From: Minisyncoccia bacterium
GTDB taxonomy: Bacteria; Patescibacteriota; Minisyncoccia; Phycocordibacterales; UBA2100
DNA: 53,957 nucleotides
NCBI GenBank assembly: GCA_965659025.1
Contig: CBFHTW010000002.1
Coordinates: 1 to 53,957 of the forward strand
Direction: 5' to 3'
In this document: positions 1-53,957 of the stretch, one piece after another
Position numbering within the stretch: position 1 is the stretch's first letter
Layout of the letters: every line of letters begins with the position of its first letter
Made by a program: the position numbers and the translations under genes
Notes under the pieces: generated by a model
What the model saw: the letters and a program-made list of their open reading frames with translations, nothing else
Database searches by the model: none
What the model was told of the DNA's origin: nothing

Positions 1-236
1 CTAATCCCGTGCGAATTGGCGAAGCATATGAGCGTGTAGATGATGTCTCCCAGCTCCTCTTCCATGTCTTGCTTATGTTCATCCAAACGCTTTTTCTTGG
101 GTCCGTATATGTGATTGACGAGACGGGCGAACTCCCCGCCCTCCTCAAAAAGCCGTGTGGTAATGGCGAGCGGCTCCCAATACTCCCACCCCTTTTGCTT
201 AAACCATGCGTCCAACTCCTTTTGCCACTTGTCCAT
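1..236 (-). CDS. MazG-like nucleotide pyrophosphohydrolase (N-terminal part; gene runs off the left edge)
   Basis: Absent from the ORF track because no stop lies in the window. Minus-strand translation from the ATG at 236 (GGAGGG just upstream) gives MDKWQKELDAWFKQKGWEYWEPLAITTRLFEEGGEFARLVNHIYGPKKKRLDEHKQDMEEELGDIIYTLICFANSHGI, the EExGE...K...E-E-LGD helix pattern of MazG-type NTP pyrophosphatases. Confidence 0.65.
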   Translation of the reverse strand, partial: MDKWQKELDAWFKQKGWEYWEPLAITTRLFEEGGEFARLVNHIYGPKKKRLDEHKQDMEEELGDIIYTLICFANSHGI

Positions 237-306
237 CCCTCCAACGGTAGCAGAATTTTCTTTAATGTGCCAACTACGGAGTAAGTAATCGGCGTATAAT
301 TAAGAC

Positions 307-1449
307 ATGGCAGTAAAGAAAATTATCACGGCCTTTTTCTTAACCGCACCACTACTTTGTCCCGTGCTCGCATATGCCCAAGCGGAGGTGGTGCCGGACA
401 CTGTGTACATTGAAAAGGCGCGAGTGTTGGAAATAATCAGTCAGAAGGACTTTACGATTCCGGGCACCGATACTCCCTCAAAAACCCAGACGCTCAAAAT
501 AGAAGTACTAGATGGCCCGGACAAGGGAGTAATAAAAACCATTGAGAACGACTACACACAGCTAAACACGGGAGACATGTTCTTTCTTCGTCACCAAATC
601 AACCTACTGGACGGATCCGACTACTGGACTGTTTCCGATCCGTACCGCCTCAACGTTCTGCTCGGTTTGGTAATTGTGTTCCTCGTCTTTCTTTTTATGT
701 TCGGCGGCATTCAAGGCATCCGAGGCTTGGCGAGTTTGATCGGTAGCTTTGCCCTAATTCTTTTCGTACTTCTTCCGGGTATCCTGGGCGGCTACTCCCC
801 AATTCTCGTAAGCATCGGCGTATCATCCCTGATTATCGTGCTGGGTTCGTACATAACGCACGGATTCAACAAAACGACATCTTCGGCCGTTCTAGGAATG
901 ATCGTTACCGTGATTATCACCGGGCTTGGCGCATATTATGTCGTTCACATCGGGCACCTGAGCGGCTATACGACTGAGGAAAACGTCTATCTTAATTTCA
1001 ATACTCATGGAGGTATCAATATGATTGGTCTTCTGTTCGGCGGCATTATGATTGGCCTTCTCGGCGTGCTGTACGACATCGCAATCGGACAAGCTATAGC
1101 TGTTGAGGAGCTTTTTAGAGCTGGCAGACATATGACGCGTATAGAAATATACAAAAGAGCTATCAGAATCGGACGAGAGCACATAGGCGCTCTCGTAAAT
1201 ACTCTCGCCATTGCGTATGTCGGCGTAGCTTTACCTTTACTGCTTTTGGTTCAACAAACTTCGACGACAAGCAATTTGGCTTCAATACTCAACAGTGAGA
1301 TGTTTGCTACGGAAGCGGTTCGTATTCTAATCGGAAGCATCGGCTTAATCATCGGCGTACCGATCACAACCCTTATCGCTTCATACATGCTTTCCGGTAT
1401 GGAAGGAAAGGGTCACTCAGGCGAGTCGACCCACAGTCATCATCACTAG
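307..1449 (+). CDS. YibE/F-family integral membrane protein
   Basis: 380 aa with an N-terminal signal-like segment, a soluble domain, then many hydrophobic helices and a His-rich C-terminus. The architecture resembles YibE/F-like proteins. Confidence 0.55.
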   Translation: MAVKKIITAFFLTAPLLCPVLAYAQAEVVPDTVYIEKARVLEIISQKDFTIPGTDTPSKTQTLKIEVLDGPDKGVIKTIENDYTQLNTGDMFFLRHQINLLDGSDYWTVSDPYRLNVLLGLVIVFLVFLFMFGGIQGIRGLASLIGSFALILFVLLPGILGGYSPILVSIGVSSLIIVLGSYITHGFNKTTSSAVLGMIVTVIITGLGAYYVVHIGHLSGYTTEENVYLNFNTHGGINMIGLLFGGIMIGLLGVLYDIAIGQAIAVEELFRAGRHMTRIEIYKRAIRIGREHIGALVNTLAIAYVGVALPLLLLVQQTSTTSNLASILNSEMFATEAVRILIGSIGLIIGVPITTLIASYMLSGMEGKGHSGESTHSHHH

Positions 1450-1570
1450 ATGGGCGGGTATGCGATGACGGAATAGTTGGCTTATGTGGTTTCTCCGTCC
1501 TAGACGCGAGAACTGCTCGGTTGTTTAAAAAGCAAAATCAAACTTGCTAATAAAGTAATTAGTCTTTAGC

Positions 1571-2407
1571 TTATTTCCGGAGGTTTTCATCTAACGTGTT
1601 TCCAGCGTCATCCTTCCATGCAGTCCATCCGTTGATTGGTCTGCCTGTTGTGGTTGCTGCTGCAGCCGAAGGACTTTTAAAAAGCACATTCTTTGTATAA
1701 ACGTAGGAAGCACCATCTCCATTATCAGTAAAAGTACCGTCCTCCAAAAATCGCTTGCGTGCGGCTTGTGACCAACCAAAAAATGATTCTGTTTCTCTGA
1801 TTCTTGCAAGCGAACCCTTAAGAACATTTAGGCTTCCGTCTGCAAGCAACTGAGCCTTTGCGTCCGCACCTTCTGCTTTCAAGTGATACAACTTTGCATC
1901 CGAAATTGATTCGGCTACCGTTTCAAAAACTTCATAACCAATAGCACCTAAAACAAATTGTACGTTTTCAAAATATTGTTCGACGATAACTTTCTCGCTC
2001 TCCGAGAGTGTATTTTCCTGCGGTTGAACTTTATTCTGCACAACCATACGATCAGCATCGTGTGCCATAGTAGTCGCTCTGTATTCCAAATACTTAACAA
2101 AAGCTCGGTTGAGTCCTCCCGTAAAAATTACCGCGATATTCCAAAAATCCTTGTTTGAATCGTGATTAGCAATTCGACTATAAAAATTTTCTGATTCACC
2201 GATATAAACTAGCTCATCCGAAGATCCCTCATCAACACCAAATAAAAGGTAGAGACCTGGCTGGTTTATCTCTGAACGATCTTTTAATTCCCTTAGATTT
2301 TGTCGAGGAACGATAAAACACTTACCAGACCACCCAGGTAGTTCAATGATTTTCATTCCGTTGGGATTTCCCTCCGGAACTAACATTTGTATGACCTTTG
2401 ACTTCAT
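1571..2407 (-). CDS. GIY-YIG nuclease family protein with DUF4357-like C-terminal domain
   Basis: Carries the GLYLLFG...LVYIGESENFYSRIANH core (GIY...YIG...R...N pattern). The C-terminal part (FKSPSAAAATTTGRPINGWTAWKD) resembles the DUF4357 extension. Confidence 0.65.
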   Translation of the reverse strand: MKSKVIQMLVPEGNPNGMKIIELPGWSGKCFIVPRQNLRELKDRSEINQPGLYLLFGVDEGSSDELVYIGESENFYSRIANHDSNKDFWNIAVIFTGGLNRAFVKYLEYRATTMAHDADRMVVQNKVQPQENTLSESEKVIVEQYFENVQFVLGAIGYEVFETVAESISDAKLYHLKAEGADAKAQLLADGSLNVLKGSLARIRETESFFGWSQAARKRFLEDGTFTDNGDGASYVYTKNVLFKSPSAAAATTTGRPINGWTAWKDDAGNTLDENLRK

Positions 2408-2465
2408 AAAGTGATTGTACAGCTTCTCGATGCTCCTCGGAATACAGTTCTATACGAAGAAACAG

Positions 2466-3023
2466 TTACATTCCTAAAATACTACTTTTGTTGGAAATAT
2501 TAGTTTTTGAACTATTGATTGATCTGAACTCAATATGTTTATTTATACCAGGAACTTTTAAAATTTCTTCTTCAGTTGTAGAAGATTCAAAATTTTTTAT
2601 GGCCAGTTCACATCTCTGTAAAAAAGAAACCAACTCGATCTCTTCAACTTTATCTTCTGCATTTATAATAAACGGTTGACCCTTACCATCTCCTCTTGAT
2701 ATTCTTCTGCCTTCAATTAGTACACCATTGTGTAAAAAAGCATTTCTATATGCTTCGTATAAGTCTTTCGATGCTTTAGTGCTTATGGATATATCGCCAA
2801 ATATTTTACTAGCCAAAATTGTAAAATGCTCAGGTGAATTCGATTTGACAATATCAATTATATCAATAATACATAATAGTAACGTCGCTGTCGGGAACCC
2901 TAATACATCTTGTTTTGTATAACCTTCCCCAACTTCAGGAGAGGATTTTATACAAATCCTTGCAGCCGTCAAATACTCATTCAAAACATTAATGACTGTT
3001 TGTTTATAATTTTTTGTCAACAT
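2466..3023 (-). CDS. hypothetical protein with a possible HEPN-like R-x4-H motif
   Basis: 185-aa AT-rich ORF that fills the gap between its neighbours. I recognise no family. It contains YRNAFLHN (R-x4-H). Confidence 0.45.
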   Translation of the reverse strand: MLTKNYKQTVINVLNEYLTAARICIKSSPEVGEGYTKQDVLGFPTATLLLCIIDIIDIVKSNSPEHFTILASKIFGDISISTKASKDLYEAYRNAFLHNGVLIEGRRISRGDGKGQPFIINAEDKVEEIELVSFLQRCELAIKNFESSTTEEEILKVPGINKHIEFRSINSSKTNISNKSSILGM

Positions 3024-3186
3024 ATTATTCTATACTCCTCGAAGTCCGAACCTATCTCAAACTGGCTGGCCGTCTCGTGCTGGAACCGTGGTCGGTTAGG
3101 CCCTGCAAGGCGGTTCAGCTACATTCTACACGACCAAATCGACGCGACTCGAGCGCTATAAGAAGTAACGCTTCTTATCAAGAATG

Positions 3187-3822
3187 TCATGGGAGCTGAA
3201 CTAAATACCAATGCCAAATGTTTCTTGAATCATCGGAAAAGCCACCATGCTCCAAGAATTTCCAATCACGCTTTGTGAGCATCTCTTCAAGCTTTTCCTT
3301 AGGAATCAGTGAAAAGTGTCGTTGATCCTTTTCAGACGCTTCGTTAGGACGCGCATCGGGCAACGTGAAATATCCTATCGCTCCAGGCTTACTGAGATTT
3401 TCTATATTACCGATCATTTCTTCCCACTGCTCTTCAGGGATATGCATAAGAACAGCTCCCGCCCAAAATGCCTCAAACTTTTTCTTCGGTAGCGTATCCG
3501 GTGAAAGAATATCCGCCACGGAGAAAGTGAGTTGAGGATAGTGCGAGCGAGCTATCTCGATCATTTTCTCGCTGATATCAAAGCCCTCATAAGTTAAGTT
3601 TCTTCCAATACCCAGAAAGAGCGGTACATGGATGCCGTACGCGCACCCGATATCCAAAACAGAGTCGCCGTCGTTGAGAAGAGCGTGGAACCTGCGGAAG
3701 CCTTCCTCGTGATAGAAAGAATTGGTTTTCTTTGTAGCCCACGCATCGGCATTAGTATTATAGTAATCAGTATTTATTTTTCGCGTTGCATCCATATTTA
3801 AATTATATATTACCTCACGCAA
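3187..3822 (-). CDS. class I SAM-dependent methyltransferase (small-molecule type)
   Basis: Motif I VLDIGCAYG and a post-I acidic FDISEKM, as in Methyltransf_11/25-type enzymes. No DNA-methyltransferase DPPY or PCQ motifs. The start could instead be the internal Met at 3795. Confidence 0.75.
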   Translation of the reverse strand: MREVIYNLNMDATRKINTDYYNTNADAWATKKTNSFYHEEGFRRFHALLNDGDSVLDIGCAYGIHVPLFLGIGRNLTYEGFDISEKMIEIARSHYPQLTFSVADILSPDTLPKKKFEAFWAGAVLMHIPEEQWEEMIGNIENLSKPGAIGYFTLPDARPNEASEKDQRHFSLIPKEKLEEMLTKRDWKFLEHGGFSDDSRNIWHWYLVQLP

Positions 3823-3866
3823 CCTTGCTAAGCGACGCTTCTTGGGCGGGATACCCTATCACGACT

Positions 3867-3940
3867 TGGCTGGGAGACTTGGATTCGAACCAAGATACAC
3901 TGCTCCAGAGGCAGTAGTCCTACCATTAGACGATCTCCCA
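3867..3940 (-). tRNA. tRNA-Gln (anticodon CTG), CCA encoded
   Basis: Hand-folded cloverleaf: TGGGAGA/TCTCCCA acceptor, anticodon stem ACTGC/GCAGT with loop CTCTGGA, T-arm CTTGG-TTCGAAT-CCAAG, then G-CCA. Confidence 0.9.
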
Positions 3941-3972
3941 ATGTGTACCGAAGAATAGCCGATGTTCGGTCT

Positions 3973-4926
3973 TTATTCAACAAGGCAGGGACGGCCGCCG
4001 GGGCCGATGCGAATCGGCATCTCCTGTGTCTGTATGGTGCCGTCTGTGGCAAAAGACACGGCAAGTAGAAGTCCGGTGCGTACGGATTCGTTCCAATATT
4101 GATCAAATACGAAATTGCCGAGCGAATAGTACACGGGGACGGCACCCATGTATTCGTGATCTTGGATGACGTGCGGGTGCGCGCCAAGAATCAGGCGCGC
4201 ACCCGCACTTACAAACTCCTTCGCAAGCGCGCGTTGTCGCGGCGTGGTGGAAGAATACTCCTCTCCCCAATGCGCAAATACGATAGGTATAAACAGGGCG
4301 GCGGCTTCGGTATGTATTTGCTCCACCGTGGTGGAAGCGGCCGCCCGCCATCCTGCCGGATCAAATTCGTTGTATCCGATCAATGAGAACGTGCCCACCT
4401 CTCCCGGCATGCGCGCAATTCTGTGTCCGTATGGCTCACCAAAAGAAGCGACACCGGCCGCATCAAGCACGGCAAGTGTGGAATCCAAACCACTGCGCCC
4501 GAAGTTGAGGATGTGGTTGTTGCCAAGGGAAACCGCGCTCATGTGGTGCCGCGCCAAAAGCGCGGCTGTGGATAGAGGAAAAGTGAATACGTAATTTTCG
4601 GGCGAACCAATGACACTGCCAACACTCATTGAGAAATTATTTGTAATGGGACCTTCAAGATTGGCGACCGTGTAATCAGCCGAAGCGAGAGCGGCATCAA
4701 GGCAAGAAAAGAGTGCATCTTCCCCATTTCTCTCAAGTGCGGTGCGCACCGTTCTATCAAGCATAATGTCGCCACCAAAGATAAACGTCGTGGCGCGCCC
4801 TGGTGTCTTTACTGTGGAGACAGGAATGGGCGCGTTGGTGTATTCAAGGTTCGGACGTACCGTTACCAGAGCGGCGACCCCGATACATGCGGTACATACA
4901 GCCACCACCACTACCAGGCGATGCAT
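3973..4926 (-). CDS. CapA-family (PGA_cap) metallophosphoesterase-like protein, membrane anchored
   Basis: Motifs FGGDIMLDR, NLEGPIT, SLGNNHILNFG, HWGEEY, GAHPHVIQ and YSLGNFVFDQ are typical of the CapA/poly-gamma-glutamate capsule family. It has an N-terminal TM helix. Confidence 0.8.
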   Translation of the reverse strand: MHRLVVVVAVCTACIGVAALVTVRPNLEYTNAPIPVSTVKTPGRATTFIFGGDIMLDRTVRTALERNGEDALFSCLDAALASADYTVANLEGPITNNFSMSVGSVIGSPENYVFTFPLSTAALLARHHMSAVSLGNNHILNFGRSGLDSTLAVLDAAGVASFGEPYGHRIARMPGEVGTFSLIGYNEFDPAGWRAAASTTVEQIHTEAAALFIPIVFAHWGEEYSSTTPRQRALAKEFVSAGARLILGAHPHVIQDHEYMGAVPVYYSLGNFVFDQYWNESVRTGLLLAVSFATDGTIQTQEMPIRIGPGGRPCLVE

Positions 4927-4947
4927 ACAGGAGGCTAAAGGATGGCG

Positions 4948-5364
4948 TTATGCCGGAAGAGTGCGGAGTGTGTAAAGTGCGACGAGAACAATTGCGATGT
5001 ACATGAGAAGTCCCCATGCGCAGGTGGGAAGCCCGAGCAAAAAGGCGTTGAAGCCGCGCGAGAATATCGTCGGCAATTCAGAAAAGGTGAAGTATCCGGA
5101 AAATAGCGTGCCAGCGATAGCCACATAAAGCATCCATTGCACGCCCGAGCGCATGCCAAGATAGCCGTTGGCCATAAAAATCGCAAGTGTCGCAAGAGCG
5201 AGATACATGAGAAGTCCAAAATAGCATGCGGGGTATCCAAGGAAATACGGGCAGTGCTCGTTGAACGCACATGTTTGCGAGAAAAACTTCACGCCGCTCA
5301 AATACCCGGCAAAGGCAACGCCGCTAAGCGACAGCGCCAATAAAACAAGCAGAGGAAATGTCAT
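4948..5364 (-). CDS. small 4-TM cysteine-containing membrane protein (VKOR/thiol-oxidoreductase-like candidate)
   Basis: 138 aa and hydrophobic. It has TCAFNEHCPYF plus a duplicated P(A/T)C(Y/A)(F/W)GLLMY motif. The functional assignment is tentative. Confidence 0.4.
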   Translation of the reverse strand: MTFPLLVLLALSLSGVAFAGYLSGVKFFSQTCAFNEHCPYFLGYPACYFGLLMYLALATLAIFMANGYLGMRSGVQWMLYVAIAGTLFSGYFTFSELPTIFSRGFNAFLLGLPTCAWGLLMYIAIVLVALYTLRTLPA

Positions 5365-5376
5365 AACAAGATTTTA

Positions 5377-7023
5377 TCACGAACGCATCGCGGCCTTCAG
5401 AAAGGCGGTGAATAACGGGTGTGGCGAAAGCGGCCGTGCCTTGAATTCTGGATGGAATTGGGTACCAAGGAAAAATGGGTGTTTACGCTTAGGCAATTCG
5501 GCAATTTCCATAAGGCGTTTGTCGGGCGAAACACCAGAAAACACCAGGCCAGCCTTCTCTATACGCTCAATGTATGCAGGATTCACCTCAAAGCGATGGC
5601 GGTGGCGCTCCGAAATCATCTCTTCGCCATAGGCGGCGCGCGCCACAGTGCCCTGCTTGAGATAGCATGGGTACGCACCAAGACGCATGGAGCCGCCGTA
5701 GTCTTTGCGGGCAAGTTTCTCTTTTTGATCGGGGAGAATGTCTATCACCGGATACAACGCCTGTGGATCTATTTCTGTGGTGTGAGCGCCAGAGAGCTTG
5801 GCCACATTGCGAGCGTATTCTACTGTCATCAACTGCATACCATAGCAGAGACCGAAATAAGGAATCTTTTTCTCACGCGCGTAACGAATGACATTAATCT
5901 TGCCCTCTATCCCCGTCTCGCCAAAACCGCCGGGCACAAGGATGCCGTCGTATGCAGAAAGACCGGAAACTGTCTTCGGGTTCTTCTCAAAATCTTTTGC
6001 GTTGAGCCAATGTATTTCTGGCCGCACCCCAAGTGCATAGGCGGAATATTTGAGCGCCTCAATCACGGAGATGTATGCGTCGGAGAGTACAAAGTCGCCT
6101 GTATCAAAATATTTGCCGATGATGGCCACTTTCACCGTGCGCCTTCCATTGTGCGCGTGTTTGGCAAAACGTTTCCACTCTGAAAGGTCTGGCTCTTTGC
6201 GCGCGCGTATCCCAAGCGCGGTGAGAAGCGTCTCCGAAAGATTGTCGCGCTCAAAGTTTAGCGGCACGTCATAGATGGAAGAAACATCAGGCGCAGAGAT
6301 TACTCGCTCGGGCCGCACATTGCATAGAAGCGCGAGTTTTTCTTTGCGCTTGTGGTCAATGGGCATATTGGCGCGCGCGATGATGATGTCGGCCTGCACG
6401 CCGGAAGAGTTGAGTGCGGCGATCGCGTGTTGGGTGGGCTTGCTCTTCATTTCGCCAAGCGTGCTCGGCACCGGAAAATACGACACCATAATGAAGAGCA
6501 CGTGTTCGGGATGCTTAAGGTGCATGACGCGCGCGGCCTCAATAAAAAGCGCGTTTTGGAAGTCGCCCACCGTGCCACCTATTTCCACCACGGAGATGTC
6601 CGACTTTGAGGCGGCCGCCGCGCGTTCAAGGCGGTTTATGATTTCATCACGTACGTGCGGAAGTGTTTCTACACATTTGCCACCGTAGCCTAAATTGCGC
6701 TCACGTTCTATCACCGCCTTGTACACCATGCCACTTGTCATGTAATCCTCTGGGATGGCGTCGCGCCCCAAGAATCGTTCATAGTTGCCCATGTCTTGGT
6801 CGGTCTCTAATCCAGAGTCAAGCACAAACGTCTCCCCGTGTTCAGTGGGGTTCATGGTGCCCGCATCCACATTGAGATATGGGTCAATTTTTACAAGGTT
6901 CACCTTTAGCCCGCGCGCGGTGAGAATCTTACCAATGGAGGCAACGGCGATACCCTTGCCGACGCCGGAGATGACGCCGCCCACGACAAAAATGTACCGG
7001 TGAGAATCGGTGCGCGCACGCAT
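5377..7023 (-). CDS. pyrG: CTP synthase
   Basis: YIFVVGGVISGVGKG N-terminus and GLCYGMQ glutamine amidotransferase motif. The start is trimmed to the Met preceding RARTDSHRYIFVVGG. Confidence 0.95.
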   Translation of the reverse strand: MRARTDSHRYIFVVGGVISGVGKGIAVASIGKILTARGLKVNLVKIDPYLNVDAGTMNPTEHGETFVLDSGLETDQDMGNYERFLGRDAIPEDYMTSGMVYKAVIERERNLGYGGKCVETLPHVRDEIINRLERAAAASKSDISVVEIGGTVGDFQNALFIEAARVMHLKHPEHVLFIMVSYFPVPSTLGEMKSKPTQHAIAALNSSGVQADIIIARANMPIDHKRKEKLALLCNVRPERVISAPDVSSIYDVPLNFERDNLSETLLTALGIRARKEPDLSEWKRFAKHAHNGRRTVKVAIIGKYFDTGDFVLSDAYISVIEALKYSAYALGVRPEIHWLNAKDFEKNPKTVSGLSAYDGILVPGGFGETGIEGKINVIRYAREKKIPYFGLCYGMQLMTVEYARNVAKLSGAHTTEIDPQALYPVIDILPDQKEKLARKDYGGSMRLGAYPCYLKQGTVARAAYGEEMISERHRHRFEVNPAYIERIEKAGLVFSGVSPDKRLMEIAELPKRKHPFFLGTQFHPEFKARPLSPHPLFTAFLKAAMRS

Positions 7024-7131
7024 ATTGCCACCATCATACTCCTCTCTTGTGGACGAGTATCTTTGCACCTCCTGTGGACAACACCGTCCATCGCGCGGGC
7101 GATGCACTACCAGCTCGCAAAAATGGCCAGA

Positions 7132-8058
7132 CTAGTCGCGCAGATAGCGGCGCACGGCTATAAAGCTGGATATTGCACCGAGAACGACCCCCGAGCCGAC
7201 AATCACGAAGAATAGGTATGCGAAGTTGCCGGTGAAATATGTGAGGGTATTGAATGCCCCGAAAAACGCCTGCGAGCCAGGCCCAAGCCACGCCGTAAGC
7301 GGATACAAAAGCACCATAACGACAATCCCGGCAATGAGGCCGTACAGCACGCCGGCGATCATAAATGGCCCGCGCACGTACCAACGACCAGCACCCACCA
7401 GTCGCATGACGGCGATTTCGTCGCGCGCCGTATAAATAGCAAGACGCAATGTGTTGAGCGCGATGAGAATGGACGCGATGACAAACACCATAGCAAGCCC
7501 AAAGCCAACAGCGCGCGAAGTCTCAATGATGTTGGTGAGGCGTTCTATCGCCGCCTTATGTTCGTCAAAGTTTACGTTGGCAACGATGGGACGATCACCT
7601 TCTGCGGCGATCTCAGCGTCAAGGAATTTCGCGATAGATTCGTACTGCGTCGTCGCACGGGCGCGCACCAAAAGCGACGCACCAAGCGGATTCTCGCCGA
7701 GTTCATCAAGGCCTTGCAAAATCACTTGGTCTGTCGCATGACGCGAACGGAATTGCTCCAGCGCAGTGGCAGATGATGTGTACGTAACCGTTGCCACCTC
7801 CGGCACGCTCTCAAGTTTCTTCTTGATATCAAGAATCTGATTTTCTTGCGCAGAGGTGGTGAAGTAGACCGTCACACCCACTTGCTGTTCAAAGAGATCC
7901 AGTGTGGAGCGCAGTGCAGCACCCACCATCATAATACTCGCAAGCGTCCCCAACGTTACCGTGAGGATGAATATTGCCGCGAGCGACACGAACCCGTTGC
8001 GCACGAGACCCACAAACCCATATCGGGCGATGCGTTTGATGTTAAGCCAGACAGACAT
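7132..8058 (-). CDS. ftsX: cell-division ABC transporter permease FtsX
   Basis: 308 aa with 4 TM helices and a large first periplasmic loop. It sits directly downstream of ftsE. Confidence 0.85.
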   Translation of the reverse strand: MSVWLNIKRIARYGFVGLVRNGFVSLAAIFILTVTLGTLASIMMVGAALRSTLDLFEQQVGVTVYFTTSAQENQILDIKKKLESVPEVATVTYTSSATALEQFRSRHATDQVILQGLDELGENPLGASLLVRARATTQYESIAKFLDAEIAAEGDRPIVANVNFDEHKAAIERLTNIIETSRAVGFGLAMVFVIASILIALNTLRLAIYTARDEIAVMRLVGAGRWYVRGPFMIAGVLYGLIAGIVVMVLLYPLTAWLGPGSQAFFGAFNTLTYFTGNFAYLFFVIVGSGVVLGAISSFIAVRRYLRD

Positions 8059-8073
8059 ACGGTAATACTACCA

Positions 8074-8751
8074 TTAGAGTACGTACTGCCCGCCTTTGTC
8101 GTCGCGGACAATTTTGCCTTGATCCATTGTCACCACGCGGCGTCCTACGGCATCCACCACGGTTTTGTTGTGAGTGGTGAGAATGACCGTGGTACCGAGG
8201 TCGTTAATTTTCTTGAGAATCTGCACTACGTCATGAGTATTGAGCGGATCCAAGTTGCCCGTTGGCTCATCGGCTATGAGAACGTCCGGTTGATTGACAA
8301 TAGCGCGCGCGATGGCGACACGCTGTTGTTCTCCGCCAGAGAGCTGGTGTGGGAAGTGCCAGAGTTTGTCGGAAAGACCGACGAGTCCGAGCACGTGCGG
8401 CACATCGGCCTGGATGTCTTCGTCGGAGCGGCCTGCTACTTCCAGCGCAAAGGCGATGTTTTCAAATACGTTCTTCGTGGGCAGCAATTTGAAATCCTGA
8501 AAAACCGTACCGATAGAGCGGCGCAATGAGGCGAGGTCTTTGGGAGGAAGTTCAGAAACGGAGCGCGAACCGAAAAAGACTGAGCCTTCCGTAGGCCGCT
8601 CCTCGGCAAAAAGAAGTTTCAAAAGTGTGGTCTTGCCAGCGCCAGAATGTCCAACGATAGACACAAATTCCCCAGGATCAATGGAAAGTGTGATGTCCTG
8701 CACTGCAGGCATCTGATTGTAGAACTTGGTCACGCGATCGTAGTAAATCAT
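8074..8751 (-). CDS. ftsE: cell-division ABC transporter ATP-binding protein FtsE
   Basis: Walker [10 protein letters not shown], signature LSGGEQQR and Walker B VLIADEPT. The start is trimmed to MIYYDRV so it does not overlap the prfB stop. Confidence 0.9.
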
Positions 8752-8771
8752 GCGTACTAGTATACCGCCCA

Positions 8772-9653
8772 TTACTGCGCATCCAAAGTTTTCTCGGCAT
8801 CAATAAACGATTGAATGTCTCCCGCAAGTACGTGGTCCACGTCGCGGCGCTCGTGTTCGGTGCGATGGTCTTTTACCAATTGATACGGGTGCAGTACGTA
8901 CGAGCGAATCTGACTTCCCCACTCAATCTTGGTCGCCGCGCCGGTGGAAAGGCCACGCGCCTCCGCCCGTGCCGCCTCTTCCCGCATCTGAAAGAGCTTG
9001 CCTCGCAATAATTCCAGCGCTTTTTGGCGATTGTCTGCTTGACTGCGCTCCGAGGTAACGTGTACAGCGAGGCCTGTCGGCGTGTGAGTGGCGCGCACCG
9101 CGGTGTCGCGCTTGTTTACATTTTGCCCGCCCGGGCCACCACTGCGAGCGAATGTGATTTCCAACTCACTTTCCGGAATATGTGCATCGCCCGTGTCTGG
9201 AAGTTTCGGCAACACTTCCACGAGTGAGAAGCTCGTTTGCCGCTTGCCCGCGGCATTAAACGGTGACATGCGCACAAGCCGGTGCACGCCCGCTTCACGC
9301 CGGAGCGCCCCATATGCGCCAGAGCCAAGAACTTCGCACGACACACTCCGATACCCGCCCTGGGAGTTTTCATTGGACGACATGGTGAGCACCCGCCATC
9401 CCTGCTCGGCGGCGTATCGCTGATACATTTCCAGAAGCATCCGTGAGAAATCTTCCGCGTCATCACCTCCGGCACCAGAGACAATAGAGAGAATGGCATC
9501 GCCCTTGTCGTATCCTTGCGCGCCTTGCGCCCGCATTTTGAGATCTTGATATTCTTTCAGAATTGCCTGTGCCTTGTCTTTGTCATTCCAAAAATCGGGC
9601 GCGGCCATCGCCGCTTCTATCTCTGCAATGCGTGCGGCAGTTGTGGTGTCCAT
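8772..9653 (-). CDS. prfB: peptide chain release factor 2 (short form, single frame)
   Basis: SPF stop-codon recognition motif (RMSPFNAAGKRQTSF), GGQ motif (SGGPGGQNVNK) and N-terminal PDFWND. It is 293 aa with no upstream out-of-frame exon. Confidence 0.9.
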   Translation of the reverse strand: MDTTTAARIAEIEAAMAAPDFWNDKDKAQAILKEYQDLKMRAQGAQGYDKGDAILSIVSGAGGDDAEDFSRMLLEMYQRYAAEQGWRVLTMSSNENSQGGYRSVSCEVLGSGAYGALRREAGVHRLVRMSPFNAAGKRQTSFSLVEVLPKLPDTGDAHIPESELEITFARSGGPGGQNVNKRDTAVRATHTPTGLAVHVTSERSQADNRQKALELLRGKLFQMREEAARAEARGLSTGAATKIEWGSQIRSYVLHPYQLVKDHRTEHERRDVDHVLAGDIQSFIDAEKTLDAQ

Positions 9654-9654
9654 C

Positions 9655-9729
9655 TGGAGCCGACCCGGGGATTTGAACCCCGAACCTACGGTTTACGATA
9701 CCGTTGCTCTACCGTTGAGCTAGGTCGGC
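9655..9729 (-). tRNA. tRNA-Thr (anticodon CGT), CCA encoded
   Basis: Cloverleaf: GCCGACC/GGTCGGC acceptor, ACGGT-ATCGTAA-ACCGT anticodon arm, CGGGG-TTCAAAT-CCCCG T-arm, then T-CCA. Confidence 0.9.
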
Positions 9730-9746
9730 AATGCACTGCGAATATA

Positions 9747-10214
9747 TCATACTTTTGATTTGTTGCGATATTTCCTCCTAAGTACTTTTCCTTCTTGTGC
9801 TCGCTTACTGAGTGCGCGGTGCGGCCTCCCATTACCGCGATTTAATCCCGCAAATGTTGGACTTAGTGCATCACAATTGGGACAGAGTAGGCGAAGGTTG
9901 CTTTCAATATTGTTTCGCCAATTACCATCAATATGGTCGGCCACTAATGGAACCTCCCCGGTTCTTGTATTTATCTTTGACCAGCCGCATATACAACACT
10001 TATTCCCAAATTTTTTACGCAAATATATTTTTATGGAGGTGGAGACCACGCCAATACTTTGTAAGCCAAGGATCTCCCCGTCCTGCCATTTCTTTATGTA
10101 CATTTGTCGCTGGTATTCAAGTTGGCATACGTTGCTACAATACTTGTAGTAGGAGCGATCTGGCTCCTTTCCACAACGTAAACATGGTGTGCGAGGTTTC
10201 TTCAGATGAACCAT
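9747..10214 (-). CDS. HNH endonuclease
   Basis: CxxC...CxxC zinc knuckles and ADHIDGNWRNNIESNLRLLCPNCDA (the H-N-H core). It is AT-richer than the flanking DNA. Confidence 0.8.
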   Translation of the reverse strand: MVHLKKPRTPCLRCGKEPDRSYYKYCSNVCQLEYQRQMYIKKWQDGEILGLQSIGVVSTSIKIYLRKKFGNKCCICGWSKINTRTGEVPLVADHIDGNWRNNIESNLRLLCPNCDALSPTFAGLNRGNGRPHRALSKRAQEGKVLRRKYRNKSKV

Positions 10215-10292
10215 GCAGGCATCATACCATGGTATCTATATAAAAATGGTCTGCAGTTGATTGAGACACGCACACATCGGAGCTCTTTGAAA

Positions 10293-10336
10293 CTTGAGTC
10301 TCTATTAAAACACGCTCGAACCTATGTTAGCCAGCA
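10293..10336 (+). repeat. inverted repeat A (left end of element; attL-like arm)
   Basis: cttgagtctctattaaaacacgctcgaacctatgttagccagca matches the reverse complement of 17153-17196 at 43/44 positions. Weaker similarity (ttgacttc...gcacg) continues inward for ~25 nt. Confidence 0.9.
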
Positions 10337-11192
10337 TTCTGATTGACTTCGCACGCTCCGCGTGCGTGGTGGCTTGCAACTTTTTCGTACGCCCCGCTCG
10401 CGCGGTGACTCTCCGGCGCGCGGAGTACCGCGTCGCCGGTCGCCGCCCCCACCGATGGATGGCCGGGCCACCCGTTCTTTGCCCATTCGTTTTCCCCCGC
10501 CGATTTTTCATGCATGAGGAAAAGAACGGGTGTCCGGCCTCCTGTTTTTCGTGGGGGGCGGCGCAAACCCCGAACGGCTCACTTCTTCCCATTTGAGCCG
10601 TTGGCTTTAAAGAAGTGAGCCGTTCGATGCGGAATCCTGAGCCGTTGCGAATGGCTCAGGATAGCAAGTTGATGAGCCGTTGAACGGCTCAAGAAAATGC
10701 AGAACTCAAATCCAAGTGGTGCCTTCGTTCATGCTATTTGGTGGCGTCCAGCCCATGGGGTCCATCCTCGGCATCCGCCTCGGACATTTCCGCTAGGGCT
10801 ACTCGGGCCTAGATGTCTAGGTAGCGTGCTTTTCCTCGCCAGTGCCGCCTGCGGGCGGCTGGCTCGGGCACGCAACTGTTTGGGGGGAGGAAGGAATCCT
10901 CCCCCCAGCTCCTCCTCGCCTCGCGCGTCCGCTTCGCGGCGCGCCCGGCAGAGCCGGGCAGGGCTCGGCCAACCGTCGTCGCCAACCCCCATCCTCGTTT
11001 TCAAAAGTGTGTTCGTGGCAAGATTCTTGAGTCCGTTTTGCAAACTAACGGCGGCGCTCATCCAAGGGCGTGGACGCCCTAGCGGAAATGTCCGAGGCGC
11101 GAAGCCGATGCGCTTGCCCCACACCACCCATGCGCGCGCAAACCCGCCGTCTCCAGCTTGCTTCGCGCCGGAGACGGCGGGGCTCCCCGTGG
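10337..11192. other. GC-rich, helix-dense noncoding region (candidate large structured RNA and/or origin-like region)
   Basis: ORFs here are only Arg/Pro/Gly-rich frames typical of noncoding GC-rich DNA. It holds many long perfect stems, including a 22-bp long-range pair (10778-10799 with 11076-11097), 12+6 bp (10461-10480 with 10521-10539) and 17 bp (10571-10587 with 10610-10626). Confidence 0.5.
10571..10691. repeat. iteron-like array of TGAGCCGTT
   Basis: Direct copies lie at 10594, 10616, 10638 and 10673 (spacings 22, 22 and 35 bp). Inverted copies AACGGCTCA lie at 10573 and 10683, with an imperfect one at 10650. Confidence 0.8.
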
Positions 11193-11663
11193 TCAGTACT
11201 TAAAATCCCCCGTACCTTTTCCTTTCTCCTCGTCGTTATACTCGCTCCGAAACTTCTTCCACGATTTCTCCAGCCGGAACATCTTCACGCGAGAGTCGGT
11301 ATATCTTCCGATGATGTCGTCTACAAGCCCCTGGTCGAATTTTGAGCCGTACAGGCCTTTCACATGTTCGAGGTAGACGACCATCTTGTTCGCACCAGCC
11401 ATCGCTTTTTCCAAATATCCGACGCCGAGCGCGAAGTCCGCGAATCGTAGCGAATGAGCTTCGGCGACCAGAAGCGGCACGGACATCGCACAATCCACCA
11501 GCCGCTCGGCATACGCATATTTCTGCCGCACGAGATTCGGCATCAAATCTTTCGATATCAACACGGCGCACTCAATAGTTTTTTGGTAGATTTCGAGATC
11601 GCGAAACGTGCGGACAGGTTTTTTTGGCTTAAACGAATATTGCTTCTTGTCGTAGTACGCCAT
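11193..11663 (-). CDS. four-helix-bundle protein (23S rRNA IVS protein / Avd-like family)
   Basis: The N-terminal FRDLEIYQKTIECAVLISKDL and predicted all-helical composition match the four-helix-bundle (PF05635-like) family. Confidence 0.7.
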   Translation of the reverse strand: MAYYDKKQYSFKPKKPVRTFRDLEIYQKTIECAVLISKDLMPNLVRQKYAYAERLVDCAMSVPLLVAEAHSLRFADFALGVGYLEKAMAGANKMVVYLEHVKGLYGSKFDQGLVDDIIGRYTDSRVKMFRLEKSWKKFRSEYNDEEKGKGTGDFKY

Positions 11664-11672
11664 ACAGGATAG

Positions 11673-13034
11673 TCAGACTATCGTAACTTTTTCCGCGCCC
11701 TCGCGCGGCACCACTGCCTTCGTGCCATCTTTAAAGTGCACGATGCGCTTGCGCTTCGTTTTGCCGGCTTTGTTTTTGCTCTGGAGTTTCTTAACGACAT
11801 GCAGCGGGAAGAACTGGTAGTAATCTTTCTCGTCGAACCATGCGCAGGTGAATTCAAAGAGGCGCAATCCAGTGAGGCGCGAGAGCGCGAGCGCGTACCA
11901 GGTCAGCTGCTCGATCGGCCGCTCTTTTGCGGCCTTCGGCTTGTAATCGAGGATGTGCACTTGGCCGTTCCGTATTTGCACGATGTCGATGTGGCCGGTT
12001 AAAAGCCGCGGCAATGACTCTTCTTGCTTGCCGCCCTTGAATTTTACGAGCCCGTTGTCCGTCACCTTGAAATTCAACACGTTCTCCATATGCGCTACAT
12101 CCTCGCGACGGATAAACACCGGCACCTCCGTCGCGACGGTCACGCTGTCGTTCGCGAGGAAAAAACGCTGCACCGCCTCGTGCCGCTCCTTGTTTTCCGG
12201 TACCGCCTGCAAGACAAACGCCGCGAGGCGGTTGGCGTAGTTCGTCTTCGATTTCACTATCATGTCGGCCGTGTCGAATTTCGACCGCACGTCGCTCATG
12301 CGCTCGCCGTCGGCGAAATACTGATGCGGCGTCTCGCTCGATACCGCGTCGAGATATTCCTTCACGCGCTTCAGATTACGGTTCTTGAATTCCTCCAGCA
12401 TGAGCCGCGTCTTTGCGCGGTGATAGCGAAAACGATAGAGCTGCCGGTGCGCCATAGTAACGACCTCCACCATATCCTTCGGGCGATACATTTTCGTCGC
12501 GTACGGCCGCAACCGCTCAAAGCGGCACAGCTGCTTGTGCTCCTCGATCCACGCGGACAAAGTTTCTGGTTCCGGCGCGACACCGAATTTCTTTTTCAAG
12601 ATCGCGCACGTTTCTTCCAGAGTGAGACCGAGATTGTAGTAGCTCATGCCTTCGATCACAATGCGGAGCGGAAACTGCTTGCCTTTCAGATCCTGTGCCG
12701 TGAACGTGCGGCCGCAATCGGGAAGATTTTTGCACAGGTACAGCTGTACTTGTTGGTGTTTGTTCTTCCGCACGCCGCGCTTTACGAATTTTGTCGAGTC
12801 GCAGTACGGGCAGCGTTCGGCTCCGCGTTGGCGGAAGTTATTTTCCGATTGGTCGACAGATTCTGGTCCTGGTTTTTCTTCGGGATTCGGGGATTCAGCG
12901 TAAACCGACTTTACAGCGTCGGCACTGGAGCGACTAGCCATATCACGGCCTTCCGAGGTAAAAATCTCACGAGTTTCCCGCTTTTTCGAGTTTACCCCCG
13001 CTATTCGTGATATGAACGCGAGCAGTTTTTTCAT
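11673..13034 (-). CDS. zinc-ribbon + HTH + C-terminal PD-(D/E)xK (RecB/Cas4-like) nuclease domain protein
   Basis: CPYCDSTKFVKRG...LYLCKNLPDCGRTF is an IS1-type Zn ribbon. GHIDIVQIRNGQVHILDYKPK has the D...D/E-x-K pattern, followed by QLTWYALAL (the Q-x3-Y of RecB-family nucleases). Confidence 0.6.
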   Translation of the reverse strand: MKKLLAFISRIAGVNSKKRETREIFTSEGRDMASRSSADAVKSVYAESPNPEEKPGPESVDQSENNFRQRGAERCPYCDSTKFVKRGVRKNKHQQVQLYLCKNLPDCGRTFTAQDLKGKQFPLRIVIEGMSYYNLGLTLEETCAILKKKFGVAPEPETLSAWIEEHKQLCRFERLRPYATKMYRPKDMVEVVTMAHRQLYRFRYHRAKTRLMLEEFKNRNLKRVKEYLDAVSSETPHQYFADGERMSDVRSKFDTADMIVKSKTNYANRLAAFVLQAVPENKERHEAVQRFFLANDSVTVATEVPVFIRREDVAHMENVLNFKVTDNGLVKFKGGKQEESLPRLLTGHIDIVQIRNGQVHILDYKPKAAKERPIEQLTWYALALSRLTGLRLFEFTCAWFDEKDYYQFFPLHVVKKLQSKNKAGKTKRKRIVHFKDGTKAVVPREGAEKVTIV

Positions 13035-13039
13035 GGTTT

Positions 13040-16000
13040 TTACTCCGTCGCAGGAGTTTCGGCGGACGCGGTGTTTTCGGCTGGAGGAGACTCCGGCGCA
13101 GCGTCTTGGGTCGGAATTTCTGCTTCCTCAGGCTCGGATGTTGGCGCGACCAATTCGGTTTCGGCTTCTGGTTCGGTGGGTGCGACAACTTCGGCAGGGG
13201 TCTCTTCAACACTCTCATTCTCGCCAGATTCCGCGAGCTGCTCCTCTTGCGCAGGCACAGGGCTTGGAGCCGGAGGAGGAGGCGGCGTCGAGGAAGGGCT
13301 TGCGGCGGCAGCGCCACCGAGCTGTGATTTGAGGGCAGAGACCTCGGCTTCAAGTTGTTCGATGCGTTCGTCGTGCCCCTGTAAACGCTCGAAAATAAGG
13401 GCTATTTTCTCGCCATATTCCTGCATCTTCACCCACATCTCCTGCATCGCAGAGATGATGAGTGGAATGAATTTATCGTAATCAAGCTGGAAGTACTGCA
13501 CCTCTTCGTCGCCCACGGTCTCAAGGGAAAGCGCTTCGGGAAGGATGGGCATCACTTCCTGCGCGATGAGACCGATGGAGCGCGTGGAAGAGGCGTAGCG
13601 GCCAAGCGTGGGCCAGTGCGAGAGCACTTCCGGATCGGACGCCCGCCAGTCGAAGGCGACGGGATTCAGAGCAAGCACGGCGGCAAGCGAGCTACTTGCC
13701 GACAGTGACGTGATATTGGTCTTGAGGCGTTCATCCGATTCGTTTGCGATGCACGAGGAGGCGGTGTCGTCGCTGTTGGTGTCGACGCAGACGCTTCCAC
13801 CCTTCACTTCCACTTTTCCTTCGTTGGGATTCGTCGTCCCGATGCCGACGTTGCCGCCGCTGAGAATTGTCATTCTTTCCGTGCTATTTGTTCCAAAATG
13901 AAGACCAGTGTTTTCATAATTCCAGACCCAAGCATCTTCAGTAGCCCCCAAAAGAATTTGGAACCCGTCACCGGAAGTAACGCCCGTATCTGCATTAGTT
14001 AGTTGTAGTCGAGCACCCTCATTGGAGCTAGTTTCATGGACGTGCAGTTTCCAAGCCGGGTTCGTCGTACCTATGCCGACGTTGCCGCCACCCCCTTGTA
14101 AAACTAAATTACGCCATCCGCTGGTTGCCTGAAGTGCCTGCAACCAACTATAATCACCATCGTGTACTCCAAACTCCAACTTATTATCTGAATAAATTCC
14201 AGTGCCCGTTGTGATTGCAAAAATACCCTCTGCTCCAGATCCAGTAGGAACAACACTGCTCGTGCCAGTAACCGATAACTTTTGCAATGGACTCGTCGTC
14301 CCGATGCCGACGTTGCCTAAGCTGTCGATGCGCATGCGTTCTGTTATTGTTCCAGCCGCATTACTGGTCCACAGTGCGAACGCGCCACCACTTCCGCTCC
14401 CATCTGCTTGACCTTTGATGATCCCGAAACGTGTCGTGGTAGCCGATGTGTAAAAATTGATGTTGGTAGACCCGACACCGACGAGTCCCAACGTTTGTTG
14501 GTCGTTACTGCTGACAAGTGCGGCGTTCGTTTGCCCCAGCCCATATCCGTATGTCCCCACAGAAAGGAGCGATTGCGGCGTCGTCGTCCCGATGCCGACG
14601 TTGCCACTACCTTTATTCACGACCAGCTGCCCGCTGTTCACATTCAAACCGTAATCGCTTGCAGAGTTGTAGAATTGGCTGAAATCTGAAAAACCATACG
14701 ATGTCCCCTTATAAAATCGAAGTGCACTATATGAACCTACTGCGTCTGAACTGTCAGAAATATGCATCTTCGCCAATGGCCCTGTCGTCCCGATGCCGAC
14801 GTTGCCGCTCGTCGCGATGTACAAGGAAGACGTGGCAGAAAGCGTGTCGGTGCCTGAGAAATACGGGAATTGTCCTGTCGTTCCGGTGATGGGGGCGAGG
14901 TAGTCGGTGCCGGCGACGGCTGCGGTGAGCGCGCTTGAGCCGTTGCCTTTCAGAAGACCGGTGAGCGTTGAGAATATCGGAGCGGCGGAGAACGTTTGCG
15001 CCTGGCTCCAGGTGTTCGCCGTGGTCGTGCCGAACGCGAGCGAGAGCGTGCGGTCGGCGGAGAGGTCGCCGCCGCCTTGGAGCGGATACGTGGTCGAGAT
15101 AAGCCGTGTGCTGTTCGCGGGCGTAAAACCGAGTGCCGCTTGCTTGCTGTTGAAAGTCGTCCAGTCGGCCGACGAGAGGAAGCCACTCGTGCTGCCGGAC
15201 GACTGGGCAACTTGAATCGTCGCGCCTCCGCCGAGAAGCGCATCCGTGCCGCCGGTTATGGTGAGGATGGACGAGCCTGTCTCGGTGAGAGAGCCGCGCG
15301 TGGTGGTGGAAACCGCGCCAGAGCCGTTGCCGAGCAGCACCGTGCCGCTCGCGAGATTGGCCCAGCCGGTGCCGCCGTTGCCCACGGGGAGTATGCCGGT
15401 GACGTTGGACGCGAGGTCCACAAGTGCAGTGGAGAGTACACCTGCCGTCGCTTTGAGGAACCCCGTGAGCGCGGTCGAGACGGTCGAGAGGCCTCCGAGC
15501 GTCGTGATATTCGGGAGCGAAGTCGTCGCCGAAAGCCGATTGTCGAAACGGATATTGGTCCAGTAGAGATTCGTGCTTCCTTCGTCGAGTGCGTCGGTGG
15601 TCGTCGCGTACCAATTCGTGAGAGTGAGACGTGCGTCGAGCGCCGCTTGCAAGTCGGCCTGATCGGAGAGCGTGCCGGTGATAGAGCCCCACGCGGAAGC
15701 GCCCCCTCCCCCGCCGATGCAGACGCCGTTCACCGCGAAGCAGCCGCTCGCAAGATTGAAGCCATTGGCAGCGGTCGAGGTCGCGCTGCCGGTGAGATTG
15801 AATCCTGTGGCCTGCACTCCTCCAACAAATGTGGAGGTGGAGGTGTTGGTGGAGACAAGATTGGTGACGGTGGTCGTGCCCGCCGAAAGCGTTCCGGCGC
15901 CCACGATGTTGCCCGCGCCGTCTATCGTAGTCGTCGCCGTGCCGCCGAAGTACGCGGTGCCGAAGTTGGAGAAACGAGTCGAAGATGCGCCGGCGGAAAA

Positions 16001-16879
16001 GAGTTGGAGCGCAGTCCACGTATTCGCGTCGGAGAGCGATGCGCCGCTGCCGCCCGTGATGCCGAGCGAACTGGTCGCGGTGAGCGCGTAGCCGCCTGCG
16101 CCGTCGCCGACGAGCACCTGACCGTATGCGGGCGCCGAAGTGGTGCCGGTACCCCCTTGACTGACTCCGATGGTACCGGAGAATGCCGTCGCCATGACGG
16201 AGCCGCCGGTGATGGTGGGGTTGGTAATCGTGACGTTGGAGAGATTGTCGATGCGTTGCGATTGCGCGACGGCGTTGTATACGGCGGAGGTCTGCGCACT
16301 CTGCGCCGACCCTTGCGAGAAGATAAGCGAGCGGAGTTTGTTTTCAAGACCATTCAATCGGTCGGCGAGAGCGTTTTCCGAAATACCGCCCTGCGTGACG
16401 ACGCGCTCTGTTTCCACGACACGTTCAATAACGGGCTGTTGTATTGTCTGATATACGATTGCCTGTCCCGTTTGAGGTCGTGATGGACTCTCTAATGGGG
16501 TGGTCGTCGCAATAGCGGCGAGAGGCTGGGGCGCAAGGACAGCGGGTACTTCTACGAAGCCATCTCCCGCGGCCACAGGGTACGCGTCCGTGCTATTGCC
16601 AAAAAGACGTCCGAAGAAATCGCGGAGCGTCTCCGCTGCATTCGAGAACGCGCCGCTCGCCGAAGCGACGAGTGCGGGCCGCGAGTCACTCACTGACGCC
16701 GGAGCTGCGGCGAACCCAATGGCGGTCGCGGTGAGAGGGATGGCGATAATCATCGCTGCTACCCAGGAAAGTACCCCCCTTTCACGATTCTTTTTGTGCA
16801 CCTCTGACGCGTGCCAATCTTCCGTCGCGCGGATGGCGTCACGTACCGAAAAAAGCTTACGCTCGTCGCGCGAATTCAT
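13040..16879 (-). CDS. giant membrane-anchored tail-fibre-like surface protein with C-terminal intramolecular-chaperone (peptidase S74-like) domain and Pro/Glu/Thr-rich tail
   Basis: The start is trimmed to MNSRDERK (ATG at 16879), followed by a TM helix. It has five GNVGIGTT modules. SDERLKTNI...LNPVAFDWR...GLIAQEV...LDYDKFIPL is the endosialidase-chaperone/tail-fibre signature. A coiled coil and a low-complexity PAPS/EE tail follow. Confidence 0.75.
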   Translation of the reverse strand: MNSRDERKLFSVRDAIRATEDWHASEVHKKNRERGVLSWVAAMIIAIPLTATAIGFAAAPASVSDSRPALVASASGAFSNAAETLRDFFGRLFGNSTDAYPVAAGDGFVEVPAVLAPQPLAAIATTTPLESPSRPQTGQAIVYQTIQQPVIERVVETERVVTQGGISENALADRLNGLENKLRSLIFSQGSAQSAQTSAVYNAVAQSQRIDNLSNVTITNPTITGGSVMATAFSGTIGVSQGGTGTTSAPAYGQVLVGDGAGGYALTATSSLGITGGSGASLSDANTWTALQLFSAGASSTRFSNFGTAYFGGTATTTIDGAGNIVGAGTLSAGTTTVTNLVSTNTSTSTFVGGVQATGFNLTGSATSTAANGFNLASGCFAVNGVCIGGGGGASAWGSITGTLSDQADLQAALDARLTLTNWYATTTDALDEGSTNLYWTNIRFDNRLSATTSLPNITTLGGLSTVSTALTGFLKATAGVLSTALVDLASNVTGILPVGNGGTGWANLASGTVLLGNGSGAVSTTTRGSLTETGSSILTITGGTDALLGGGATIQVAQSSGSTSGFLSSADWTTFNSKQAALGFTPANSTRLISTTYPLQGGGDLSADRTLSLAFGTTTANTWSQAQTFSAAPIFSTLTGLLKGNGSSALTAAVAGTDYLAPITGTTGQFPYFSGTDTLSATSSLYIATSGNVGIGTTGPLAKMHISDSSDAVGSYSALRFYKGTSYGFSDFSQFYNSASDYGLNVNSGQLVVNKGSGNVGIGTTTPQSLLSVGTYGYGLGQTNAALVSSNDQQTLGLVGVGSTNINFYTSATTTRFGIIKGQADGSGSGGAFALWTSNAAGTITERMRIDSLGNVGIGTTSPLQKLSVTGTSSVVPTGSGAEGIFAITTGTGIYSDNKLEFGVHDGDYSWLQALQATSGWRNLVLQGGGGNVGIGTTNPAWKLHVHETSSNEGARLQLTNADTGVTSGDGFQILLGATEDAWVWNYENTGLHFGTNSTERMTILSGGNVGIGTTNPNEGKVEVKGGSVCVDTNSDDTASSCIANESDERLKTNITSLSASSSLAAVLALNPVAFDWRASDPEVLSHWPTLGRYASSTRSIGLIAQEVMPILPEALSLETVGDEEVQYFQLDYDKFIPLIISAMQEMWVKMQEYGEKIALIFERLQGHDERIEQLEAEVSALKSQLGGAAAASPSSTPPPPPAPSPVPAQEEQLAESGENESVEETPAEVVAPTEPEAETELVAPTSEPEEAEIPTQDAAPESPPAENTASAETPATE

Positions 16880-17152
16880 TGCATATATTGTATCAGTTTT
16901 CCGTGGTCGGGAAACGCAATCTCCCAGTATTAGATGTGAACAAATTGTGGGCCAATTTAAGGCATTTGCCCCCGCCCCGCCGCCCATTCCGCACATTGCA
17001 TTCCCCCGCGAGATTGAAAATGGTGGAGAGCGGCGGGGCGGGAAGAAATACCACGAGGTCGAATCGGACCACTCCAGTACAAAGCCACCACGCGCGCGGA
17101 GCGCGCGCCTGCCCGTCCGTAGCCTCGTGCGAAGGCGGGAAGTCAAGCGTCG

Positions 17153-17196
17153 TGCTGGCTAAAATAGGTTCGAGCGTGTTTTAATAGAGACTCAAG
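17153..17196 (-). repeat. inverted repeat A' (internal copy)
   Basis: The reverse complement matches 10293-10336 at 43/44 positions. Confidence 0.9.
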
Positions 17197-17344
17197 AATC
17201 AAACTCAAAGGGGTTTCGGAAGGCGCAAAACGCGCGGCGCGAAGCGCCGCGTAGGGGGGAATGGGATTTCCGCGCGCTTCGCGCGTCGAAGAGGTTCAAA
17301 AAATACAAATCCGAAAACTTTTTGGAGGGGGTTTTTGGAGGGGA
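17197..17344 (-). repeat. inverted repeat B' (internal copy, contiguous with A')
   Basis: The reverse complement aligns with 19565-19717 over ~150 nt, with a few indels. Shared blocks include cccctccaaaaagttttcgg, cgcgcgaagcgcgcggaaatcccattcccccctacgcggcgc and tttgattcttgag. Confidence 0.85.
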
Positions 17345-17442
17345 AATGCAAATACACAGTGGAGTGCTTGGCCCACCCTCCCGTCCGCGCACGAATACCA
17401 TTCGCTGAAAACAGTGTAATCAGCGAATCTCCCTTAAACGCA

Positions 17443-17461
17443 GAAAAGCCCCGCAGGGCTC
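17443..17461 (-). terminator. Rho-independent terminator-like hairpin downstream of the DUF3800 gene
   Basis: On the minus strand: AGCCC-TGCG-GGGCT followed by TTTTCT. Confidence 0.45.
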
Positions 17462-17563
17462 TTCTTGACTGCCTGTGTTTCGGCGACGGAACACGTCGCT
17501 TACGTGCGATACGCTCCGCACAGGACTGACATCACAGTTATTATAGCCGAAATGGGGCTGAAA

Positions 17564-18208
17564 TCAAGATGAAGATGGGGTGCTGTGGATACTCGGATTT
17601 TGCCCGAATTTGCTTTGGGGAAAGCGGATAGATTCGCTGATCGTGAGCATATTGTAAAAATGGCTCGCCCCGTAGTTGTAGTGTGCCCAAATTGCGTTCG
17701 CAATCACATCGGCCGCTTGTACGATCTTCGAATGCTCGGAATTGGTGTACGAAAGCTGGAGATTGTGCTGGTATCCGAACTGGGTATAGGCCTTTATCTT
17801 GATGTAATCGGCAAGCGAGTTGATGGAGCCCACTTTTGTCGAGTGATTGTCGAGCAGAATGCACAAATCCGTTGGCGTGCTTTTGATTGTTTTCTTTACC
17901 AGGAATGAGAAAAGGTAGTTGTAGCAGAGATTTTTATCCTCAAAGAGTTTTTTGTTGTCGATGTTGTGCTTGTCCGAGACGATGTACGAGACAGTGTAGT
18001 CGTTCGCACTGCATAGTTTGTTGAAAATCTCTTGCTTTTGCGGGAAAGACAATCGACTCGCTTTCACTTCTTTGAGATTATGACGGGCGCAAAACTTCCG
18101 CATGAGATTCACGATGCGCTTGCTCTGGTGCGGTGCGAGCAGTACAAGAACGAAGTAACGGTCCTTCGCCCCTAGATTGCCAGACTCGTCAACAAACAGG
18201 GTCTTCAT
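17564..18208 (-). CDS. DUF3800 domain protein
   Basis: MKTLFVDESGNLG N-terminus (the DESG hallmark). The start is trimmed to the ATG at 18208. It is AT-richer than its surroundings. Confidence 0.7.
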   Translation of the reverse strand: MKTLFVDESGNLGAKDRYFVLVLLAPHQSKRIVNLMRKFCARHNLKEVKASRLSFPQKQEIFNKLCSANDYTVSYIVSDKHNIDNKKLFEDKNLCYNYLFSFLVKKTIKSTPTDLCILLDNHSTKVGSINSLADYIKIKAYTQFGYQHNLQLSYTNSEHSKIVQAADVIANAIWAHYNYGASHFYNMLTISESIRFPQSKFGQNPSIHSTPSSS

Positions 18209-18229
18209 ACAAGATATATAATACCGTGT
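18209..18229. promoter_or_regulatory. 21-bp divergent intergenic region with TATATATAAT box
   Basis: acaagatatataataccgtgt. TATAAT (18217-18222) lies 7 nt before the recombinase ATG, which suggests leaderless transcripts. Confidence 0.35.
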
Positions 18230-19777
18230 ATGCGTTACTTCCTCTACGCCCGCAAAAGTACCGATGTTGAGGATAAACAAGTCCTTTCCATCGAAGCGCA
18301 ACTCGCAGAGTTGCGCGCGATCGCGCGAAAAGATGAGCTAGAGATTGTAGAAGAATTGGTCGAAAAGAAATCCGCAAAGATTCCAGGTCGCGCGATATTC
18401 AGCGACATGATGTCGCGTATTGGCCGCGGCGAGGCGCAAGGAATTATTTGCTGGAAGATAGATCGCCTCGCGCGAAATCCCGTAGACGGCGGACAAGTGC
18501 AGTGGTTGCTGCAACAGGGTGTAATCAAACACATTCAAACGCATGACCGCTCGCACTATCCGAATGACAATGTATTGATGATGTCCGTCGAGCTTGGCAT
18601 GGCGAATGAGTATATTCGCCAGTTGAGCGCAAACACGGCTCGCGGTCTGCGGCAGAAAGCGCGACAAGGAATATATCCCGGCCTCGCCCCTATCGGCTAC
18701 TTGAATGACCCGCGCACCAAAACTATCCGCGTCCACAAAAAGAACGCCGCGCTTGTGCGCGAGATGTTTGAACGCTACGCGAATGGTGCAACGTTAAATG
18801 ACTTGGCGGTATTTCTTGAGAACGCTAGCGTGCTGTCCAAAGGAAATCGCCGCGTTCACATATCGCGTATCTCATTTATTTTGCAAAATCCGTTTTATTA
18901 CGGCCACTTCCGCTACGCGGGCGAGGTTTATAAAGGTAATCACTCGCCGCTCATTTCAAAATCACTTTTTGACAAAGCAAACGCGGTGCTTCGCAGACGC
19001 GGCCGGACGCTCGCGGTCACAACCGATCCCGCGCCGCTGTGCGGCCTTTTGCGCTGCGGCTTCTGCGGCATGGGCATCACGGTCGAAGTGAAAGAGAAGC
19101 ACCAGAAAAACGGCAATATTCACCACTACACCTACTATCGCTGTACTCGCAAAAACAAGGCCGTGAAATGCAAAGAAGCGCCGATGCGAAGCGAAGTTTT
19201 AAACTCCCAACTTTCGGCGCTTCTTGGCGAGTACGCCATGCCGCAAGAATGGATATCGCCTTTATCGGCGATGCTTGATATGGAAGCAGCTAGCGCCTCC
19301 AAAACGGCGGCGGAGGCCGTTCGAGGACTGCGGGACAAAGTTTTTGATATTTCCAACAAACTTGAACGTCTTACGGATTTATATGTGGCCGAGGATATTG
19401 AACGTGAGGATTATTTGTCCCGCCGCCGCGCTCTCATTGGAGAGCGCCGGACGATTGAAGAACAAATCGTCCATCTTGAACGATCCCCCGCCGCGTGGGT
19501 TGAACCTGTCAGAAACTGGATACAAGACGCTTCGCGTCTTGATGAAATATCCAAATCAGAAGACATCCCCTCCAAAAAATCCCCCCTCCAAAAAGTTTTC
19601 GGATTGAACCTCAGAATCCACGCGCGCGAAGCGCGCGGAAATCCCATTCCCCCCTACGCGGCGCTCCGCGCCGCGCGCATTTCGGCCTCTGAAAAACCGT
19701 TAAATTTGATTCTTGAGCCGATGGCCGGAATTGAACCGGCGACCTACTCCTTACCATGGAGTTGCTCTACCATCTGA
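18230..19777 (+). CDS. large serine recombinase (resolvase domain + recombinase domain + zinc ribbon + coiled coil)
   Basis: YARKSTDVEDKQVLSIEAQ holds the catalytic Ser region, then DRLARN. CGLLRCGFCG...YYRCTRK is the zinc ribbon. The C-terminal ~70 codons run through repeat B and antisense to tRNA-Thr. Confidence 0.85.
   Translation: MRYFLYARKSTDVEDKQVLSIEAQLAELRAIARKDELEIVEELVEKKSAKIPGRAIFSDMMSRIGRGEAQGIICWKIDRLARNPVDGGQVQWLLQQGVIKHIQTHDRSHYPNDNVLMMSVELGMANEYIRQLSANTARGLRQKARQGIYPGLAPIGYLNDPRTKTIRVHKKNAALVREMFERYANGATLNDLAVFLENASVLSKGNRRVHISRISFILQNPFYYGHFRYAGEVYKGNHSPLISKSLFDKANAVLRRRGRTLAVTTDPAPLCGLLRCGFCGMGITVEVKEKHQKNGNIHHYTYYRCTRKNKAVKCKEAPMRSEVLNSQLSALLGEYAMPQEWISPLSAMLDMEAASASKTAAEAVRGLRDKVFDISNKLERLTDLYVAEDIEREDYLSRRRALIGERRTIEEQIVHLERSPAAWVEPVRNWIQDASRLDEISKSEDIPSKKSPLQKVFGLNLRIHAREARGNPIPPYAALRAARISASEKPLNLILEPMAGIEPATYSLPWSCSTI
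19565..19717 (+). repeat. repeat B (right end of element; attR-like arm abutting tRNA-Thr)
   Basis: Inverted copy of 17197-17344. It ends in gattCTTGAG, immediately followed by the tRNA acceptor stem. Confidence 0.85.
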
Positions 19778-19788
19778 GCTACATCGGC
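19716..19788 (-). tRNA. tRNA-Thr (anticodon GGT), CCA not encoded
   Basis: GCCGATG/CATCGGC acceptor, ACTCC-ATGGTAA-GGAGT anticodon arm, GCCGG-TTCAATT-CCGGC T-arm and discriminator T. The 3' trailer is CAAG. Confidence 0.9.
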
Positions 19789-19806
19789 AACTGCCCCAGC
19801 AGGATA

Positions 19807-20196
19807 CTACACCGACGTTATTCCATCAAAGTGTTCTTCCGCTTCGTCGGCCTTGGTGTGGTGCACCGTACCGTGCACATGGTTTGGTGGTGAATATAGG
19901 GTGTAGAGCTTCATTTGCTTGTCGGCTGATGTGTTCACGATGTTGTGGCGCGTCCCGGCGGGCACTACCACAGCCGAACCATCGGCGAGAGTATATTCTT
20001 CTCCATTCAGAATTGCCTTGCCTTCGCCAGCTTCAACACGAATAAACTGATCAAGCCCATGCACCTCTTCGCCTATATCCTCCCCCGGTTGTAGAGACAT
20101 AACCACAAGCTGACTGTAATGCGCTGTGTAAAGCACACGCCGATAGTCGCTGTTCTCCAGCGTGTCTTTCTCAATATTGGTGATAAATCCTGTCAT
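19807..20196 (-). CDS. cupin-domain protein
   Basis: GEDIGEEVHGLDQFIRVEAGEG...VVVPAGTRHNIVN has the G-x5-H-x-H...E and P-x-G-x2-H-x3-N cupin motifs. The start is trimmed to MTGFITN. Confidence 0.75.
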   Translation of the reverse strand: MTGFITNIEKDTLENSDYRRVLYTAHYSQLVVMSLQPGEDIGEEVHGLDQFIRVEAGEGKAILNGEEYTLADGSAVVVPAGTRHNIVNTSADKQMKLYTLYSPPNHVHGTVHHTKADEAEEHFDGITSV

Positions 20197-20219
20197 GAGG
20201 ATATGGTAACACATCCTTT

Positions 20220-20238
20220 TGCGCGAACGGCGGGACTC
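20220..20238 (-). repeat. 19-bp duplicate of the tRNA-Asp 3' end
   Basis: tgcgcgaacggcgggactc is identical to 20395-20413. Confidence 0.9.
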
Positions 20239-20359
20239 TCCCGCGACTCTCGGCTCGCCGTCGCTCGCCTCGGTCTGGGCACCGCCTCGCGGTTCGCCCT
20301 CTAGGCTCACATCGCTCCGGCGTTCAAGTCCCGACGCCGCTCCGCGGCTTCAGTAACAC

Positions 20360-20389
20360 AAACCAAAGCGGCTATTGCCGCTTTGGTTT
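20360..20389 (-). terminator. 13-bp-stem hairpin just downstream of tRNA-Asp
   Basis: aaaccaaagcggc-tatt-gccgctttggttt. On the minus strand it is followed by GTGTT. Confidence 0.5.
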
Positions 20390-20396
20390 GATTATG

Positions 20397-20471
20397 CGCG
20401 AACGGCGGGACTCGAACCCGTAACCTCTCCCGTGACAGGGGAGTGCTCTAACCAAATTGAGCTACGTCCGC
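20397..20471 (-). tRNA. tRNA-Asp (anticodon GTC)
   Basis: GCGGACG/CGTTCGC acceptor (G4-U69), CTCCC-CTGTCAC-GGGAG anticodon arm and ACGGG-TTCGAGT-CCCGC T-arm. Confidence 0.9.
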
Positions 20472-20530
20472 AATACCGAACATCCCAAGAATAGCCGAAA
20501 CTTGCCAACACTTCAAATGGCGCTAGTTTC

Positions 20531-20607
20531 TGGTGCCGGGGGACGGGAACGATCCGTCGACCTTAGCGTTATGAGTGCTACGCTCTAACCAACTGAGCTA
20601 CCCCGGC
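20531..20607 (-). tRNA. tRNA-Met, elongator type (anticodon CAT), CCA encoded, atypical T-loop
   Basis: GCCGGGG/CCCCGGC acceptor, loop CTCATAA and T-arm GACGG-ATCGTTC-CCGTC (A54/T58 instead of T54/A58). An Ile2 (lysidine) identity cannot be excluded. Confidence 0.8.
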
Positions 20608-20741
20608 AAACAGGTAACAACCAGAGAATACCAAATACCTTCCGATTTTGCGAGCAAGCATTGCCCCCACACACAGATACACAACAGCCACCTCATACAG
20701 GCGGCTAGTGATTAGTGGACATTTGACTTAATTTCTATATG

Positions 20742-21383
20742 TCATTTCTCCATTAATTTTGAAACCTCGCCGAACACTTCAACACCTGAGTCAGATACAT
20801 GCATTCCCGCCCCATCTTTACACATATAGATCTCCCGTCCGTGTGCATGTTGATATTCCGCGAGACGTTCGTACTCAGATGGTTCGCCTGTGAAATGCGG
20901 ATGAAATTCAAAATCGACGAAACCAAAACCAGTAAGGTCACTTATACCAACTTCGTTCTTGTCACCAAACTTCGCGAGCTCAATTGATGGCGTGCACATG
21001 ATACTCCCAGCACTCGCACCAATAAGCACTCCACCATTTAATAGATACCACTCAAGAATTGTCTGAAGTCCGCGCTTCCACGCCGCATCCATAAAAGTGA
21101 ATGTATTTCCTCCTGAGAGATAGATGGCGGCATACGAAGTAAGTGTGGCGAGCATTTCATCTGTAAAAATGTCCGAGAGATCAAAATAGTCGACGCGAAT
21201 ATCAGGACTGATAGCGGCATAGTCGGCAATAGTAGACTGATAGTATGGACGATTGCCACTCTGCGGACTCGAGGAAATATACGCGACTGTCGTACCTTGC
21301 TTGAGAATTTCTTGTGCGAGTGCCTTTCGCAAATCTTCCTCAAGCGGACTCATCATACTAAGCAAGAAGATGTCTCGCATCAT
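20742..21383 (-). CDS. peptidase S51 (dipeptidase E-like) family protein
   Basis: YLSGGNTFTFMDAAWKRGL...GGVLIGASAGSIM is the typical S51 nucleophile-elbow region. Confidence 0.7.
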   Translation of the reverse strand: MMRDIFLLSMMSPLEEDLRKALAQEILKQGTTVAYISSSPQSGNRPYYQSTIADYAAISPDIRVDYFDLSDIFTDEMLATLTSYAAIYLSGGNTFTFMDAAWKRGLQTILEWYLLNGGVLIGASAGSIMCTPSIELAKFGDKNEVGISDLTGFGFVDFEFHPHFTGEPSEYERLAEYQHAHGREIYMCKDGAGMHVSDSGVEVFGEVSKLMEK

Positions 21384-21593
21384 ACTGAAATGATATCAGA
21401 ATTTAAGCGATATTTTCAATTGAACTGAGTATTTAGGCGTTTTTTGTAACCACTCATGTTGGTACAGTACCGCAAGCTCGCGTACGCTCGCTAAGTGCCG
21501 CGGGACACACCTCGCGTCGCCTATCGGCGACATGCTCCGGCGTTCAATTCCAAACGCAAGCAAAGCAGTTTGCTTGCTCCCCCACACAGCCAA

Positions 21594-21624
21594 AAGACAA
21601 CCGCCCTGCAAGGGCGGTTGTCTT
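21594..21624 (-). terminator. 13-bp-stem hairpin just downstream of the initiator tRNA
   Basis: aagacaaccgccc-tgcaa-gggcggttgtctt. On the minus strand it is followed by TTTGG. Confidence 0.5.
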
Positions 21625-21632
21625 CACATTTG

Positions 21633-21704
21633 TTGCGGGGGTTGGAATTGAACCAACTGCCTTCAGGTTATGAGCCTGATGTGCAACCGTTACACTTCCC
21701 CGCT
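21633..21704 (-). tRNA. initiator-type tRNA-fMet (anticodon CAT)
   Basis: The 3' end CCCCGCAACA and 5' end AGCGGGG resemble E. coli tRNA-fMet (CGCGGGG...CCCCGCAACCA). Position 1:72 is unpaired (A:A). Anticodon arm is TCAGG-CTCATAA-CCTGA. Confidence 0.8.
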
Positions 21705-21748
21705 GGACAGGAGTGTACTCTCTCACACGACGCATCGCAAGTGTACGT

Positions 21749-22471
21749 TTAAGCAATGTAGTGAAACTCTTTGAACACTTGCTCATAGAGAGCAATCACG
21801 CGCCGAGCCTCGCGCGCCGAAAGCGCCATGTCAGCTCCTTCGTGCGCGATTCTGTTGCGCACCTTGTGCGCCTCCCACGCCATGTCGATGGTATTCCAAT
21901 CACCTCGCTCCACTTGTTTCATTTTGTCGCCCATGGAATCGCCATGGTATCCCTGCACATCCAAAAGCTCGTCAAGCATGATATCGGCCTCCAAAATAGC
22001 AAGCCGCCAGTCTTGTTCTTTCTCTGAATTAGTCTGCTCCATAATCTTGTTCCACCGAAGCTGGGCGGAGCTGACGTCTTGAGAAAATATCGGGTGCGCG
22101 GCGGCGGCAAACTTCATGCGCTCTGCGGCGCGTATTTGTCGGATACGCACAATACAATACACAATACCGGCGGCAAAGAGCAGTGAGAAAAACGTAGAGA
22201 CGGGAAGAATATTCTCCCACATCTGTTGTACCGCAGTAATAAATGGCGATATCTCACCTTCCGGGGACGTAAACAGTGCAAGAGAGCCTTCTGCAGAGAC
22301 AGGCGCATCCACCGCCGGTACATTGGTCGCATCTCCGGAGAGCGAGTCTCCAATAGTGTTGACGACTACACCCGGAAGTGAGCGAAACAGCACAACCACC
22401 ACAAGAGCGATAAGTAGCAGTATCCAAAATGTTGTACCCAAGCCGCCCTCGCTCTTTTTTGCTTCTGCCAT
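21749..22471 (-). CDS. membrane-anchored protein with C-terminal helical domain (DUF4145/HEPN-like RNRIAH motif)
   Basis: Two TM helices, then a C-terminal EAHKVRNRIAHEG. The family assignment is tentative. Confidence 0.45.
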   Translation of the reverse strand: MAEAKKSEGGLGTTFWILLLIALVVVVLFRSLPGVVVNTIGDSLSGDATNVPAVDAPVSAEGSLALFTSPEGEISPFITAVQQMWENILPVSTFFSLLFAAGIVYCIVRIRQIRAAERMKFAAAAHPIFSQDVSSAQLRWNKIMEQTNSEKEQDWRLAILEADIMLDELLDVQGYHGDSMGDKMKQVERGDWNTIDMAWEAHKVRNRIAHEGADMALSAREARRVIALYEQVFKEFHYIA

Positions 22472-22486
22472 GAGAGTATTGTACCG

Positions 22487-23908
22487 CTATGAACGAGCCG
22501 CCGCCTGTGCTATTGCGCAGAGTACGTGTTCATTGCCGTGGGCACCGATGAGCTGAAAGCCATTTGGCAGTGGCACGTTATCGCGCAGTACCGTACCGCC
22601 GGGCACGGAAATCGCCGGAACACCCGCGAGATTGATGGGGACGGTAAAAATATCAGCCGCGTACATGGCCACAGGATCCGCCTTCTCCCCTATCTTCCAT
22701 GCGGGGATGGGGCTTGTAGGAAGAGCAATCGCGTCCACCTCAGTGAAGGTTTGCGCAAAATCGGCGCGGATAAGCTCGCGCACTGCGCGCGCCTTGCGGT
22801 AGTAGGCATCGGCATATCCGGCGGAGAGCACAAAGGTGCCCACCAGGACGCGACGGCGCGTCTCCGGCCCAAAACCAGCGGCACGCGTTTTGGTGTATGT
22901 CTCGCCGATAGTATCGGCTTCTACCGAGAGTCCGTACCGGATACCGTCATACCGCGCGAGGTTGGTTGAGACTTCCGCAGGATTGATAATGTAATAACAC
23001 GCAAGCGCATAGCGAAGCGCCGGCAATTCCACATCTTTGATTTCGTATCCGGCCTTGGCAAGCTGTGCAAGCGATGCTTCAAATTCTTTCAAGACATCTG
23101 CGTCTACGCCTTCTTTGAGAAACGCCCTCGGCACTCCGATGACGCGCCTGTGCTCAGATGCTTGATAGGCGCCGTCCGGAAGCGAGGTGCTGTCGTGCGC
23201 GTCGTGCCCGGATATGGCATCAAACAGTATGCGCGCGTCTTCTACCGTACGTGCGATAGGGCCTATTTGGTCAAGCGATGAGGCGGCCGCCATAAGCCCA
23301 AAGCGTGACACCGCGCCATAGGTGGGTTTGAGTCCAACCACTCCGCAAAACGCAGACGGCTGACGAATGGAGCCGCCCGTGTCGCTCCCCAGCGCGGCAA
23401 GTGCGAGGCCGGCGGCAACGGCCGCGGCCGAGCCACCAGAAGTGCCGCCGGGCACGCGAGTAGTATCGTGCGGATTATGTGTCGGGCCAAATGCGGAGTT
23501 CTCGGTAGAACCACCGAGGGCGAATTCATCCATGTTGGTGCGTCCAAGAAATACCACACCCTGTGCCTTCAATGACCCAATGACCGTCGCGTCGTAACTT
23601 GCGCGGTAATGTTCAAGAATCTTGGATGCCGAGCTTGCGATGCGGCCTTCTATCAAAATATTGTCTTTGACTGCAATCGGAATGCCGGTGAGCGGCCCTT
23701 GCTCTGCGCGCGTGATCATTTCATCAGCATGCTTCGCCTCTTCTCGCGCGCTCCCTGCCCACACCTCCAAATACGCATGGATGTCTCCATCACGTTGCGC
23801 AATCTCCGCGAGATAGGCTTCGGTGAGTTGTAGCGCGGAATATTCTCCGGCATCCAGCGCCCTGCGCGCTTCTGCAATGGTGAGAGTGCGGAGATCTGGC
23901 ATAGGCAT
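22487..23908 (-). CDS. gatA: Asp-tRNA(Asn)/Glu-tRNA(Gln) amidotransferase subunit A
   Basis: Amidase signature GGSSGGSAAAVAAG-like (GGTSGGSAAAVAAGLA) and 473 aa. It overlaps the gatC stop. Confidence 0.95.
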   Translation of the reverse strand: MPMPDLRTLTIAEARRALDAGEYSALQLTEAYLAEIAQRDGDIHAYLEVWAGSAREEAKHADEMITRAEQGPLTGIPIAVKDNILIEGRIASSASKILEHYRASYDATVIGSLKAQGVVFLGRTNMDEFALGGSTENSAFGPTHNPHDTTRVPGGTSGGSAAAVAAGLALAALGSDTGGSIRQPSAFCGVVGLKPTYGAVSRFGLMAAASSLDQIGPIARTVEDARILFDAISGHDAHDSTSLPDGAYQASEHRRVIGVPRAFLKEGVDADVLKEFEASLAQLAKAGYEIKDVELPALRYALACYYIINPAEVSTNLARYDGIRYGLSVEADTIGETYTKTRAAGFGPETRRRVLVGTFVLSAGYADAYYRKARAVRELIRADFAQTFTEVDAIALPTSPIPAWKIGEKADPVAMYAADIFTVPINLAGVPAISVPGGTVLRDNVPLPNGFQLIGAHGNEHVLCAIAQAAARS

Positions 23909-24216
23909 TATTTGCGCGAAAGCACTTGCTTTACTTTCACGTAGCCGTTTTTTACCGCTGGCGCGATTGCAAGCAGGCGTTCTGTGTATGTGCCGCTCTC
24001 ATGCGGGTGCTCGTCTGCGCGCATCACATTGCGCAGGGTAGGGGTAACGACAGAAACAGAAGCGTGCGCATGCTGTATTTCGTCCACAAATCCAAGAATG
24101 TCCGGCAGTTCTTTTTCAAGCGCGGCAACCTCCGCATCCGTAATGTTGATACGCGCAAGATTCGCGAGCGCGCGCACGTCAATGTTCGGTGTCCCTCCTT
24201 GTTCCATACACGACAC
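23908..24216 (-). CDS. gatC: Asp-tRNA(Asn)/Glu-tRNA(Gln) amidotransferase subunit C
   Basis: ~100 aa with LARINITDAEV...ILGFVDEI, the typical GatC pattern. It lies directly upstream of gatA. Confidence 0.85.
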   Translation of the reverse strand: MSCMEQGGTPNIDVRALANLARINITDAEVAALEKELPDILGFVDEIQHAHASVSVVTPTLRNVMRADEHPHESGTYTERLLAIAPAVKNGYVKVKQVLSRK

Positions 24217-24227
24217 TATACTCTACA

Positions 24228-26757
<2,530 letters not shown>

Positions 26758-26762
26758 AAAAG

Positions 26763-27362
26763 TTATTGTGCCGTCGCATCACTCACCCACCGATACAAGT
26801 TTTGAGAAATGGTGAATGAACGCGTCTGTGCTGAAGCCGTGCGCCAAGAGACAGTAACAGAAATACGCACCTCATCCTGATTTGAGCATGTTTGCTCCCC
26901 GGGACAAGCCACCCACAATGCGCGTATGGTTCGTGTGAAGACAGTGTCACTCCATCCTGGAACTGCTGTATAAATATCTGCCGTACCCACCGGACCATAG
27001 GCATAAAACGTGCCGTCTGTCTTAAGTGGCGGGCATGTACCGGTCGTACACTCATGAATCACCGTTGCCGCGCTGTCGTCGCGCGTGTCAATCACGAAAT
27101 TTTTTTCTATCGGGATGCCTGAAAGAATGTCTGTCTGGGTGCCATAAGCGTTTTTAAGGATGTTGGCATCGCGTATACTACGCACCGCCTCAATCGCTTC
27201 CTGTGCCAGGTGAAATGCCGTTACTTGATCGCGCGCATACATGGCGGCAGAGAGCGCCTGTGATGTAAGCGTCATTGGCGCTACCACTGCCACAGTAAGC
27301 ACAGTAATAGCCACCAGTGTTTCTATGAGTGTAAATCCTTTTTTGTCGGTGGGTATATGCAT
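26763..27362 (-). CDS. prepilin-type N-terminal cleavage/methylation domain protein (minor pseudopilin)
   Basis: KKGFTLIETLVAITVLTVAVVAP. Confidence 0.75.
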   Translation of the reverse strand: MHIPTDKKGFTLIETLVAITVLTVAVVAPMTLTSQALSAAMYARDQVTAFHLAQEAIEAVRSIRDANILKNAYGTQTDILSGIPIEKNFVIDTRDDSAATVIHECTTGTCPPLKTDGTFYAYGPVGTADIYTAVPGWSDTVFTRTIRALWVACPGEQTCSNQDEVRISVTVSWRTASAQTRSFTISQNLYRWVSDATAQ

Positions 27363-27367
27363 ATGGG

Positions 27368-27982
27368 TTAGATATCAAGGAGACGCTGTACGGCAGTTGC
27401 CTGAATACTGAATGTGGTGCGTGTGCGATTGTCATCAGAACCTGCGGTCCCTTTTATGGTAACAACCATTTTGGGCTGTACCACATCGCAAGGAGCGACA
27501 GAACACCCACGCAGAGAACCAATGACGTAAAAGTGCATATCGTCAATAGAGACTTCTGGAGCCGTCACACGAATCCACGTAGTACCGCCATCTTCTGATT
27601 TTTGGATGTACCCCACACTACTACCTGATGCGGGCACATACGCATACACCCACTGATCGGTAGTTCTCGCAGAATCACCTCCATATGGCTCAAAGGCAAA
27701 CACCGTGCCGCTACTTTGGGCGCAATCTTGCACTGTGGTGTATGGTGCCGTGCCGCAGTGATATGTGGTGCCCATGCGCGCTGCGCGCACCATCCCATCA
27801 AGGGCGACATTCAGATTTTCCATGACCGATTGCAGTGCCTGCGCTTTTCTGTTGGCGTTGATAAGCGTGAGAAGCGACCCGACGGCAATGGTCATCACAA
27901 TGGCAAATAGCGCAACGGCAACAATCATCTCCACAAGCGTAAACCCCGCCTGTTTTTGTATGAATGTTGTGTGAGTGGTCAT
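27368..27982 (-). CDS. prepilin-type N-terminal cleavage/methylation domain protein (minor pseudopilin)
   Basis: QAGFTLVEMIVAVALFAIVM. The start is trimmed to MTTHTTF. Confidence 0.75.
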   Translation of the reverse strand: MTTHTTFIQKQAGFTLVEMIVAVALFAIVMTIAVGSLLTLINANRKAQALQSVMENLNVALDGMVRAARMGTTYHCGTAPYTTVQDCAQSSGTVFAFEPYGGDSARTTDQWVYAYVPASGSSVGYIQKSEDGGTTWIRVTAPEVSIDDMHFYVIGSLRGCSVAPCDVVQPKMVVTIKGTAGSDDNRTRTTFSIQATAVQRLLDI

Positions 27983-28569
27983 GGTTGTGGTGCGGCTGTA
28001 ACGGATATCTGTCCTGTTGCCTCTACCAAAACAGCAATCCTGTCCCCACGCGGCGACTGGAGGACGACACATCCTTGGTCAAGAAGAGTTCCATTTCCAT
28101 TTGCGCGAATGCGCGCATCTGGTTCAGGGCGGACGAACACTATATCCAAGTTACTTACTGATGCCCCAGTACAACCACCACCCGCCGCTCCAGCATTGAG
28201 ATCAACAATTTGGTACCCTTGTGCAAAAGTGTAGGGCGATGGCGGGGTTACAATCTCCCCCGTATCATACAGACCATTGGAGGAGATCGCGTCTGCAAAT
28301 AAAATAAACTCCCCCGTGTCATTTGCAGCAAAGTGCACCCCGTATCCCGCGCTAAACGACGCACCAAAGCGCTTTACTGACACACCATATACCTGTGCTT
28401 GTCTTATGGTGAGCGCAACATCGTAGGCAAGATTGCGCAGATTTACCGTACCACCAAACGCTGAGTTGTTTGCAAGAACAACAGCAGAGATGATGACCAT
28501 GATGCCCGTAGTCACCATGAGCTCAACGAGAGTAAACCCTCTCTGCGCACCAGAGAGACGCATCACCAT
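27979..28569 (-). CDS. prepilin-type N-terminal cleavage/methylation domain protein (minor pseudopilin)
   Basis: QRGFTLVELMVTTGIMVIIS. The start is trimmed to MVMRLSG, overlapping the pilD stop. Confidence 0.75.
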   Translation of the reverse strand: MVMRLSGAQRGFTLVELMVTTGIMVIISAVVLANNSAFGGTVNLRNLAYDVALTIRQAQVYGVSVKRFGASFSAGYGVHFAANDTGEFILFADAISSNGLYDTGEIVTPPSPYTFAQGYQIVDLNAGAAGGGCTGASVSNLDIVFVRPEPDARIRANGNGTLLDQGCVVLQSPRGDRIAVLVEATGQISVTAAPQP

Positions 28570-29372
28570 ACGAGCCCTAAAAATGCGGGTACGGAATAAC
28601 CATAGTGCGCTGTGAACCATACAATAAAGAAACTGACAACGAGGAACGGACCAAACGGAACCTCGCTCTTCATTGTAACGCGTATCCCGCTGGCGAGAGA
28701 GTGACGCATGTGGGAAACCGCAAGCAGTGGGAGAAAAAAGATACTGCCGACTACGAAAGCAAGCCCGATTGTGAACAACCCCACCCATGGGCCCAGGAGC
28801 ACGCCCATGCCAAGTGCGAGCTTTACATCGCCAAGTCCCATCGCCCTACCACCGGAGAAAAACCACATACCAAAAAGCGGCACAGCACATACGAAAGCGC
28901 CAGTGAGCATGGTGAGTGGGTTTCCACCGTTTACAAAAGCGGCACAGATGGCCAAAAGGGTGTAGGCAACCACCCATGCGTCGGGAATAATAGTGTGGCG
29001 AATGTCATACACGGCAATCGCCAAAAGCACGGCCGCAATCGCGCAAGCAAGTGCAGTCGCAAGAAGCGGTAATGCCATGCCACCGATGAGTCCGAATAGT
29101 ATTACTGTTGCCATTTCAACAATCGGGTACTGTGCAGAGATAGCACTCCCGCATTGTCGGCATTTGCCGCGAAGCGTCACCCACGAAACAATCGGAATAA
29201 GGTCTAAAGATGTAAGTGTCCTTCCGCACGCCGCACAGGCACTTCTGCCCCGTACATTTCTTCCGGTACCATGCCGCAGTATGAGTACATTGAGGAAACT
29301 GCCAATGATGGCGCCAAATGTGGCATACAAGAGTACGAACATGCGTACATCATAACGCACAAGACCGCGCAT
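28563..29372 (-). CDS. pilD: prepilin peptidase (A24 family)
   Basis: N-terminal CxxC...CxxC (CAACGRTL...CRQCGSAI), multiple TM helices and GLGDVKL, the aspartate motif. Confidence 0.9.
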   Translation of the reverse strand: MRGLVRYDVRMFVLLYATFGAIIGSFLNVLILRHGTGRNVRGRSACAACGRTLTSLDLIPIVSWVTLRGKCRQCGSAISAQYPIVEMATVILFGLIGGMALPLLATALACAIAAVLLAIAVYDIRHTIIPDAWVVAYTLLAICAAFVNGGNPLTMLTGAFVCAVPLFGMWFFSGGRAMGLGDVKLALGMGVLLGPWVGLFTIGLAFVVGSIFFLPLLAVSHMRHSLASGIRVTMKSEVPFGPFLVVSFFIVWFTAHYGYSVPAFLGLVW

Positions 29373-29405
29373 TGCGCGGTCTTGTAAAAACCAACTTGGA
29401 AAGCA

Positions 29406-29930
29406 CTACGGCTTTACGTCGTATACAGGGTCAGTACCGGCAAAGTCTGCATTGCTGGTGTTATTGACAACACCCGTACATGTGGTGCCAGCTGTAGCAT
29501 CTGCATCAGCATTGAGTACCGTGTTGGACGTGTTTTCAAGTGTTCCACCAATGTGATAACTGGAACATGTCGCGCCAGAGCCAAGAGCAGCGTATTTGTA
29601 GCATGATGCTTGAGCACCTGTGGTACAAACAGCGCCCGTGGCCGAAGGGTCGGACGGAACGACCGAAATATAGTTGTTCGGGGCGGTTACGAGATTTGCG
29701 TTAGAAAGCGCTGTCGGGTAACTGCTGTGTGCATCATAGTAGAGCTCAAGGGCGAGTTGTATCTGCTTAATATCCGAGACGCGACGAGCATCCCTGCCTT
29801 TTTGACGTGCGCTGTTGAGTGAGGCAAGTACCACCGACGAGAGGATACCAATAATAGCGATGACGACCAAAAGTTCAATGAGGGTGAAGCCTGCCCGTGC
29901 AGATTTTCCTTGTGTATAGTGTGTATTCAT
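29406..29930 (-). CDS. type IV pilin (major-pilin candidate 1)
   Basis: [37 protein letters not shown]. Confidence 0.85.
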   Translation of the reverse strand: MNTHYTQGKSARAGFTLIELLVVIAIIGILSSVVLASLNSARQKGRDARRVSDIKQIQLALELYYDAHSSYPTALSNANLVTAPNNYISVVPSDPSATGAVCTTGAQASCYKYAALGSGATCSSYHIGGTLENTSNTVLNADADATAGTTCTGVVNNTSNADFAGTDPVYDVKP

Positions 29931-29980
29931 AGAAGAATGTTATTAAATATCCGTGAGTGTAATTGTCCCGCGAATATTCA

Positions 29981-30499
29981 TTAATTGCAACCGGCCTTAA
30001 TAGTGCCATTTTGGTCTATATAGACCATGCCGCCGGTTGTGGTAAGAGGACCAGATTTCGTTTCCAGATATACGCACACTTCCCATGTTTGAGTGTCGGC
30101 ACCTGCGGTCGCAAGAGTCCCCTTCCCAACCGCATAATCACATGAAGATGTAGAGCCTGTAGTGCATGCCGTGGTGGAACCAGATGGATCTTTGTATCCA
30201 CTCAAGTCCGGTGTAGTCACCAATGACACACGCGCACCAGCGCCTACAGCACCACCACCAGAGACGGTAAGCGCTGTAGCCGCGCCGCCCGTATCCGCGA
30301 TGGCGAGTGAATTTGCGATTTGTTTGAGATCAGAAAGACGGCGCGCATCACGTCCCTTGGAGCGAGCACTTCCGAGCGCCGCAAGTACCACCGACGAGAG
30401 GATGCCAATGATAGCGATGACGACCAAAAGTTCAATGAGGGTAAAACCAGCCTGCTTGGCATGCGCGGCAGATTTACCTCGCGTATCAGAGTATTGCAT
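29981..30499 (-). CDS. type IV pilin (major-pilin candidate 2)
   Basis: [37 protein letters not shown]. The N-terminal ~45 aa are nearly identical to the neighbouring pilin. The C-terminal domain is divergent. Confidence 0.85.
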
Positions 30500-30556
30500 A
30501 TGTGCTCCCAGTATAGCCCCCGAAGTGGCGTGCAGACAAGAGCGCTGTGGACAACA

Positions 30557-31765
30557 CTACAATCCGGAGGCAACGTTGTAGATTGGCATCAACACCGCCG
30601 CAAGAAGGAACGCGACACCAACCGCCAGGGCAACGATCATGAACGGCTCAATGAGTCCCACGACTGTATCCAATGTGTTGTTGACCTCCCGACGATAGTA
30701 ACGCGCCAAAGTATCAAGAATGTTGGAAAGGTTTCCTGTTTCCTCGCCAATCTTCACCATCGCCACAAAAATGCCCGGCATCTCTGGGTGTTTGCGCATC
30801 GCCTCAGAGGCGGAGAGTCCACCTTTAACATCGGAGGCGACAACACCCATCACTCGCTCATAGGTGACATCGCCCACAACAGTCGCCGTGATTTCAAGCG
30901 CGCGAAGCATCTGAATACCACTACGAAGCATTGTGGAGAGGTTGTCGGCAATGCGGGAAAGGTACAGTTTGCGATACAAACCACCGACAGCCGGCAGAGA
31001 CATGCGCGCATGAGAAAATGTCGCCGTGCCGCGCTCCGTACGTCCGTAACGAACAAAAAACACCCCAGCGATAACAAACAAGAGAATAAACGGCACAATG
31101 TACGCGGTGAGGAAATTACTCACTCCCATAACAACGCGCGTGTATATTGGAAGTGTTTGGCCGGTCTCCGTGAGAATTGCGGAGAGTTTCGGAATAACAA
31201 GCGTCATCATAAGCACCATAACGCTTGCAAAGGTAAGCATAATGAATGCGGGATAAATGAGCGCGTTGGTCGCCTTTTGTGTGATTTCGTAGTTACGGTC
31301 CAAATAATCCGCCAAAAATGCGAATGTCTCGTCCAATTTACCCGCCTCTTCACCGGCACGCACCATGTTTACATAAAAAGAGGAAAACACATCCGGGTGG
31401 CGAGAAAGTGCCGCGGAAATGGTACTGCCCCCTTCAATATCGGAAGCAATATCAGAGAGACGGCTGGCAAGCTTGGGGGTACGAGCTTCGCTCGCAAGCA
31501 ACTGAAACGCTCGAAGCGCTGAGACCTGCGCTTCAAAGAGCGTGGTCATCTGACGCGAGAGCATGACGATGTCTCGGTTGGTGATGCGCTCAAAGAGATG
31601 CATTGAGCCGTCCAGCCCCGTCTTGGTATCTGCCGGATCTATGGAAGAAATCACAAGCTCGCGCCGCTGTAGTGCGGAAATTGCAACGTCAATGTTGACC
31701 GCGTCTATGGTCCCCTGGCGCTCAGCGCCGGCTTTATCAAACGCTTTGTATGCAAAAAGTGCCAT
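30557..31765 (-). CDS. pilC: type IV pilus platform protein (GspF/PilC family)
   Basis: 402 aa with two T2SS-F repeats and 3 TM segments. Confidence 0.9.
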   Translation of the reverse strand: MALFAYKAFDKAGAERQGTIDAVNIDVAISALQRRELVISSIDPADTKTGLDGSMHLFERITNRDIVMLSRQMTTLFEAQVSALRAFQLLASEARTPKLASRLSDIASDIEGGSTISAALSRHPDVFSSFYVNMVRAGEEAGKLDETFAFLADYLDRNYEITQKATNALIYPAFIMLTFASVMVLMMTLVIPKLSAILTETGQTLPIYTRVVMGVSNFLTAYIVPFILLFVIAGVFFVRYGRTERGTATFSHARMSLPAVGGLYRKLYLSRIADNLSTMLRSGIQMLRALEITATVVGDVTYERVMGVVASDVKGGLSASEAMRKHPEMPGIFVAMVKIGEETGNLSNILDTLARYYRREVNNTLDTVVGLIEPFMIVALAVGVAFLLAAVLMPIYNVASGL

Positions 31766-31775
31766 GTATCACGTG

Positions 31776-32837
31776 CTAGATAAGCTTTTCAAGAAGGTTC
31801 GGGTTGAGCGAATATGCGTAGGCGCTCTCCACGCTGATTTCGCCGCGACTCACCAGCTCGGCAAGGGAGCGATTGAGGTCAATCATGCCTTCCGATGAAG
31901 ATGTCTCAATGACGGTCGGAATCTCGTGTGTGCGACGCTCTCGGATGAGATTGGCCACTGCTTTGTTGTTGATGAGAAGTTCATATGCGGGAATAAGACC
32001 ACCGGAGACGCGCGGAACAAGCCGCTGGCTAAAGATACCCGCGAGCGACGAGGCTAGCTGGAGTCTGATTTGATCTTGCTGGCCGGCGGGGAATGAATCA
32101 ATGATGCGATCAATGGTTTGCGCCGCGTTGTTGGTATGTAGCGTAGAAAACACGAGGTGGCCTGTCTCTGCGGCGGTAACCGCCGCGGCGATGGTTTCCG
32201 GTCCGCGCATCTCCCCCACCAGAATCACGTCAACATCCTGACGAAACGCGGAGTGAAGCGCCGTCGCAAAGTCTTTTGTGTCTGTCCCCACCTCTCGCTG
32301 GTCTACAAGAGAGCGCTTTGGTTCGTACAGGTACTCAATAGGGTCTTCAATGGTAACGATGTGTTCCGTGCGCTCGGTGTTGATAAGCTCAATGAGCGCG
32401 GCGAGCGTGGTGGACTTCCCTTGCCCCACCGGGCCTACAACCAAGAAAAATCCCTGATTCTTACGGGCAAACGAGTCAAGAATGTCCGGTAGGTTCAATT
32501 CTTTGATAGTGCGGATTTGTTTTTGGATGAAGCGCAATTCAATGCCGATCGCTCCGCGTTCAAAGAACGCGTTGCCGCGGAATCTTCCCACGCCAGCTAC
32601 ACTGTACGCAAAGTCAATTTCCCTGTCTTCCATAAAACGCTTCTTTTGCTCCGCAGTGAGAATCGCGTCAACAAATCCGGCAGTATCCTTCTCGGTAAGC
32701 ACCGACTCTTTGAGCATTGGGAGTAATTCGCCGGAGACGCGGATCGTGGGGTGCGCATCCGTGGAAAGGTGGAGATCGCTCCCGCCTTCGTGCAGAAGTA
32801 CGTTCACGTATTTTGTTAACACTGATTCGTAATCCAT
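31776..32837 (-). CDS. pilT: type IV pilus retraction ATPase PilT
   Basis: Walker A GPVGQGKST, AIRESLRQDPD-like AFRQDVDVILVGEMR and LVFSTLHTN. Confidence 0.9.
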   Translation of the reverse strand: MDYESVLTKYVNVLLHEGGSDLHLSTDAHPTIRVSGELLPMLKESVLTEKDTAGFVDAILTAEQKKRFMEDREIDFAYSVAGVGRFRGNAFFERGAIGIELRFIQKQIRTIKELNLPDILDSFARKNQGFFLVVGPVGQGKSTTLAALIELINTERTEHIVTIEDPIEYLYEPKRSLVDQREVGTDTKDFATALHSAFRQDVDVILVGEMRGPETIAAAVTAAETGHLVFSTLHTNNAAQTIDRIIDSFPAGQQDQIRLQLASSLAGIFSQRLVPRVSGGLIPAYELLINNKAVANLIRERRTHEIPTVIETSSSEGMIDLNRSLAELVSRGEISVESAYAYSLNPNLLEKLI

Positions 32838-32849
32838 AAAAGCATTGTA

Positions 32850-33263
32850 CTACGCGGAATGTTCATGTTTGGCGCGTTTCCCCAATTCTTCGTCCACAAT
32901 GGCAACAACCTCGGAAGGAATAACGCTCGCCTTGATAACATAGCGACACACACCTAGCGACTCACAGGTCTTCCGCTCCGACCCCTCGGACTGATTGGTG
33001 AGGGCAATCCATGCGGCGTTTGGTGCAAGGTGTTCGTCCTTCAGAGCCTGCAGAAGTGCGAAGCCGTCCTTCCCGGGCATGAGAATGTCAAACAGTATCG
33101 CATCGGGTTGTAAACCACCGCGCAATGCCTGCAGGGCCTCATCAACAGAGAGGTACGCGTATGCTTCAAAGCCACTGTGTGTGAGCTTCAAGCTGTACGC
33201 ATCCAAGAGGAACTGGTCGTCGTCTACGAGTAGTACTTTCTTTTTTTGCGGTTCGTCAGTCAT
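32850..33263 (-). CDS. receiver-only response regulator (CheY-like)
   Basis: KKVLLVDDD...DILMPGKDGF...ALT. No output domain. Confidence 0.85.
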   Translation of the reverse strand: MTDEPQKKKVLLVDDDQFLLDAYSLKLTHSGFEAYAYLSVDEALQALRGGLQPDAILFDILMPGKDGFALLQALKDEHLAPNAAWIALTNQSEGSERKTCESLGVCRYVIKASVIPSEVVAIVDEELGKRAKHEHSA

Positions 33264-33266
33264 ATG

Positions 33267-34970
33267 TTAGGTAAGTGTCGCCGATTCAGATTCTTTCTCT
33301 TCTGGGATGGTCGCATCAATTTCTTCTGCAAGCAAAAGCGAAGAGAGCGCATTGACCTCAGAGAACGGCACCGTGCCTGCGACACACTTCATGATAGCAT
33401 CCTCCCGCATGGTGAGCATGCCCTGTTCACGCGCCGCAGTCCACAAACGAGAATCAACCGGATTCTCCAAAATGATTTTCTCTATTTCCGAAGACATCTC
33501 AAGGATTTCAAATACCGCCCGGCGGCCGCGCAAGCCCGTAGGGCATGACGGCGTGCGTCCGGCTTCGTACACCTTCTCCGGCACCGCAAAACGATGTTTT
33601 TCTGGAAGTGTTTGAATTTGGTCTTCAATTTCTCGTTTCTCCGAAATGGATAATTCGCGTTCTACCCCGGCTCCTTCACACAAGGTGCGCACGAGTCGTT
33701 GTGCAACCGAGCACACAAGTGTGGGTGGAATAAGGTACGGCTCCACACCCATGTCAATAAGACGCGGAATGGTACCAACAGCGTCATTTGTGTGAATAGT
33801 TGAAAGCACCAAATGGCCGGTAAGCGCCGCTTGAATAGCAAGCTTGGCGGTCTCCCCGTCACGGATCTCACCAACCATGATGACATCAGGGTCCTGACGA
33901 AGCGTGGTGCGCAGTCCGTTTGCGAATGTGTATCCAATTTCTGGCCGCACCTGTGATTGGGTCACTCCATCTACGTAGTATTCCACCGGATCCTCAAGCG
34001 AGAGCACGTTTTTGTGCTCGCGATCAACCTCCTCAAGCATGGAGTAGAGCGTGGTGGATTTACCACTGCCCGTGGGACCAGAGATAAGCACGAGGCCATG
34101 CGGCCTTTTGACAGCCTTGCGCAGAAGCTGAAGATTGCGATCGGTCAGACCGATCTGATCAAGCGGAATATATCCGCGATCGCGGTCAAGAATACGAATC
34201 ACCACCTTCTCTCCGTTGTATGAAGGGAATGTAGAGACACGGAAGTCAATTGAACGCTTGTCTATGGTGGCCGAGAAGCGGCCGTCTTGCGGCTTGCGGC
34301 TCTCATCAAGGCGAATAGACGCGAGCACCTTCACGCGCGCGATAAGCGGACGATGCGTACCCTGCGGCAGAACGACACTTGTGTGCAAATCGCCATCCAC
34401 GCGATACCGCACGCGCACACCGGCGTTGGTCGGCTCAATGTGAACGTCTGATGCATTGCCATCTATGGCATACCGCAGAATCGTGGAAAAAATCTTTATG
34501 GTGGGCGCGTCCTCCTGAATACCGCCCCCTTCAATCAAACGACCGTCGGCACCTTTCAAGTCCAACAAAGCTTCTTCTTCTATCAAAGGGCGCAGAGCGG
34601 ATTTTTGTTCAGTTTCAAGGTCGGTCAATGCACGGTCTACCTCACCGCCAAGGCCTTGGTACATGCCAAGTACTCGTTTGAAATCTTCCGAGGTAATCCG
34701 AAACACCTTGAAGGGTACACCCGTCTTGCGAGAGATAAAGTTGAGCGCATCAAGAGCGTCTATGGAATCCGGATCAACGATGCCCACTTCAAGCACGCCG
34801 TCGGCGAATGCGAGCGGTACGAATTCGTAGTGCGTGGCCGATTCCTCCGGGATATATCGGAGTGTGTCGTACGGTATGCGCGCCGGCGGTGTAATACTCG
34901 GCACCGCGCCATCTTGCGCTACTTGGGCGCCACCTTGGTATACCCCGTCGCGAGAAGTGCCGGTGGGCAT
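33267..34970 (-). CDS. pilB: type IV pilus assembly ATPase (GspE/PilB family)
   Basis: Walker A GPTGSGKST, LRQDPDVIMVGEIRD, LVLSTIHTN, and a GspII-like N-terminal domain. Confidence 0.9.
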   Translation of the reverse strand: MPTGTSRDGVYQGGAQVAQDGAVPSITPPARIPYDTLRYIPEESATHYEFVPLAFADGVLEVGIVDPDSIDALDALNFISRKTGVPFKVFRITSEDFKRVLGMYQGLGGEVDRALTDLETEQKSALRPLIEEEALLDLKGADGRLIEGGGIQEDAPTIKIFSTILRYAIDGNASDVHIEPTNAGVRVRYRVDGDLHTSVVLPQGTHRPLIARVKVLASIRLDESRKPQDGRFSATIDKRSIDFRVSTFPSYNGEKVVIRILDRDRGYIPLDQIGLTDRNLQLLRKAVKRPHGLVLISGPTGSGKSTTLYSMLEEVDREHKNVLSLEDPVEYYVDGVTQSQVRPEIGYTFANGLRTTLRQDPDVIMVGEIRDGETAKLAIQAALTGHLVLSTIHTNDAVGTIPRLIDMGVEPYLIPPTLVCSVAQRLVRTLCEGAGVERELSISEKREIEDQIQTLPEKHRFAVPEKVYEAGRTPSCPTGLRGRRAVFEILEMSSEIEKIILENPVDSRLWTAAREQGMLTMREDAIMKCVAGTVPFSEVNALSSLLLAEEIDATIPEEKESESATLT

Positions 34971-34976
34971 AGCTCG

Positions 34977-35339
34977 TTAGTGGGCCGGCTTGGTGGGAAT
35001 TGGAAAATGTTTCGTAGCGGCAGTTTCCGTTGTGGTTGCAGTGAGTGCAATTGGTGCGAACGGATCAGGACGACCGGCCGGCTCTGGAATAATGTCCGTA
35101 CTGAAGTCACGCAATGACGCAAAGAGAGGGTCGGAGAAGATGGCACCAGAAAGGGTGATGGAGCGCAACTGAAGAAGCGTTGAGACTACTTCACTGTCGG
35201 CAGATGTGCCTGTACCTCCACTTGATCCGAGCAGACTTGATGAACCACCTTCAGAAGAAAGGCCATACCAAATAAGTGCGGCGACCACGACTCCACTGCC
35301 GATAAATAACCAGATGTTGTGTTTGATGATGTTTGCCAT
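34977..35339 (-). CDS. small membrane-anchored protein of the pilus locus
   Basis: 120 aa with a single N-terminal TM helix, placed between pilO-like and pilB. The function is not recognisable. Confidence 0.5.
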   Translation of the reverse strand: MANIIKHNIWLFIGSGVVVAALIWYGLSSEGGSSSLLGSSGGTGTSADSEVVSTLLQLRSITLSGAIFSDPLFASLRDFSTDIIPEPAGRPDPFAPIALTATTTETAATKHFPIPTKPAH

Positions 35340-35344
35340 AGATA

Positions 35345-35914
35345 CTATTTGAGCCAGTAGGTGCGGAGGGTAAGACTGTAGCGGTAGCTTTGTGTACCTG
35401 TCGGCAACATCTGCTCGCGGGTAATCTCTAGATTCTCAACATCAACAATGCGCAGGCCAGACTCCAAATCCCGTAAGAATGCGCTGAAGCTTGTATAGGT
35501 ACCGTGTGTCCCAAATCGTAACGTGAGGGAATCATACACTCGTGATTGTGCACCGATCGTCCCGGCGATGGTTTTTGTGTTGCCAGAGCTCTCCGGTGCA
35601 CCCACCTCCACATTTTCCAGACCAAGGCCGTACTTGGTGGCGAGACTGTCAATGTCCAAGATAAGCCGCACGTTGTCTACATGATCAGGCAGAAGTTTTT
35701 GCAAACGATCTAGTGAGACGGGGTCAAGCGCATTGTACCGAGAAAGTAATGTCTGCTTGAGCTGTTGCAATTCATTCGCCTTTGTAAGCGCCTGATCATA
35801 CTGCGTGTTTTGCGCCTGCATGCTACGCGTAGTGTCGTAGGTGGGTTGCGTATAGCCGAAAAACATTGCCCCGGCGGCGGCCAACCCAGCGATTGCGATA
35901 ATAATGCGTGTCAT
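35345..35914 (-). CDS. pilO: PilO-like pilus assembly protein
   Basis: The start is trimmed to MTRIIIAIAGL. It has an N-terminal TM helix, a coiled coil and a ferredoxin-like C-terminus. It lies after the pilM and pilN genes. Confidence 0.6.
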   Translation of the reverse strand: MTRIIIAIAGLAAAGAMFFGYTQPTYDTTRSMQAQNTQYDQALTKANELQQLKQTLLSRYNALDPVSLDRLQKLLPDHVDNVRLILDIDSLATKYGLGLENVEVGAPESSGNTKTIAGTIGAQSRVYDSLTLRFGTHGTYTSFSAFLRDLESGLRIVDVENLEITREQMLPTGTQSYRYSLTLRTYWLK

Positions 35915-35918
35915 ATGA

Positions 35919-36623
35919 CTATTGTTGTGCCGACCCTTCGCCCTCCTGTGTTGGTGGCTGGGTTGCCTGTGTTTGCTGTTGCGACGTTGTATCTGTCGGT
36001 GATTGTGAGGAAGCAGGCTGAACGCTTGCGGCCTGCGCACTAAGTTCGTGCACATAGGTGATATTGGCCGGATTCACCACAGCGCTTACTTCAAAATGAA
36101 TGCCATCTTGTTGCCGCGTGATGTTAGAAAAGATAGGACTTGCAATGACGCCAGTCTTTCCGAACAGATCGGCCTGCAAGGCAATTGCGTTGACACTCTT
36201 TGCTACACCCTGCATGCGGAGAGTCATCTTACTCTTGTCCGAACCAGAGAATGAAAATGAGTCAAACGCTACCGACTGTAATGTGGATTGTTCCAAAATG
36301 CGCAGAATAACGGTCGGGGCAATGTGCGCCTCAAGAAGCTTTTCCCCGGCGAGCATGCGATCGTCTAGACGCGTAAGCTGGTTGATAAGTGATGGTTCAA
36401 AGGCGGCCTTGGCCCTATCAAGCTCGGAAGACTTTGTTTTGGTCGCCGTCTGCAAATACCCCTGGTACAGAAACACCCCGGCCGCAAGCGCCACGGATGC
36501 GACAAAAAGCACCACAGAAAGGACAACAAAAATATCCGAGCCGCCAGGAAGTTCAACTCCGCGCGTGCCCTTACCGCCCCTGATCTCCGAAGGGATGAAT
36601 GAGGTGTTTATAGGTGATTCCAT
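35919..36623 (-). CDS. pilN: PilN-like pilus assembly protein
   Basis: Single TM helix after a short cytoplasmic N-terminus, directly downstream of pilM. It has a Gln/Thr-rich tail. Confidence 0.55.
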   Translation of the reverse strand: MESPINTSFIPSEIRGGKGTRGVELPGGSDIFVVLSVVLFVASVALAAGVFLYQGYLQTATKTKSSELDRAKAAFEPSLINQLTRLDDRMLAGEKLLEAHIAPTVILRILEQSTLQSVAFDSFSFSGSDKSKMTLRMQGVAKSVNAIALQADLFGKTGVIASPIFSNITRQQDGIHFEVSAVVNPANITYVHELSAQAASVQPASSQSPTDTTSQQQTQATQPPTQEGEGSAQQ

Positions 36624-36625
36624 AC

Positions 36626-37780
36626 TTATTGTTGAATTTTCAGTTCGCGAAGCGCGAGCCCGAGTGCCACAGCGAACGAAGGACCAATTTCTCGCAAGAC
36701 ATTTTGCAAAAATGCGGGTGCTTCAGTCTTCGCGAACGGATCTGCGACGACCGATTCTACTCCAAGCACACGCGAAGCTTCTTCTGCGAGACCAGGGAGC
36801 GAAGATGCGCCGCCGGTGAACACCACTTGCAGCACGTTCTTGTTGTACCGCTTCCCGTACGATAATAGTACCCGATTTGCTTCAGAAAAGAGACGCTCAA
36901 GTGTTGATAACAATGATTCGCGTATTTTTGCATTCTCACTCTCGCTGTATGCCTTGGAACCTTTCAAGCCGGATTCACGTTTGACTCGTTCTGCTTTTTC
37001 AAAATCCCACCCTAGTGAGAGCGCGAGTGATTCTGTCATGTGCATACCGCCCTGCGTGACCAGGTGTGAGGCGCGTACGATGCCCCGCTCCACCACATAC
37101 ACCTTCGTGGTTGCGGCTCCAATGTCTACCACGAGAAACGGCGCAACGCCGCGCGAGAGTGAAGAGCGAATGGAGCTGAAAATCTCTATCTCAAAAAACT
37201 TCACCGCGATATCCGTTGCTCCAGCAATCGTCTGGTATGCCCGCACAGTGTCATTATGGATAGCCGCGAGCAAGACCTCTTGTTTGCGTCCTGGGTTTGT
37301 CTTTGTGGGGTCGGCCTCTACGCGATCAAACGCGTCGCTTTGTTCATCGCCCGGTATCAAGAACCAATCAAGCGTTACCTCGGAGACAGGCACTGGTATG
37401 TACTTGCGCGCCTCAATGGGAATCATTCTCTTGAGCGATTCGTCGTCTGTTTTGGGCACTTCCAAGACGGTTACCAAACTAGATGAAAAAGGAATGGAGA
37501 GCCCGCCCGTGCGTGCGGTAACATTTGCCTCACGCATGAGATCGGTGATTGCTTCGGCAGCCTTCTCGTTTGAAAGTTTGACTGATTTTCCTATCGGCTG
37601 TTCCGCGTATGGCCCCAAGGCAATCTCACCGTATGTTTCAAGCACGGCCGTCCCGTGCGAAGCACGCAGTTGTACTATCTTGGCTGAGCTCGCACCAATA
37701 TCAAGCCCAATGACACTCCCCTCTGCACCACCGAGCGCAGAGCGAAAGATATTGCCGAGGCTACCGAGAGAAAACGCCAT
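36626..37780 (-). CDS. pilM: type IV pilus assembly protein PilM (actin-like ATPase fold)
   Basis: VIGLDIGASSAKIVQL...VVDIGAATTKVYVV...VVFTGGASSLPGL. The start is trimmed to MAFSLGSLG. Confidence 0.85.
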   Translation of the reverse strand: MAFSLGSLGNIFRSALGGAEGSVIGLDIGASSAKIVQLRASHGTAVLETYGEIALGPYAEQPIGKSVKLSNEKAAEAITDLMREANVTARTGGLSIPFSSSLVTVLEVPKTDDESLKRMIPIEARKYIPVPVSEVTLDWFLIPGDEQSDAFDRVEADPTKTNPGRKQEVLLAAIHNDTVRAYQTIAGATDIAVKFFEIEIFSSIRSSLSRGVAPFLVVDIGAATTKVYVVERGIVRASHLVTQGGMHMTESLALSLGWDFEKAERVKRESGLKGSKAYSESENAKIRESLLSTLERLFSEANRVLLSYGKRYNKNVLQVVFTGGASSLPGLAEEASRVLGVESVVADPFAKTEAPAFLQNVLREIGPSFAVALGLALRELKIQQ

Positions 37781-37843
37781 GATATCAAGTATAACACCTC
37801 CGTGCGGCGCACGTACTGCAAGCCTGGCATACAATAGGTATAC

Positions 37844-38482
37844 ATGAGATTGTCGTCTGTCTTTTCTTCTGTGCTTGACGCGATACTTCCCAGGCGTACG
37901 CGAAGTATCGTGGTGGATACGCTCCTCCCCGAGCATGTACCTGTCACGCCCATAGTACATTCGCACAGAGGCATTCGTATCGTTTCACTTATGCAATACG
38001 AACACCCTGCCACAGAAGCGCTCATCAAAGCCCTTAAGTACGATGGTTCAGCGCGGGCGGCGCATGTGCTCTCAATACTCCTCGCGGAATACCTTGCCGA
38101 AGAGCTTTCTGACTCCGCTGTATTCTCCCCACATCCGCCACTCGTCATCCCCTTGCCGCTCCATACGGCGCGAAAAAGAGAACGTGGCTTCAATCAGATA
38201 TCACTCGTGCTCTCACAGCTTCCGCCGCACATGCGCAAGCTGGTACATGACACGTCTCTCGTGCGCATTCGCAACACCACGCCGCAAACACGTCTCTCGC
38301 GGCGCGCACGCCTGGCAAATATGGAACATGCGTTTGCCATTTTCTCTCCGCAAGATGTCTCTGGAAAACGCGTGATACTTATAGACGATGTAACCACCAC
38401 CGGGGCCACGCTCGCAGAAGCGGCACATACACTTGCGTCCGCCGGGGCGGATGTGCACGCGCTCGCGCTTGCACATGCATAA
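37844..38482 (+). CDS. comF: ComF-family phosphoribosyltransferase-domain protein
   Basis: KYDGSARAAHVL...RGFNQ...VILIDDVTTTGATL, the PRT motif. Confidence 0.85.
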   Translation: MRLSSVFSSVLDAILPRRTRSIVVDTLLPEHVPVTPIVHSHRGIRIVSLMQYEHPATEALIKALKYDGSARAAHVLSILLAEYLAEELSDSAVFSPHPPLVIPLPLHTARKRERGFNQISLVLSQLPPHMRKLVHDTSLVRIRNTTPQTRLSRRARLANMEHAFAIFSPQDVSGKRVILIDDVTTTGATLAEAAHTLASAGADVHALALAHA

Positions 38483-38568
38483 GCCGAAGAATCGCTGCGC
38501 CTAGAAAAAAAGTTCAAAAAGGGGTATAACCGTGAGGAGCTTAGGCGTTCACACGGCCTAGCATAAAC

Positions 38569-38656
38569 GGAGAGGTGCCAGAGTGGTCGAATGGAGCGCA
38601 CTGCTAATGCGTTGAACCTCAAAAGGGTTCCGAGGGTTCGAATCCCTCCCTCTCCG
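38569..38656 (+). tRNA. tRNA-Ser (anticodon GCT), long variable arm
   Basis: GGAGAGG/CCTCTCC acceptor, GCGCA-CTGCTAA-TGCGT anticodon arm, a long variable arm, and GAGGG-TTCGAAT-CCCTC T-arm. Confidence 0.9.
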
Positions 38657-38782
38657 CACCCAATGAAAATCGCGACCCTTGTGGCCGCTGTTTTCGTTGG
38701 GAGGACGGGATTCGAAGGCCGGACTGAGCGAAGCGAAGGAGGCGGGGTCGCGGAAATTTTGCGTAGCAAAATTATCCGTGAC

Positions 38783-38801
38783 CGAATCCCTCCCTCTCCG
38801 C
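38783..38801 (+). repeat. 19-bp duplicate of the tRNA-Ser 3' end
   Basis: cgaatccctccctctccgc is identical to 38639-38657. Confidence 0.9.
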
Positions 38802-38810
38802 TCCAACATA

Positions 38811-38842
38811 TTGAAAAGGGTGCTTAGGCACCTTTTTCAATG
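38811..38842 (+). terminator. hairpin terminator after the tRNA-Ser locus
   Basis: ttgaaaagggtgc-ttag-gcacctttttcaa. The single non-Watson-Crick position is G:U only on the plus-strand transcript. Confidence 0.55.
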
Positions 38843-38882
38843 TGGCGATACTCTACAAAAACACGTACACTAGTGGTCACAT

Positions 38883-39602
38883 ATGACACTTCCCATTGTT
38901 GCCGTCGCCGCGTTCCTTTCAACATTCCTCGGCGGACTTTTTGCGCTACGCTTGCACGACCGCCTGCACCTCATTCTTGGCTTCTCTGCGGGCGCAGTTA
39001 TTGGCGTGGCATTCTTTGATCTTCTTCCTGAATCTTTAGAATTGATCGGTAGTCAGTACGACCTGGCCACCACAACCGCACTCATCGGGCTCGGATTTGG
39101 TATGTACCTTATTCTAGACCGGCTCATTATCTTGCATCATCACCATGAGAATGAACCGCATGCACATGAGGCGCGTGGCGCTTGGGGCGCAGGGGCACTT
39201 TCTCTGCACAGTTTTTTGGATGGATTTGGTGTAGGACTTGCATTCCACGTGTCGGTGTCTGTCGGCATTGTGGTTGCCATTGCCGTCTTGGCACACGATT
39301 TTTCCGATGGCATCAACACCGTCTCAATGATCATGCGGCATGGCGGAACGCGTATACAAGCTCTCCGATGGCTCCTTACTGACGCAGTCGCTCCGGTACT
39401 CGGTATATGTGCCGCATTCTTCATCACCGTATCAACTACACAACTCGGCCTGCTTCTTGCCCTATTTTGCGGATTCTTTTTGTATATCGGAGCGAGTGAG
39501 CTTTTGCCAGAGAGCCATCATTCGCATCCCGTGCGTTGGACCACCATTGCGACAGTGCTCGGCATGGCTGTGATATACATGGCGGTATCAATCGCAGGGT
39601 AG
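38883..39602 (+). CDS. ZIP-family divalent metal transporter
   Basis: HSFLDGFGVGLAF and HDFSDGINTV motifs, a His-rich loop (HHHHENEPHAHE) and 8 TM-like segments. Confidence 0.85.
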   Translation: MTLPIVAVAAFLSTFLGGLFALRLHDRLHLILGFSAGAVIGVAFFDLLPESLELIGSQYDLATTTALIGLGFGMYLILDRLIILHHHHENEPHAHEARGAWGAGALSLHSFLDGFGVGLAFHVSVSVGIVVAIAVLAHDFSDGINTVSMIMRHGGTRIQALRWLLTDAVAPVLGICAAFFITVSTTQLGLLLALFCGFFLYIGASELLPESHHSHPVRWTTIATVLGMAVIYMAVSIAG

Positions 39603-39684
39603 CTATTCTTGCGACGATGGCGACATGCTACACTCGGTGCATATGCACTACTCACAATTTATACAACAGTTTGGAAACGGGTAT

Positions 39685-39912
39685 ATGAACACCACAGTCC
39701 CCGCATGGGCGGCAATCGGTGTCGTTGGTTTTATAGTACTCATGGCATGGAGCCTGGTATGGAAAGGGCTTGCCCTGTGGCGCTCCGCACAACGCGGAGA
39801 AAAAATCTGGTTTGTGATTTTTCTCCTCGTAAACACTGTCGGGATTTTGGAGATGATCTATCTTTTCCTTGTGACAAAGAAGGACGCTCCGACAACTCCA
39901 CCCCGGACATAG
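39685..39912 (+). CDS. small two-TM membrane protein (DUF5652-like)
   Basis: WSLVWKGLALWRSAQRGEKIWFVIFLLVNTVGILEMIYLF. The start is trimmed to MNTTVPAW. Confidence 0.6.
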   Translation: MNTTVPAWAAIGVVGFIVLMAWSLVWKGLALWRSAQRGEKIWFVIFLLVNTVGILEMIYLFLVTKKDAPTTPPRT

Positions 39913-39932
39913 GGCGTGGTGACAACGACACG

Positions 39933-39960
39933 AGCACAGGCCCCACACGGGGCCTGTGCT
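39933..39960. terminator. bidirectional 12-bp-stem hairpin between convergent genes
   Basis: agcacaggcccc-acac-ggggcctgtgct. Confidence 0.6.
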
Positions 39961-39986
39961 CTATGCGGCACGTGCGTGCCGCTGTG

Positions 39987-40151
39987 TTATTCGTACATAT
40001 CGCCTAGGTATGGAGGTGCGTCCTCGGACTCATCTGTGCGTTTACGTGCGTCCCCCTCGTCATCCTCATCAAGCCCCTCATGCTCTGTGTCAATCTCTGA
40101 CGCAGAGTCTTCGTGATCATCTCCCATGTATGGATCCATTGGTTCGTCCAT
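39987..40151 (-). CDS. possible small highly acidic protein
   Basis: MDEPMDPYMGDDHEDSASEIDTEHEGLDEDDEGDARKRTDESEDAPPYLGDMYE. There is no homology support. The longer ORF version overlaps the recG start. Confidence 0.25.
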   Translation of the reverse strand: MDEPMDPYMGDDHEDSASEIDTEHEGLDEDDEGDARKRTDESEDAPPYLGDMYE

Positions 40152-40236
40152 AAAAACAACAGTATTACTAAATAATGTTGGATATGTGATATCGTACCCA
40201 ACATCCTCATCTGCGCAATAATAAAAAAGGACACCT

Positions 40237-42450
40237 GTGTATAATTCCGTGATGGCTCCAGAGACATCGCTTGAGAGCGTATTTCGCCTCGCCCCCCTGC
40301 AACGTGCGGCGCTGAAGCGTCTTGGCATTTTGACTGTGCACGATTTGCTGTATCACTTCCCTGCGCGCTATGACACCGCCGGCAACGAACACGCAATCAC
40401 AGGCCTTGTGCCAGGTGCGCACATCACCATCTTTGGCGTCATTAAAAAACTAGAAACGCGCAAGTCGTGGAAACGAAAGATCCCCGTGGGCGAGGCTGTC
40501 ATCCACGACGGGAGCGGCTCCATCAAGGTCATGTGGTTTCATCAGCCGTACCTTGTAAAGAAATTTACAGAGGGTGCGTTTGTGCGCGCAGTGGGGGTGG
40601 TGGGCGGTACGCCAGGAAAGCTGTACCTTGCCAACCCTCACGTGGAACTCGCCGATGCGACCGACTCCGGCATATTTGCCACGGCACAGAAAACACAAAC
40701 ATCCGGTCCGGCAAAACTTTTTGCCGTGTATCCTGAAAGCCGCGGCATCACATCGCTCTGGTTTCGTCATGCGTTTGAAAAACTATGCGCCAGCGGCGTG
40801 TGTGCGAATATCCCCGACCCAATCCCCGAAACAATACGCACTGAATATCATCTTCCGGATTTGGGTACGGCGCTGGTGTGGATGCACGCTCCGGAAAAAC
40901 AAACTCACGCCGAAGCCGCACGGAAACGATTTTCGTTTGAGGAGATTTTTGTGCTACAGCTTATTCGCGCGCAGGAGCGCGCCGAAAACGACACGCAACC
41001 GACATTCTCCGTGACCAACGGAGAGAGCCACGTTGAAGAATTTATTGCATCGCTCACCTACACTCCCACCCGAGCACAACGCCGTGCGATTACCTCCATC
41101 ATAGACGACATATCAAAGCCGCACCCAATGGCCCGTCTTTTGGAGGGAGACGTGGGGAGCGGCAAGACGCTCGTCGCCGCGGCCACGGCGTATGCTGTGG
41201 TAAAAACTCGGCCGCCAGGACGCAAGAATGGCCTGCCTGCGCAGGCAGGAACACTGCAAGTGGCATACATGGCACCGACAGAAATCCTCGCCCAACAACA
41301 TTTCCAATCATTCGTGGAACAATTCAAACACCTCCCCATCAACATCGCCCTGCTTACAGGCAGTGGATGCAAAAAATTTCCCTCAAAAATATCTCCCGAT
41401 CGTACAACAGACATCTCACGGGCACAGTTGCTCAAATGGGTGGCCAATGGAGAGATCGCCATGCTCGTGGGCACGCACGCGCTCATCCAAAAGAACGTGC
41501 GGTTCCAGCATCTCGCGTATGCGATTGTGGACGAGCAACACCGCTTCGGCACAAGACAGCGCAGAGCGCTCGCCCACCATGGCCACACATCCGGCAACGA
41601 GAAAACGCCTCTGCCGCATTTTCTTTCTATGACAGCAACGCCGATTCCCCGCACGCTCGCGCTCACCATCTATGGTGATTTGGATCTTTCTGTTCTTGAT
41701 GAACTTCCTCCAGGACGCACCACGGTGCAGACTCGTATGCTTACTCCAGAGCGGCGAGGAGAAGCCTACGAGCGAATGCTCTCGGAGCTTAAAAGTGGGA
41801 GGCAGGTGTATGTGGTATGCCCGCGCATTGAGGAGCCCGACCCTGCCAAATGGAACGCGGTGCAGGCCAAATCGGCCAAGGCGGAGGCAAAACGTTTACA
41901 AAAAGAAATCTTTTCGGAGTATACCGTGGGGCTTTTGCACGGCAGTATGAAACCAAAAGAAAAGGATGAGGTGATGACACAGTTTTCCAACGGAGAGTTG
42001 CAGGTGCTTGTCGCCACATCGGTCGTTGAGGTAGGCGTCAACGTACCCAATGCGACAGTCATTCTTATAGAGGGCGCGGAACGATTTGGCCTGGCCCAGC
42101 TTCACCAGTTGCGTGGACGCGTCCAAAGGTCTTCTCATGCGCCCTATTGTTTTTTGCTCGCCGAGACAACAGGAGACACGAGTCTCAAACGCCTGCGCGC
42201 GCTGGAACAATCAAGTGATGGCTTCAAGCTTGCAGAGGCTGATCTGGAGACGCGCGGCGCGGGCAGTTTGTATGGCACACAACAGTGGGGAGTTACCGAT
42301 CTTGGTATGGAAGCGCTCAAGAATCCAAAGCTCATCGCCGCCGCGCGCACAGAAGCGCAGGCGCTCATCGCGCAAGATGTCTCACTCTCCAAACATCCGG
42401 TGCTCAGAGCACGCGTCGCTTCCGCGACGCGTGCGATACATTCCGAGTAG
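40237..42450 (+). CDS. recG: ATP-dependent DNA helicase RecG
   Basis: Wedge/OB N-terminus, Walker A GDVGSGKT, DEQHRFG, TATPIPRTL and QLHQLRGRVQR. The start may be the Met at 40252. Confidence 0.95.
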   Translation: MYNSVMAPETSLESVFRLAPLQRAALKRLGILTVHDLLYHFPARYDTAGNEHAITGLVPGAHITIFGVIKKLETRKSWKRKIPVGEAVIHDGSGSIKVMWFHQPYLVKKFTEGAFVRAVGVVGGTPGKLYLANPHVELADATDSGIFATAQKTQTSGPAKLFAVYPESRGITSLWFRHAFEKLCASGVCANIPDPIPETIRTEYHLPDLGTALVWMHAPEKQTHAEAARKRFSFEEIFVLQLIRAQERAENDTQPTFSVTNGESHVEEFIASLTYTPTRAQRRAITSIIDDISKPHPMARLLEGDVGSGKTLVAAATAYAVVKTRPPGRKNGLPAQAGTLQVAYMAPTEILAQQHFQSFVEQFKHLPINIALLTGSGCKKFPSKISPDRTTDISRAQLLKWVANGEIAMLVGTHALIQKNVRFQHLAYAIVDEQHRFGTRQRRALAHHGHTSGNEKTPLPHFLSMTATPIPRTLALTIYGDLDLSVLDELPPGRTTVQTRMLTPERRGEAYERMLSELKSGRQVYVVCPRIEEPDPAKWNAVQAKSAKAEAKRLQKEIFSEYTVGLLHGSMKPKEKDEVMTQFSNGELQVLVATSVVEVGVNVPNATVILIEGAERFGLAQLHQLRGRVQRSSHAPYCFLLAETTGDTSLKRLRALEQSSDGFKLAEADLETRGAGSLYGTQQWGVTDLGMEALKNPKLIAAARTEAQALIAQDVSLSKHPVLRARVASATRAIHSE

Positions 42451-42458
42451 TTATCTTA

Positions 42459-43805
42459 CTATTGTACCCACACACCTCCGCGGCACACGAAGCGCGGCTC
42501 AACGACAGTGAACGTATTGCAGCCATATGCACCGCCACTGGCGATACACTGACTTACCGTTGCACCTTCGGCAAAAGTCATGCCATTTGCCGTACATGTG
42601 GCAGGTGTTGGATATCCCATACCACCACCTGTAGGACCACTATTGTCTGTAATTACCGACGTGTTCGCGACGGGTGCGGCAGGTGTTGGATATCCCATAC
42701 CACCACCTGTAGGACCACTATTGTCCGTAACTACCGGCGCGTTCGCGGTGGGTGTGCAATTAATATCCTGGCCGTATCCAATCCCACCTGACATCGGACC
42801 GACACATCTAGGCGTACCTGAAGGGAGACTGTTTGTCGTAATAGGACCATCGGGCACGCAGGAGTTGCCCACCACACAACCATTGTCTCCGTACTTGTTC
42901 ATTGGATGGTATCCGGGTGCACAGTCAGATATAAACGCCACTGCCGGGCAAACATTCGCGGGTGTAGTTCCAACGCGCACAGTGAGCGATGCATCCGCGG
43001 TCTTTCCCGCAGAATCGCGCACAGTAAAGCGCACGGTGTACGTGCCTGCACGTGCGTATGTGTGAGTAAATGTTGCGGATTGTGTGAATGATTCACCATT
43101 ATCTGCCAGTGCCGCGATCTGAGCGAATGGCCCTTCATCGCCCCAGGTTACACGATACGAGAGCGTCCCTGTGGATGTTGCAACCGCTTTTACAGTCCAT
43201 GTGCCTTGTTCGCCAACTGCAAGTGCGGGAGGACCAGAGACTCCAGAAATCGCCAAAGGAGAGGGTGTAATTCCGTCAGGAACACACGACGGCTTATTGC
43301 AGTTATTTCGGTCTGTCACCATGTGTTGACCAGCTGGACATGCATAGTTGTATTCGTACACAGGGCACTCTTTCCTGCACTTTCTGTCCCAGATACTCTT
43401 CGTAAGTGATCCATAATATCCCGTAGGGGTCGAGCCAAGATCCTCTGCGCCAATAGCGCCTTGGAGTGCCACTACCTCAGCGCCGCGCGTACCATAAGTA
43501 AGTTTTTCATATTTGATACACCATGCCGGGGGAGTCTCTGGGCCACCGCCGCCAGGACATGCCGCAAATTCACACCGAGGTCCAATGCGGCCGACCGCCG
43601 AGCCGTCGGGGCAGATCTTTGCATCCATCGTGCAGGCGACAGGAGGAGTAGTGGTTGGAGTGGTAAGTATCTTCATTTGCTCCTGCAACTGTTGTATTTG
43701 TTGCATGAGTGTTTGGATCTGCGCGCGGATCTCGTCAACAGAGAGCGCACTGGCGCTAAGGGGAATAATGAGCGCGACGAGCGCACTAAGAAATATGCGT
43801 TTCAT
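42459..43805 (-). CDS. secreted protein: signal peptide + Gln-rich coiled coil + PG-binding-like repeat + PKD-like domain + Cys-rich modules + 26-aa tandem repeat
   Basis: LSVDEIRAQIQTLMQQIQQLQEQMKIL; YGTRGAEVVALQGAIG...GYYGSLT; TFTHTYARAGTYTVRFTVRDSAGK, a PKD-like pattern. Confidence 0.7.
   Translation of the reverse strand: MKRIFLSALVALIIPLSASALSVDEIRAQIQTLMQQIQQLQEQMKILTTPTTTPPVACTMDAKICPDGSAVGRIGPRCEFAACPGGGGPETPPAWCIKYEKLTYGTRGAEVVALQGAIGAEDLGSTPTGYYGSLTKSIWDRKCRKECPVYEYNYACPAGQHMVTDRNNCNKPSCVPDGITPSPLAISGVSGPPALAVGEQGTWTVKAVATSTGTLSYRVTWGDEGPFAQIAALADNGESFTQSATFTHTYARAGTYTVRFTVRDSAGKTADASLTVRVGTTPANVCPAVAFISDCAPGYHPMNKYGDNGCVVGNSCVPDGPITTNSLPSGTPRCVGPMSGGIGYGQDINCTPTANAPVVTDNSGPTGGGMGYPTPAAPVANTSVITDNSGPTGGGMGYPTPATCTANGMTFAEGATVSQCIASGGAYGCNTFTVVEPRFVCRGGVWVQ
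42600..42755. repeat. 78-bp tandem duplication (2 copies) inside CDS 42459-43805
   Basis: ggcaggtgttggatatcccataccaccacctgtaggaccactattgtc... occurs twice with a few substitutions. It encodes V(V/I)TDNSGPTGGGMGYPTPA. Confidence 0.9.
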
Positions 43806-43877
43806 ATCCGCCCATTATGGCGGCATCGCCTCCTACCTCCTATACCAAGCATGTGGACAGTCAGAAAACAGCGGACG

Positions 43878-45449
43878 CTATATGCCACCTTCGGCATGGC
43901 CGCTTGTGTTAATCACCACAGAGCCGAGTATCGTCTTGACCGCGTTCACCATTTTGTAGAGAGAAGCTGTATACACGCCAGGATTTGCGTAGGTGTAGGT
44001 GATTCCACTGGGGATACCGTCTTGCCAAGTGCTATTTGTTCCGTTACCAAAATCTATACCTGTCGGCGCAAGCGCCCTGTCCCAAGAGAAATCAACCCTC
44101 AAAGGCGTGACGCCGGAAGAAGGCGTCGCATTCAACGCACTGTCTGAAACACAAACAGGCGCGATCCTACATCCTGAACTGTTGTATGGTGTTTCCACAT
44201 GCTGGCCGACAGCACATTGCGGAACTTGGAACGTAATGTCTGTGCACACCACCGGGTCCGGCACACACACGGCCGAAAGCATACAGCCATTGGAGTCATA
44301 CCCGCTGGATCGCAGTGATGTCCCAGAACCACACACTGGTTGCTGATATACAGGACAGTTGATACCACGCACCGCCTCGGCAATAGGTATGGTGATTTTT
44401 ACAGAGGCACTGCCACATCTGTTTTGTGCGGTGATTGAGGACGTGTACTTGCCCGCTTGTACCGGCGTACCTACCAAAGACCATGAACGAATCACTGTAT
44501 TGCTGGACGTAGCCGTGGACGATGCCTTGCTTGAAAGCACAATCCCTTGTGGAAGCTTTTCTGCAGTCACGCTGAGCGGACTCTTCACATTTTTGTCTTC
44601 GGAAAACGAGACGAACGGGAATGAATACGCTGTGCCAACCATCCCACCCGGTACCGAGGAGATGGAGAACGACGGTGGTGTGCACGAAATCTCGTCTACT
44701 ACGGAAACAGGCAACGACACGCTCAAAGAGCCGTTCGTCACGGAAATAAGATACTGGCCGGGGGCTGAGTAGGTGTGAGTAAATGTGAGCGCCTGTGCCG
44801 CGCAAGAGTTTTGGGATACAGGTATGTCTTGGGCGGGTGTCTTGTCGCCATACTCAAGCGTGTATGTGGAAGCGGCACAGGACTTGCGCGTGTTGATTGT
44901 GGTGTGCACCGTCACGCTTTTGCCCGACTGACTCACGGAGAGAGTCGCGCCACGCGCGTTGTCACCCCCACACGCCATGCGAGCGCGAGTACGCGCGCCT
45001 ACCATTCCCCAACCAGTTGTCTGCTCGTCACCATCCGAGACGATCCCCTCGCGCGCTTGGTACGCGCGCAGTGCGGCGCGCGTGATGTTGCCGAAATATC
45101 CCGTGGCGGAATCTGCGGCAAGATCACCAGTGCCAACGAGATACGTCTGCAATTCAGAAACATCATTTCCTCGAGCACCCAAAGAAAGCGCTCGTGTTAT
45201 GCGCGCGCACGCTTTTGCCGGAAGTTGCTGAGGGGCTGTCATCGCCGGTGTTGGGTTTGAAACCACTGCGGGCGGCGTAGTGGTCGGAAGCGTGAGTGTT
45301 TTCATCTGTTCCTGCAGATGTTGTATCCTCCCGACAAGCGTGTTTATTTGCACTCTGATCTCGTCGTCGGTAAGCGCGCTCGCGCGTACCAAGGGCACCG
45401 CACAAACAACGCAAGTGAGAACAAACAAGAGCGTATAGCGGGTGCGCAT
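43878..45449 (-). CDS. secreted paralogue: signal peptide + coiled coil + PG-binding-like domain + PKD/Ig-like repeats
   Basis: LTDDEIRVQINTLVGRIQHLQEQMKTL; LSLGARGNDVSELQTYLV...GYFGNITRAALRAYQ; FTHTYSAPGQYLISV. Confidence 0.7.
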   Translation of the reverse strand: MRTRYTLLFVLTCVVCAVPLVRASALTDDEIRVQINTLVGRIQHLQEQMKTLTLPTTTPPAVVSNPTPAMTAPQQLPAKACARITRALSLGARGNDVSELQTYLVGTGDLAADSATGYFGNITRAALRAYQAREGIVSDGDEQTTGWGMVGARTRARMACGGDNARGATLSVSQSGKSVTVHTTINTRKSCAASTYTLEYGDKTPAQDIPVSQNSCAAQALTFTHTYSAPGQYLISVTNGSLSVSLPVSVVDEISCTPPSFSISSVPGGMVGTAYSFPFVSFSEDKNVKSPLSVTAEKLPQGIVLSSKASSTATSSNTVIRSWSLVGTPVQAGKYTSSITAQNRCGSASVKITIPIAEAVRGINCPVYQQPVCGSGTSLRSSGYDSNGCMLSAVCVPDPVVCTDITFQVPQCAVGQHVETPYNSSGCRIAPVCVSDSALNATPSSGVTPLRVDFSWDRALAPTGIDFGNGTNSTWQDGIPSGITYTYANPGVYTASLYKMVNAVKTILGSVVINTSGHAEGGI

Positions 45450-45466
45450 AGTGATGATGTTGTCGG

Positions 45467-46801
45467 CTAATTAACAGATACCGTAACGGAACCAGTGTCT
45501 ACTTGTTTTAGGTCTGCACCGCGCTTGAGCGTGATGGTGTAGTTGCCGCTTTGCGCGTATGTGTGCGAAAGAGAAATTTGCACGTCCCCCGCCGCGCACG
45601 ACCCCTGTGCCTGTATCGCGCTTGTCGTCGTGTCACCCCATGAGAGCTCGTAGCGCGTGCACTGCGACGCGAGTCCAAATTGCACCGAGATCGCAGAGAG
45701 GTTGCCGTTGTATCCAGGGGTGATGGTAATGCCGGTGGAGGCGCCGCCGCCCGCGGCGTTGTATGGAGCAACAGAGAATGTCGCCGAATTTACGCTGATG
45801 GCGGTGATGGTTACAAGATAGTTACCGATTTGGGTCGCCGATCCTGGGAATATAGACGGCTGATACTTCACGCCCTTGTCTGTGGCCGTCACTTGCGCGC
45901 CTGTTGCCACAGGATTGCCGTTGCCGTCGGTGCCCACCTGGAGCGCATCAAGGCGCAAGGTGAACGTGCCGGATACCGCACTCTGCCCAAGCAGAAGTTT
46001 GACCGTACCCGGGATGTTGAGCGCCACGGAAACCGGCAGATCCGTCGGAAGCACTGTCTGTTGTACCGGCCCCTGCGAACCAGCTGTGATGGTGACGGTG
46101 GATTTGTGTCCGCCCGCGCCGATGGATATCGCAAACGTGCCCGCGCGTTCATACACATGGTGGTACACCTGGCGCATCTCGCCACAGGAGCCTGTCGGCA
46201 CCGAAATAATTGTCTGCTGTGAGTTGTCTCCGTAATCAAGCACGTACGTTGCCGCGGTGCATGAGCGGCCAGTGTTTACAATAGTGTCCACCGCGACTTT
46301 TAGCGGCACTCCACCGGCAATAGGGGTCGCGGTGATCGTCGCACCCACGGGGGCGCTTCCGCATGCCGTGATAGCCGCGCGCGTCTTTGGCCCGACGACG
46401 CCCCAGCCGGTCGTCTCCGGAGAGCCGGAAGAAACAATGTTGTGCGAAGCTTGCCATTTTTGCACCGCGGTCTGCGTGAGATTCCCAAAGTACCCGGTTA
46501 TGGAATCATTTGCGAGAAGTCCTTGCGATGCAAGAAATTGTTGGAGTTTGATGACATCTGTGCCACGACTGCCGAATCGGAGTGTCTGGCCGAGCGAGAC
46601 ACACGCGATCGCGCCAGAAGGAGCGGCTGGTTGTGTTTGAGCAGTGGCATTTGCATTGGCACTTAGCTGTTGCTGAAGCTGTTGCACCTGCAAAAGAAGC
46701 GCTTGTGTTTGCGCAGCGGCCTCATCAGCGGTAATGGCGGAAGCGGCGACGGGTGCGAAGCACAACACGAGGACCGCCACATATACGTGGTATTTGTTCA
46801 T
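45467..46801 (-). CDS. secreted paralogue: signal peptide + coiled coil + PG-binding-like domain + Ig-like repeats
   Basis: ITADEAAAQTQALLLQVQQLQQQL; LRFGSRGTDVIKLQQFLA...GYFGNLTQTAVQKWQ; SHTYAQSGNYTITL. Confidence 0.7.
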   Translation of the reverse strand: MNKYHVYVAVLVLCFAPVAASAITADEAAAQTQALLLQVQQLQQQLSANANATAQTQPAAPSGAIACVSLGQTLRFGSRGTDVIKLQQFLASQGLLANDSITGYFGNLTQTAVQKWQASHNIVSSGSPETTGWGVVGPKTRAAITACGSAPVGATITATPIAGGVPLKVAVDTIVNTGRSCTAATYVLDYGDNSQQTIISVPTGSCGEMRQVYHHVYERAGTFAISIGAGGHKSTVTITAGSQGPVQQTVLPTDLPVSVALNIPGTVKLLLGQSAVSGTFTLRLDALQVGTDGNGNPVATGAQVTATDKGVKYQPSIFPGSATQIGNYLVTITAISVNSATFSVAPYNAAGGGASTGITITPGYNGNLSAISVQFGLASQCTRYELSWGDTTTSAIQAQGSCAAGDVQISLSHTYAQSGNYTITLKRGADLKQVDTGSVTVSVN

Positions 46802-46865
46802 GTCCTCTATTCTCGCACGCGATACACCAATGACAATCCCCTATCCACTGGAGTATGATGAGCTG

Positions 46866-46938
46866 GCACCCATAGCTCAGCGGTAGTAGCAGCCGTCTTA
46901 TACACGGCCGGTCGCAGGTTCGATCCCTGCTGGGTGCA
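46866..46938 (+). tRNA. tRNA-Ile (anticodon TAT)
   Basis: GCACCCA/TGGGTGC acceptor, GCCGT-CTTATAC-ACGGC anticodon arm (U34 A35 U36) and GCAGG-TTCGATC-CCTGC T-arm. Confidence 0.8.
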
Positions 46939-46994
46939 CACTTTAGTGAGACCTACAGTGGTGCTCATAGTTAGTGTATGATTAAATCACTACC

Positions 46995-47759
46995 ATGAAG
47001 AACACATTCTGGATCGTGTCAAATTATGTTGGTTATCTTTTCGGAAGAAAGTTCTTTGCTCCTATTCACCACGCAATGATAAATCTGTCCTTGCACGGCC
47101 TTGGATACGACAATATGTATTACGATGCCTGGACTGGTGAAGAATGGTTTATCAAAAACATTCTTGTCCAAAATAATCCTCGTGTATGTTTGGATATTGG
47201 TGCAAATGTAGGAAAATTTTCAGAACTGCTGTTGAAGTATACCCAGGCTAAAATTTATGCGGCAGAGCCGTCGCCATCTTCTTATAAAGAGCTAAAGAGG
47301 TTGGACAGTAGGGTGATTCCTATACAAACCGCTATCGCAGATTTTGATGGCAATGCATTTTTGCACTCAAAGACGCCGACAGATACACGTGCATCGTTGG
47401 ATAAAAATGTGAGGGGGGGGGTAGAAACAGAGGTCCCGGTCTCAACTATCCAGAGTCTAGGGGTACTGTACAATATTGAAGAAATCGATTTTATAAAAAT
47501 AGATACGGAAGGATACGAAAGAGAAGTTTTGAAGGGTCTTGGATCTTATAGGCCGAAGTTTATACAGTTTGAATTTGCTCTCCATCACCTGTATAGGAAT
47601 TGCACAATTTATGAACTCACACAATTATTACCCGAGTACGAATTCTACAGATTGTTGCCTCATGGCTGGTTGAAGATTAACCCTAAAAAATATTTGGATA
47701 ATATTTTTATGCTGTGCAATATTGTGGCTGTTAAGAAAGATAGCGACCGAGATGCCTAA
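46995..47759 (+). CDS. FkbM-family methyltransferase
   Basis: CLDIGANVGKFS...FIKIDTEGYEREVLKG. It is clearly AT-richer than the flanking DNA. Confidence 0.8.
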   Translation: MKNTFWIVSNYVGYLFGRKFFAPIHHAMINLSLHGLGYDNMYYDAWTGEEWFIKNILVQNNPRVCLDIGANVGKFSELLLKYTQAKIYAAEPSPSSYKELKRLDSRVIPIQTAIADFDGNAFLHSKTPTDTRASLDKNVRGGVETEVPVSTIQSLGVLYNIEEIDFIKIDTEGYEREVLKGLGSYRPKFIQFEFALHHLYRNCTIYELTQLLPEYEFYRLLPHGWLKINPKKYLDNIFMLCNIVAVKKDSDRDA

Positions 47760-47810
47760 CTCTATCAAACCGAAATCGTCTAAACGGTCCTTACGGGGTC
47801 TTTTTGGCCC

Positions 47811-47834
47811 AGGTTCGATCCCTGCTGGGTGCAC
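47811..47834 (+). repeat. 24-bp duplicate of the tRNA-Ile(TAT) 3' end
   Basis: aggttcgatccctgctgggtgcac is identical to 46916-46939. Confidence 0.9.
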
Positions 47835-47912
47835 TGCTTCACTCCTCTAGATGAGGACGTTTGGATATTAAAGAAAACCGCGGCACTTTCGTGCCGCGGG
47901 TCGCAGAGTGAA

Positions 47913-48599
47913 TTACATCTGCCGAAGTATTTCAGCGAGCTCGTTCATCTGAGCCTTGGATTCAGGGCTCTTGATGCGCTCCATTGCGTCCGACCAAATC
48001 TTTTCAATCTCCGCATCGGTCCGCCGAGCAAGTTCTTCTTTGGAGACGAAAGCCCAACCTCCGTCATGATGTTGGTGTGCATACATCTCCGCCGCCGCTC
48101 GCGTCGGCCACCACCTCTTGATCCGGACATTGGATGCTTCTGGGTTGCGAGGCGATTGGTCGTAACCCACATTGACCCGGCCGAACTCGTAACGCAGATA
48201 GCCGATCTGGGCCTCAAAGATCTCCTGCCTTTCAGTATCAAGGCCGTACACGACCTGTCCAAGCTCGGGAATGTCCGCAGGAAGATTTTTCATCTCCGGT
48301 GCTTCACCTTCAAACTTGACCGGCGTGAAGAACGAGATGCTGTTCTTCCGCATTGTGCGCCGAACATGCATGAGTGCAGACCACCGACTGGCAAATGGCC
48401 GCCCTTCGGTATCCGGTTCCCAACGACCAATCCGTGACTTCAGTCGCGGATTGTCCGATTGCGCCGTGGCGACTCTCTTGCCAATTCCCGCAACATGCAC
48501 CACTCGCGCAGGCATCACACGGAAACGCATTCTGTTTTGCTCGATGTTCACGTCGGCAATGTAGCATCCGTCGCCGAGCTTCCACTTGCGTTGTTCCAT
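47913..48599 (-). CDS. hypothetical protein (no recognisable family)
   Basis: An open frame with good coding appearance. The start is trimmed to MEQRKWKLGDG (ATG at 48599, AGGA upstream). The longest ORF extends to 48674. Confidence 0.5.
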   Translation of the reverse strand: MEQRKWKLGDGCYIADVNIEQNRMRFRVMPARVVHVAGIGKRVATAQSDNPRLKSRIGRWEPDTEGRPFASRWSALMHVRRTMRKNSISFFTPVKFEGEAPEMKNLPADIPELGQVVYGLDTERQEIFEAQIGYLRYEFGRVNVGYDQSPRNPEASNVRIKRWWPTRAAAEMYAHQHHDGGWAFVSKEELARRTDAEIEKIWSDAMERIKSPESKAQMNELAEILRQM

Positions 48600-48785
48600 G
48601 ACCAATATCCTTTCAAGATGGTCGGGGTGGGGCAAAAAGGACTTCCAAGGCCTCAGAGTACCAGACAACCCCATTTTGAGCTACGAGGGGGGGTATGAGC
48701 GGCTAATCTTGTGCTAATCCTTCTTTCGTGGTATCGTGCTACTTAGAACTGCACCCCGCTATTGTCCAAACCGAAGGAGGAAAGT

Positions 48786-49430
48786 ATGGACTTGTTCAAT
48801 CGGAAGAAACGTTCTGTTGCGTCACTCGACCTGTCGCTAGTGAAGAAAAAGGCGACGGAACGGAACGGCTGGACGCAAGAGCAAGCGAACGAGGCGGAGG
48901 CGGACTACCGCCGATTCCTGTATCTGCTTGCGAAGAGTCCGAATACTGTCATGGTGCCGTGGACGAATGATCTCGACAAGTTCTGGCATGAGCACATTCT
49001 CGACACGCGCCGCTACAGTGCGGACTGCGAGAAAGTCTTCGGCCGATTCATTCACCACGATCCGCATATCCGGCAATCGCCGGCAGTGGAAGCCAGGGCG
49101 CGGCAAGACACGCGGACGGCATTCCAGTCCGCGTTCATGGGACGTTCGGCCAGCTCCGATCCCTCCATGGCTTGGCTGGTCGCCGGTGCTGCTGGCATTG
49201 CGGCACTCGGCATCAGTCAGAATGTTCATGCTCGTCCGCGCGAAGACGAGAAACAGCAACGTCGGTCGAACGACAGCGGCGGTATCGCAGGAGGTTGCAG
49301 TGGAAGCACTGCACCGACAGCGGTTCCCGCTACTTGCCCTCCTGCCGCGGCTGACTGCCCTGCTCCCGCCGCTTCGTGTGATGGTGGCGCTGCCAGTTGT
49401 GGTGGAGGTGGTTGCGGTGGAGGAGGCTGA
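48786..49430 (+). CDS. GRDP-like (glycine-rich domain-containing protein 2-like) protein with TM helix and Cys/Gly-rich C-terminal tail
   Basis: A strong AAGGAGG lies 5 nt before the ATG at 48786. DLDKFWHEHILDTRRYSADCEKVFGRFIHHDP matches the WH-x-H-x-L...Y...C GRDP/DUF1399-type motif. The C-terminus reads ...SCDGGAASCGGGGCGGGG. Confidence 0.6.
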   Translation: MDLFNRKKRSVASLDLSLVKKKATERNGWTQEQANEAEADYRRFLYLLAKSPNTVMVPWTNDLDKFWHEHILDTRRYSADCEKVFGRFIHHDPHIRQSPAVEARARQDTRTAFQSAFMGRSASSDPSMAWLVAGAAGIAALGISQNVHARPREDEKQQRRSNDSGGIAGGCSGSTAPTAVPATCPPAAADCPAPAASCDGGAASCGGGGCGGGG

Positions 49431-49553
49431 AAATCCACGCTACCAAATGTCTGGTTGGGCTCTGGTAATTTGCCGGAGTCAATGTGAACGCGACCAGCCA
49501 GGCGATCGTTACCGCCGACCACGGCTGGTTGATCGGAGCGGCCTGACGATACT

Positions 49554-49589
49554 TGCGCCACTGCCTTCGGGCAGTGGCGCTTCTTTTTT
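49554..49589 (+). terminator. canonical Rho-independent terminator
   Basis: gcgccactgcc-ttcg-ggcagtggcgc followed by ttctttttta. Confidence 0.8.
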
Positions 49590-49594
49590 ACTTT

Positions 49595-51553
49595 TTACAC
49601 GAGCGGCTGGTGCTCTATGTCTTCTTTTTTCTTCGGTGTGATGCCGTTGGCGATGAGTAGTTTCTCAAAATCCTCGCGCTCTATCGTTTCCACCTCAATG
49701 AGTTTCTGCGCGATGGCATCAAGAACAGAGCGGCGCTTGGTGATGATGTGTTCTGCCTTTTTATACGCACCCGAGATGATTTTCTTTACCTCCGCGTCTA
49801 CCATTGCGGATACTTCTTCTGATTGTTCCGCGCCCTCTATCGCTTCTCCAAAGACACCACGGCCGCGTGGTGCATCTATCACCACCGGCCCCACCTTCTC
49901 CGACATGCCATAGCGCGTAACCATGTCGCGCGCGAGCGCGGAGAGCACGGCGAGGTCGTTGGACGCGCCGGTGGTCAAGTCACCGAAGACGTGTTTCTCG
50001 GCAATGTAGCCTCCAAGCGAGACCGCGATGTCATCCAAAAATTCATTGCGCGACTGCATGCGACGGTCTTCAAGCGGCAATTTGAGCGTGTAGCCAGCCG
50101 CACGCCCGCGTGAAATGATAGACACCTTGTGCACCGGATCGGCGTACGGCAAGACAGACGCGACAAGCGCGTGTCCGGCCTCGTGGTACGCCGTGATTTC
50201 TTTTTCTTTTTTGTTGAGCACGTGAGAGCGGCGTTCGGGCCCGAGCATCACCTTTTCAATACTGCGGATGAGATCGTACTGCGTGATGGCGGTGCGGTTT
50301 TCGCGCGCGGCCAAGATAGCGCCCTCATTCATGACGTTGGCGAGATCGGCACCAGAGAATCCCGGCGTGCGCTCGGCGATGACGACGATATTCACGTCGG
50401 GCCCGAGCGGCTTGGTGCGCGTGTGCGTCTTGAGAATTTCCTCGCGATCTTTCCTATCCGGCATGTCTATCATCACGCGGCGGTCAAAACGGCCCGGGCG
50501 CAAAAGCGCCGGATCAAGCACGTCGGGGCGGTTGGTGGCCGCCATCACAATGACTTTTTCATTCGGCTCAAAGCCGTCCATCTCCACAAGGATTTGGTTG
50601 AGGGTCTGCTCGCGTTCGTCGTTGCCGCCGCCTACGCCCGAGCCGCGTACGCGCCCCACCGCGTCTATTTCATCTATAAACACAATCGCCGGCGCAGCCT
50701 TCTTCGCCGTTTCAAAAAGGTCGCGTACGCGGCTCGCGCCCACGCCCACAAACATTTCCACAAACTCACTGCCGGAGATGGAGAAAAACGGCACGCCCGC
50801 TTCGCCCGCCACCGCGCGCGCCAGAAGCGTCTTTCCCGTGCCTGGCGCGCCCATCAGGAGCACCCCTTTTGGAATGCGCGCGCCGATCTGGATGAATTTT
50901 TTCGGGTTTTTAAGAAAGTCCACAATCTCCGCGAGCTCTACCTTGGCTTCTTTGGCCCCAGCCACATCGGCAAAGGTAACCTTCTGCGTGAGATCTTCCG
51001 GATTGACGAGCCGAGCGAGCGAGCGGCCAAACGTGAGCGCCTGCACACCCGCACCTTTGACTTGCCGCGTGAAGTACCAGATAAGCACAAGCAGGAGCAC
51101 CACCGGCAAAAGAAGCGGTGCGAGTGTGAGCGCCCAAAAACGCACGCCGCCAGGATCCTGCACGGTGATCTTTACCGCCGCGAGCCGCTCGGCGGGCACG
51201 CCATAATTTTTAAGCGTGTCGCTGAGTGCCGTCTCGCTCTCTTTGCGCGAGGTTTTCACCACGGCCGGCGTGTCCTTGCTGATGTAGGTCGCCTCTATGG
51301 TGTCCCCTTGCACCAGGATGGATGCAATGTTCCCCGCAGAAATATCTTGCGCGAGTTGCGAGATGGAAACTTCCGGCTTCTCCGCCAAGTATGAACGAAC
51401 GGCGGCATACCCGCCCGTAAGCGCAAAAAAGATAACGGCCGCGAGTACCACTTGCAAAAGGAGCGACGGACGCGGGCCAGAAGACTGCGGCTTTTGTGCG
51501 CGAGGCTTTTGCGACTGTTTTTTCTGCTGGGGAGGGGTGGTGTGTGATGTCAT
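49595..51553 (-). CDS. ftsH: ATP-dependent zinc metalloprotease FtsH
   Basis: Walker A GAPGTGKT, second region of homology, and HEAGHA zinc motif. The start is trimmed to [10 protein letters not shown]. Confidence 0.95.
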
Positions 51554-51630
51554 GGTCTGTGTGTTATAGCACGGAAATGCCCTGGTATGAATATTCGCCA
51601 AGAGGCGCCAGCACAGGGTATAGTTTGCCT

Positions 51631-52071
51631 ATGGCACTTATTGAAAACAAGAAGGCGCGACTCAACTACGAAATCCTAGAAACCATAGAGGCTGGGATGG
51701 AGCTTCGCGGTGGCGAGGTGAAATCATTGCGCGCCGGCCGCGGCAAACTAGACGGCGCGCACGTGGTGGTGCGCGGCGGCGAAGCGTACCTCGTCGGTGC
51801 TTCTATCGCGCAATGGCAACCAAACAACCAATCCGCCGCGTATGACCCAGAGAGAGCCCGCCGATTGCTTCTCTCCCAGAAGGAATTGGCCCAGGTGGCG
51901 AGCGCCGAGGGAGCCAAGGGCTTGACAATCGTGCCACTTTCGGTATATAATAGGGGACAGTTCCTGAAGCTCTCTATCGCCATTGCGCGCGGTAAGAAAA
52001 GCCACGATAAGCGTGCCGATATTCGCAAACGCGAAGACGAGCGCAAGATCCGCAGAACCTTGAAAACATAA
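51631..52071 (+). CDS. smpB: SsrA-binding protein
   Basis: The start is trimmed to MALIENKKARLNYEILETIEAGMELRGGEVKSLR. It has the basic C-terminal tail. Confidence 0.9.
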   Translation: MALIENKKARLNYEILETIEAGMELRGGEVKSLRAGRGKLDGAHVVVRGGEAYLVGASIAQWQPNNQSAAYDPERARRLLLSQKELAQVASAEGAKGLTIVPLSVYNRGQFLKLSIAIARGKKSHDKRADIRKREDERKIRRTLKT

Positions 52072-52079
52072 TAATTGAG

Positions 52080-52322
52080 TTGAGTGTCGGAATGTGGGAT
52101 GCAATAACGGAGGAGACCTTGAATAACAAACTGAAATGCCGCTTCTGTGAGTACACCACCTCGCGGTGGTCTACGACACGCGGAAAGAAGCGGAAGTCCG
52201 GGATGGTCCGCCTGATTAAGCATGTGGACGAGGCGCATCCGGACGAAGCCAAGAAAATACTTGAATTCTCCGGCAATTACGAAGAGCGGTCGCTTACCGA
52301 CGCGCACTTCAGTTGCCGATAA
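52080..52322 (+). CDS. small hypothetical protein with Cys2/His2-like pattern
   Basis: 80-aa ORF between smpB and ssrA with CRFCEY...HVDEAH. No family recognised. Confidence 0.35.
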   Translation: MSVGMWDAITEETLNNKLKCRFCEYTTSRWSTTRGKKRKSGMVRLIKHVDEAHPDEAKKILEFSGNYEERSLTDAHFSCR

Positions 52323-52447
52323 TGCATGACACAACACCGGCGGAGTCGTACGCGACTCCGCCCCACATTCCGACACTCAATAATCGCCTCATACGCAGGC
52401 CTGTAAGTCATCCGCTGAAAGTGGATCTCCCGCGAGGTCCCCTCCCC

Positions 52448-52818
52448 GGGGATGATTTGAATCGACAGGGGCATAGAGGTGTGAATGTGCATCGCGAACG
52501 TGAGCGACGTTCTCAAAAACGCTCAACACTCAAATGCGAATAAAACCGCACGGGGAATTCTTTCCCCGATCCAGCCCGCTTACGCTTTCGCCTAAGCGGC
52601 CGTTCATCCGTCTGACATCCGATACGGCGGCGTGAACGTCATTCTTTCGGGTTCGGATGCAGGGGCGTCTCGTCCTGCATCTTAAACACTTGGGAATCGA
52701 CATCGTGCGATTTTGCGTACCTTTCTACGCATGATGTCTAAACTCTAGGGTACGCTAGGCGACGTAGTATCGTTCACATGTCTTCTTCTGGACGGGAGTT
52801 CGTTGCTCCCCATCTCCA
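52448..52818 (+). ncRNA. ssrA: tmRNA (SsrA)
   Basis: The 5' end GGGGATGATTTGAATCGACAGGGG and the 3' end GGACGGGAGTTCGTTGCTCCCCATCTCCA form a tRNA-Ala-like acceptor (GGGGATG/CATCTCC) with G3:U70. The candidate tag frame GCA...GCC TAA (52548-52595) reads ARGILSPIQPAYAFA*, with the stop inside a hairpin. Confidence 0.85.
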
Positions 52819-52825
52819 CACACAT

Positions 52826-52847
52826 AACCGCCCCTTGGGGCGGTTTT
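52826..52847 (+). terminator. terminator hairpin after tmRNA
   Basis: aaccgcccc-ttgg-ggcggtttt. Confidence 0.65.
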
Positions 52848-52947
52848 GACGTGTGGGGAGATGAGTATTTTTTGGCGGTCTGCCTCTTTGGCAGGCCACC
52901 CTTTTCTTTGTGTAAAACCGCTCTTGGCAAAGCTCGCATCTGCTATC

Positions 52948-53957
52948 ATGAGCAGAATGTTCAATATTCCACGCGCCGCACTTATTACCCTCTTGTTTCT
53001 CGGTGCCATGGGTATCCCTGTGTCTGCGGCACATGCTGTCAACTGCGGCGCAGGAAAACGCCCCGTTACTGATCAGGAGGTGAAAACAAAGGGATTCCCT
53101 GCGGGTAGTTGCACAGACGAAAACACTGCGACACTCACCAACGGTGGTTGTGACTACAATCCATACGAGATGTTGCTACAAAAATGGGCAAAAGGGCGTG
53201 ATGATATCACTCCACAGGGTGGAAACACTGGTGGCATCAACATGGCTCTTGCCTGCCGCCTTACAAAGTTCTTCAAAGCCGTAGAAGAAAAAGGGTGCTC
53301 GGTAAAAATTATCAGTGGATACAGAAGTGCCGCCAAGCAAGCAAGTATGTGTGGCGCAGGGAGGACCGGCTGTTCCGCGGCCGGCAGATCGTGTCACCAG
53401 TATGGTCTTGCGGTAGATGTTGCAAGTAGCTGCATTGGATGGATGCGTGCCGCGGCACCACAATTTAAACTTGGATTTCCATATTACGGACCGCACATCC
53501 AATGTACCGAACATCGGGTTGCCGCCTGTTCGCCACAAACACCACCATGTGATGGAAGTGCTGCAATCAATCCAGATCTTTCAAATATCCCCCCACCAAA
53601 TCAGATTCCTAACACATACTTCTCACCACCCCAAGGCGGCAACCCAAACATCACCGATGATGGTATCAAACCGCCCCAATCCCAATCCTCCCCCCTCGCC
53701 CCTCTCACCAACGCCATCCGCAATCTGCTCAACCCCCAACCACAACAGCAACCCGCACAGCAGCCGGCAGCCACCACGCCACAGACACCGCCTTCACTAG
53801 AGACGGTGAACTCCACGCCATACCCGGCAGGCACCTGCGCCACGCAGTATCACTGTGTAAGCACTGCCATCTACTACCGCGCGGGTACCTGTGTAGACTC
53901 TGTCTACCAGCAGTGTCCGTACGGATGCGCCAACAGCCAAGCGTGTGCAACGGCAAC
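52948..53957 (+). CDS. secreted Cys-rich protein with LAS/peptidase-M15 (VanY/D-Ala-D-Ala carboxypeptidase-like) domain; runs off the right edge
   Basis: Absent from the ORF track because no stop lies in the window. ATG at 52948, signal peptide MSRMFNIPRAALITLLFLGAMGIPVSAAHA, IISGYRSAAKQ...CHQYGLAVDV (SxHxxGxAxD-type zinc site), then a Pro/Gln-rich linker. Confidence 0.6.
   Translation, partial: MSRMFNIPRAALITLLFLGAMGIPVSAAHAVNCGAGKRPVTDQEVKTKGFPAGSCTDENTATLTNGGCDYNPYEMLLQKWAKGRDDITPQGGNTGGINMALACRLTKFFKAVEEKGCSVKIISGYRSAAKQASMCGAGRTGCSAAGRSCHQYGLAVDVASSCIGWMRAAAPQFKLGFPYYGPHIQCTEHRVAACSPQTPPCDGSAAINPDLSNIPPPNQIPNTYFSPPQGGNPNITDDGIKPPQSQSSPLAPLTNAIRNLLNPQPQQQPAQQPAATTPQTPPSLETVNSTPYPAGTCATQYHCVSTAIYYRAGTCVDSVYQQCPYGCANSQACATA

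What the first reader, a model, noticed from the sequence alone, without database searches (positions are those of the whole stretch)
10283..19723. Junction logic indicates a ~9.4-kb element integrated at the 3' end of tRNA-Thr(GGT) by a large serine recombinase
The left junction reads ctttgaaaCTTGAG|tctctattaaaacacgctcgaacc (host X, then arm A). The right junction reads aaatttgattCTTGAG|ccgatggccgg (arm B, then the acceptor stem of tRNA-Thr(GGT), T). An internal site at 17153-17344 reads, on the minus strand, gagtttgattCTTGAG|tctctattaaaacacgctcgaacc, which is B joined directly to A. X|A plus B|T is exactly the product expected from attB(X|T) x attP(B|A), with the crossover inside the shared CTTGAG. 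The recombinase gene lies next to the B|T junction, as integrases usually do. Removing 10299-19717 would give an uninterrupted minus-strand run of cupin, tRNA-Thr(GGT), HNH, tRNA-Thr(CGT) and prfB. The cargo has no capsid, portal or terminase genes. It holds a giant tail-fibre-like protein, a Zn-ribbon/PD-(D/E)xK nuclease, an Avd-like protein, a DUF3800 protein and ~850 nt of structured noncoding DNA with iteron-like repeats. I cannot assign this composition to a described element family.
Basis: partly seen in the sequence, partly recalled or inferred. Interest (0 to 1): 0.85.

Follow-up and report, generated by a model that had tools for sequence, protein, structure and literature searches.

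The report
Serine-integrase island with spare inverted attP
A 9.4-kb genomic island sits at the end of a threonine tRNA gene, put there by a large serine recombinase, and it belongs to a widespread, apparently undescribed family in Patescibacteria whose members keep a second, inverted copy of their attachment site and a conserved structured RNA-like element.

Summary
All three junctions are real. X|A is at 10293-10299, B|tRNA-Thr(GGT) at 19712-19717, and B|A at 17191-17196. A simple integrated element should not keep an intact attP.

I examined 79 related Patescibacteria loci. The same layout recurs in them: attL (X|A), cargo, inverted attP (A'|B'), LSR, attR (B|tRNA). The LSR reading frame always runs through the B arm into the antisense tRNA. 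The core changes with the tRNA targeted. Targets are Thr, Asn, Gln, Ala, Leu, Arg, Gly, Phe, Trp, Ile and Glu. The A arm carries GCT[AC]GAACC, a mimic of the tRNA T-loop, placed 4 nt further out than in the tRNA. That offset is the expected attP/attB difference for serine integrases.

Insertion sites differ between species, and cargo varies (tail-fibre-like protein here, copper resistance elsewhere). In near-identical relatives the cargo module is found inverted. About 6% of LSRs abut the A arm instead of a tRNA.

A conserved, covarying ~340-nt structured element (10766-11104) replaces the supposed 168-aa ORF.

I found no empty site or circle for this strain. Verdict: real LSR island, new architectural variant.

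The parts
10283..10298 (+). attL host-side half (X) ending in the core CTTGAG (10293-10298). Its last 13-16 nt are similar to B-arm ends.
   Evidence: (I2 extends to 10286). L097 shows a tRNA-Thr(GGT) with the trailer ..ATTTGATTCTTGAG and no LSR within 8.6 kb.
10299..10375 (+). A arm at attL, the P'-type half-site. GCTCGAACC lies at +16..+24 from the junction, followed by TTGACT and a GC hairpin.
   Evidence: Conserved family-wide.
10565..10695 (+).
   Evidence: (I12): conserved in the window, L002 and L005.
10766..11104 (+). Conserved ~340-nt structured RNA-like element closed by a 24-bp perfect stem (10776-10799 with 11076-11099). It overlaps the spurious 168-aa ORF 10697-11203.
   Evidence: Fold z-scores are -7.1 and -8.3. 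nhmmer finds it once in the window and in 17 loci, and also in L087/L090/L096. Covariation: 96.4% of cells paired, 11 pairs changed on both sides, 0 of 500 shuffles reached the score. No Rfam match.
11108..11185 (+). Leader-type motif GCTTGCCCCAC..CCCATGCGCGCGC plus a hairpin. A paralogous copy lies at 17358-17430.
11193..11663 (-). Cargo: 156-aa protein with a weak match to the four-helix-bundle family (23S rRNA IVP / Avd-like).
   Evidence: E=0.0033, below the cut-off. No NCBIfam or PHROG hit.
11673..13034 (-). Cargo: 453-aa protein with an N-terminal IS1/IS1595-type zinc domain and a PD-(D/E)XK nuclease domain.
   Evidence: (weak Cas4-like match).
13040..16882 (-). Cargo: giant tail-fibre-like surface protein with a C-terminal Peptidase_S74 chaperone domain. 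The likely start is MNSRDE.. at about 16882, followed by a TM helix.
   Evidence: (phrog_9942, 7e-23).
17082..17190 (-). A' arm of the internal site (M), an inverted copy of the attL A arm.
17191..17344 (-). Core (CTCAAG, 17191-17196) and B' arm of the internal inverted attP. This is a non-coding copy of the B arm with an extra ~10 nt.
17564..18301 (-). DUF3800 protein inside the recombinase module. The mechanical ORF is given; the true start is probably downstream of 18301.
   Evidence: (5.4e-13).
18230..19777 (+). Large serine recombinase, 515 aa, catalytic Ser10. Its last ~65 codons are encoded by the B arm, the core and the antisense tRNA.
19566..19717 (+). B arm and core (CTTGAG, 19712-19717) of attR. 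It is the P-type half-site, it encodes the LSR C-terminal tail, and it contains a covarying GC hairpin.
19715..19788 (-). tRNA-Thr(GGT). Its acceptor and T-arm form the B'-type half-site of attR, and the gene is left intact.

Best explanation
Window 10299-19717 is a non-viral genomic island integrated at the 3' end of tRNA-Thr(GGT) by its own large serine recombinase (LSR). It belongs to a large Patescibacteria-specific family.

**Build.** The family is made of two modules whose ends are inverted repeats:
- a cargo module bounded by inverted A arms;
- a recombinase module bounded by inverted B arms.

The integrated chain therefore reads X|A=cargo=A'|B'=LSR=B|tRNA. The outer junctions are attL and attR. 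The middle junction is an intact attP (B|A) in inverted orientation.

**Integration (inferred mechanism).** The LSR recombines a B|A attP with an attB made of the tRNA acceptor/T-arm and its trailer. It crosses over in the last 2-3 nt before the A arm. Its zinc-ribbon domain reads the T-loop complement TCGAACC in the tRNA, and reads a mimic of it (GCT[AC]GAACC) set 4 bp further out in the A arm.

**Free form (inferred, not observed).** Any excised form would be a circle with two inverted attP sites. Either attP could be used for integration.

**Resident attP.** It is recombination-competent, at least on evolutionary time scales:
- cargo modules are found inverted between near-identical elements;
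- about 6% of family members have the LSR 3' arm joined to A and the other arm joined to a tRNA.

**Cargo and the structured element.** Cargo is freely exchangeable. A conserved ~340-nt structured RNA-like element lies just inside the attL-side A arm. It is the only conserved part besides the LSR and the arms, and its role is unknown.
For: - **LSR identity.** Resolvase, Recombinase and Zn_ribbon_recom domains. phrog_95 integrase at 1.6e-74. Best PDB relatives are SPbeta SprA and the A118 integrase. Catalytic-domain invariants are present.
- **Family-wide architecture.** The B inverted repeat and the M site occur in most of the 79 loci. The second (A) inverted-repeat pair abuts M in at least 12 loci with enough flank. 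The proximal 40 nt of the A arm are conserved across the family. The core co-varies with the target tRNA.
- **Targets.** 51 of 79 loci have a tRNA 3' end under the end of the LSR ORF: 33 Thr plus about 6 intron-containing Thr, and 10 other tRNA identities.
- **Mobility.**
  - The element sits at tRNA-Thr(CGT), with the GGT site empty, in L012, L013, L035, L040 and L041. The window has the reverse.
  - Some genomes carry several copies.
  - Two elements lie in tandem in L002.
  - Cargo varies; L080 carries copper resistance.
- **Half-site logic.** The motif lies at +16..+24 in the A arm and at +14..+20 in the tRNA. The 4-nt offset holds in 34 of 36 loci. The published model places the ZD motif at 16-24 in attP and 5 bp further in for attB (PMC3783163).
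- **Only L..R is an integration unit.** The cores are direct at L and R but inverted at M.
- **M is old and distinct.** R arms are in frame in 49 of 49 loci. M arms differ by indels that are not multiples of 3 in 38 of 49, with a recurrent ~10-nt insertion.
- **Rearrangement.**
  - L098 versus L100: the 2574-nt cargo module is inverted at 100.0% identity, both whole arms included. Flanks are 99.6% identical. Two further assemblies support each orientation.
  - L031 versus L034 also differ in cargo orientation.
  - 6 of about 102 informative LSR tails read into an A arm.
- **Not viral.** The LSR family is essentially absent from IMG/VR.
Against: - No empty site, circular junction or orientation heterogeneity was found for the window's own strain. 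The metagenome scan gave one unrelated hit, and the window's proteins are not on record.
- No excised circle was seen for any family member, and no RDF was identified.
- Orientation is strongly biased. The structured element lies next to attL in 16-17 loci and next to M in one. LSRs abut a tRNA in about 94% of informative cases. The two attPs are therefore not used equally, or flipping is rare.
- The window's arms are diverged (B 83%; A 94% over only 51 nt), so this copy may be old or immobile.
- The L098/L100 crossover interval includes about 85 nt of identical arm sequence. Short homologous recombination cannot be excluded.
- Inverted repeats can mislead assemblers. The L087/L090 case has chimeric arms and may be a MEGAHIT chimera.
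- No convincing ZD-type motif was found in the B arm or in X, the two left half-sites.
Confidence: 0.72

Rival explanations
1. A domesticated invertible locus. The LSR acts mainly as a DNA invertase, flipping the A-flanked and/or B-flanked segments. This switches which end of the cargo is connected to promoters in the recombinase module: either the operon with the tail-fibre-like surface protein or the structured RNA. Mobility would be secondary or lost.
For: - Each sub-segment is bounded by inverted repeats that include the core.
- Cargo is inverted between near-identical elements and between relatives.
- In the window, DUF3800, M, the giant gene, the nuclease and the Avd-like gene are all co-directional on the minus strand, so read-through across M is plausible.
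- The units next to both A arms face inward.
Against: - Orientation is about 16:1 across independent species rather than mixed.
- Insertion sites, target tRNAs and cargo differ between genomes, as expected for a mobile island.
- The enzyme is a phage-integrase-type LSR, not a small invertase.
- Inversion changes no junction sequence and no reading frame.
Confidence: 0.15
2. An ordinary single-attP integrated element. On this view the internal B|A is an accident: an assembly chimera of integrated and circular forms, or a one-off duplication.
For: Inverted repeats of 150 nt or more do break or confuse short-read assemblies, and many related contigs end at the arms.
Against: - The same inverted site is present in dozens of independent MAGs, including contigs of 100-800 kb.
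- M arms carry a conserved M-specific ~10-nt insertion and lose the reading frame.
- The M core tracks the target tRNA.
Confidence: 0.03
3. A degraded prophage or phage satellite that kept a tail-fibre gene and an integrase.
For: The giant protein matches phage tail-fibre PHROGs and Peptidase_S74. The integrase matches phrog_95. The DUF3800 protein matches a PHROG family of unknown function.
Against: - None of the annotated ORFs matched a capsid, portal, terminase or replication family.
- The LSR family is absent from 2.9 million viral contigs except for one hit at 33% identity, and the structured element is also absent there.
- Cargo in relatives is non-viral, for example copper resistance.
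Confidence: 0.05
4. Two independently integrated elements side by side: a cargo element with A ends and a minimal LSR element with B ends.
For: Each unit has terminal inverted repeats and a similar leader motif. Modules recombine in different chains, such as B=A=B in L098.
Against: Conservative site-specific integration leaves the crossover core as a direct repeat at both ends. Here the cores flanking each unit are inverted (CTTGAG..CTCAAG and CTCAAG..CTTGAG), and only L and R are direct.
Confidence: 0.03

Closest known systems
Serine-integrase (LSR) prophages and elements: A118/LI integrase, SPbeta SprA, phiC31, Bxb1
   Same: Same domain architecture (resolvase, recombinase, zinc ribbon). Same attP x attB -> attL + attR logic with a very short identity core. 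A ZD-type motif is displaced outward in the element half-site relative to the host half-site.
   Different: - The target is the extreme 3' end of tRNA genes.
- The arms conserved around the core are 110-380 nt rather than about 25 nt.
- The integrase ORF crosses the att site.
- An intact inverted attP stays inside the integrated element.
- There are no phage genes and no identified RDF.
SCCmec-type cassette chromosomes (CcrAB/CcrC)
   Same: Both are LSR-mobilised, non-conjugative, cargo-variable islands at the 3' end of a conserved gene. Both form composite or tandem arrays with internal attachment sites. CcrB and CcrA are the nearest named NCBIfam models, though far below their cut-offs.
   Different: Internal SCC sites are direct repeats that allow sub-element excision, whereas here the internal site is inverted. 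The target is rlmH, not a tRNA. The host range is staphylococci, not Patescibacteria.
tRNA-targeting genomic islands (Islander/TIGER type) and tycheposons
   Same: Integration at the 3' side of tRNA genes with the tRNA restored. Hot-spot tandem arrays. Niche-adaptive cargo in streamlined genomes (PMC4383910; bioRxiv 2020.12.28.424599).
   Different: Those islands use tyrosine integrases almost exclusively (910 of 937 tycheposons) and duplicate 17-45+ nt of the tRNA. Here a serine integrase crosses over at the discriminator/CCA end, and only about 6-13 nt are shared.
Serine DNA-invertase switches (Gin, Hin, Cin, Pin/PinQ)
   Same: Segments bounded by inverted recombination sites are found in both orientations. 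Tail-fibre-type cargo lies next to the recombinase.
   Different: Those are small (~190 aa) enhancer/Fis-dependent invertases acting on 26-bp sites, and inversion swaps coding 3' ends or a promoter. Here the enzyme is a 515-aa integrase-type LSR, the elements are mobile, and inversion changes no junction.
Yeast 2-micron plasmid (FLP/FRT inverted repeats)
   Same: The predicted free form would be a circle divided into two arcs by two inverted copies of the recombination site, with the recombinase encoded in one arc.
   Different: FLP is a tyrosine recombinase and the 2-micron circle is a proven replicon. No circle and no replication function has been shown here.

Membership tests
Large serine recombinase / serine integrase | N-terminal resolvase catalytic domain with a serine nucleophile | tested here: met
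   PF00239 at 2.5e-19 over residues 4-147. YARKS10TD is invariant across 23 homologs.
Large serine recombinase / serine integrase | Recombinase domain plus a zinc-ribbon domain C-terminal to the catalytic domain | tested here: met
   PF07508 at 6.7e-16 and PF13408 at 4.9e-08. The protein aligns to SPbeta SprA over residues 19-475.
Large serine recombinase / serine integrase | attP and attB half-sites share a ZD motif displaced by about 5 bp | tested here: met
   On the right half-sites, GCT[AC]GAACC lies at +16..+24 in A and TCGAACC at +14..+20 in the tRNA. The 4-nt offset holds in 34 of 36 loci. The left half-sites (B, X) were inconclusive.
Large serine recombinase / serine integrase | Crossover at a 2-bp central dinucleotide; excision depends on an RDF | not testable with these tools
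   The shared core narrows the crossover to the last 2-5 nt before A. No RDF candidate was identified in the window.
tDNA-integrated genomic island | Integrated within or at a tRNA gene, which is left intact, with the integrase gene next to the tRNA | tested here: met
   The same holds in 51 of 79 relatives.
tDNA-integrated genomic island | Presence/absence polymorphism at the same site | tested here: inconclusive
   Met between species: CGT versus GGT site occupancy differs. Not met for this strain: no X|T junction was found.
tDNA-integrated genomic island | Tyrosine integrase and a displaced tRNA 3' fragment of 17 nt or more as a direct repeat | tested here: not met
   The integrase is a serine recombinase. 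The direct repeat is CTTGAG, or up to 13 nt if TTTGAwwCTTGAG is counted.
Small serine invertase switch (Hin/Gin family) | A ~190-aa recombinase with a C-terminal HTH, acting on short inverted sites with an enhancer | tested here: not met
   The protein is 515 aa with integrase-type C-terminal domains. phrog_125 (DNA invertase) matches only the catalytic domain.
Diversity-generating retroelement (because of the 'Avd-like' gene) | Reverse transcriptase and a TR/VR repeat pair next to Avd | tested here: not met
   No RT domain in any major ORF. No TR/VR-type direct repeat. The Avd-like match is below the Pfam cut-off.
Prophage | Capsid, portal and terminase genes | tested here: not met
   The LSR family is absent from viral contigs.
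Known RNA family (Rfam 15) for the 10766-11104 element | A match to any covariance model | tested here: not met
   Nothing credible at E<=10 in the window or in L031.

The most novel reading that the evidence does not exclude
These elements could be a distinct class of serine-integrase mobile DNA. They are built from palindromic-ended modules, a cargo module with A ends and a recombinase module with B ends. The modules are joined by a resident, functional attP.

That design would let the LSR do three things without an RDF:
- invert modules;
- integrate through either of two attPs;
- link modules to second tRNA genes, giving chains such as tRNA|B=LSR=B|A=cargo=A'|B'=LSR=B|tRNA.

A dedicated ~340-nt structured RNA might take part in the element's life cycle, for example as an RNA-primed origin for a 2-micron-like flipping circle or as a regulator of recombination.

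This would be a major, previously unrecognised mobilome of the Candidate Phyla Radiation.
Probability: 0.3. Interest if true: 0.8.

Novelty: new variant of a known kind. Interest (0 to 1): 0.62.

Why it matters
- **A gap in CPR biology.** Patescibacteria (CPR) have tiny genomes and very few described mobile elements. It carries adaptive cargo, including surface proteins, nucleases and metal resistance. It may therefore be a principal route of gene flux in these organisms.
- **An unusual integrase solution.** The family shows a serine integrase that has solved tRNA targeting by reading the universal T-loop and mimicking it in its own attP. That explains how close relatives have moved among at least 11 tRNA identities.
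- **An unexplained design.** Keeping an intact, inverted attP inside the integrated element is not part of the textbook serine-integrase cycle. It raises testable questions about directionality control, module shuffling and genome inversions.
- **Possible tools.** Integrases that recognise a universally conserved tRNA motif could be useful for genome engineering.
- **An RNA with a defined context.** The associated structured RNA-like element is an uncharacterised candidate ncRNA with a clear genetic setting.

Tried and rejected
1. **Exact-protein look-ups.** Look-ups of the window's cupin and LSR returned nothing on record.
2. **tmRNA targets.** I first read the right flank of L001, L018, L019, L024, L032 and L069 as a tmRNA 3' end. 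Rfam found no tmRNA. The tmRNA claim is withdrawn.
3. **Covariance model.** I used an nhmmer profile plus RNAalifold and pair counts instead.
4. **Window-specific junction scan.** A scan of metagenome contigs for the empty-site or circle junction returned one hit in another organism.
5. **Viral contigs.** One distant LSR hit and no copy of the structured element.
6. **The P0109 set (L087-L096).** This looked like direct proof that M recombines with a second tRNA. The arms are chimeric, and a second element copy plus a repeat-induced MEGAHIT misjoin would give the same contig. I treat it as suggestive only.
7. **'unk168' as a conserved protein or RDF.** Its homologs are low-complexity, have no family, and are conserved in nucleotide-like blocks. 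It is reinterpreted as noncoding.
8. **Promoter and terminator scans.** Uninformative.
9. **A symmetric ZD motif in the B arm or in X.** Not convincing.
10. **Model of two independent integrants.** Rejected on core orientation.
11. **Literature.** Four full-text searches found no description of this family or architecture.

Full report
**1. The observation**

- Left: core CTTGAG at 10293-10298, then the A arm from 10299.
- Right: B arm, then core CTTGAG at 19712-19717.
- Internal, + strand: A'-CTCAAG-B' with the core at 17191-17196.

The right core overlaps the last acceptor base and the discriminator of tRNA-Thr(GGT). The tRNA lies at 19715-19788 on the minus strand.

BLAST self-comparison gives the repeats.
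- B arms: 17191-17344 versus 19566-19717, 157 nt at 83%.
- A arms: 10286-10336 versus 17153-17203 at 94%, plus 10350-10375 versus 17082-17107 at 92%.

The internal site is inverted relative to both ends. The cores bounding 10299-17190 are therefore inverted, and so are those bounding 17197-19711. Only the outer cores are direct repeats. A conservative attP x attB integration explains the outer pair. It does not explain why an intact B|A site remains inside.

**2. Genes**

| Coordinates | Strand | Finding |
|---|---|---|
| 18230-19777 | + | 515-aa large serine recombinase (Resolvase, Recombinase, Zn_ribbon_recom). phrog_95 integrase at 1.6e-74. Nearest solved relatives are SPbeta SprA and the A118 integrase. 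|
| 17564-18301 | - | DUF3800 protein |
| 13040-17146 | - | Tail-fibre-like protein with a Peptidase_S74 domain. The real start is probably near 16882. |
| 11673-13034 | - | Zinc-domain plus PD-(D/E)XK nuclease |
| 11193-11663 | - | 156-aa protein whose 'Avd-like' match is below the Pfam cut-off |

No virion, replication or reverse-transcriptase gene was found. The LSR ORF does not stop before the att site. It reads through the B arm and the core (..LNLILE) and ends inside the antisense tRNA.

**3. This is a family, not a one-off**

The LSR has thousands of homologs at 60-89% identity, all in Patescibacteria. Nearly all are about 516 aa. In an alignment of 23, the C-terminal tail reads ..KKSSLQKIFGLNL..HAREARG..PYAALRAAR..LSLILEP|xxGIEPxT..CSTN. 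That is B arm, then core, then the antisense T-arm of a tRNA.

A scan of one genome per species returned at least 572 confirmed matches, and I kept 79 loci. In those loci:
- the LSR 3' end overlaps the 3' end of a minus-strand tRNA in 51;
- 33 of those are Thr, and about 6 more are Thr genes with introns;
- the other targets are Asn, Gln, Ala, Leu, Arg, Gly, Phe, Trp, Ile and Glu;
- most loci have a 150-170-nt inverted copy of the B arm upstream of the LSR;
- in nearly every such locus that copy is joined through the same core to a conserved A arm, TCTCTATTAAAACACGCT[AC]GAACCTATTTTAGCAAAAAT;
- where enough flank is present (at least 12 loci), a second A arm in inverted orientation lies several kb further out.

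The last bases of the B arm are the complement of the target tRNA's discriminator/CCA end, and they change with the target. The outer junction shares only 2-5 nt with the core. Many contigs end inside an arm, as expected for repeats of this size.

**4. Evidence that the elements move**

- In the window the order is prfB, tRNA-Thr(CGT), HNH, [element], tRNA-Thr(GGT). The CGT site reads ..TCTGGAG|CCGACC and is empty.
- In L012, L013, L035, L040 and L041 the element sits at tRNA-Thr(CGT), and the neighbouring GGT gene has an uninterrupted 3' end.
- L002 carries two elements in tandem, one at each Thr gene.
- One 813-kb contig carries three copies at Thr-TGT, Thr-GGT and Phe.
- Cargo is unrelated between loci. 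A close relative in a syntenic host context carries a copper oxidase, a P-type ATPase and a CsoR-type repressor.
- The family is essentially absent from 2.9 million viral contigs.

**5. Half-site logic**

I measured motif positions from the junction in 36 loci.
- The A arm carries GCT[AC]GAACC at +16..+24. The GAACC start is at +20 in 28 loci and at +19 in 4.
- The tRNA side carries the T-loop complement TCGAACC at +14..+20.
- The offset is a constant 4 nt.

In the structural model of serine integrases the zinc-ribbon domain reads a motif at positions 16-24 of an attP half-site. It reads the same motif about 5 bp nearer the centre in attB (PMC3783163). So A behaves as a P-type half-site that mimics the T-arm, and the tRNA behaves as a B-type half-site. 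Reading a universal tRNA feature would explain how the family has spread over many tRNA identities.

I could not find an equally clear motif in the left half-sites. The B arm and X share only a TTTGAww block next to the core. An uninterrupted tRNA-Thr(GGT) in another organism has the same trailer and no LSR nearby. The B-like bases in the window's X may therefore be native attB sequence or the scar of an older element.

**6. What the internal site is**

It is not an artefact.
- It recurs in independent MAGs on contigs of up to 800 kb.
- The LSR-proximal (R) arm keeps the reading frame in 49 of 49 loci.
- The internal (M) arm differs by frame-breaking indels in 38 of 49, with a recurrent ~10-nt insertion at one position. 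The two copies have therefore been distinct for a long time.
- They still co-evolve within a locus, and they share the target-specific core.

It is not the boundary between two separately integrated elements, because the cores flanking each sub-unit are inverted.

The simplest reading is that the element consists of two palindromic-ended modules, A=cargo=A' and B'=LSR=B, joined by an attP. An excised form would then be a circle with two inverted attPs. Integration through either attP gives the same chain. This is inference: no circle was observed.

**7. Evidence that the internal attP and the arms take part in recombination**

- **LSR tails.** I classified the C-terminal tails of the top 120 LSR representatives. 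About 96 read into an antisense tRNA. Six read into an A arm (..LILE|SLLKHARTYF..). In those six, the LSR-proximal attP is intact.
- **A chain between two tRNAs.** For one of those six (P0043), four independent assemblies give the chain tRNA-Thr(CGT)|B1'-UvrD-LSR1-B1|A-[665-aa gene]-A'|B2'-LSR2-B2|tRNA-Thr(GGT). The non-coding arm of LSR1 is the one joined to a tRNA.
- **Cargo inversion.** In that set the 2574-nt cargo module, both whole A arms included, is inverted between L098 and L100 at 100.0% identity. The flanks are 99.6% identical in the same orientation. L099 agrees with L098, and L101 agrees with L100.
- **Where the crossover lies.** The two arms differ at 14 positions, all more than 85 nt from the core. 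The crossover therefore lies in the core or in the identical proximal ~85 nt. B1 and B2 are unrelated, which excludes exchange within the B arms.
- **More distant relatives.** L031 and L034 also differ in cargo orientation.
- **An ambiguous case.** L087 versus L090 has chimeric arms and could be an assembler misjoin. I do not rely on it.
- **Against a free-running switch.** Orientation is about 16:1 across species.

**8. The noncoding region**

The stretch from 10299 to about 11190 holds four features.
- The A arm.
- A cluster of TGAGCCGTT/AACGGCTCA hairpins (10565-10695).
- A ~340-nt element (10766-11104) closed by a perfect 24-bp stem.
- A leader-type motif plus hairpin (11108-11185). A paralogous copy lies just inside the M site at 17358-17430.

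The 168-aa ORF over the ~340-nt element has only low-complexity 'homologs' with no family.

The ~340-nt element folds far better than shuffled sequence, with z-scores of -7.1 and -8.3. An nhmmer profile finds it once in the window and in 17 of the first 79 loci. It also finds it in L087, L090 and L096. In the loci where its position was checked it lies just inside the attL-side A arm and faces inward. The exception is L034, whose cargo is flipped.

On a 13-sequence alignment:
- 96.4% of cells pair;
- 11 pairs change on both sides;
- 0 of 500 shuffles reach the covariation score;
- slid controls fall to about 50% paired.

G-U pairs favour the + strand. RNA versus single-stranded DNA is not settled. 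Rfam 15 has no match. A minimal 3.6-kb relative (L012) has only a short hairpin in its place, so the element is common but not obligatory.

The B arm itself contains a very conserved distal block of about 55 nt and a GC hairpin with four covarying pairs.

**9. Comparison and verdict**

The element works like a serine-integrase island and meets the defining features of an LSR. It is not a classical tRNA island, because those use a tyrosine integrase and a long tRNA duplication. It is also not a small-invertase switch, a DGR or a prophage.

The nearest functional analogues are SCC cassettes and tycheposons. SCC cassettes are LSR-driven composite islands with internal att sites, but those sites are direct. 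Tycheposons are tRNA hot-spot islands in streamlined genomes.

Four literature searches found no description of this family or of a resident inverted attP.

I rate it a new variant of a known kind. Current mobility of this particular copy is unproven: its arms are diverged, and I found no empty site or circular junction for it.

Noticed in passing
window 10766-11104 (+); also L002 12721-13068, L005 1698-2082, L031 1015-1366, L056 5459-5794, L087 5344-5674 and others: A conserved ~340-nt structured RNA-like element with strong covariation and no Rfam match. It lies just inside the attL-side A arm of these islands. The 168-aa ORF annotated over it is spurious.
   Followed up: yes
window 19566-19777: The integrase ORF crosses its own recombination site. 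Its last ~20 residues therefore depend on the recombination state: an antisense-tRNA tail (..EPMAGIEPATYSLPWSCSTI) or an A-arm tail (..SLLKHARTYF..). The frame through the B arm is kept in 49 of 49 loci.
   Followed up: partly
window 17308-17344 versus 19566-19605; L087 arms: The internal (M) copy of the B arm carries a recurrent insertion of about 10 nt, one helical turn, between TTCGG and TTGAACC. It is absent from the coding copy. The distal B arm also contains a TCGAACC-like motif and a tandem CCTCCAAAAAATC.
   Followed up: partly
L018 11487-11740, L001, L024, L069: In several relatives the targeted tRNA-Thr(GGT) carries a 178-223-nt intron after the anticodon. Standard ARAGORN and Rfam runs miss the gene.
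   Followed up: partly
window 17358-17430 and 11108-11185; L012 8236-8306 and 9885-9975: A paralogous leader motif (GTGCTTGCCCCACCC..CGTGCGCGCAC plus a hairpin plus GCTCCCC) occurs both after the B' arm and after the A arm or structured element. The LSR start codon follows a TATAAT-like box by 7-9 nt, which suggests a leaderless mRNA.
   Followed up: no
window 9747-10214 (-): An HNH endonuclease gene lies immediately next to tRNA-Thr(CGT). The same adjacency is conserved in L020 and L099, so it is host context rather than island cargo.
   Followed up: partly
window 13827-14833: Five copies of a ~56-nt unit (core GTCGTCCCGATGCCGACGTTGCC) lie inside the giant tail-fibre-like gene, with start-to-start spacings of 231, 231, 288 and 201 nt. 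This points to a repeated protein module.
   Followed up: no
window 2001-3000 and 47001-48000: Two 1-kb stretches have markedly lower GC (0.355 and 0.425) than the window background of about 0.53. The second lies next to tRNA-Ile(TAT) at 46866-46939, so these are possibly other foreign insertions.
   Followed up: no
L028 9594-9669: ARAGORN calls the tRNA targeted in this relative 'tRNA-Stop (tta)', a possible suppressor or misread anticodon.
   Followed up: no
L080 1-9983: A closely related island (LSR 82% identical, same host synteny) carries a copper-resistance cargo: multicopper oxidase, P-type ATPase, CsoR-type repressor and DsbA-like proteins. It is stable across 11 contigs from different samples.
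   Followed up: partly
L087 5836-6895 and L089 8925-9981: A more distant family member (P0109, 62% identity) seems to lack the internal attP. It instead has a 244-aa HTH_17/MerR (excisionase-type) gene and a 104-aa gene directly upstream of the LSR. This hints that a resident attP and an Xis/RDF-like gene may be alternatives.
   Followed up: no
L097 1598-1685: An uninterrupted tRNA-Thr(GGT) in another metagenome organism has the trailer CTCAAGAATCAAAT, identical to the proximal 14 nt of the window's B arm, and no LSR within 8.6 kb. It is either native attB sequence or a scar.
   Followed up: partly

Follow-up and report, generated by a model that had tools for sequence, protein, structure and literature searches.

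The window analysed here, i.e. the whole stretch of 53,957 nt, harbours between positions 10293 and 11192 a noncoding, strongly structured and conserved element. A first-pass annotation made from the sequence alone had already noticed it, although the start at 10337 given there was not borne out, as the unit begins further upstream, at about 10293. On the 5' side lie a tRNA-Thr gene, 560 nt upstream of the element, and a divergent gene for an HNH endonuclease of 155 aa (9747-10214). The 5' flank of the core module described below, termed M, is syntenic in relatives, with RF2-FtsE-FtsX found in the window as well as in locus L116 and three genes common to L026, L057 and L089. On the 3' side, the stop codon of the first cargo gene (11193-11663, minus strand; 156 aa) directly abuts the end of M, and the encoded protein shows a weak 23S_rRNA_IVP/Avd-like match (E 0.003) that stays below the cutoff. 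An operon with an ORF of 1368 aa is preceded by a second, inverted copy of the promoter-like box and leader of the element (16880-17196, minus strand), and a large serine recombinase with Resolvase, Recombinase and Zn_ribbon_recom domains and CcrB/XisF-like matches is encoded at 18230-19777 on the plus strand.

The claim that the gap of about 850 nt is noncoding held up. Its two long ORFs (168 aa on the plus and 132 aa on the minus strand) had no Pfam or PHROG matches and the frames of both are broken by indels in homologues, so that a protein-coding gap was rejected. The minimum free energy of the plus strand amounts to -450.1 kcal/mol compared with -355.9 +/- 7.3 for shuffled sequences (z -12.8), and the minus strand likewise folds far beyond its shuffles (z -12.0). 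When inverted repeats were counted per 500-nt bin over the whole 54-kb window, the bin at 10500 contained 82 nt in perfect repeats of at least 10 bp compared with 32 nt in the runner-up, which makes this gap the densest spot of the window. Each of the stems named in the first-pass annotation was found, some with corrected boundaries. The CGCGGT/ACCGCG and CTCCG/CGGAG stem can be read directly at 10400-10431, the 17-bp stem (10571-10587 with 10610-10626) is 100% complementary, and the two further "gagccgtt" hairpins are present as GAGCCGTT hairpins (10634-10646/10650-10662 and 10664-10681/10683-10700). The GGCCGG/CCGGCC pairing has to be redrawn as 10466-10483 with 10518-10535 (89% complementary), nested in 10441-10455 with 10549-10563. 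The G/C hairpin comprises 11 bp instead of 10 (10881-10891 with 10897-10907), the perfect long-range pairing 24 bp instead of 22 (10776-10799 with 11076-11099; 100% complementary), and the 3'-terminal stem pairs as 11143-11157 with 11167-11181 (93% complementary). A TTGACT motif had been placed inside the 5' arm of the long-range pairing, which is wrong, as it is located at 10343-10348 within the upstream box. The proposed GC-richness is only moderate within the window (0.608 for 10501-11000 vs about 0.53 window-wide, with higher bins at 15-16 kb) but consistent across homologues, in which the GC content of M exceeded that of the flanks in 50 of 50 loci (mean 56% vs 40%).

The gap does not represent a single fold but is a composite of three modules, namely a promoter-like box with a structured leader (domain U, 10293-10566, plus strand), an array of 9-mers, and the core module M, with an element length of about 450-880 nt across this description. 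The left copy of the box (CTTGAGTCTCTATTAAAACACGCTCGAACCTATGTTAGCCAGCA ... TTGACTTC; 10293-10350, plus strand) is repeated in inverted orientation at 17196-17139, with 97.7% identity over 44 nt. In about 25 Patescibacteria loci the box (..CGAACCTATTTT.. then GACTAATC) is found upstream of a conserved small hairpin, and many copies of M have no recognisable box in the 700 nt upstream. The leader proper (10351-10566, plus strand) consists of this small hairpin (GCACGC-UCC-GCGUGC, followed by GUGGUGGCU; 10351-10372), the stem at 10400-10431 and a long GC hairpin at 10441-10563, and the fold of 10315-10570 reaches a z of -5.8. The small hairpin covaries (GCACGC/GCGUGC vs GCGCGC/GCGCGC) in L078, L081, L130 and the window's own second copy, and in other loci a long hairpin of differing sequence occupies the same place in U. 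The second copy repeats the arrangement: behind the same box come GCGCGC-UCC-GCGCGC as the covarying small hairpin, then GUGGUGGCU and, further on, a long GC hairpin formed by 16971-16983 and 17030-17042. From this, we infer that the 1368-aa ORF likely starts at an ATG near 16880 and not at the TTG at 17146. Apart from the box, a blastn-short search (word size 9) of 10215-11192 against the window revealed no repeat in the 1368-aa gene.

Between U and M, seven TGAGCCGTT/AACGGCTCA copies are spaced by about 22 nt and form three to four hairpins on the plus strand (10571-10700), in which the 9-mers GAGCCGTT/AACGGCTC lie. The 9-mer TGAGCCGTT or its complement occurs seven times within 10573-10691 and only twice elsewhere in the window. 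The array is common to few loci only (L078, L032, L051, L104 and L116). In L030, L050, L051, L083-85, L093, L094, L105 and L116, one of the internal hairpins of M is substituted by a GAACGGCUCA...UGAGCCGUUC hairpin, of which L111 has a compensatory variant. The array is hence not a conserved part of the family, and the recurring motif is a hairpin module inside the RNA-like core. TIGR arrays consist of ~36-nt tandem units with box C/D-like motifs and dual spacers and adjoin a gene for a Nop-domain Tas protein (PMC12045711). A TIGR-Tas array was rejected, given the 9-mer spacing of about 22 nt and the absence of spacer-like variable pairs, and the neighbouring HNH protein had no match to a Nop domain. 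The likeness of GAGCCGU/ACGGCUC to domain V of group II introns is superficial, with wrong strand order and length and no match to the model.

The core module M (10745-11192, plus strand) extends from the closing helix to the end of the terminal region. It is preceded by a conserved 5' flank (10718-10744) that represents a degenerate direct copy of the 5' arm of the 24-bp stem and is also -10-box-like; on the opposite strand of this flank, one subfamily has a sigma-70 consensus match (TTTAGA-17-TAGAAT) that is absent from the window's copy. In the MFE fold, the 5' strand of the closing helix (CCAUGGGG, 10753-10760) pairs with CCCCGUGG at 11185-11192, and homologues conserve a 5' (A/C)GGAG or AGGGG and a 3' CUCCC(U). 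Inside this helix lies the 24-bp stem formed by arm A (10776-10799) and arm B (11076-11099), which encloses 230-360 bp across loci. In loci collected by a pattern outside the arms, this stem shows compensatory double changes at no fewer than four positions (at least A-U to G-C, G-C to A-U and C-G to U-A among the types). It consists almost entirely of Watson-Crick pairs (98.8% paired, with only 2 G-U among about 1000 cells), which would also be compatible with a DNA-level or dsRNA-specific constraint. The strongest covariation in M is found in hairpin H1 (10824-10875; GCGUGC..GCACGC around CCAGUGCCGC/GCGGCUGG), with pair counts of GC29/CG11, CG26/UA12/GC6 and CG20/GC11/UA6/AU6. Towards the 3' end, a hairpin at 11110-11139 presents a C-rich conserved loop (UUGaCCCACCCuCCCGUUC in the family, UUGCCCCACACCACCCAUGC here) on a stem that covaries over 48 loci (GCGC/GCGC, CACAC/GUGUG, GUGC/GCAC). 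The terminal hairpin (11143-11181) is kept with many different sequences, such as CCCCGCCGU/ACGGCGGGG, CCCGCUCGC/GCGAGCGGG, UUAAAUUUUG/CAAAAUUUA and others.

Across 51 homologues, 17 of the 56 predicted pairs were altered on both sides. Paired cells amounted to 95.9% compared with 89.7% after shuffling (0 of 500 shuffles reached the observed value), and the covariation score was 0.174 compared with 0.075 for shuffled and 0.03-0.06 for slid alignments. As the sequences are not phylogenetically independent, these shuffle statistics overstate the significance. Judged from the alignments, the structure of M is under selection, with compensatory changes affecting the hairpins inside M as well as the terminal hairpin and the long stem. 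Conservation does not stop at the arms but continues for about 30 nt on the left side and about 95 nt on the right, into flanks with a structure and covariation of their own. Relative to the flanks, the segment between the arms had one and the same orientation in every aligned module whose flanks could be read (about 44-48). This speaks against a DNA inversion switch, and an inverton between the 24-bp arms was rejected on this ground, albeit without read-level data.

A further long-range contact is suggested by the G-rich hairpin GGGGGGAGGA/UCCUCCCCCC (10881-10907), which itself covaries at two pairs (GC40/AU9 and AU27/GC20). Its purine strand covaries with the pyrimidine tract CCCCCAUCCUC (10986-10996) in a mirror register; the rule G<->C, A<->U/A holds for 87% of the cells in register compared with 50-63% when slid, and none of 1000 among-sequence permutations reached the observed value. 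From covariation alone, M thus probably holds a triple helix of about 10 triples, with the hairpin as its duplex and the tract as the proposed third strand. Such a triplex would need C+*G-C triples on the plus strand or a purine-motif triplex on the minus strand. The covariation of a helix and a distal strand in triple register resembles ENE-type and other major-groove triple helices (MALAT1/PAN ENE, telomerase RNA, preQ1-II), whereas the tract in M is G/C-rich and spans about 10 consecutive positions.

Homologues of M were found in more than 100 Patescibacteria MAG contigs from several classes, with 10745-11150 aligning along its whole length at 70-94% identity, although housekeeping proteins of the same genomes are only about 55-70% identical. 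The exact 22-mer of arm A occurs in 95 stretches of species-representative genomes (genome_contigs), nearly all of them from Patescibacteria and again from several classes. The distribution is patchy, with one to three copies of M per assembly (two to three in CAINLW01, MEWV01, JANLHG01 and CALRAL01), and isolated 3' fragments of M are present in L029, L034, L045 and L053. Copies of M were frequently located at contig ends. In viral contigs of IMG/VR no M was found with exact or degenerate arms, and there was no match in the phage genomes of INPHARED or among the 72,556 plasmids of PLSDB, so that a phage or plasmid origin was rejected.

The suggestion that the region might encode a large structured RNA of the GOLLD/ROOL/HEARO kind without matching any of them is supported by the compensatory changes and by the outcome of the Rfam scan. 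On the criterion that the covariance-model score has to reach the gathering threshold of a family, Rfam 15 identified eight tRNAs and a tmRNA elsewhere in the window and nothing on the element; matches within 9600-11800 at E up to 10 were at chance level only and far under threshold. In 18 homologous loci only tRNAs were found, and in six loci searched at E up to 1 there was nothing on M or U. The families covered include GOLLD, ROOL, HEARO, OLE, raiA, group I/II introns, RNase P, tmRNA, 6S and SRP as well as the DUF3800 motifs, and a full-text literature search found no description of such an RNA. Bacterial RNase P RNA, for which the P4 strands GGAAAGUCCGG/ACAGAAnnCGGCUUA served as criterion, was rejected as M matches no such model; L056 has a weak RNaseP_bact_a signal, which lies 1.7 kb from its own copy of M and, being separate from it, indicates that M is not RNase P RNA. 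Group II introns are recognised by a domain V/VI consensus, a 5' GUGYG and a same-strand RT/maturase ORF inside domain IV. A group II intron was rejected as well, with the Intron_gpII and group-II-D1D4 models unmatched; the group-II-like RTs in L059, L062, L082 and L088 are located outside M and are convergent with it.

What borders M on its 3' side differs from locus to locus. The nearest downstream ORF is convergent on M in 58 of 69 loci, with a stop codon within about 10 nt of the predicted end of M in 34 of the 58 and at a distance of 12-988 nt in the other 24. The 66 nearest-neighbour proteins fall into 52 clusters of unrelated families, and the cargo includes restriction-modification systems, helicases, RVT_1 reverse transcriptases, DUF3800 proteins and an ECF sigma factor. 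Restriction-modification systems, reverse transcriptases and serine integrases are frequent neighbours, and most loci have no recombinase within 8 kb. A common protein partner was rejected, as the 205-aa neighbour of one M subfamily bears no similarity to the window's 156-aa protein. The idea that the gap, lying downstream of the Avd-like gene, is a degenerate RT or a DGR template was discarded too; in the 21 loci with a conserved 453-aa/156-aa pair the downstream genes are unrelated and without similarity to the gap. A diversity-generating retroelement, which would require an RT and a template repeat homologous to a variable repeat in its target gene, was rejected, as the ORFs examined up to about 10 kb from the window's element included no RT and the 1368-aa gene contained no repeat of the region other than the promoter box. 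Six other loci have homologues of the recombinase encoded at 18230-19777 at most 8 kb away from M, and in L030, L068 and L101 the gene is divergent from a box. The window's recombinase is possibly the integrase of an island that holds M and the cargo. A direct repeat of the 3' end of M at the distal border of the island was not found in the window; serine integrases do not need such distal repeats of an RNA 3' end.

The conservation, the covariation, the noncoding nature, the absence from Rfam and the cargo architecture of the element are observations, and the combination of a conserved fold, no catalogued match and a neighbouring variable cargo slot makes it a strong candidate for a large bacterial RNA of a new class. 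With a confidence only a little better than even, we favour the explanation that 10293-11192 encodes an uncatalogued large structured ncRNA of Patescibacteria that flanks a cargo hotspot, its strand and function being unproven. Its transcription, its strand and its action as a folded RNA or RNP scaffold like GOLLD, ROOL or OLE are inferred, as no expression data are available. The promoter-like box would give rise to a plus-strand transcript starting near 10315, which would pass through the structured leader U and the lineage-specific GAGCCGUU hairpin array before reaching the conserved core M of about 450 nt. The latter would be sealed by the terminal helix and built around the 24-bp stem, with the covarying hairpins, the C-rich loop and the probable triple helix inside. 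The RNA gene may be part of, or the anchor for, an integrative island, such that the 3' end of the RNA would form the fixed border of a slot for unrelated cargo (defence systems, surface proteins, reverse transcriptases), whose genes would be transcribed towards the RNA, in the window putatively from the second copy of box and leader.

The weak hint of a plus-strand RNA given in the first-pass annotation remains unsettled. In favour of the plus strand, box and U precede protein operons in sense orientation (17196 to 16880 in the window; L101), and both H1 (UG24/CG23, UG29/UA11) and the closing helix contain U-G pairs. The folding energies and G-U counts, by contrast, are ambiguous or slightly favour the minus strand, which had the lower MFE in 35 of 54 modules, the better fold of the 3' hairpins in 36 of 50 cases and an RNAalifold energy of -208.1 (GU 263, AC 71) compared with -197.9 (GU 190, AC 144) for the plus strand. 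No intrinsic terminator was found after M on the plus strand, and scans for consensus promoters and terminators either gave no information on the strand or led to contradictory answers. It can hence be imagined, as a doubtful possibility that still deserves attention, that the minus strand is the functional one and that M is a structured 3'-UTR or a processed 3'-derived RNA of the cargo, acting as a terminator, a stabiliser or an RNA partner, for example of the adjacent RTs. This would be in line with the energies and the GU/AC ratios as well as with the 84% of neighbour genes that lie on the minus strand, most of them ending within about 10 nt of the M border; the RT genes in L062 and L082 would then have M downstream on the same strand. 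In a subset of loci, the terminal hairpin is followed by a minus-strand U-run (..GCGAGCGGGG UUUUGCGC) and thus resembles the terminator of the converging gene, although a terminator directly after the stop codon would block co-transcription of the remaining M. The mirror covariation would fit a pH-independent purine-motif triplex (G*G-C, A*A-U, U*A-U), which also covers variants with A or U opposite A-U. However, the U-G pairs of H1 and the closing helix would turn into C-A mismatches, and the box and U, a sense leader of protein operons, are aimed into M on the plus strand. Moreover, as the cargo is unrelated between loci, a common 3'-UTR function is hard to rationalise.

We hold it to be unlikely that the element acts at the DNA level, as a fixed platform or attachment region of a serine-recombinase system at which cargo is inserted at ...CTCCC|T or a box-bracketed segment is inverted, with the stems being recombinase-binding or cruciform/ssDNA structures. 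The precise border between conserved sequence and hypervariable cargo would be explained in this way, and the inverted boxes do bracket 10293-17196, with the same bracket in L101 and L102. The bracketed unit is found either way round, both with respect to the ftsI-murE flank (L069 vs L102) and with respect to the integrase (L030/L068 vs the window and L101), the latter adjoining a box in four of four informative loci. The almost pure Watson-Crick nature of the long stem and an IS110-family element inserted precisely in arm A in L078 point in the same direction. Sites of serine recombinases, however, measure about 40-50 bp compared with 450 bp here, recombinases are missing from the 8-kb neighbourhood of most loci, and the interior of M is never inverted between its arms. 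In addition, conserved loops, covarying hairpins with constant loops, mirror (triplex-like) covariation and a domain closed by its terminal helix characterise a folded single strand and not recombinase sites.

A further reading is a gene-capture platform specific to Patescibacteria, comprising M, the inward-facing pair of boxes and leaders and the large serine recombinase. Unrelated genes would be inserted at the fixed ...CTCCC|T junction at the 3' end of the RNA and expressed from the duplicated promoter-leader towards a large folded RNA with a long triple helix, which might serve as an insulator, a terminator, or a regulatory or recombination cofactor. This is speculative, and we consider it quite unlikely; if true, it would represent an RNA-anchored functional analogue of the integron in the most genome-reduced bacteria. 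Like the integron platform (intI, Pc, attI, attC cassettes), the locus combines a recombinase beside a fixed promoter platform with unrelated, promoterless-looking genes whose stop codons abut a structured element. It differs in that the recombinase is a serine and not an IntI-type tyrosine recombinase and in that M, with its 450 nt, occurs once per slot and not after each cassette like the 60-140-nt attC; a cassette array has not been demonstrated. Similarly, tRNA and tmRNA integration hotspots also feature a conserved structured RNA gene whose 3' end sharply borders hypervariable, defence-rich cargo with integrases nearby. There, however, tyrosine integrases are usual, whereas the recombinases near M are large serine recombinases at the far side of the cargo or beside the promoter box. 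Furthermore, the search revealed no direct repeat of the 3' end of M at the far end of the island in the window, and M itself occurs patchily and may move together with the island.

A selfish nonautonomous repeat (MITE/REP/Correia-like) without a function of its own, with the 24-bp arms as terminal inverted repeats, appears very improbable. Inverted repeats of this length around 230-360 bp, the frequent position at contig ends, the two to three copies in some MAGs, the high identity across classes and the targeting by an IS110 element could be interpreted in this way, but conserved, covarying structure extends beyond both arms, the internal compensatory changes show that pairing is selected for, related genomes share the gene order of the 5' flank, the copy number is one to three and not tens, and no target-site duplications were seen. 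The "origin region" that the first-pass annotation had offered as an alternative, i.e. an iteron-type origin of replication or the partition site of a plasmid-like element that has integrated, is hardly conceivable, as the seven 9-mers at about 22 bp spacing (10571-10700) in a GC-rich, palindrome-rich region are offset by the lack of a Rep/initiator, Par or DnaA-box signature in the neighbourhood, of an AT-rich unwinding element and of any match in 72,556 plasmids, and by an array that is absent from most homologues, the motif being one hairpin inside M wherever it recurs.

The favoured explanation, a large structured ncRNA, places the element close to GOLLD and ROOL, which likewise comprise several hundred nt with many conserved helices, are GC-rich relative to their host, and are found in mobile or variable regions and near tRNA genes without a known biochemical function. 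In contrast to these, M matches neither Rfam model, is restricted to Patescibacteria and is absent from viral contigs and phage genomes, and to our knowledge neither the cargo-abutting architecture nor a duplicated promoter and leader has been described for GOLLD or ROOL. A structured RNA adjoining an HNH endonuclease gene, as seen in the window and in L077, is reminiscent of HEARO and the omega-RNA of IscB, but this adjacency occurs in only 2 of about 110 loci, the window's divergently encoded HNH protein of 155 aa has no RuvC/IscB architecture, and the HEARO model is unmatched.

Overall, large ornate bacterial RNAs are rare, the known ones being ribosomal RNA, RNase P, tmRNA, group I/II introns, OLE, GOLLD, ROOL and raiA, and every new class of large RNA has pointed to new biochemistry. 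The family definition provided by the arms, the conserved loops and more than 100 loci is sufficient for building a covariance model and for choosing constructs for probing and cryo-EM. Most of the huge Patescibacteria (CPR) radiation is uncultured, and for genomes as tiny as those found there a noncoding stretch of about 0.5-0.9 kb is costly. As M marks the precise border of a hypervariable, defence-rich cargo region, it bears on the question of how CPR bacteria acquire and exchange accessory genes as well as on new functions of large RNAs.

The interpretation with the best support, which we favour with moderate confidence, is that the element represents a new class of large structured noncoding RNA, of unknown biochemical function, which is carried by, or anchors, integrative islands of Patescibacteria and whose 3' end forms a constant boundary to a slot of hypervariable cargo. 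All stems named in the first-pass annotation, which had proposed a large structured RNA or an origin region at 10337-11192, are present. The long-range pairing is perfect as claimed, although it comprises 24 bp (arm A, 10776-10799, with arm B, 11076-11099) and not 22 bp, and the TTGACT that had been assigned to arm A in fact lies outside it, at 10343. The plus strand folds at -450 kcal/mol compared with -356 ± 7 kcal/mol for dinucleotide shuffles (z -12.8), and the minus strand reaches z -12.0. One 500-nt bin contains 82 nt of perfect inverted repeats (≥10 bp), whereas no other bin of the window exceeds 32 nt, and the 9-mer TGAGCCGTT/AACGGCTCA occurs seven times inside 130 nt. The long ORFs on both strands lack family matches, in line with their earlier dismissal as noncoding, and since the tblastn matches of the local ORFs are scattered over frames, the element is noncoding.

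Searching species-representative genomes with the exact 22 nt of arm A returned 95 stretches, almost all from Patescibacteria (Paceibacteria families and MAGs labelled Saccharibacteria, Doudna-, Roizman-, Uhr-, Buchanan- and Gracilibacteria), in about half of which the inverted partner lies at a distance of 230-360 nt; searches of IMG/VR, phage genomes and plasmids yielded no copies. By BLAST, 10745-11150 is 70-94% identical across these loci, and a distinct upstream block (10314-10413) reappears ~200-450 nt upstream in ~20 of them. The core module M (10745-11192) ranges from 328 to 510 nt, with a GC content above that of its flanks in 50/50 loci (mean 56% vs 40%).

The proposed RNA structure finds support from covariation in an alignment (A2) of 51 oriented copies of M, for which RNAalifold predicted 56 pairs, 17 of them with compensatory changes. 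In an independent count, 95.9% of cells were paired compared with 89.7% after shuffling (0/500 shuffles), and the covariation score of 0.174 exceeded those of shuffled (0.075) and slid partners (0.03-0.06); the sequences are related and not independent, so that the shuffle figures overstate significance. The best-supported helices are the hairpin H1 (10824-10875; e.g. GC29/CG11, CG26/UA12/GC6) and a G-rich hairpin (10881-10907; GC40/AU9, AU27/GC20). The 3' part of M contains a hairpin with a conserved C-rich loop and a covarying stem, followed by a terminal hairpin that many unrelated sequences form, and the module closes where a conserved GCUCCCU pairs with an (A/C)GGAG that precedes arm A. 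The 24-bp stem is invariant among arm-selected loci; a second collection, which avoided this selection by using a pattern outside the arms, added 16 Patescibacteria copies, and because compensatory double changes occur in their arms at four or more positions, we conclude that the pairing itself is selected. Furthermore, in A2 the purine strand of the G-rich hairpin (10882-10894) covaries in mirror (parallel) register with a pyrimidine tract (10986-10996) that lies ~90-190 nt downstream, the triple rule being met by 87% of cells in register vs 50-63% when slid (0/1000 permutations). Mirror covariation is the expected signature of a major-groove triplex, and a triplex of ~10 triples in M is thus suggested, for which there are no structural data.

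The upstream block consists of a promoter-like box (10293-10350) and a structured leader (10351-10566), together termed U. An inverted second copy at 17196-16880, with the same box, the small hairpin in a covarying version and a long GC hairpin of its own, stands ahead of the operon of a 1368-aa gene, and since it fronts this operon, U behaves as a modular, sense-oriented promoter/leader. In the window, as inferred from sequence alone, U would drive either M or the protein operon, and the two units converge. The first ~89 codons of the 1368-aa ORF (TTG start at 17146, minus strand) overlie the leader copy (16880-17146), and its true start is probably an ATG near 16880 (MNSRDERKLF...). The array of GAGCCGUU hairpins that separates U from M is lineage-specific; another subfamily has the same hairpin within M, as an exchangeable module.

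As to the transcribed strand of M, the evidence is mixed. The weak plus-strand hint of the first-pass annotation is backed by the orientation of box and leader, by U-G pairing within H1 and by the closing helix, but not by the energies. Of 54 copies, 35 have the lower MFE on the minus strand, RNAalifold gives this strand the better energy and GU/AC ratio, the 3' hairpins fold better on it, a U-run follows its terminal hairpin in a subset of loci, and the cargo genes are co-oriented with it; consensus promoter and terminator scans did not decide. A minus-strand or 3'-UTR-type RNA is a less likely alternative, and both strands across M may be transcribed from the two convergent boxes.

The window is bacterial chromosomal DNA of the Patescibacteria (CPR) type. 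An ordinary tmRNA (52448-52821, plus strand; 91 bits) and eight tRNA genes, two of them for tRNA-Met and two for tRNA-Thr, confirm that the chromosome is cellular, and the flanking proteins have their nearest relatives exclusively in Patescibacteria MAGs. CTP synthase, FtsX, FtsE, RF2 and tRNA-Thr(cgt) (9655-9729) follow one another on the minus strand, and behind position 10214, the end of the gene for a 155-aa HNH endonuclease, a gap of ~980 nt opens. Beyond this gap lie a 156-aa gene (weak Avd/23S_rRNA_IVP-like match), a 453-aa gene (zinc ribbon and PD-(D/E)XK nuclease) and the tail-fibre-like 1368-aa gene, and farther along a DUF3800 gene, a large serine recombinase (18230-19777, plus strand) and tRNA-Thr(ggt) (19715-19788, minus strand), which the 3' end of the recombinase ORF overlaps by ~60 nt. 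The two tRNA-Thr genes bracket a ~10-kb island of HNH gene, U-M RNA, cargo operon, DUF3800 gene and integrase. The free-standing, homing-type HNH gene (9747-10214, minus strand) lies just upstream of the promoter box, an arrangement shared with L077:6737-7171 (67% identity), and is possibly a homing endonuclease associated with the RNA locus.

On the 5' side of U-M, synteny is kept in subsets of genomes. On the other side, the closest downstream ORF (at least 100 aa) is convergent on M at 58 of 69 loci, with its stop codon within ~10 nt of the predicted M end in 34 of these 58 and at 12-988 nt in the others; the conserved CTCCC-T(A/G)A is a stop codon on the opposite strand. Sixty-six such proteins form 52 clusters. 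Among the cargo identified are type I restriction-modification systems and methylases, a Schlafen-type helicase/S24 peptidase, reverse transcriptases (group-II-like/UG17-like), DUF3800 proteins, an ECF sigma module, a P-type ATPase and large surface proteins. The gap sequence downstream of the 453-aa/156-aa gene pair is not conserved in 21 related loci, which have various genes instead.

The 453-aa protein (11673-13034, minus strand; L001-L021) combines an IS1/IS1595-type zinc ribbon with a Cas4-like nuclease domain; its identity is 62-81% among many classes of Patescibacteria, and 37-48% in Elusimicrobiota and DPANN archaea (Woesearchaeota, Aenigmatarchaeota). Its gene always follows that of a very large repeat-rich surface protein and precedes that of a ~155-180-aa four-helix protein, often on short contigs, an arrangement that resembles a three-gene module, of unknown function, spread by horizontal transfer. 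In the 1368-aa gene, many repeated segments of 26-34 nt (13800-14810, minus strand) encode a GNVGIGTT motif and share 93-100% identity with large surface-protein genes of distant Patescibacteria (L008, L014).

That the element serves the serine recombinase as a recombination platform at the DNA level is a rather doubtful reading. Large serine recombinases occur within 8 kb of M in the window and six other loci and adjoin a box wherever resolvable. Inward-facing boxes (10293-10350 and 17139-17196) bracket a 6.9-kb unit of RNA and cargo operon next to the recombinase. L101 and L102 have an equivalent bracket of inward-facing boxes, and in different genomes the bracketed unit takes both orientations relative to conserved flanks (ftsI-murE) or integrase (L069 vs L102; L030/L068 vs L101 and the window), which hints that bracketed units invert, either on an evolutionary timescale or actively. 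An inverted M interior between the arms was never seen in the aligned copies. Lone 3' fragments of M (arm B and 3' hairpins only) occur in L029, L034, L045 and L053, in L034 and L053 away from contig ends, and could be recombination remnants or att-like duplications. We consider a selfish repeat improbable, and a replication origin, the other half of the initial proposal, hardly credible.

For the favoured structured RNA, no Rfam family describes the element, consistent with the earlier failure to match it to the GOLLD/ROOL/HEARO class, and a full-text literature search found no description of such an RNA. Its likeness to the ornate RNAs GOLLD, ROOL and OLE, and to tRNA/tmRNA genes in their role as island borders, is one of analogy and not of membership. 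Separately, L056:3850-4157 (plus strand) gave two weak adjacent matches to bacterial RNase P class A (22 and 20 bits; E 0.003 and 0.015), far under the gathering score of 100, suggesting that a divergent RNase P RNA of CPR bacteria escapes the standard thresholds.

Lastly, arm A may itself be hit by a mobile element: in the Kaiserbacteria copy L078 (MFKV01000006.1), a 1181-nt insertion (5688-6869) lies exactly within it, encoding a 316-aa protein that we judge, from motifs alone, to be an IS110-family-like transposase. If so, this element would specifically target the conserved stem of an RNA gene.

What the first reader, a model, noticed from the sequence alone, without database searches (positions are those of the whole stretch)
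17153..17344. An internal inverted copy of the reconstructed attP creates nested inverted repeats around both the cargo module and the recombinase module
The ~190-nt block A'B' is the reverse complement of B (19565-19717, ~150 nt, high identity with a few indels) joined to A (10293-10336, 43/44). This gives two abutting inverted-repeat pairs. A/A' brackets 6.9 kb holding the noncoding region, the Avd-like gene, the nuclease gene, the giant surface-protein gene and its upstream region. B'/B brackets 2.4 kb holding the DUF3800 and recombinase genes. Serine recombinases of the Hin/Gin/Cin type invert DNA between such repeats, classically to switch phage tail-fibre genes. Here a tail-fibre-like gene lies inside one of the candidate invertible segments. 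Inversion would not change either junction sequence, so a single assembly cannot reveal it. Alternatives are a relic of a nested or rearranged second integration, or a repeat-induced assembly artefact.
Basis: partly seen in the sequence, partly recalled or inferred. Interest (0 to 1): 0.8.

Follow-up and report, generated by a model that had tools for sequence, protein, structure and literature searches.

The report
Spare inverted attP in recombinase island
The 190-base block is a built-in second, inverted attachment site found in most members of a large family of tRNA-inserting mobile islands in tiny "candidate phyla" bacteria. It matters because ordinary serine-integrase elements carry only one such site, and here the extra one splits each island into two segments that are occasionally found flipped.

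Summary

The recombinase is a 515-aa large serine recombinase (LSR), not a Hin/Gin invertase. Its attP crossover lies in its own last codons (…LILE|). Integration next to tRNA-Thr(GGU) therefore leaves B fused to the tRNA (attR) and A 9.4 kb away (attL).

The internal block is a complete attP-type site, made of an inverted copy of about 50 LSR tail codons plus A. It is not a one-off relic.
- 57 of 78 related Patescibacteria loci have the B'/B repeat.
- All 14 loci with enough flank have the full layout: X·A, cargo, A'·B', LSR, B·tRNA.
- The two copies co-vary within a locus.

Both bracketed segments occur flipped in near-identical relatives. The one crossover that could be mapped lies inside a repeat arm, which points to homologous recombination rather than the LSR core.

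Orientation is strongly biased (62 LSR→tRNA against about 5), so a fast Hin-like switch is unlikely.

Verdict: this is a real, conserved architecture that I did not find described, and a new variant of LSR elements. Its function is unresolved.

The parts
10286..10375 (+). S1 = attL-type junction (X|A). The core TTTGAAACTTGAG is at 10286-10298. The A arm follows: it encodes the native LSR end SLLKHARTYVSQHSD*, then a GC hairpin.
   Evidence: GAACC lies at position 20 after the crossover, as in all 26 A arms examined.
10299..17190 (.). Cargo arc (6.9 kb) bracketed by A/A'. It holds an ~800-nt non-coding region, an Avd-like ORF, a PD-(D/E)XK nuclease, and a 1368-aa surface protein with a Peptidase_S74 domain.
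   Evidence: Cargo content is almost entirely different in related islands.
17082..17203 (-). A' arm of the internal site S2. It is an inverted copy of A: 88% over 65 nt, then a 32-nt indel, then 26 nt at 92%.
17191..17344 (-). B' arm of S2. It is an inverted relic of the last ~50 LSR codons: …REARGNPIPPYAALRAARFAPSETPLSLILE|SLLKHARTYFSQHDA*. A ~10-nt insertion (TGTATTTTTT) breaks the frame at the position of IFG|LNL.
17357..17446 (+). Conserved structured motif that always sits beside the B' relic. It has a P1 stem, an invariant loop TTGnCCCACCCnCCCGTnCG, a variable P2 hairpin, and CTCCC.
17564..18301 (-). DUF3800 accessory gene inside the recombinase arc. The likely true start is at 18208.
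   Evidence: An 87%-identical copy occupies the same position in L072.
18230..19777 (+). Large serine recombinase, 515 aa. Its ORF runs through B and ends inside the antisense tRNA-Thr gene. A TATAAT box lies 8 nt before the ATG.
19565..19717 (+). B arm, the true LSR tail coding region, ending at the core. Together with the tRNA it forms S3, the attR-type junction (B|Y).
19715..19788 (-). tRNA-Thr(GGU), the integration target. It is the attB-type Y arm, with GAACC at position 16 after the crossover.
9655..9729 (-). Neighbouring tRNA-Thr(CGU). Related elements use it as a target, so it is a possible second attB for the spare attP.
11103..11190 (+). Second copy of the conserved structured motif. 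It lies at the inner end of the non-coding region and abuts the stop codon of the Avd-like gene.
   Evidence: Similar S1-proximal copies occur in L018, L019, L036, L061 and L072.

Best explanation
The block is the second, still-intact attP-type attachment site (S2 = A'|B') of a 9.4-kb island. The island was inserted by a large serine recombinase (LSR) at the 3' end of tRNA-Thr(GGU).

Shown:
- In this family the attP crossover lies within the recombinase's own last codons (…L-I-L-E|).
- Integration leaves the B half fused to the tRNA (attR, 19717) and sends the A half to the far end (attL, 10298). The recombinase then ends in about 19 residues encoded by the antisense tRNA.
- The family also carries a built-in inverted duplicate of the B|A joint. 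It comprises about 50-65 tail codons, the stop codon, and 90-340 nt downstream, and it lies upstream of the recombinase module.
- Every island is therefore X·A, cargo, A'·B', (defence-type accessory genes), LSR, B·tRNA. The variable cargo is bracketed by A/A' and the recombinase module by B'/B.
- The paired arms evolve in concert.
- Both arcs are occasionally found flipped in near-identical relatives.
- In the only mappable case the crossover lies inside the repeat arm, so it was homologous recombination.

Inferred:
- S2 is a functional component kept by selection, not debris.
- It keeps a complete attP inside the integrated island.
- Rare homologous flips of the recombinase arc re-join the recombinase gene to its native A-encoded end and stop codon, and place the relic against the tRNA. 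About 5-10% of relatives are in that state.
- The spare attP could also recombine with a second tRNA attB nearby.
- The net effect is rearrangement and turnover of cargo next to tRNA genes. It is not a rapid on/off inversion switch.
- In this window the arms have drifted to 82-88% identity and the island is in the common orientation.
For: Site identity:
- The conserved GAAC[CT] motif lies at +20 in 26 of 26 A arms and at +16 in 13 of 13 tRNA arms. This mirrors the 5-bp inward shift of the ZD motif in attB relative to attP described for LI integrase (PMC3783163).
- X·A abuts conserved chromosome: prfB, or tRNA-Thr(CGU) and the HNH ORF.

Family conservation:
- tblastn finds an inverted tail copy in about 60 of 78 loci.
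- blastn finds the B'/B inverted repeat in 57 loci, at 72-100% identity.
- 45 inverted copies are in attP form, against 62 LSR tails fused to a tRNA.
- The far X·A junction is present in all 14 loci that have enough flank.
- A/A' spans 150-340 nt and is at least 95% identical in 9 of those 14 loci.

Concerted evolution: the variable tail residues are identical between the two copies within a locus but differ between loci.

Assembly breaks: 25 contigs end inside A', and four contigs are bounded by the tail repeat at both ends (L040, L042, L045, L046).

Flips:
- L079 3523-6096 equals rc L081 3497-6070 at 100% identity.
- L085 2212-4991 equals rc L087 5225-8006.
- Arm SNPs place the L087 crossover between the insertion and a SNP 70-110 nt from the core.

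Flipped state: the relic is fused to a complete tRNA in L047, L049, L067 and L080, and to a tRNA fragment in L006.

Some LSR proteins carry the native tail: P0043, P0044, P0058, P0066, P0085 and P0093.
Against: - No read data or sibling genome exist for this island, so its activity here is untested.
- The selective function of S2 is inferred, not shown.
- A few relatives lack S2: the P0109-type element in L085, and L029, L060, L062, L063, L071 and L073. The family can therefore do without it.
- In L011 and L037 the two copies belong to different lineages. That would also fit acquisition by recombination between elements.
- Canonical LSR rules give an integrated attP nothing to do unless a free attB is nearby.
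- Relic-tRNA fusions can all be explained by homologous flips, so there is no proof that the LSR ever uses S2.
- Only one crossover could be mapped.
Confidence: 0.6

Rival explanations
1. Programmed, recombinase-catalysed inversion switch. The serine recombinase itself inverts the cargo arc and/or its own arc at the att cores, Hin/Gin-like, to switch expression of cargo such as the tail-fibre-like surface protein.
For: - The junctions have opposite polarity, and each arc carries the same half-site at both ends. Inversion at the cores would therefore regenerate identical junctions.
- Both arcs occur in both orientations in relatives.
- In the L079/L081 flip the crossover lies somewhere between the core and +115 nt, so the core is not excluded.
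- Genes at both ends of many cargo arcs read inward from the A arms.
Against: - The enzyme is a 515-aa LSR, not a small invertase.
- Canonical LSRs recombine only attP with attB, or attL with attR when an RDF is present (PMC3783163). The half-site geometry here is canonical.
- The mapped crossover is inside the arm.
- The LSR arc is in one orientation in 62 loci against about 5.
- Homologous cargo genes keep one orientation in 3 of 3 and 5 of 5 cases.
- The surface-protein gene lies wholly inside the arc.
- The arms are 65-340 nt long, far more than a recombinase site needs.
Confidence: 0.12
2. RNA-level or operator role. The inverted tail copy and the adjacent conserved structured motif act as a regulatory module for the recombinase. 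Possible forms are an antisense or decoy RNA matching the LSR mRNA 3' end, or an LSR-binding operator. The inverted repeats would then be a by-product.
For: - A strongly conserved motif always flanks the relic. It gives 75 regex hits, shows P1 covariation, and moves with the LSR arc.
- Its G-rich strand is complementary to the CCCTCCAAAAAATCC…CCTCC stretch at the start of B. That stretch is conserved at the nucleotide level across the family.
- Co-variation of B and B' would follow from selection for complementarity.
- A promoter-like site on the minus strand at 17567→17540 reads toward the motif and relic.
- In loci without accessory genes, S2 lies only 150-300 nt upstream of the LSR start.
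Against: - In the window the LSR has its own TATAAT 8 nt before the ATG, 900 nt from S2, so S2 is not in its mRNA.
- No expression data are available.
- A regulatory role does not explain why A' is duplicated as well, or why A/A' is the better conserved pair.
- The motif also occurs away from S2.
- No Rfam family matches it.
Confidence: 0.15
3. Functionless passenger. A single ancient inverted duplication of the recombinase 3' end was inherited by the family and is merely homogenised by gene conversion. In this window it is decaying.
For: - In the window the arms are only 82-88% identical, with indels, and the relic is frameshifted.
- Some family members lack the copy.
- Inverted repeats a few kb apart are expected to undergo gene conversion without any selection.
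Against: - The copy is retained with the same outer boundary (…D[LI]PSKK) across LSRs down to about 50% identity.
- The core and the core-proximal half-sites are intact everywhere.
- Small genomes under deletion bias rarely keep 250-500 nt of useless repeat that promotes rearrangement.
Confidence: 0.12
4. Assembly artefact or a unique nested second integration in this genome.
For: Many related metagenome contigs break at this repeat, so assemblers do struggle there.
Against: - The arms in the window are too divergent to cause a mis-join.
- The identical architecture is present in dozens of independent assemblies.
Confidence: 0.01

Closest known systems
Large serine recombinase (serine integrase) elements: phiC31, Bxb1, A118/LI, SPbeta SprA
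   Same: - Same domain set: Resolvase, Recombinase and Zn ribbon.
- The closest solved structure is SPbeta SprA/YokA, aligned over residues 19-475.
- Integration produces hybrid attL and attR junctions around a short common core.
- The attB-type arm carries the recognition motif 4 nt closer to the centre than the attP-type arm, as described for LI integrase.
   Different: - These islands carry two attP-type sites in inverted orientation, not one.
- The primary attP lies inside the recombinase's own last codons, so its C-terminus changes on integration.
- The target is the extreme 3' end of tRNA genes (Thr, Arg, Phe, Val).
- No conserved RDF gene was seen.
Hin/Gin/Cin/Pin DNA invertases and phage tail-fibre switching
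   Same: - A serine-family recombinase gene sits within or next to a segment bracketed by inverted repeats.
- A tail-fibre-like gene lies in a bracketed segment.
- Both orientations are seen among relatives.
   Different: - The recombinase is about 515 aa, not about 190 aa with a C-terminal HTH.
- The arms are 65-340 nt copies of an att site and a gene end, not 26-bp hix/gix sites.
- No alternative C-terminal exons are present.
- The mapped crossover is homologous, inside the arm.
- Orientation is strongly biased.
SSV1/pTN3-type archaeal integrases, with attP inside the int gene and tRNA targets (PMC5495485)
   Same: - attP lies within the integrase ORF.
- Integration into a tRNA gene splits the gene.
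- pTN3 integrase is linked to inversions between tRNA genes, and inverted attP substrates invert in vitro.
   Different: - Those are tyrosine recombinases in archaea, and the int gene is truly disrupted.
- Here only about 15 C-terminal codons are exchanged and the ORF stays open through the antisense tRNA.
- Those elements have no built-in inverted attP duplicate.
Engineered phiC31 recombinase-mediated cassette exchange with inverted attP sites; yeast 2-micron Flp/FRT inverted repeats
   Same: Two inverted copies of a recombinase target divide a molecule into two arcs. Recombination between them flips the arcs without deleting anything.
   Different: - The first is an artificial design and the second uses a tyrosine recombinase (my own knowledge, plus search hits).
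- No evidence here shows that the LSR exchanges cassettes, or that the flips serve replication.
Tycheposons of Prochlorococcus (bioRxiv 10.1101/2020.12.28.424599)
   Same: Site-specific-recombinase elements (a minority with LSRs) that seed variable, defence- and cargo-rich islands at tRNA genes. They show tandem arrays and associated rearrangements.
   Different: - They are mostly tyrosine recombinases and are flanked by partial tRNA direct repeats.
- That paper does not describe an internal inverted attP or an overlap of attP with the recombinase tail.

Membership tests
Large serine recombinase integrative element | Recombinase has an N-terminal resolvase catalytic domain, a recombinase domain and a zinc-ribbon domain, and is about 450-700 aa long. 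| tested here: met
   Pfam hits: PF00239 (2.5e-19), PF07508 (6.7e-16) and PF13408 (4.9e-08). The protein is 515 aa. It aligns to SPbeta SprA over residues 19-475.
Large serine recombinase integrative element | The element is bounded by hybrid attL and attR sites that share a short core. Joining their element-side halves reconstructs attP. | tested here: met
   The core TTTGA[TT/AA]CTTGAG is present at both ends. B+A is colinear with the internal copy. X·A abuts conserved chromosomal genes in relatives.
Large serine recombinase integrative element | attP-type and attB-type half-sites carry the distal recognition motif at different distances from the crossover. In LI integrase it is about 5 bp closer in attB. 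| tested here: met
   GAAC[CT] lies at +20 in 26 of 26 A arms and at +16 in 13 of 13 tRNA arms. The rule is taken from PMC3783163.
Large serine recombinase integrative element | One attP per element. | tested here: not met
   A second complete attP-type site in inverted orientation is present here and in at least 45 relatives.
Large serine recombinase integrative element | Unidirectional attP x attB reaction, with excision requiring an RDF. | not testable with these tools
   No biochemical assay is possible. No conserved RDF-like gene was seen in recombinase arcs.
Hin/Gin/Cin-type DNA invertase switch | Small serine recombinase of about 180-200 aa with a C-terminal HTH. | tested here: not met
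   The recombinase is a 515-aa LSR architecture.
Hin/Gin/Cin-type DNA invertase switch | Short (~26 bp) inverted crossover sites, with strand exchange at their centre. | tested here: not met
   The arms are 65-340 nt. The only mappable crossover lies 70-110 nt from the core.
Hin/Gin/Cin-type DNA invertase switch | Both orientations coexist in a population. | tested here: inconclusive
   Two orientation polymorphisms were found between assemblies of near-identical relatives. No read data exist for the window, and the overall bias is 62 to about 5.
Hin/Gin/Cin-type DNA invertase switch | Inversion swaps alternative tail-fibre C-termini or a promoter. | tested here: not met
   The surface-protein ORF (13040-17146, with its probable start near 16876) lies entirely inside the arc, and no alternative 3' cassettes are present.
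SSV1/pTN3-type integrase partition | attP lies inside the integrase ORF, so integration splits the gene. | tested here: met
   The crossover falls after codon 496 (…LILE|). The reconstructed attP restores SLLKHARTYVSQHSD*. Family-wide tails are either tRNA-encoded or native.
SSV1/pTN3-type integrase partition | Tyrosine recombinase catalytic fold. | tested here: not met
   The domains are serine recombinase domains.
Shufflon-like multiple inversion system | Several adjacent segments are separated by inverted recombination sites and are found in several permutations. | tested here: inconclusive
   The window has two arcs, and L079 has a chain of three. Only single flips were observed, and the mechanism appears to be homologous recombination.

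The most novel reading that the evidence does not exclude
These islands are a natural two-attP serine-integrase system. The spare inverted attP lets the recombinase module and the cargo module be exchanged or re-targeted between tRNA sites, as a natural counterpart of inverted-att cassette exchange. The exchange of the recombinase's last 15-19 residues, between its native A-encoded tail and an antisense-tRNA-encoded tail, acts as a built-in directionality or activity switch that replaces a separate RDF. The adjacent conserved structured motif may take part.
Probability: 0.15. Interest if true: 0.85.

Novelty: new variant of a known kind. Interest (0 to 1): 0.65.

Why it matters
Serine integrases are valued because each uses one attP and one attB and works in one direction. 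This widespread family differs in three ways.
- It is widespread: thousands of homologues turned up in Patescibacteria metagenomes.
- The attP sits in the recombinase's own stop region.
- An intact, inverted second attP stays inside the integrated island.

If the spare site is functional, it would explain three observations.
- Cargo differs widely between islands with identical recombinases.
- The tRNA-Thr neighbourhood is a rearrangement hotspot in these reduced genomes.
- Metagenome contigs so often break there.

It would also provide natural templates for two-site LSR designs that target the universal tRNA T-loop. Even if the repeat only drives homologous flips, it is a defined and testable source of structural variation in organisms that cannot yet be grown alone.

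Tried and rejected
- **Chance or artefact.** Rejected on E-values and on arm divergence.
- **Unique relic.** Rejected after the scan of 78 loci.
- **Separating LSR-core crossover from homologous crossover.**
  - L079/L081 is uninformative, because the arms are identical for the first 115 nt from the core.
  - L085/L087 is informative and points to homologous recombination.
  - Relic-tRNA fusions in L047, L049, L067 and L006 could not be polarised.
- **More sibling contigs near the window's subfamily (P0012, P0014, P0003).** All of them end at or near the repeat, so they give no orientation information.
- **Rfam.** No family at gathering score covers the block or the flanking motif. There is only a weak DUF3800-I-like hit. 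Two further calls failed on size limits.
- **Is a MerR/HTH_17-like gene an RDF that replaces S2?** No. It co-occurs with S2 in L038 and L058.
- **Promoter and terminator scans around S1 and S2.** Nothing above shuffle expectation, except one promoter-like site at 17567→17540.
- **DGR reading of the 'Avd-like' gene.** Only a weak PF05635 hit was found, and no reverse transcriptase in the arc. I did not pursue it.
- **Literature.** Seven full-text searches found no description of this architecture. The library is incomplete, so prior description cannot be excluded.

Full report
**1.

The window contains three related sites.
- The repeat finder reports inverted repeats 17191-17285/19623-19717 (95 nt, 87%), 17308-17336/19577-19605 (93%), 10286-10350/17139-17203 (65 nt, 88%) and 10350-10375/17082-17107 (92%).
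- An alignment shows the reverse complement of 17060-17360 running colinear first with 19565-19717 (B) and then with 10286-10375 (A).
- The two meet at a 13-nt core, TTTGA[TT/AA]CTTGAG, which all three places share.
- blastn of the block against the 54-kb window gives E = 6.7e-38 for B'/B and 2.3e-18 for A/A'. There is no other copy.
- At 82-88% identity the arms are too different to produce an assembly mis-join.

**2. What the three sites are**

The target and the enzyme:
- tRNA-Thr(GGU) lies on the minus strand at 19715-19788, directly against B.
- The gene at 18230-19777 has Resolvase, Recombinase and Zn_ribbon_recom domains.
- Its closest solved relative is the SPbeta integrase SprA, aligned over residues 19-475.
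- It is therefore a large serine recombinase (LSR, an integrase), not a Hin/Gin-type invertase.

The recombinase tail:
- Its ORF runs through B and ends inside the antisense tRNA: …PLNLILE|PMAGIEPATYSLPWSCSTI*.
- Joining B to A in silico continues the frame as …PLNLILE|SLLKHARTYVSQHSD*.
- The internal copy encodes, on the minus strand, REARGNPIPPYAALRAARFAPSETPLSLILE|SLLKHARTYFSQHDA*. Its upstream part is thrown out of frame by a ~10-nt insertion.
- The attP crossover therefore lies in the recombinase's own last codons.

The three junctions are:
- 10298 = attL (X|A).
- 19717 = attR (B|tRNA).
- 17191 = a complete attP-type site (A'|B') in inverted orientation.

The half-site geometry fits this reading. 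A conserved GAAC[CT] lies 20 nt from the crossover in 26 of 26 A arms and 16 nt from it in 13 of 13 tRNA arms. Rutherford et al. describe an equivalent inward shift of the zinc-ribbon motif, by 5 bp, in attB relative to attP for LI integrase (PMC3783163). The motif corresponds to the tRNA T-loop, which may explain why family members use several tRNA species.

**3. It is a family hallmark, not a relic**

- The LSR has thousands of homologues in Patescibacteria/Paceibacteria metagenomes.
- Nearly all close homologues end in …LILE|P..GIEP.T..LP..CSTN*, meaning they read into a tRNA. A minority end in the native …LILE|SLLK.ARTYFS…*.
- In 78 related genome loci, tblastn finds an inverted tail copy 0.15-3.5 kb upstream of the LSR in about 60.
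- blastn finds the B'/B repeat in 57 loci: 150-170 nt at 72-100% identity, always ending at the crossover.
- 45 of the inverted copies are in attP form, while 62 LSR tails are fused to a tRNA.
- Every one of the 14 loci with enough left flank also has the far X·A junction, 1.8-9.4 kb away. This junction abuts conserved chromosome such as prfB.
- A/A' spans 150-340 nt and is at least 95% identical in 9 of those 14 loci.
- Within a locus the variable tail residues are the same in both copies, while they differ between loci. This is concerted evolution.
- L011 and L037 are exceptions, with copies from different lineages.
- The relic's outer boundary (…D[LI]PSKK) is constant down to about 50% LSR identity.
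- 25 contigs end inside the A' arm. Four short contigs (L040, L042, L045, L046) are bounded by the tail repeat at both ends. This is the expected signature of near-identical inverted repeats or of population heterogeneity.

Cargo arcs share almost no genes between loci. Recombinase arcs carry defence- or toxin-type accessory genes: DUF3800, AbiEii, AAA_15/21, HEPN, UvrD and DUF4238.

**4. Do the bracketed segments invert?**

Yes in relatives, but rarely, and apparently by homologous recombination.

- Two assemblies with the same LSR (L079 and L081) are colinear up to the A arm. They then match at 100% in reverse orientation over the 2.57-kb cargo arc including both arms.
- Those arms are identical for the first 115 nt from the core. 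The crossover could therefore be anywhere from the core to +115.
- The recombinase arc of a second element is inverted between L066/L084/L085/L089/L090 and L087.
- Here the arm SNPs are informative. The L087 arm next to tRNA-Thr(CGU) consists of the relic's distal part (with the insertion) joined to the core-proximal part of the true tail. This places the crossover 70-110 nt from the core, inside the arm.
- That is homologous recombination, not strand exchange at the LSR crossover.
- The flipped state has the relic against a tRNA and the LSR reading away with a native tail. It is seen in L080, L047, L049 and L067, and L006 has the relic against a tRNA fragment, against 62 loci in the common state.
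- Homologous cargo genes keep the same position and orientation in 3 of 3 and 5 of 5 cases.

This pattern fits occasional flips. It does not fit a fast phase-variation switch.

**5. Best explanation and what remains inferred**

Shown:
- the identity of the three sites;
- conservation of the architecture;
- concerted evolution of the arms;
- occurrence of flips, and one homologous crossover.

Inferred:
- The spare attP is maintained by selection.
- Its likely consequences are keeping a complete attP and the recombinase's native 3' end inside the integrated island.
- It allows rare homologous flips that re-join the gene to that end.
- It offers a substrate for recombination with a second tRNA attB. 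tRNA-Thr(CGU) lies 0.6 kb beyond attL at 9655-9729.
- LSR arcs flanked by two tRNAs exist in L087, and possibly in L006, where one flank is only a tRNA fragment.

I could not show that the LSR ever acts on S2. All relic-tRNA fusions can also be explained by homologous flips. In this window the arms have drifted and the island is in the common orientation.

**6. Rivals**

- **LSR-catalysed Hin-like switch.** It is disfavoured by enzyme class, canonical half-site geometry, the mapped crossover and the orientation bias. It is not excluded for the cargo flip.
- **Regulatory or RNA role.**
  - It is suggested by the conserved structured motif that always flanks the relic.
  - It is also suggested by that motif's complementarity to a nucleotide-conserved C-rich stretch at the start of B.
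  - The LSR, however, has its own TATAAT 8 nt before the ATG, 900 nt from S2.
- **Functionless inherited duplication.** This is possible, but hard to square with the intact cores and constant boundary across deep divergence.
- **Artefact or unique nested insertion.** This is rejected.

**7. Comparison with known systems and novelty**

- By domain content and att logic the element is an LSR integrative element. It fails the 'one attP' expectation.
- It adds an attP inside the recombinase's stop region. This is reminiscent of SSV1/pTN3 tyrosine integrases, whose attP lies in the int gene and which are linked to tRNA-associated inversions (PMC5495485).
- It works somewhat like the inverted-site designs used for cassette exchange, and like the 2-micron inverted repeats. 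No biochemical equivalence is shown.
- Seven literature searches found no description of this architecture.

I rate it a new variant of a known kind, with interest 0.65.

Noticed in passing
window 19717-19777, and the homologues: The recombinase ORF ends in about 19 residues encoded by the antisense strand of the tRNA gene (…EPMAGIEPATYSLPWSCSTI*). Nearly all close homologues do the same with various tRNAs, and stop in the conserved D-loop region. The integrated and free forms of the enzyme therefore differ at the C-terminus.
   Followed up: partly
window 17357-17446 (+) and 11103-11190 (+); 75 regex hits across loci: A strongly conserved structured motif.
- It has a P1 stem with GUGC/GCAC to ACAC/GUGU covariation, an invariant ~20-nt C-rich loop (UUGCCCCACCCnCCCGUGCG), a variable P2 hairpin, and an invariant CUCCC.
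- It always lies on the LSR strand, flips with the LSR arc, and usually abuts the stop codon of a minus-strand accessory gene.
- It folds better than shuffles on the minus (G-rich) strand.
- No Rfam family matches it.
   Followed up: partly
window 19560-19590, and all B / B' arms: The stretch CCCTCCAAAAAATCC(T/C)CCCTCCAAAAA (codons PSKKSxLQK) is conserved at the nucleotide level across the family, including synonymous positions. It marks the outer boundary of the repeat and is complementary to the G-rich strand of the motif loop.
   Followed up: no
window 17296-17310; relic copies in most loci: The inverted tail copy almost always carries a ~10-11-nt insertion (consensus about TTTGTATTTTCT) between GGATT and GAACCTC. 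The insertion breaks the reading frame. Ten loci with 99-100% identical arms lack it.
   Followed up: partly
window 10573-10690: Four direct copies and two inverted copies of GAGCCGTT within 120 nt of the ~800-nt non-coding region next to attL. They resemble iterons or protein-binding repeats.
   Followed up: no
window 10776-10799 / 11076-11099: A perfect 24-nt inverted repeat enclosing 276 nt in the same non-coding region (I5). It could be a long stem of a structured RNA or a small invertible segment.
   Followed up: no
window 17432-17545 (-) and 17567-17540 (-): A sub-threshold match to Rfam DUF3800-I RNA (23.8 bits against a gathering score of 44.2) lies just downstream of the DUF3800 gene. 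It is preceded by a good promoter-like site, TTGATT-16-TATAAT. DUF3800-associated RNA motifs have no known function (PMC5737381).
   Followed up: partly
window 9747-10214 (-); L020 3135-3563: An HNH-like ORF sits between tRNA-Thr(CGU) and attL. A 60%-identical copy occupies the equivalent tRNA-to-X·A spacer in L020.
   Followed up: no
L079 1-7910; L002 12275-21200; L066/L085: Islands pile up in tandem at neighbouring tRNA-Thr genes.
- L079 has a chain of three inverted-repeat-bracketed arcs. One is bounded by the tail relic of a different LSR subtype, with no recombinase body left.
- With an identical LSR (P0109), the upstream context differs widely between samples.
   Followed up: partly
window 13827-14833: Five in-register copies of a 56-nt unit (GG.TCGTCGTCCCGATGCCGACGTTGCC…), spaced 201-288 nt apart inside the 1368-aa surface-protein gene. 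They presumably encode repeated protein modules (D1).
   Followed up: no
window 1571-3023 and 46995-47759: Two low-GC patches (0.36-0.43) lie next to tRNA-Gln and tRNA-Ile. They carry a GIY-YIG/DUF4357 protein and an FkbM-type methyltransferase. They are probably other small insertions at tRNA genes.
   Followed up: no
L018 20517-20766 (-): A group I intron (Rfam RF00028, 71 bits) lies in a related locus, unconnected to the island.
   Followed up: no
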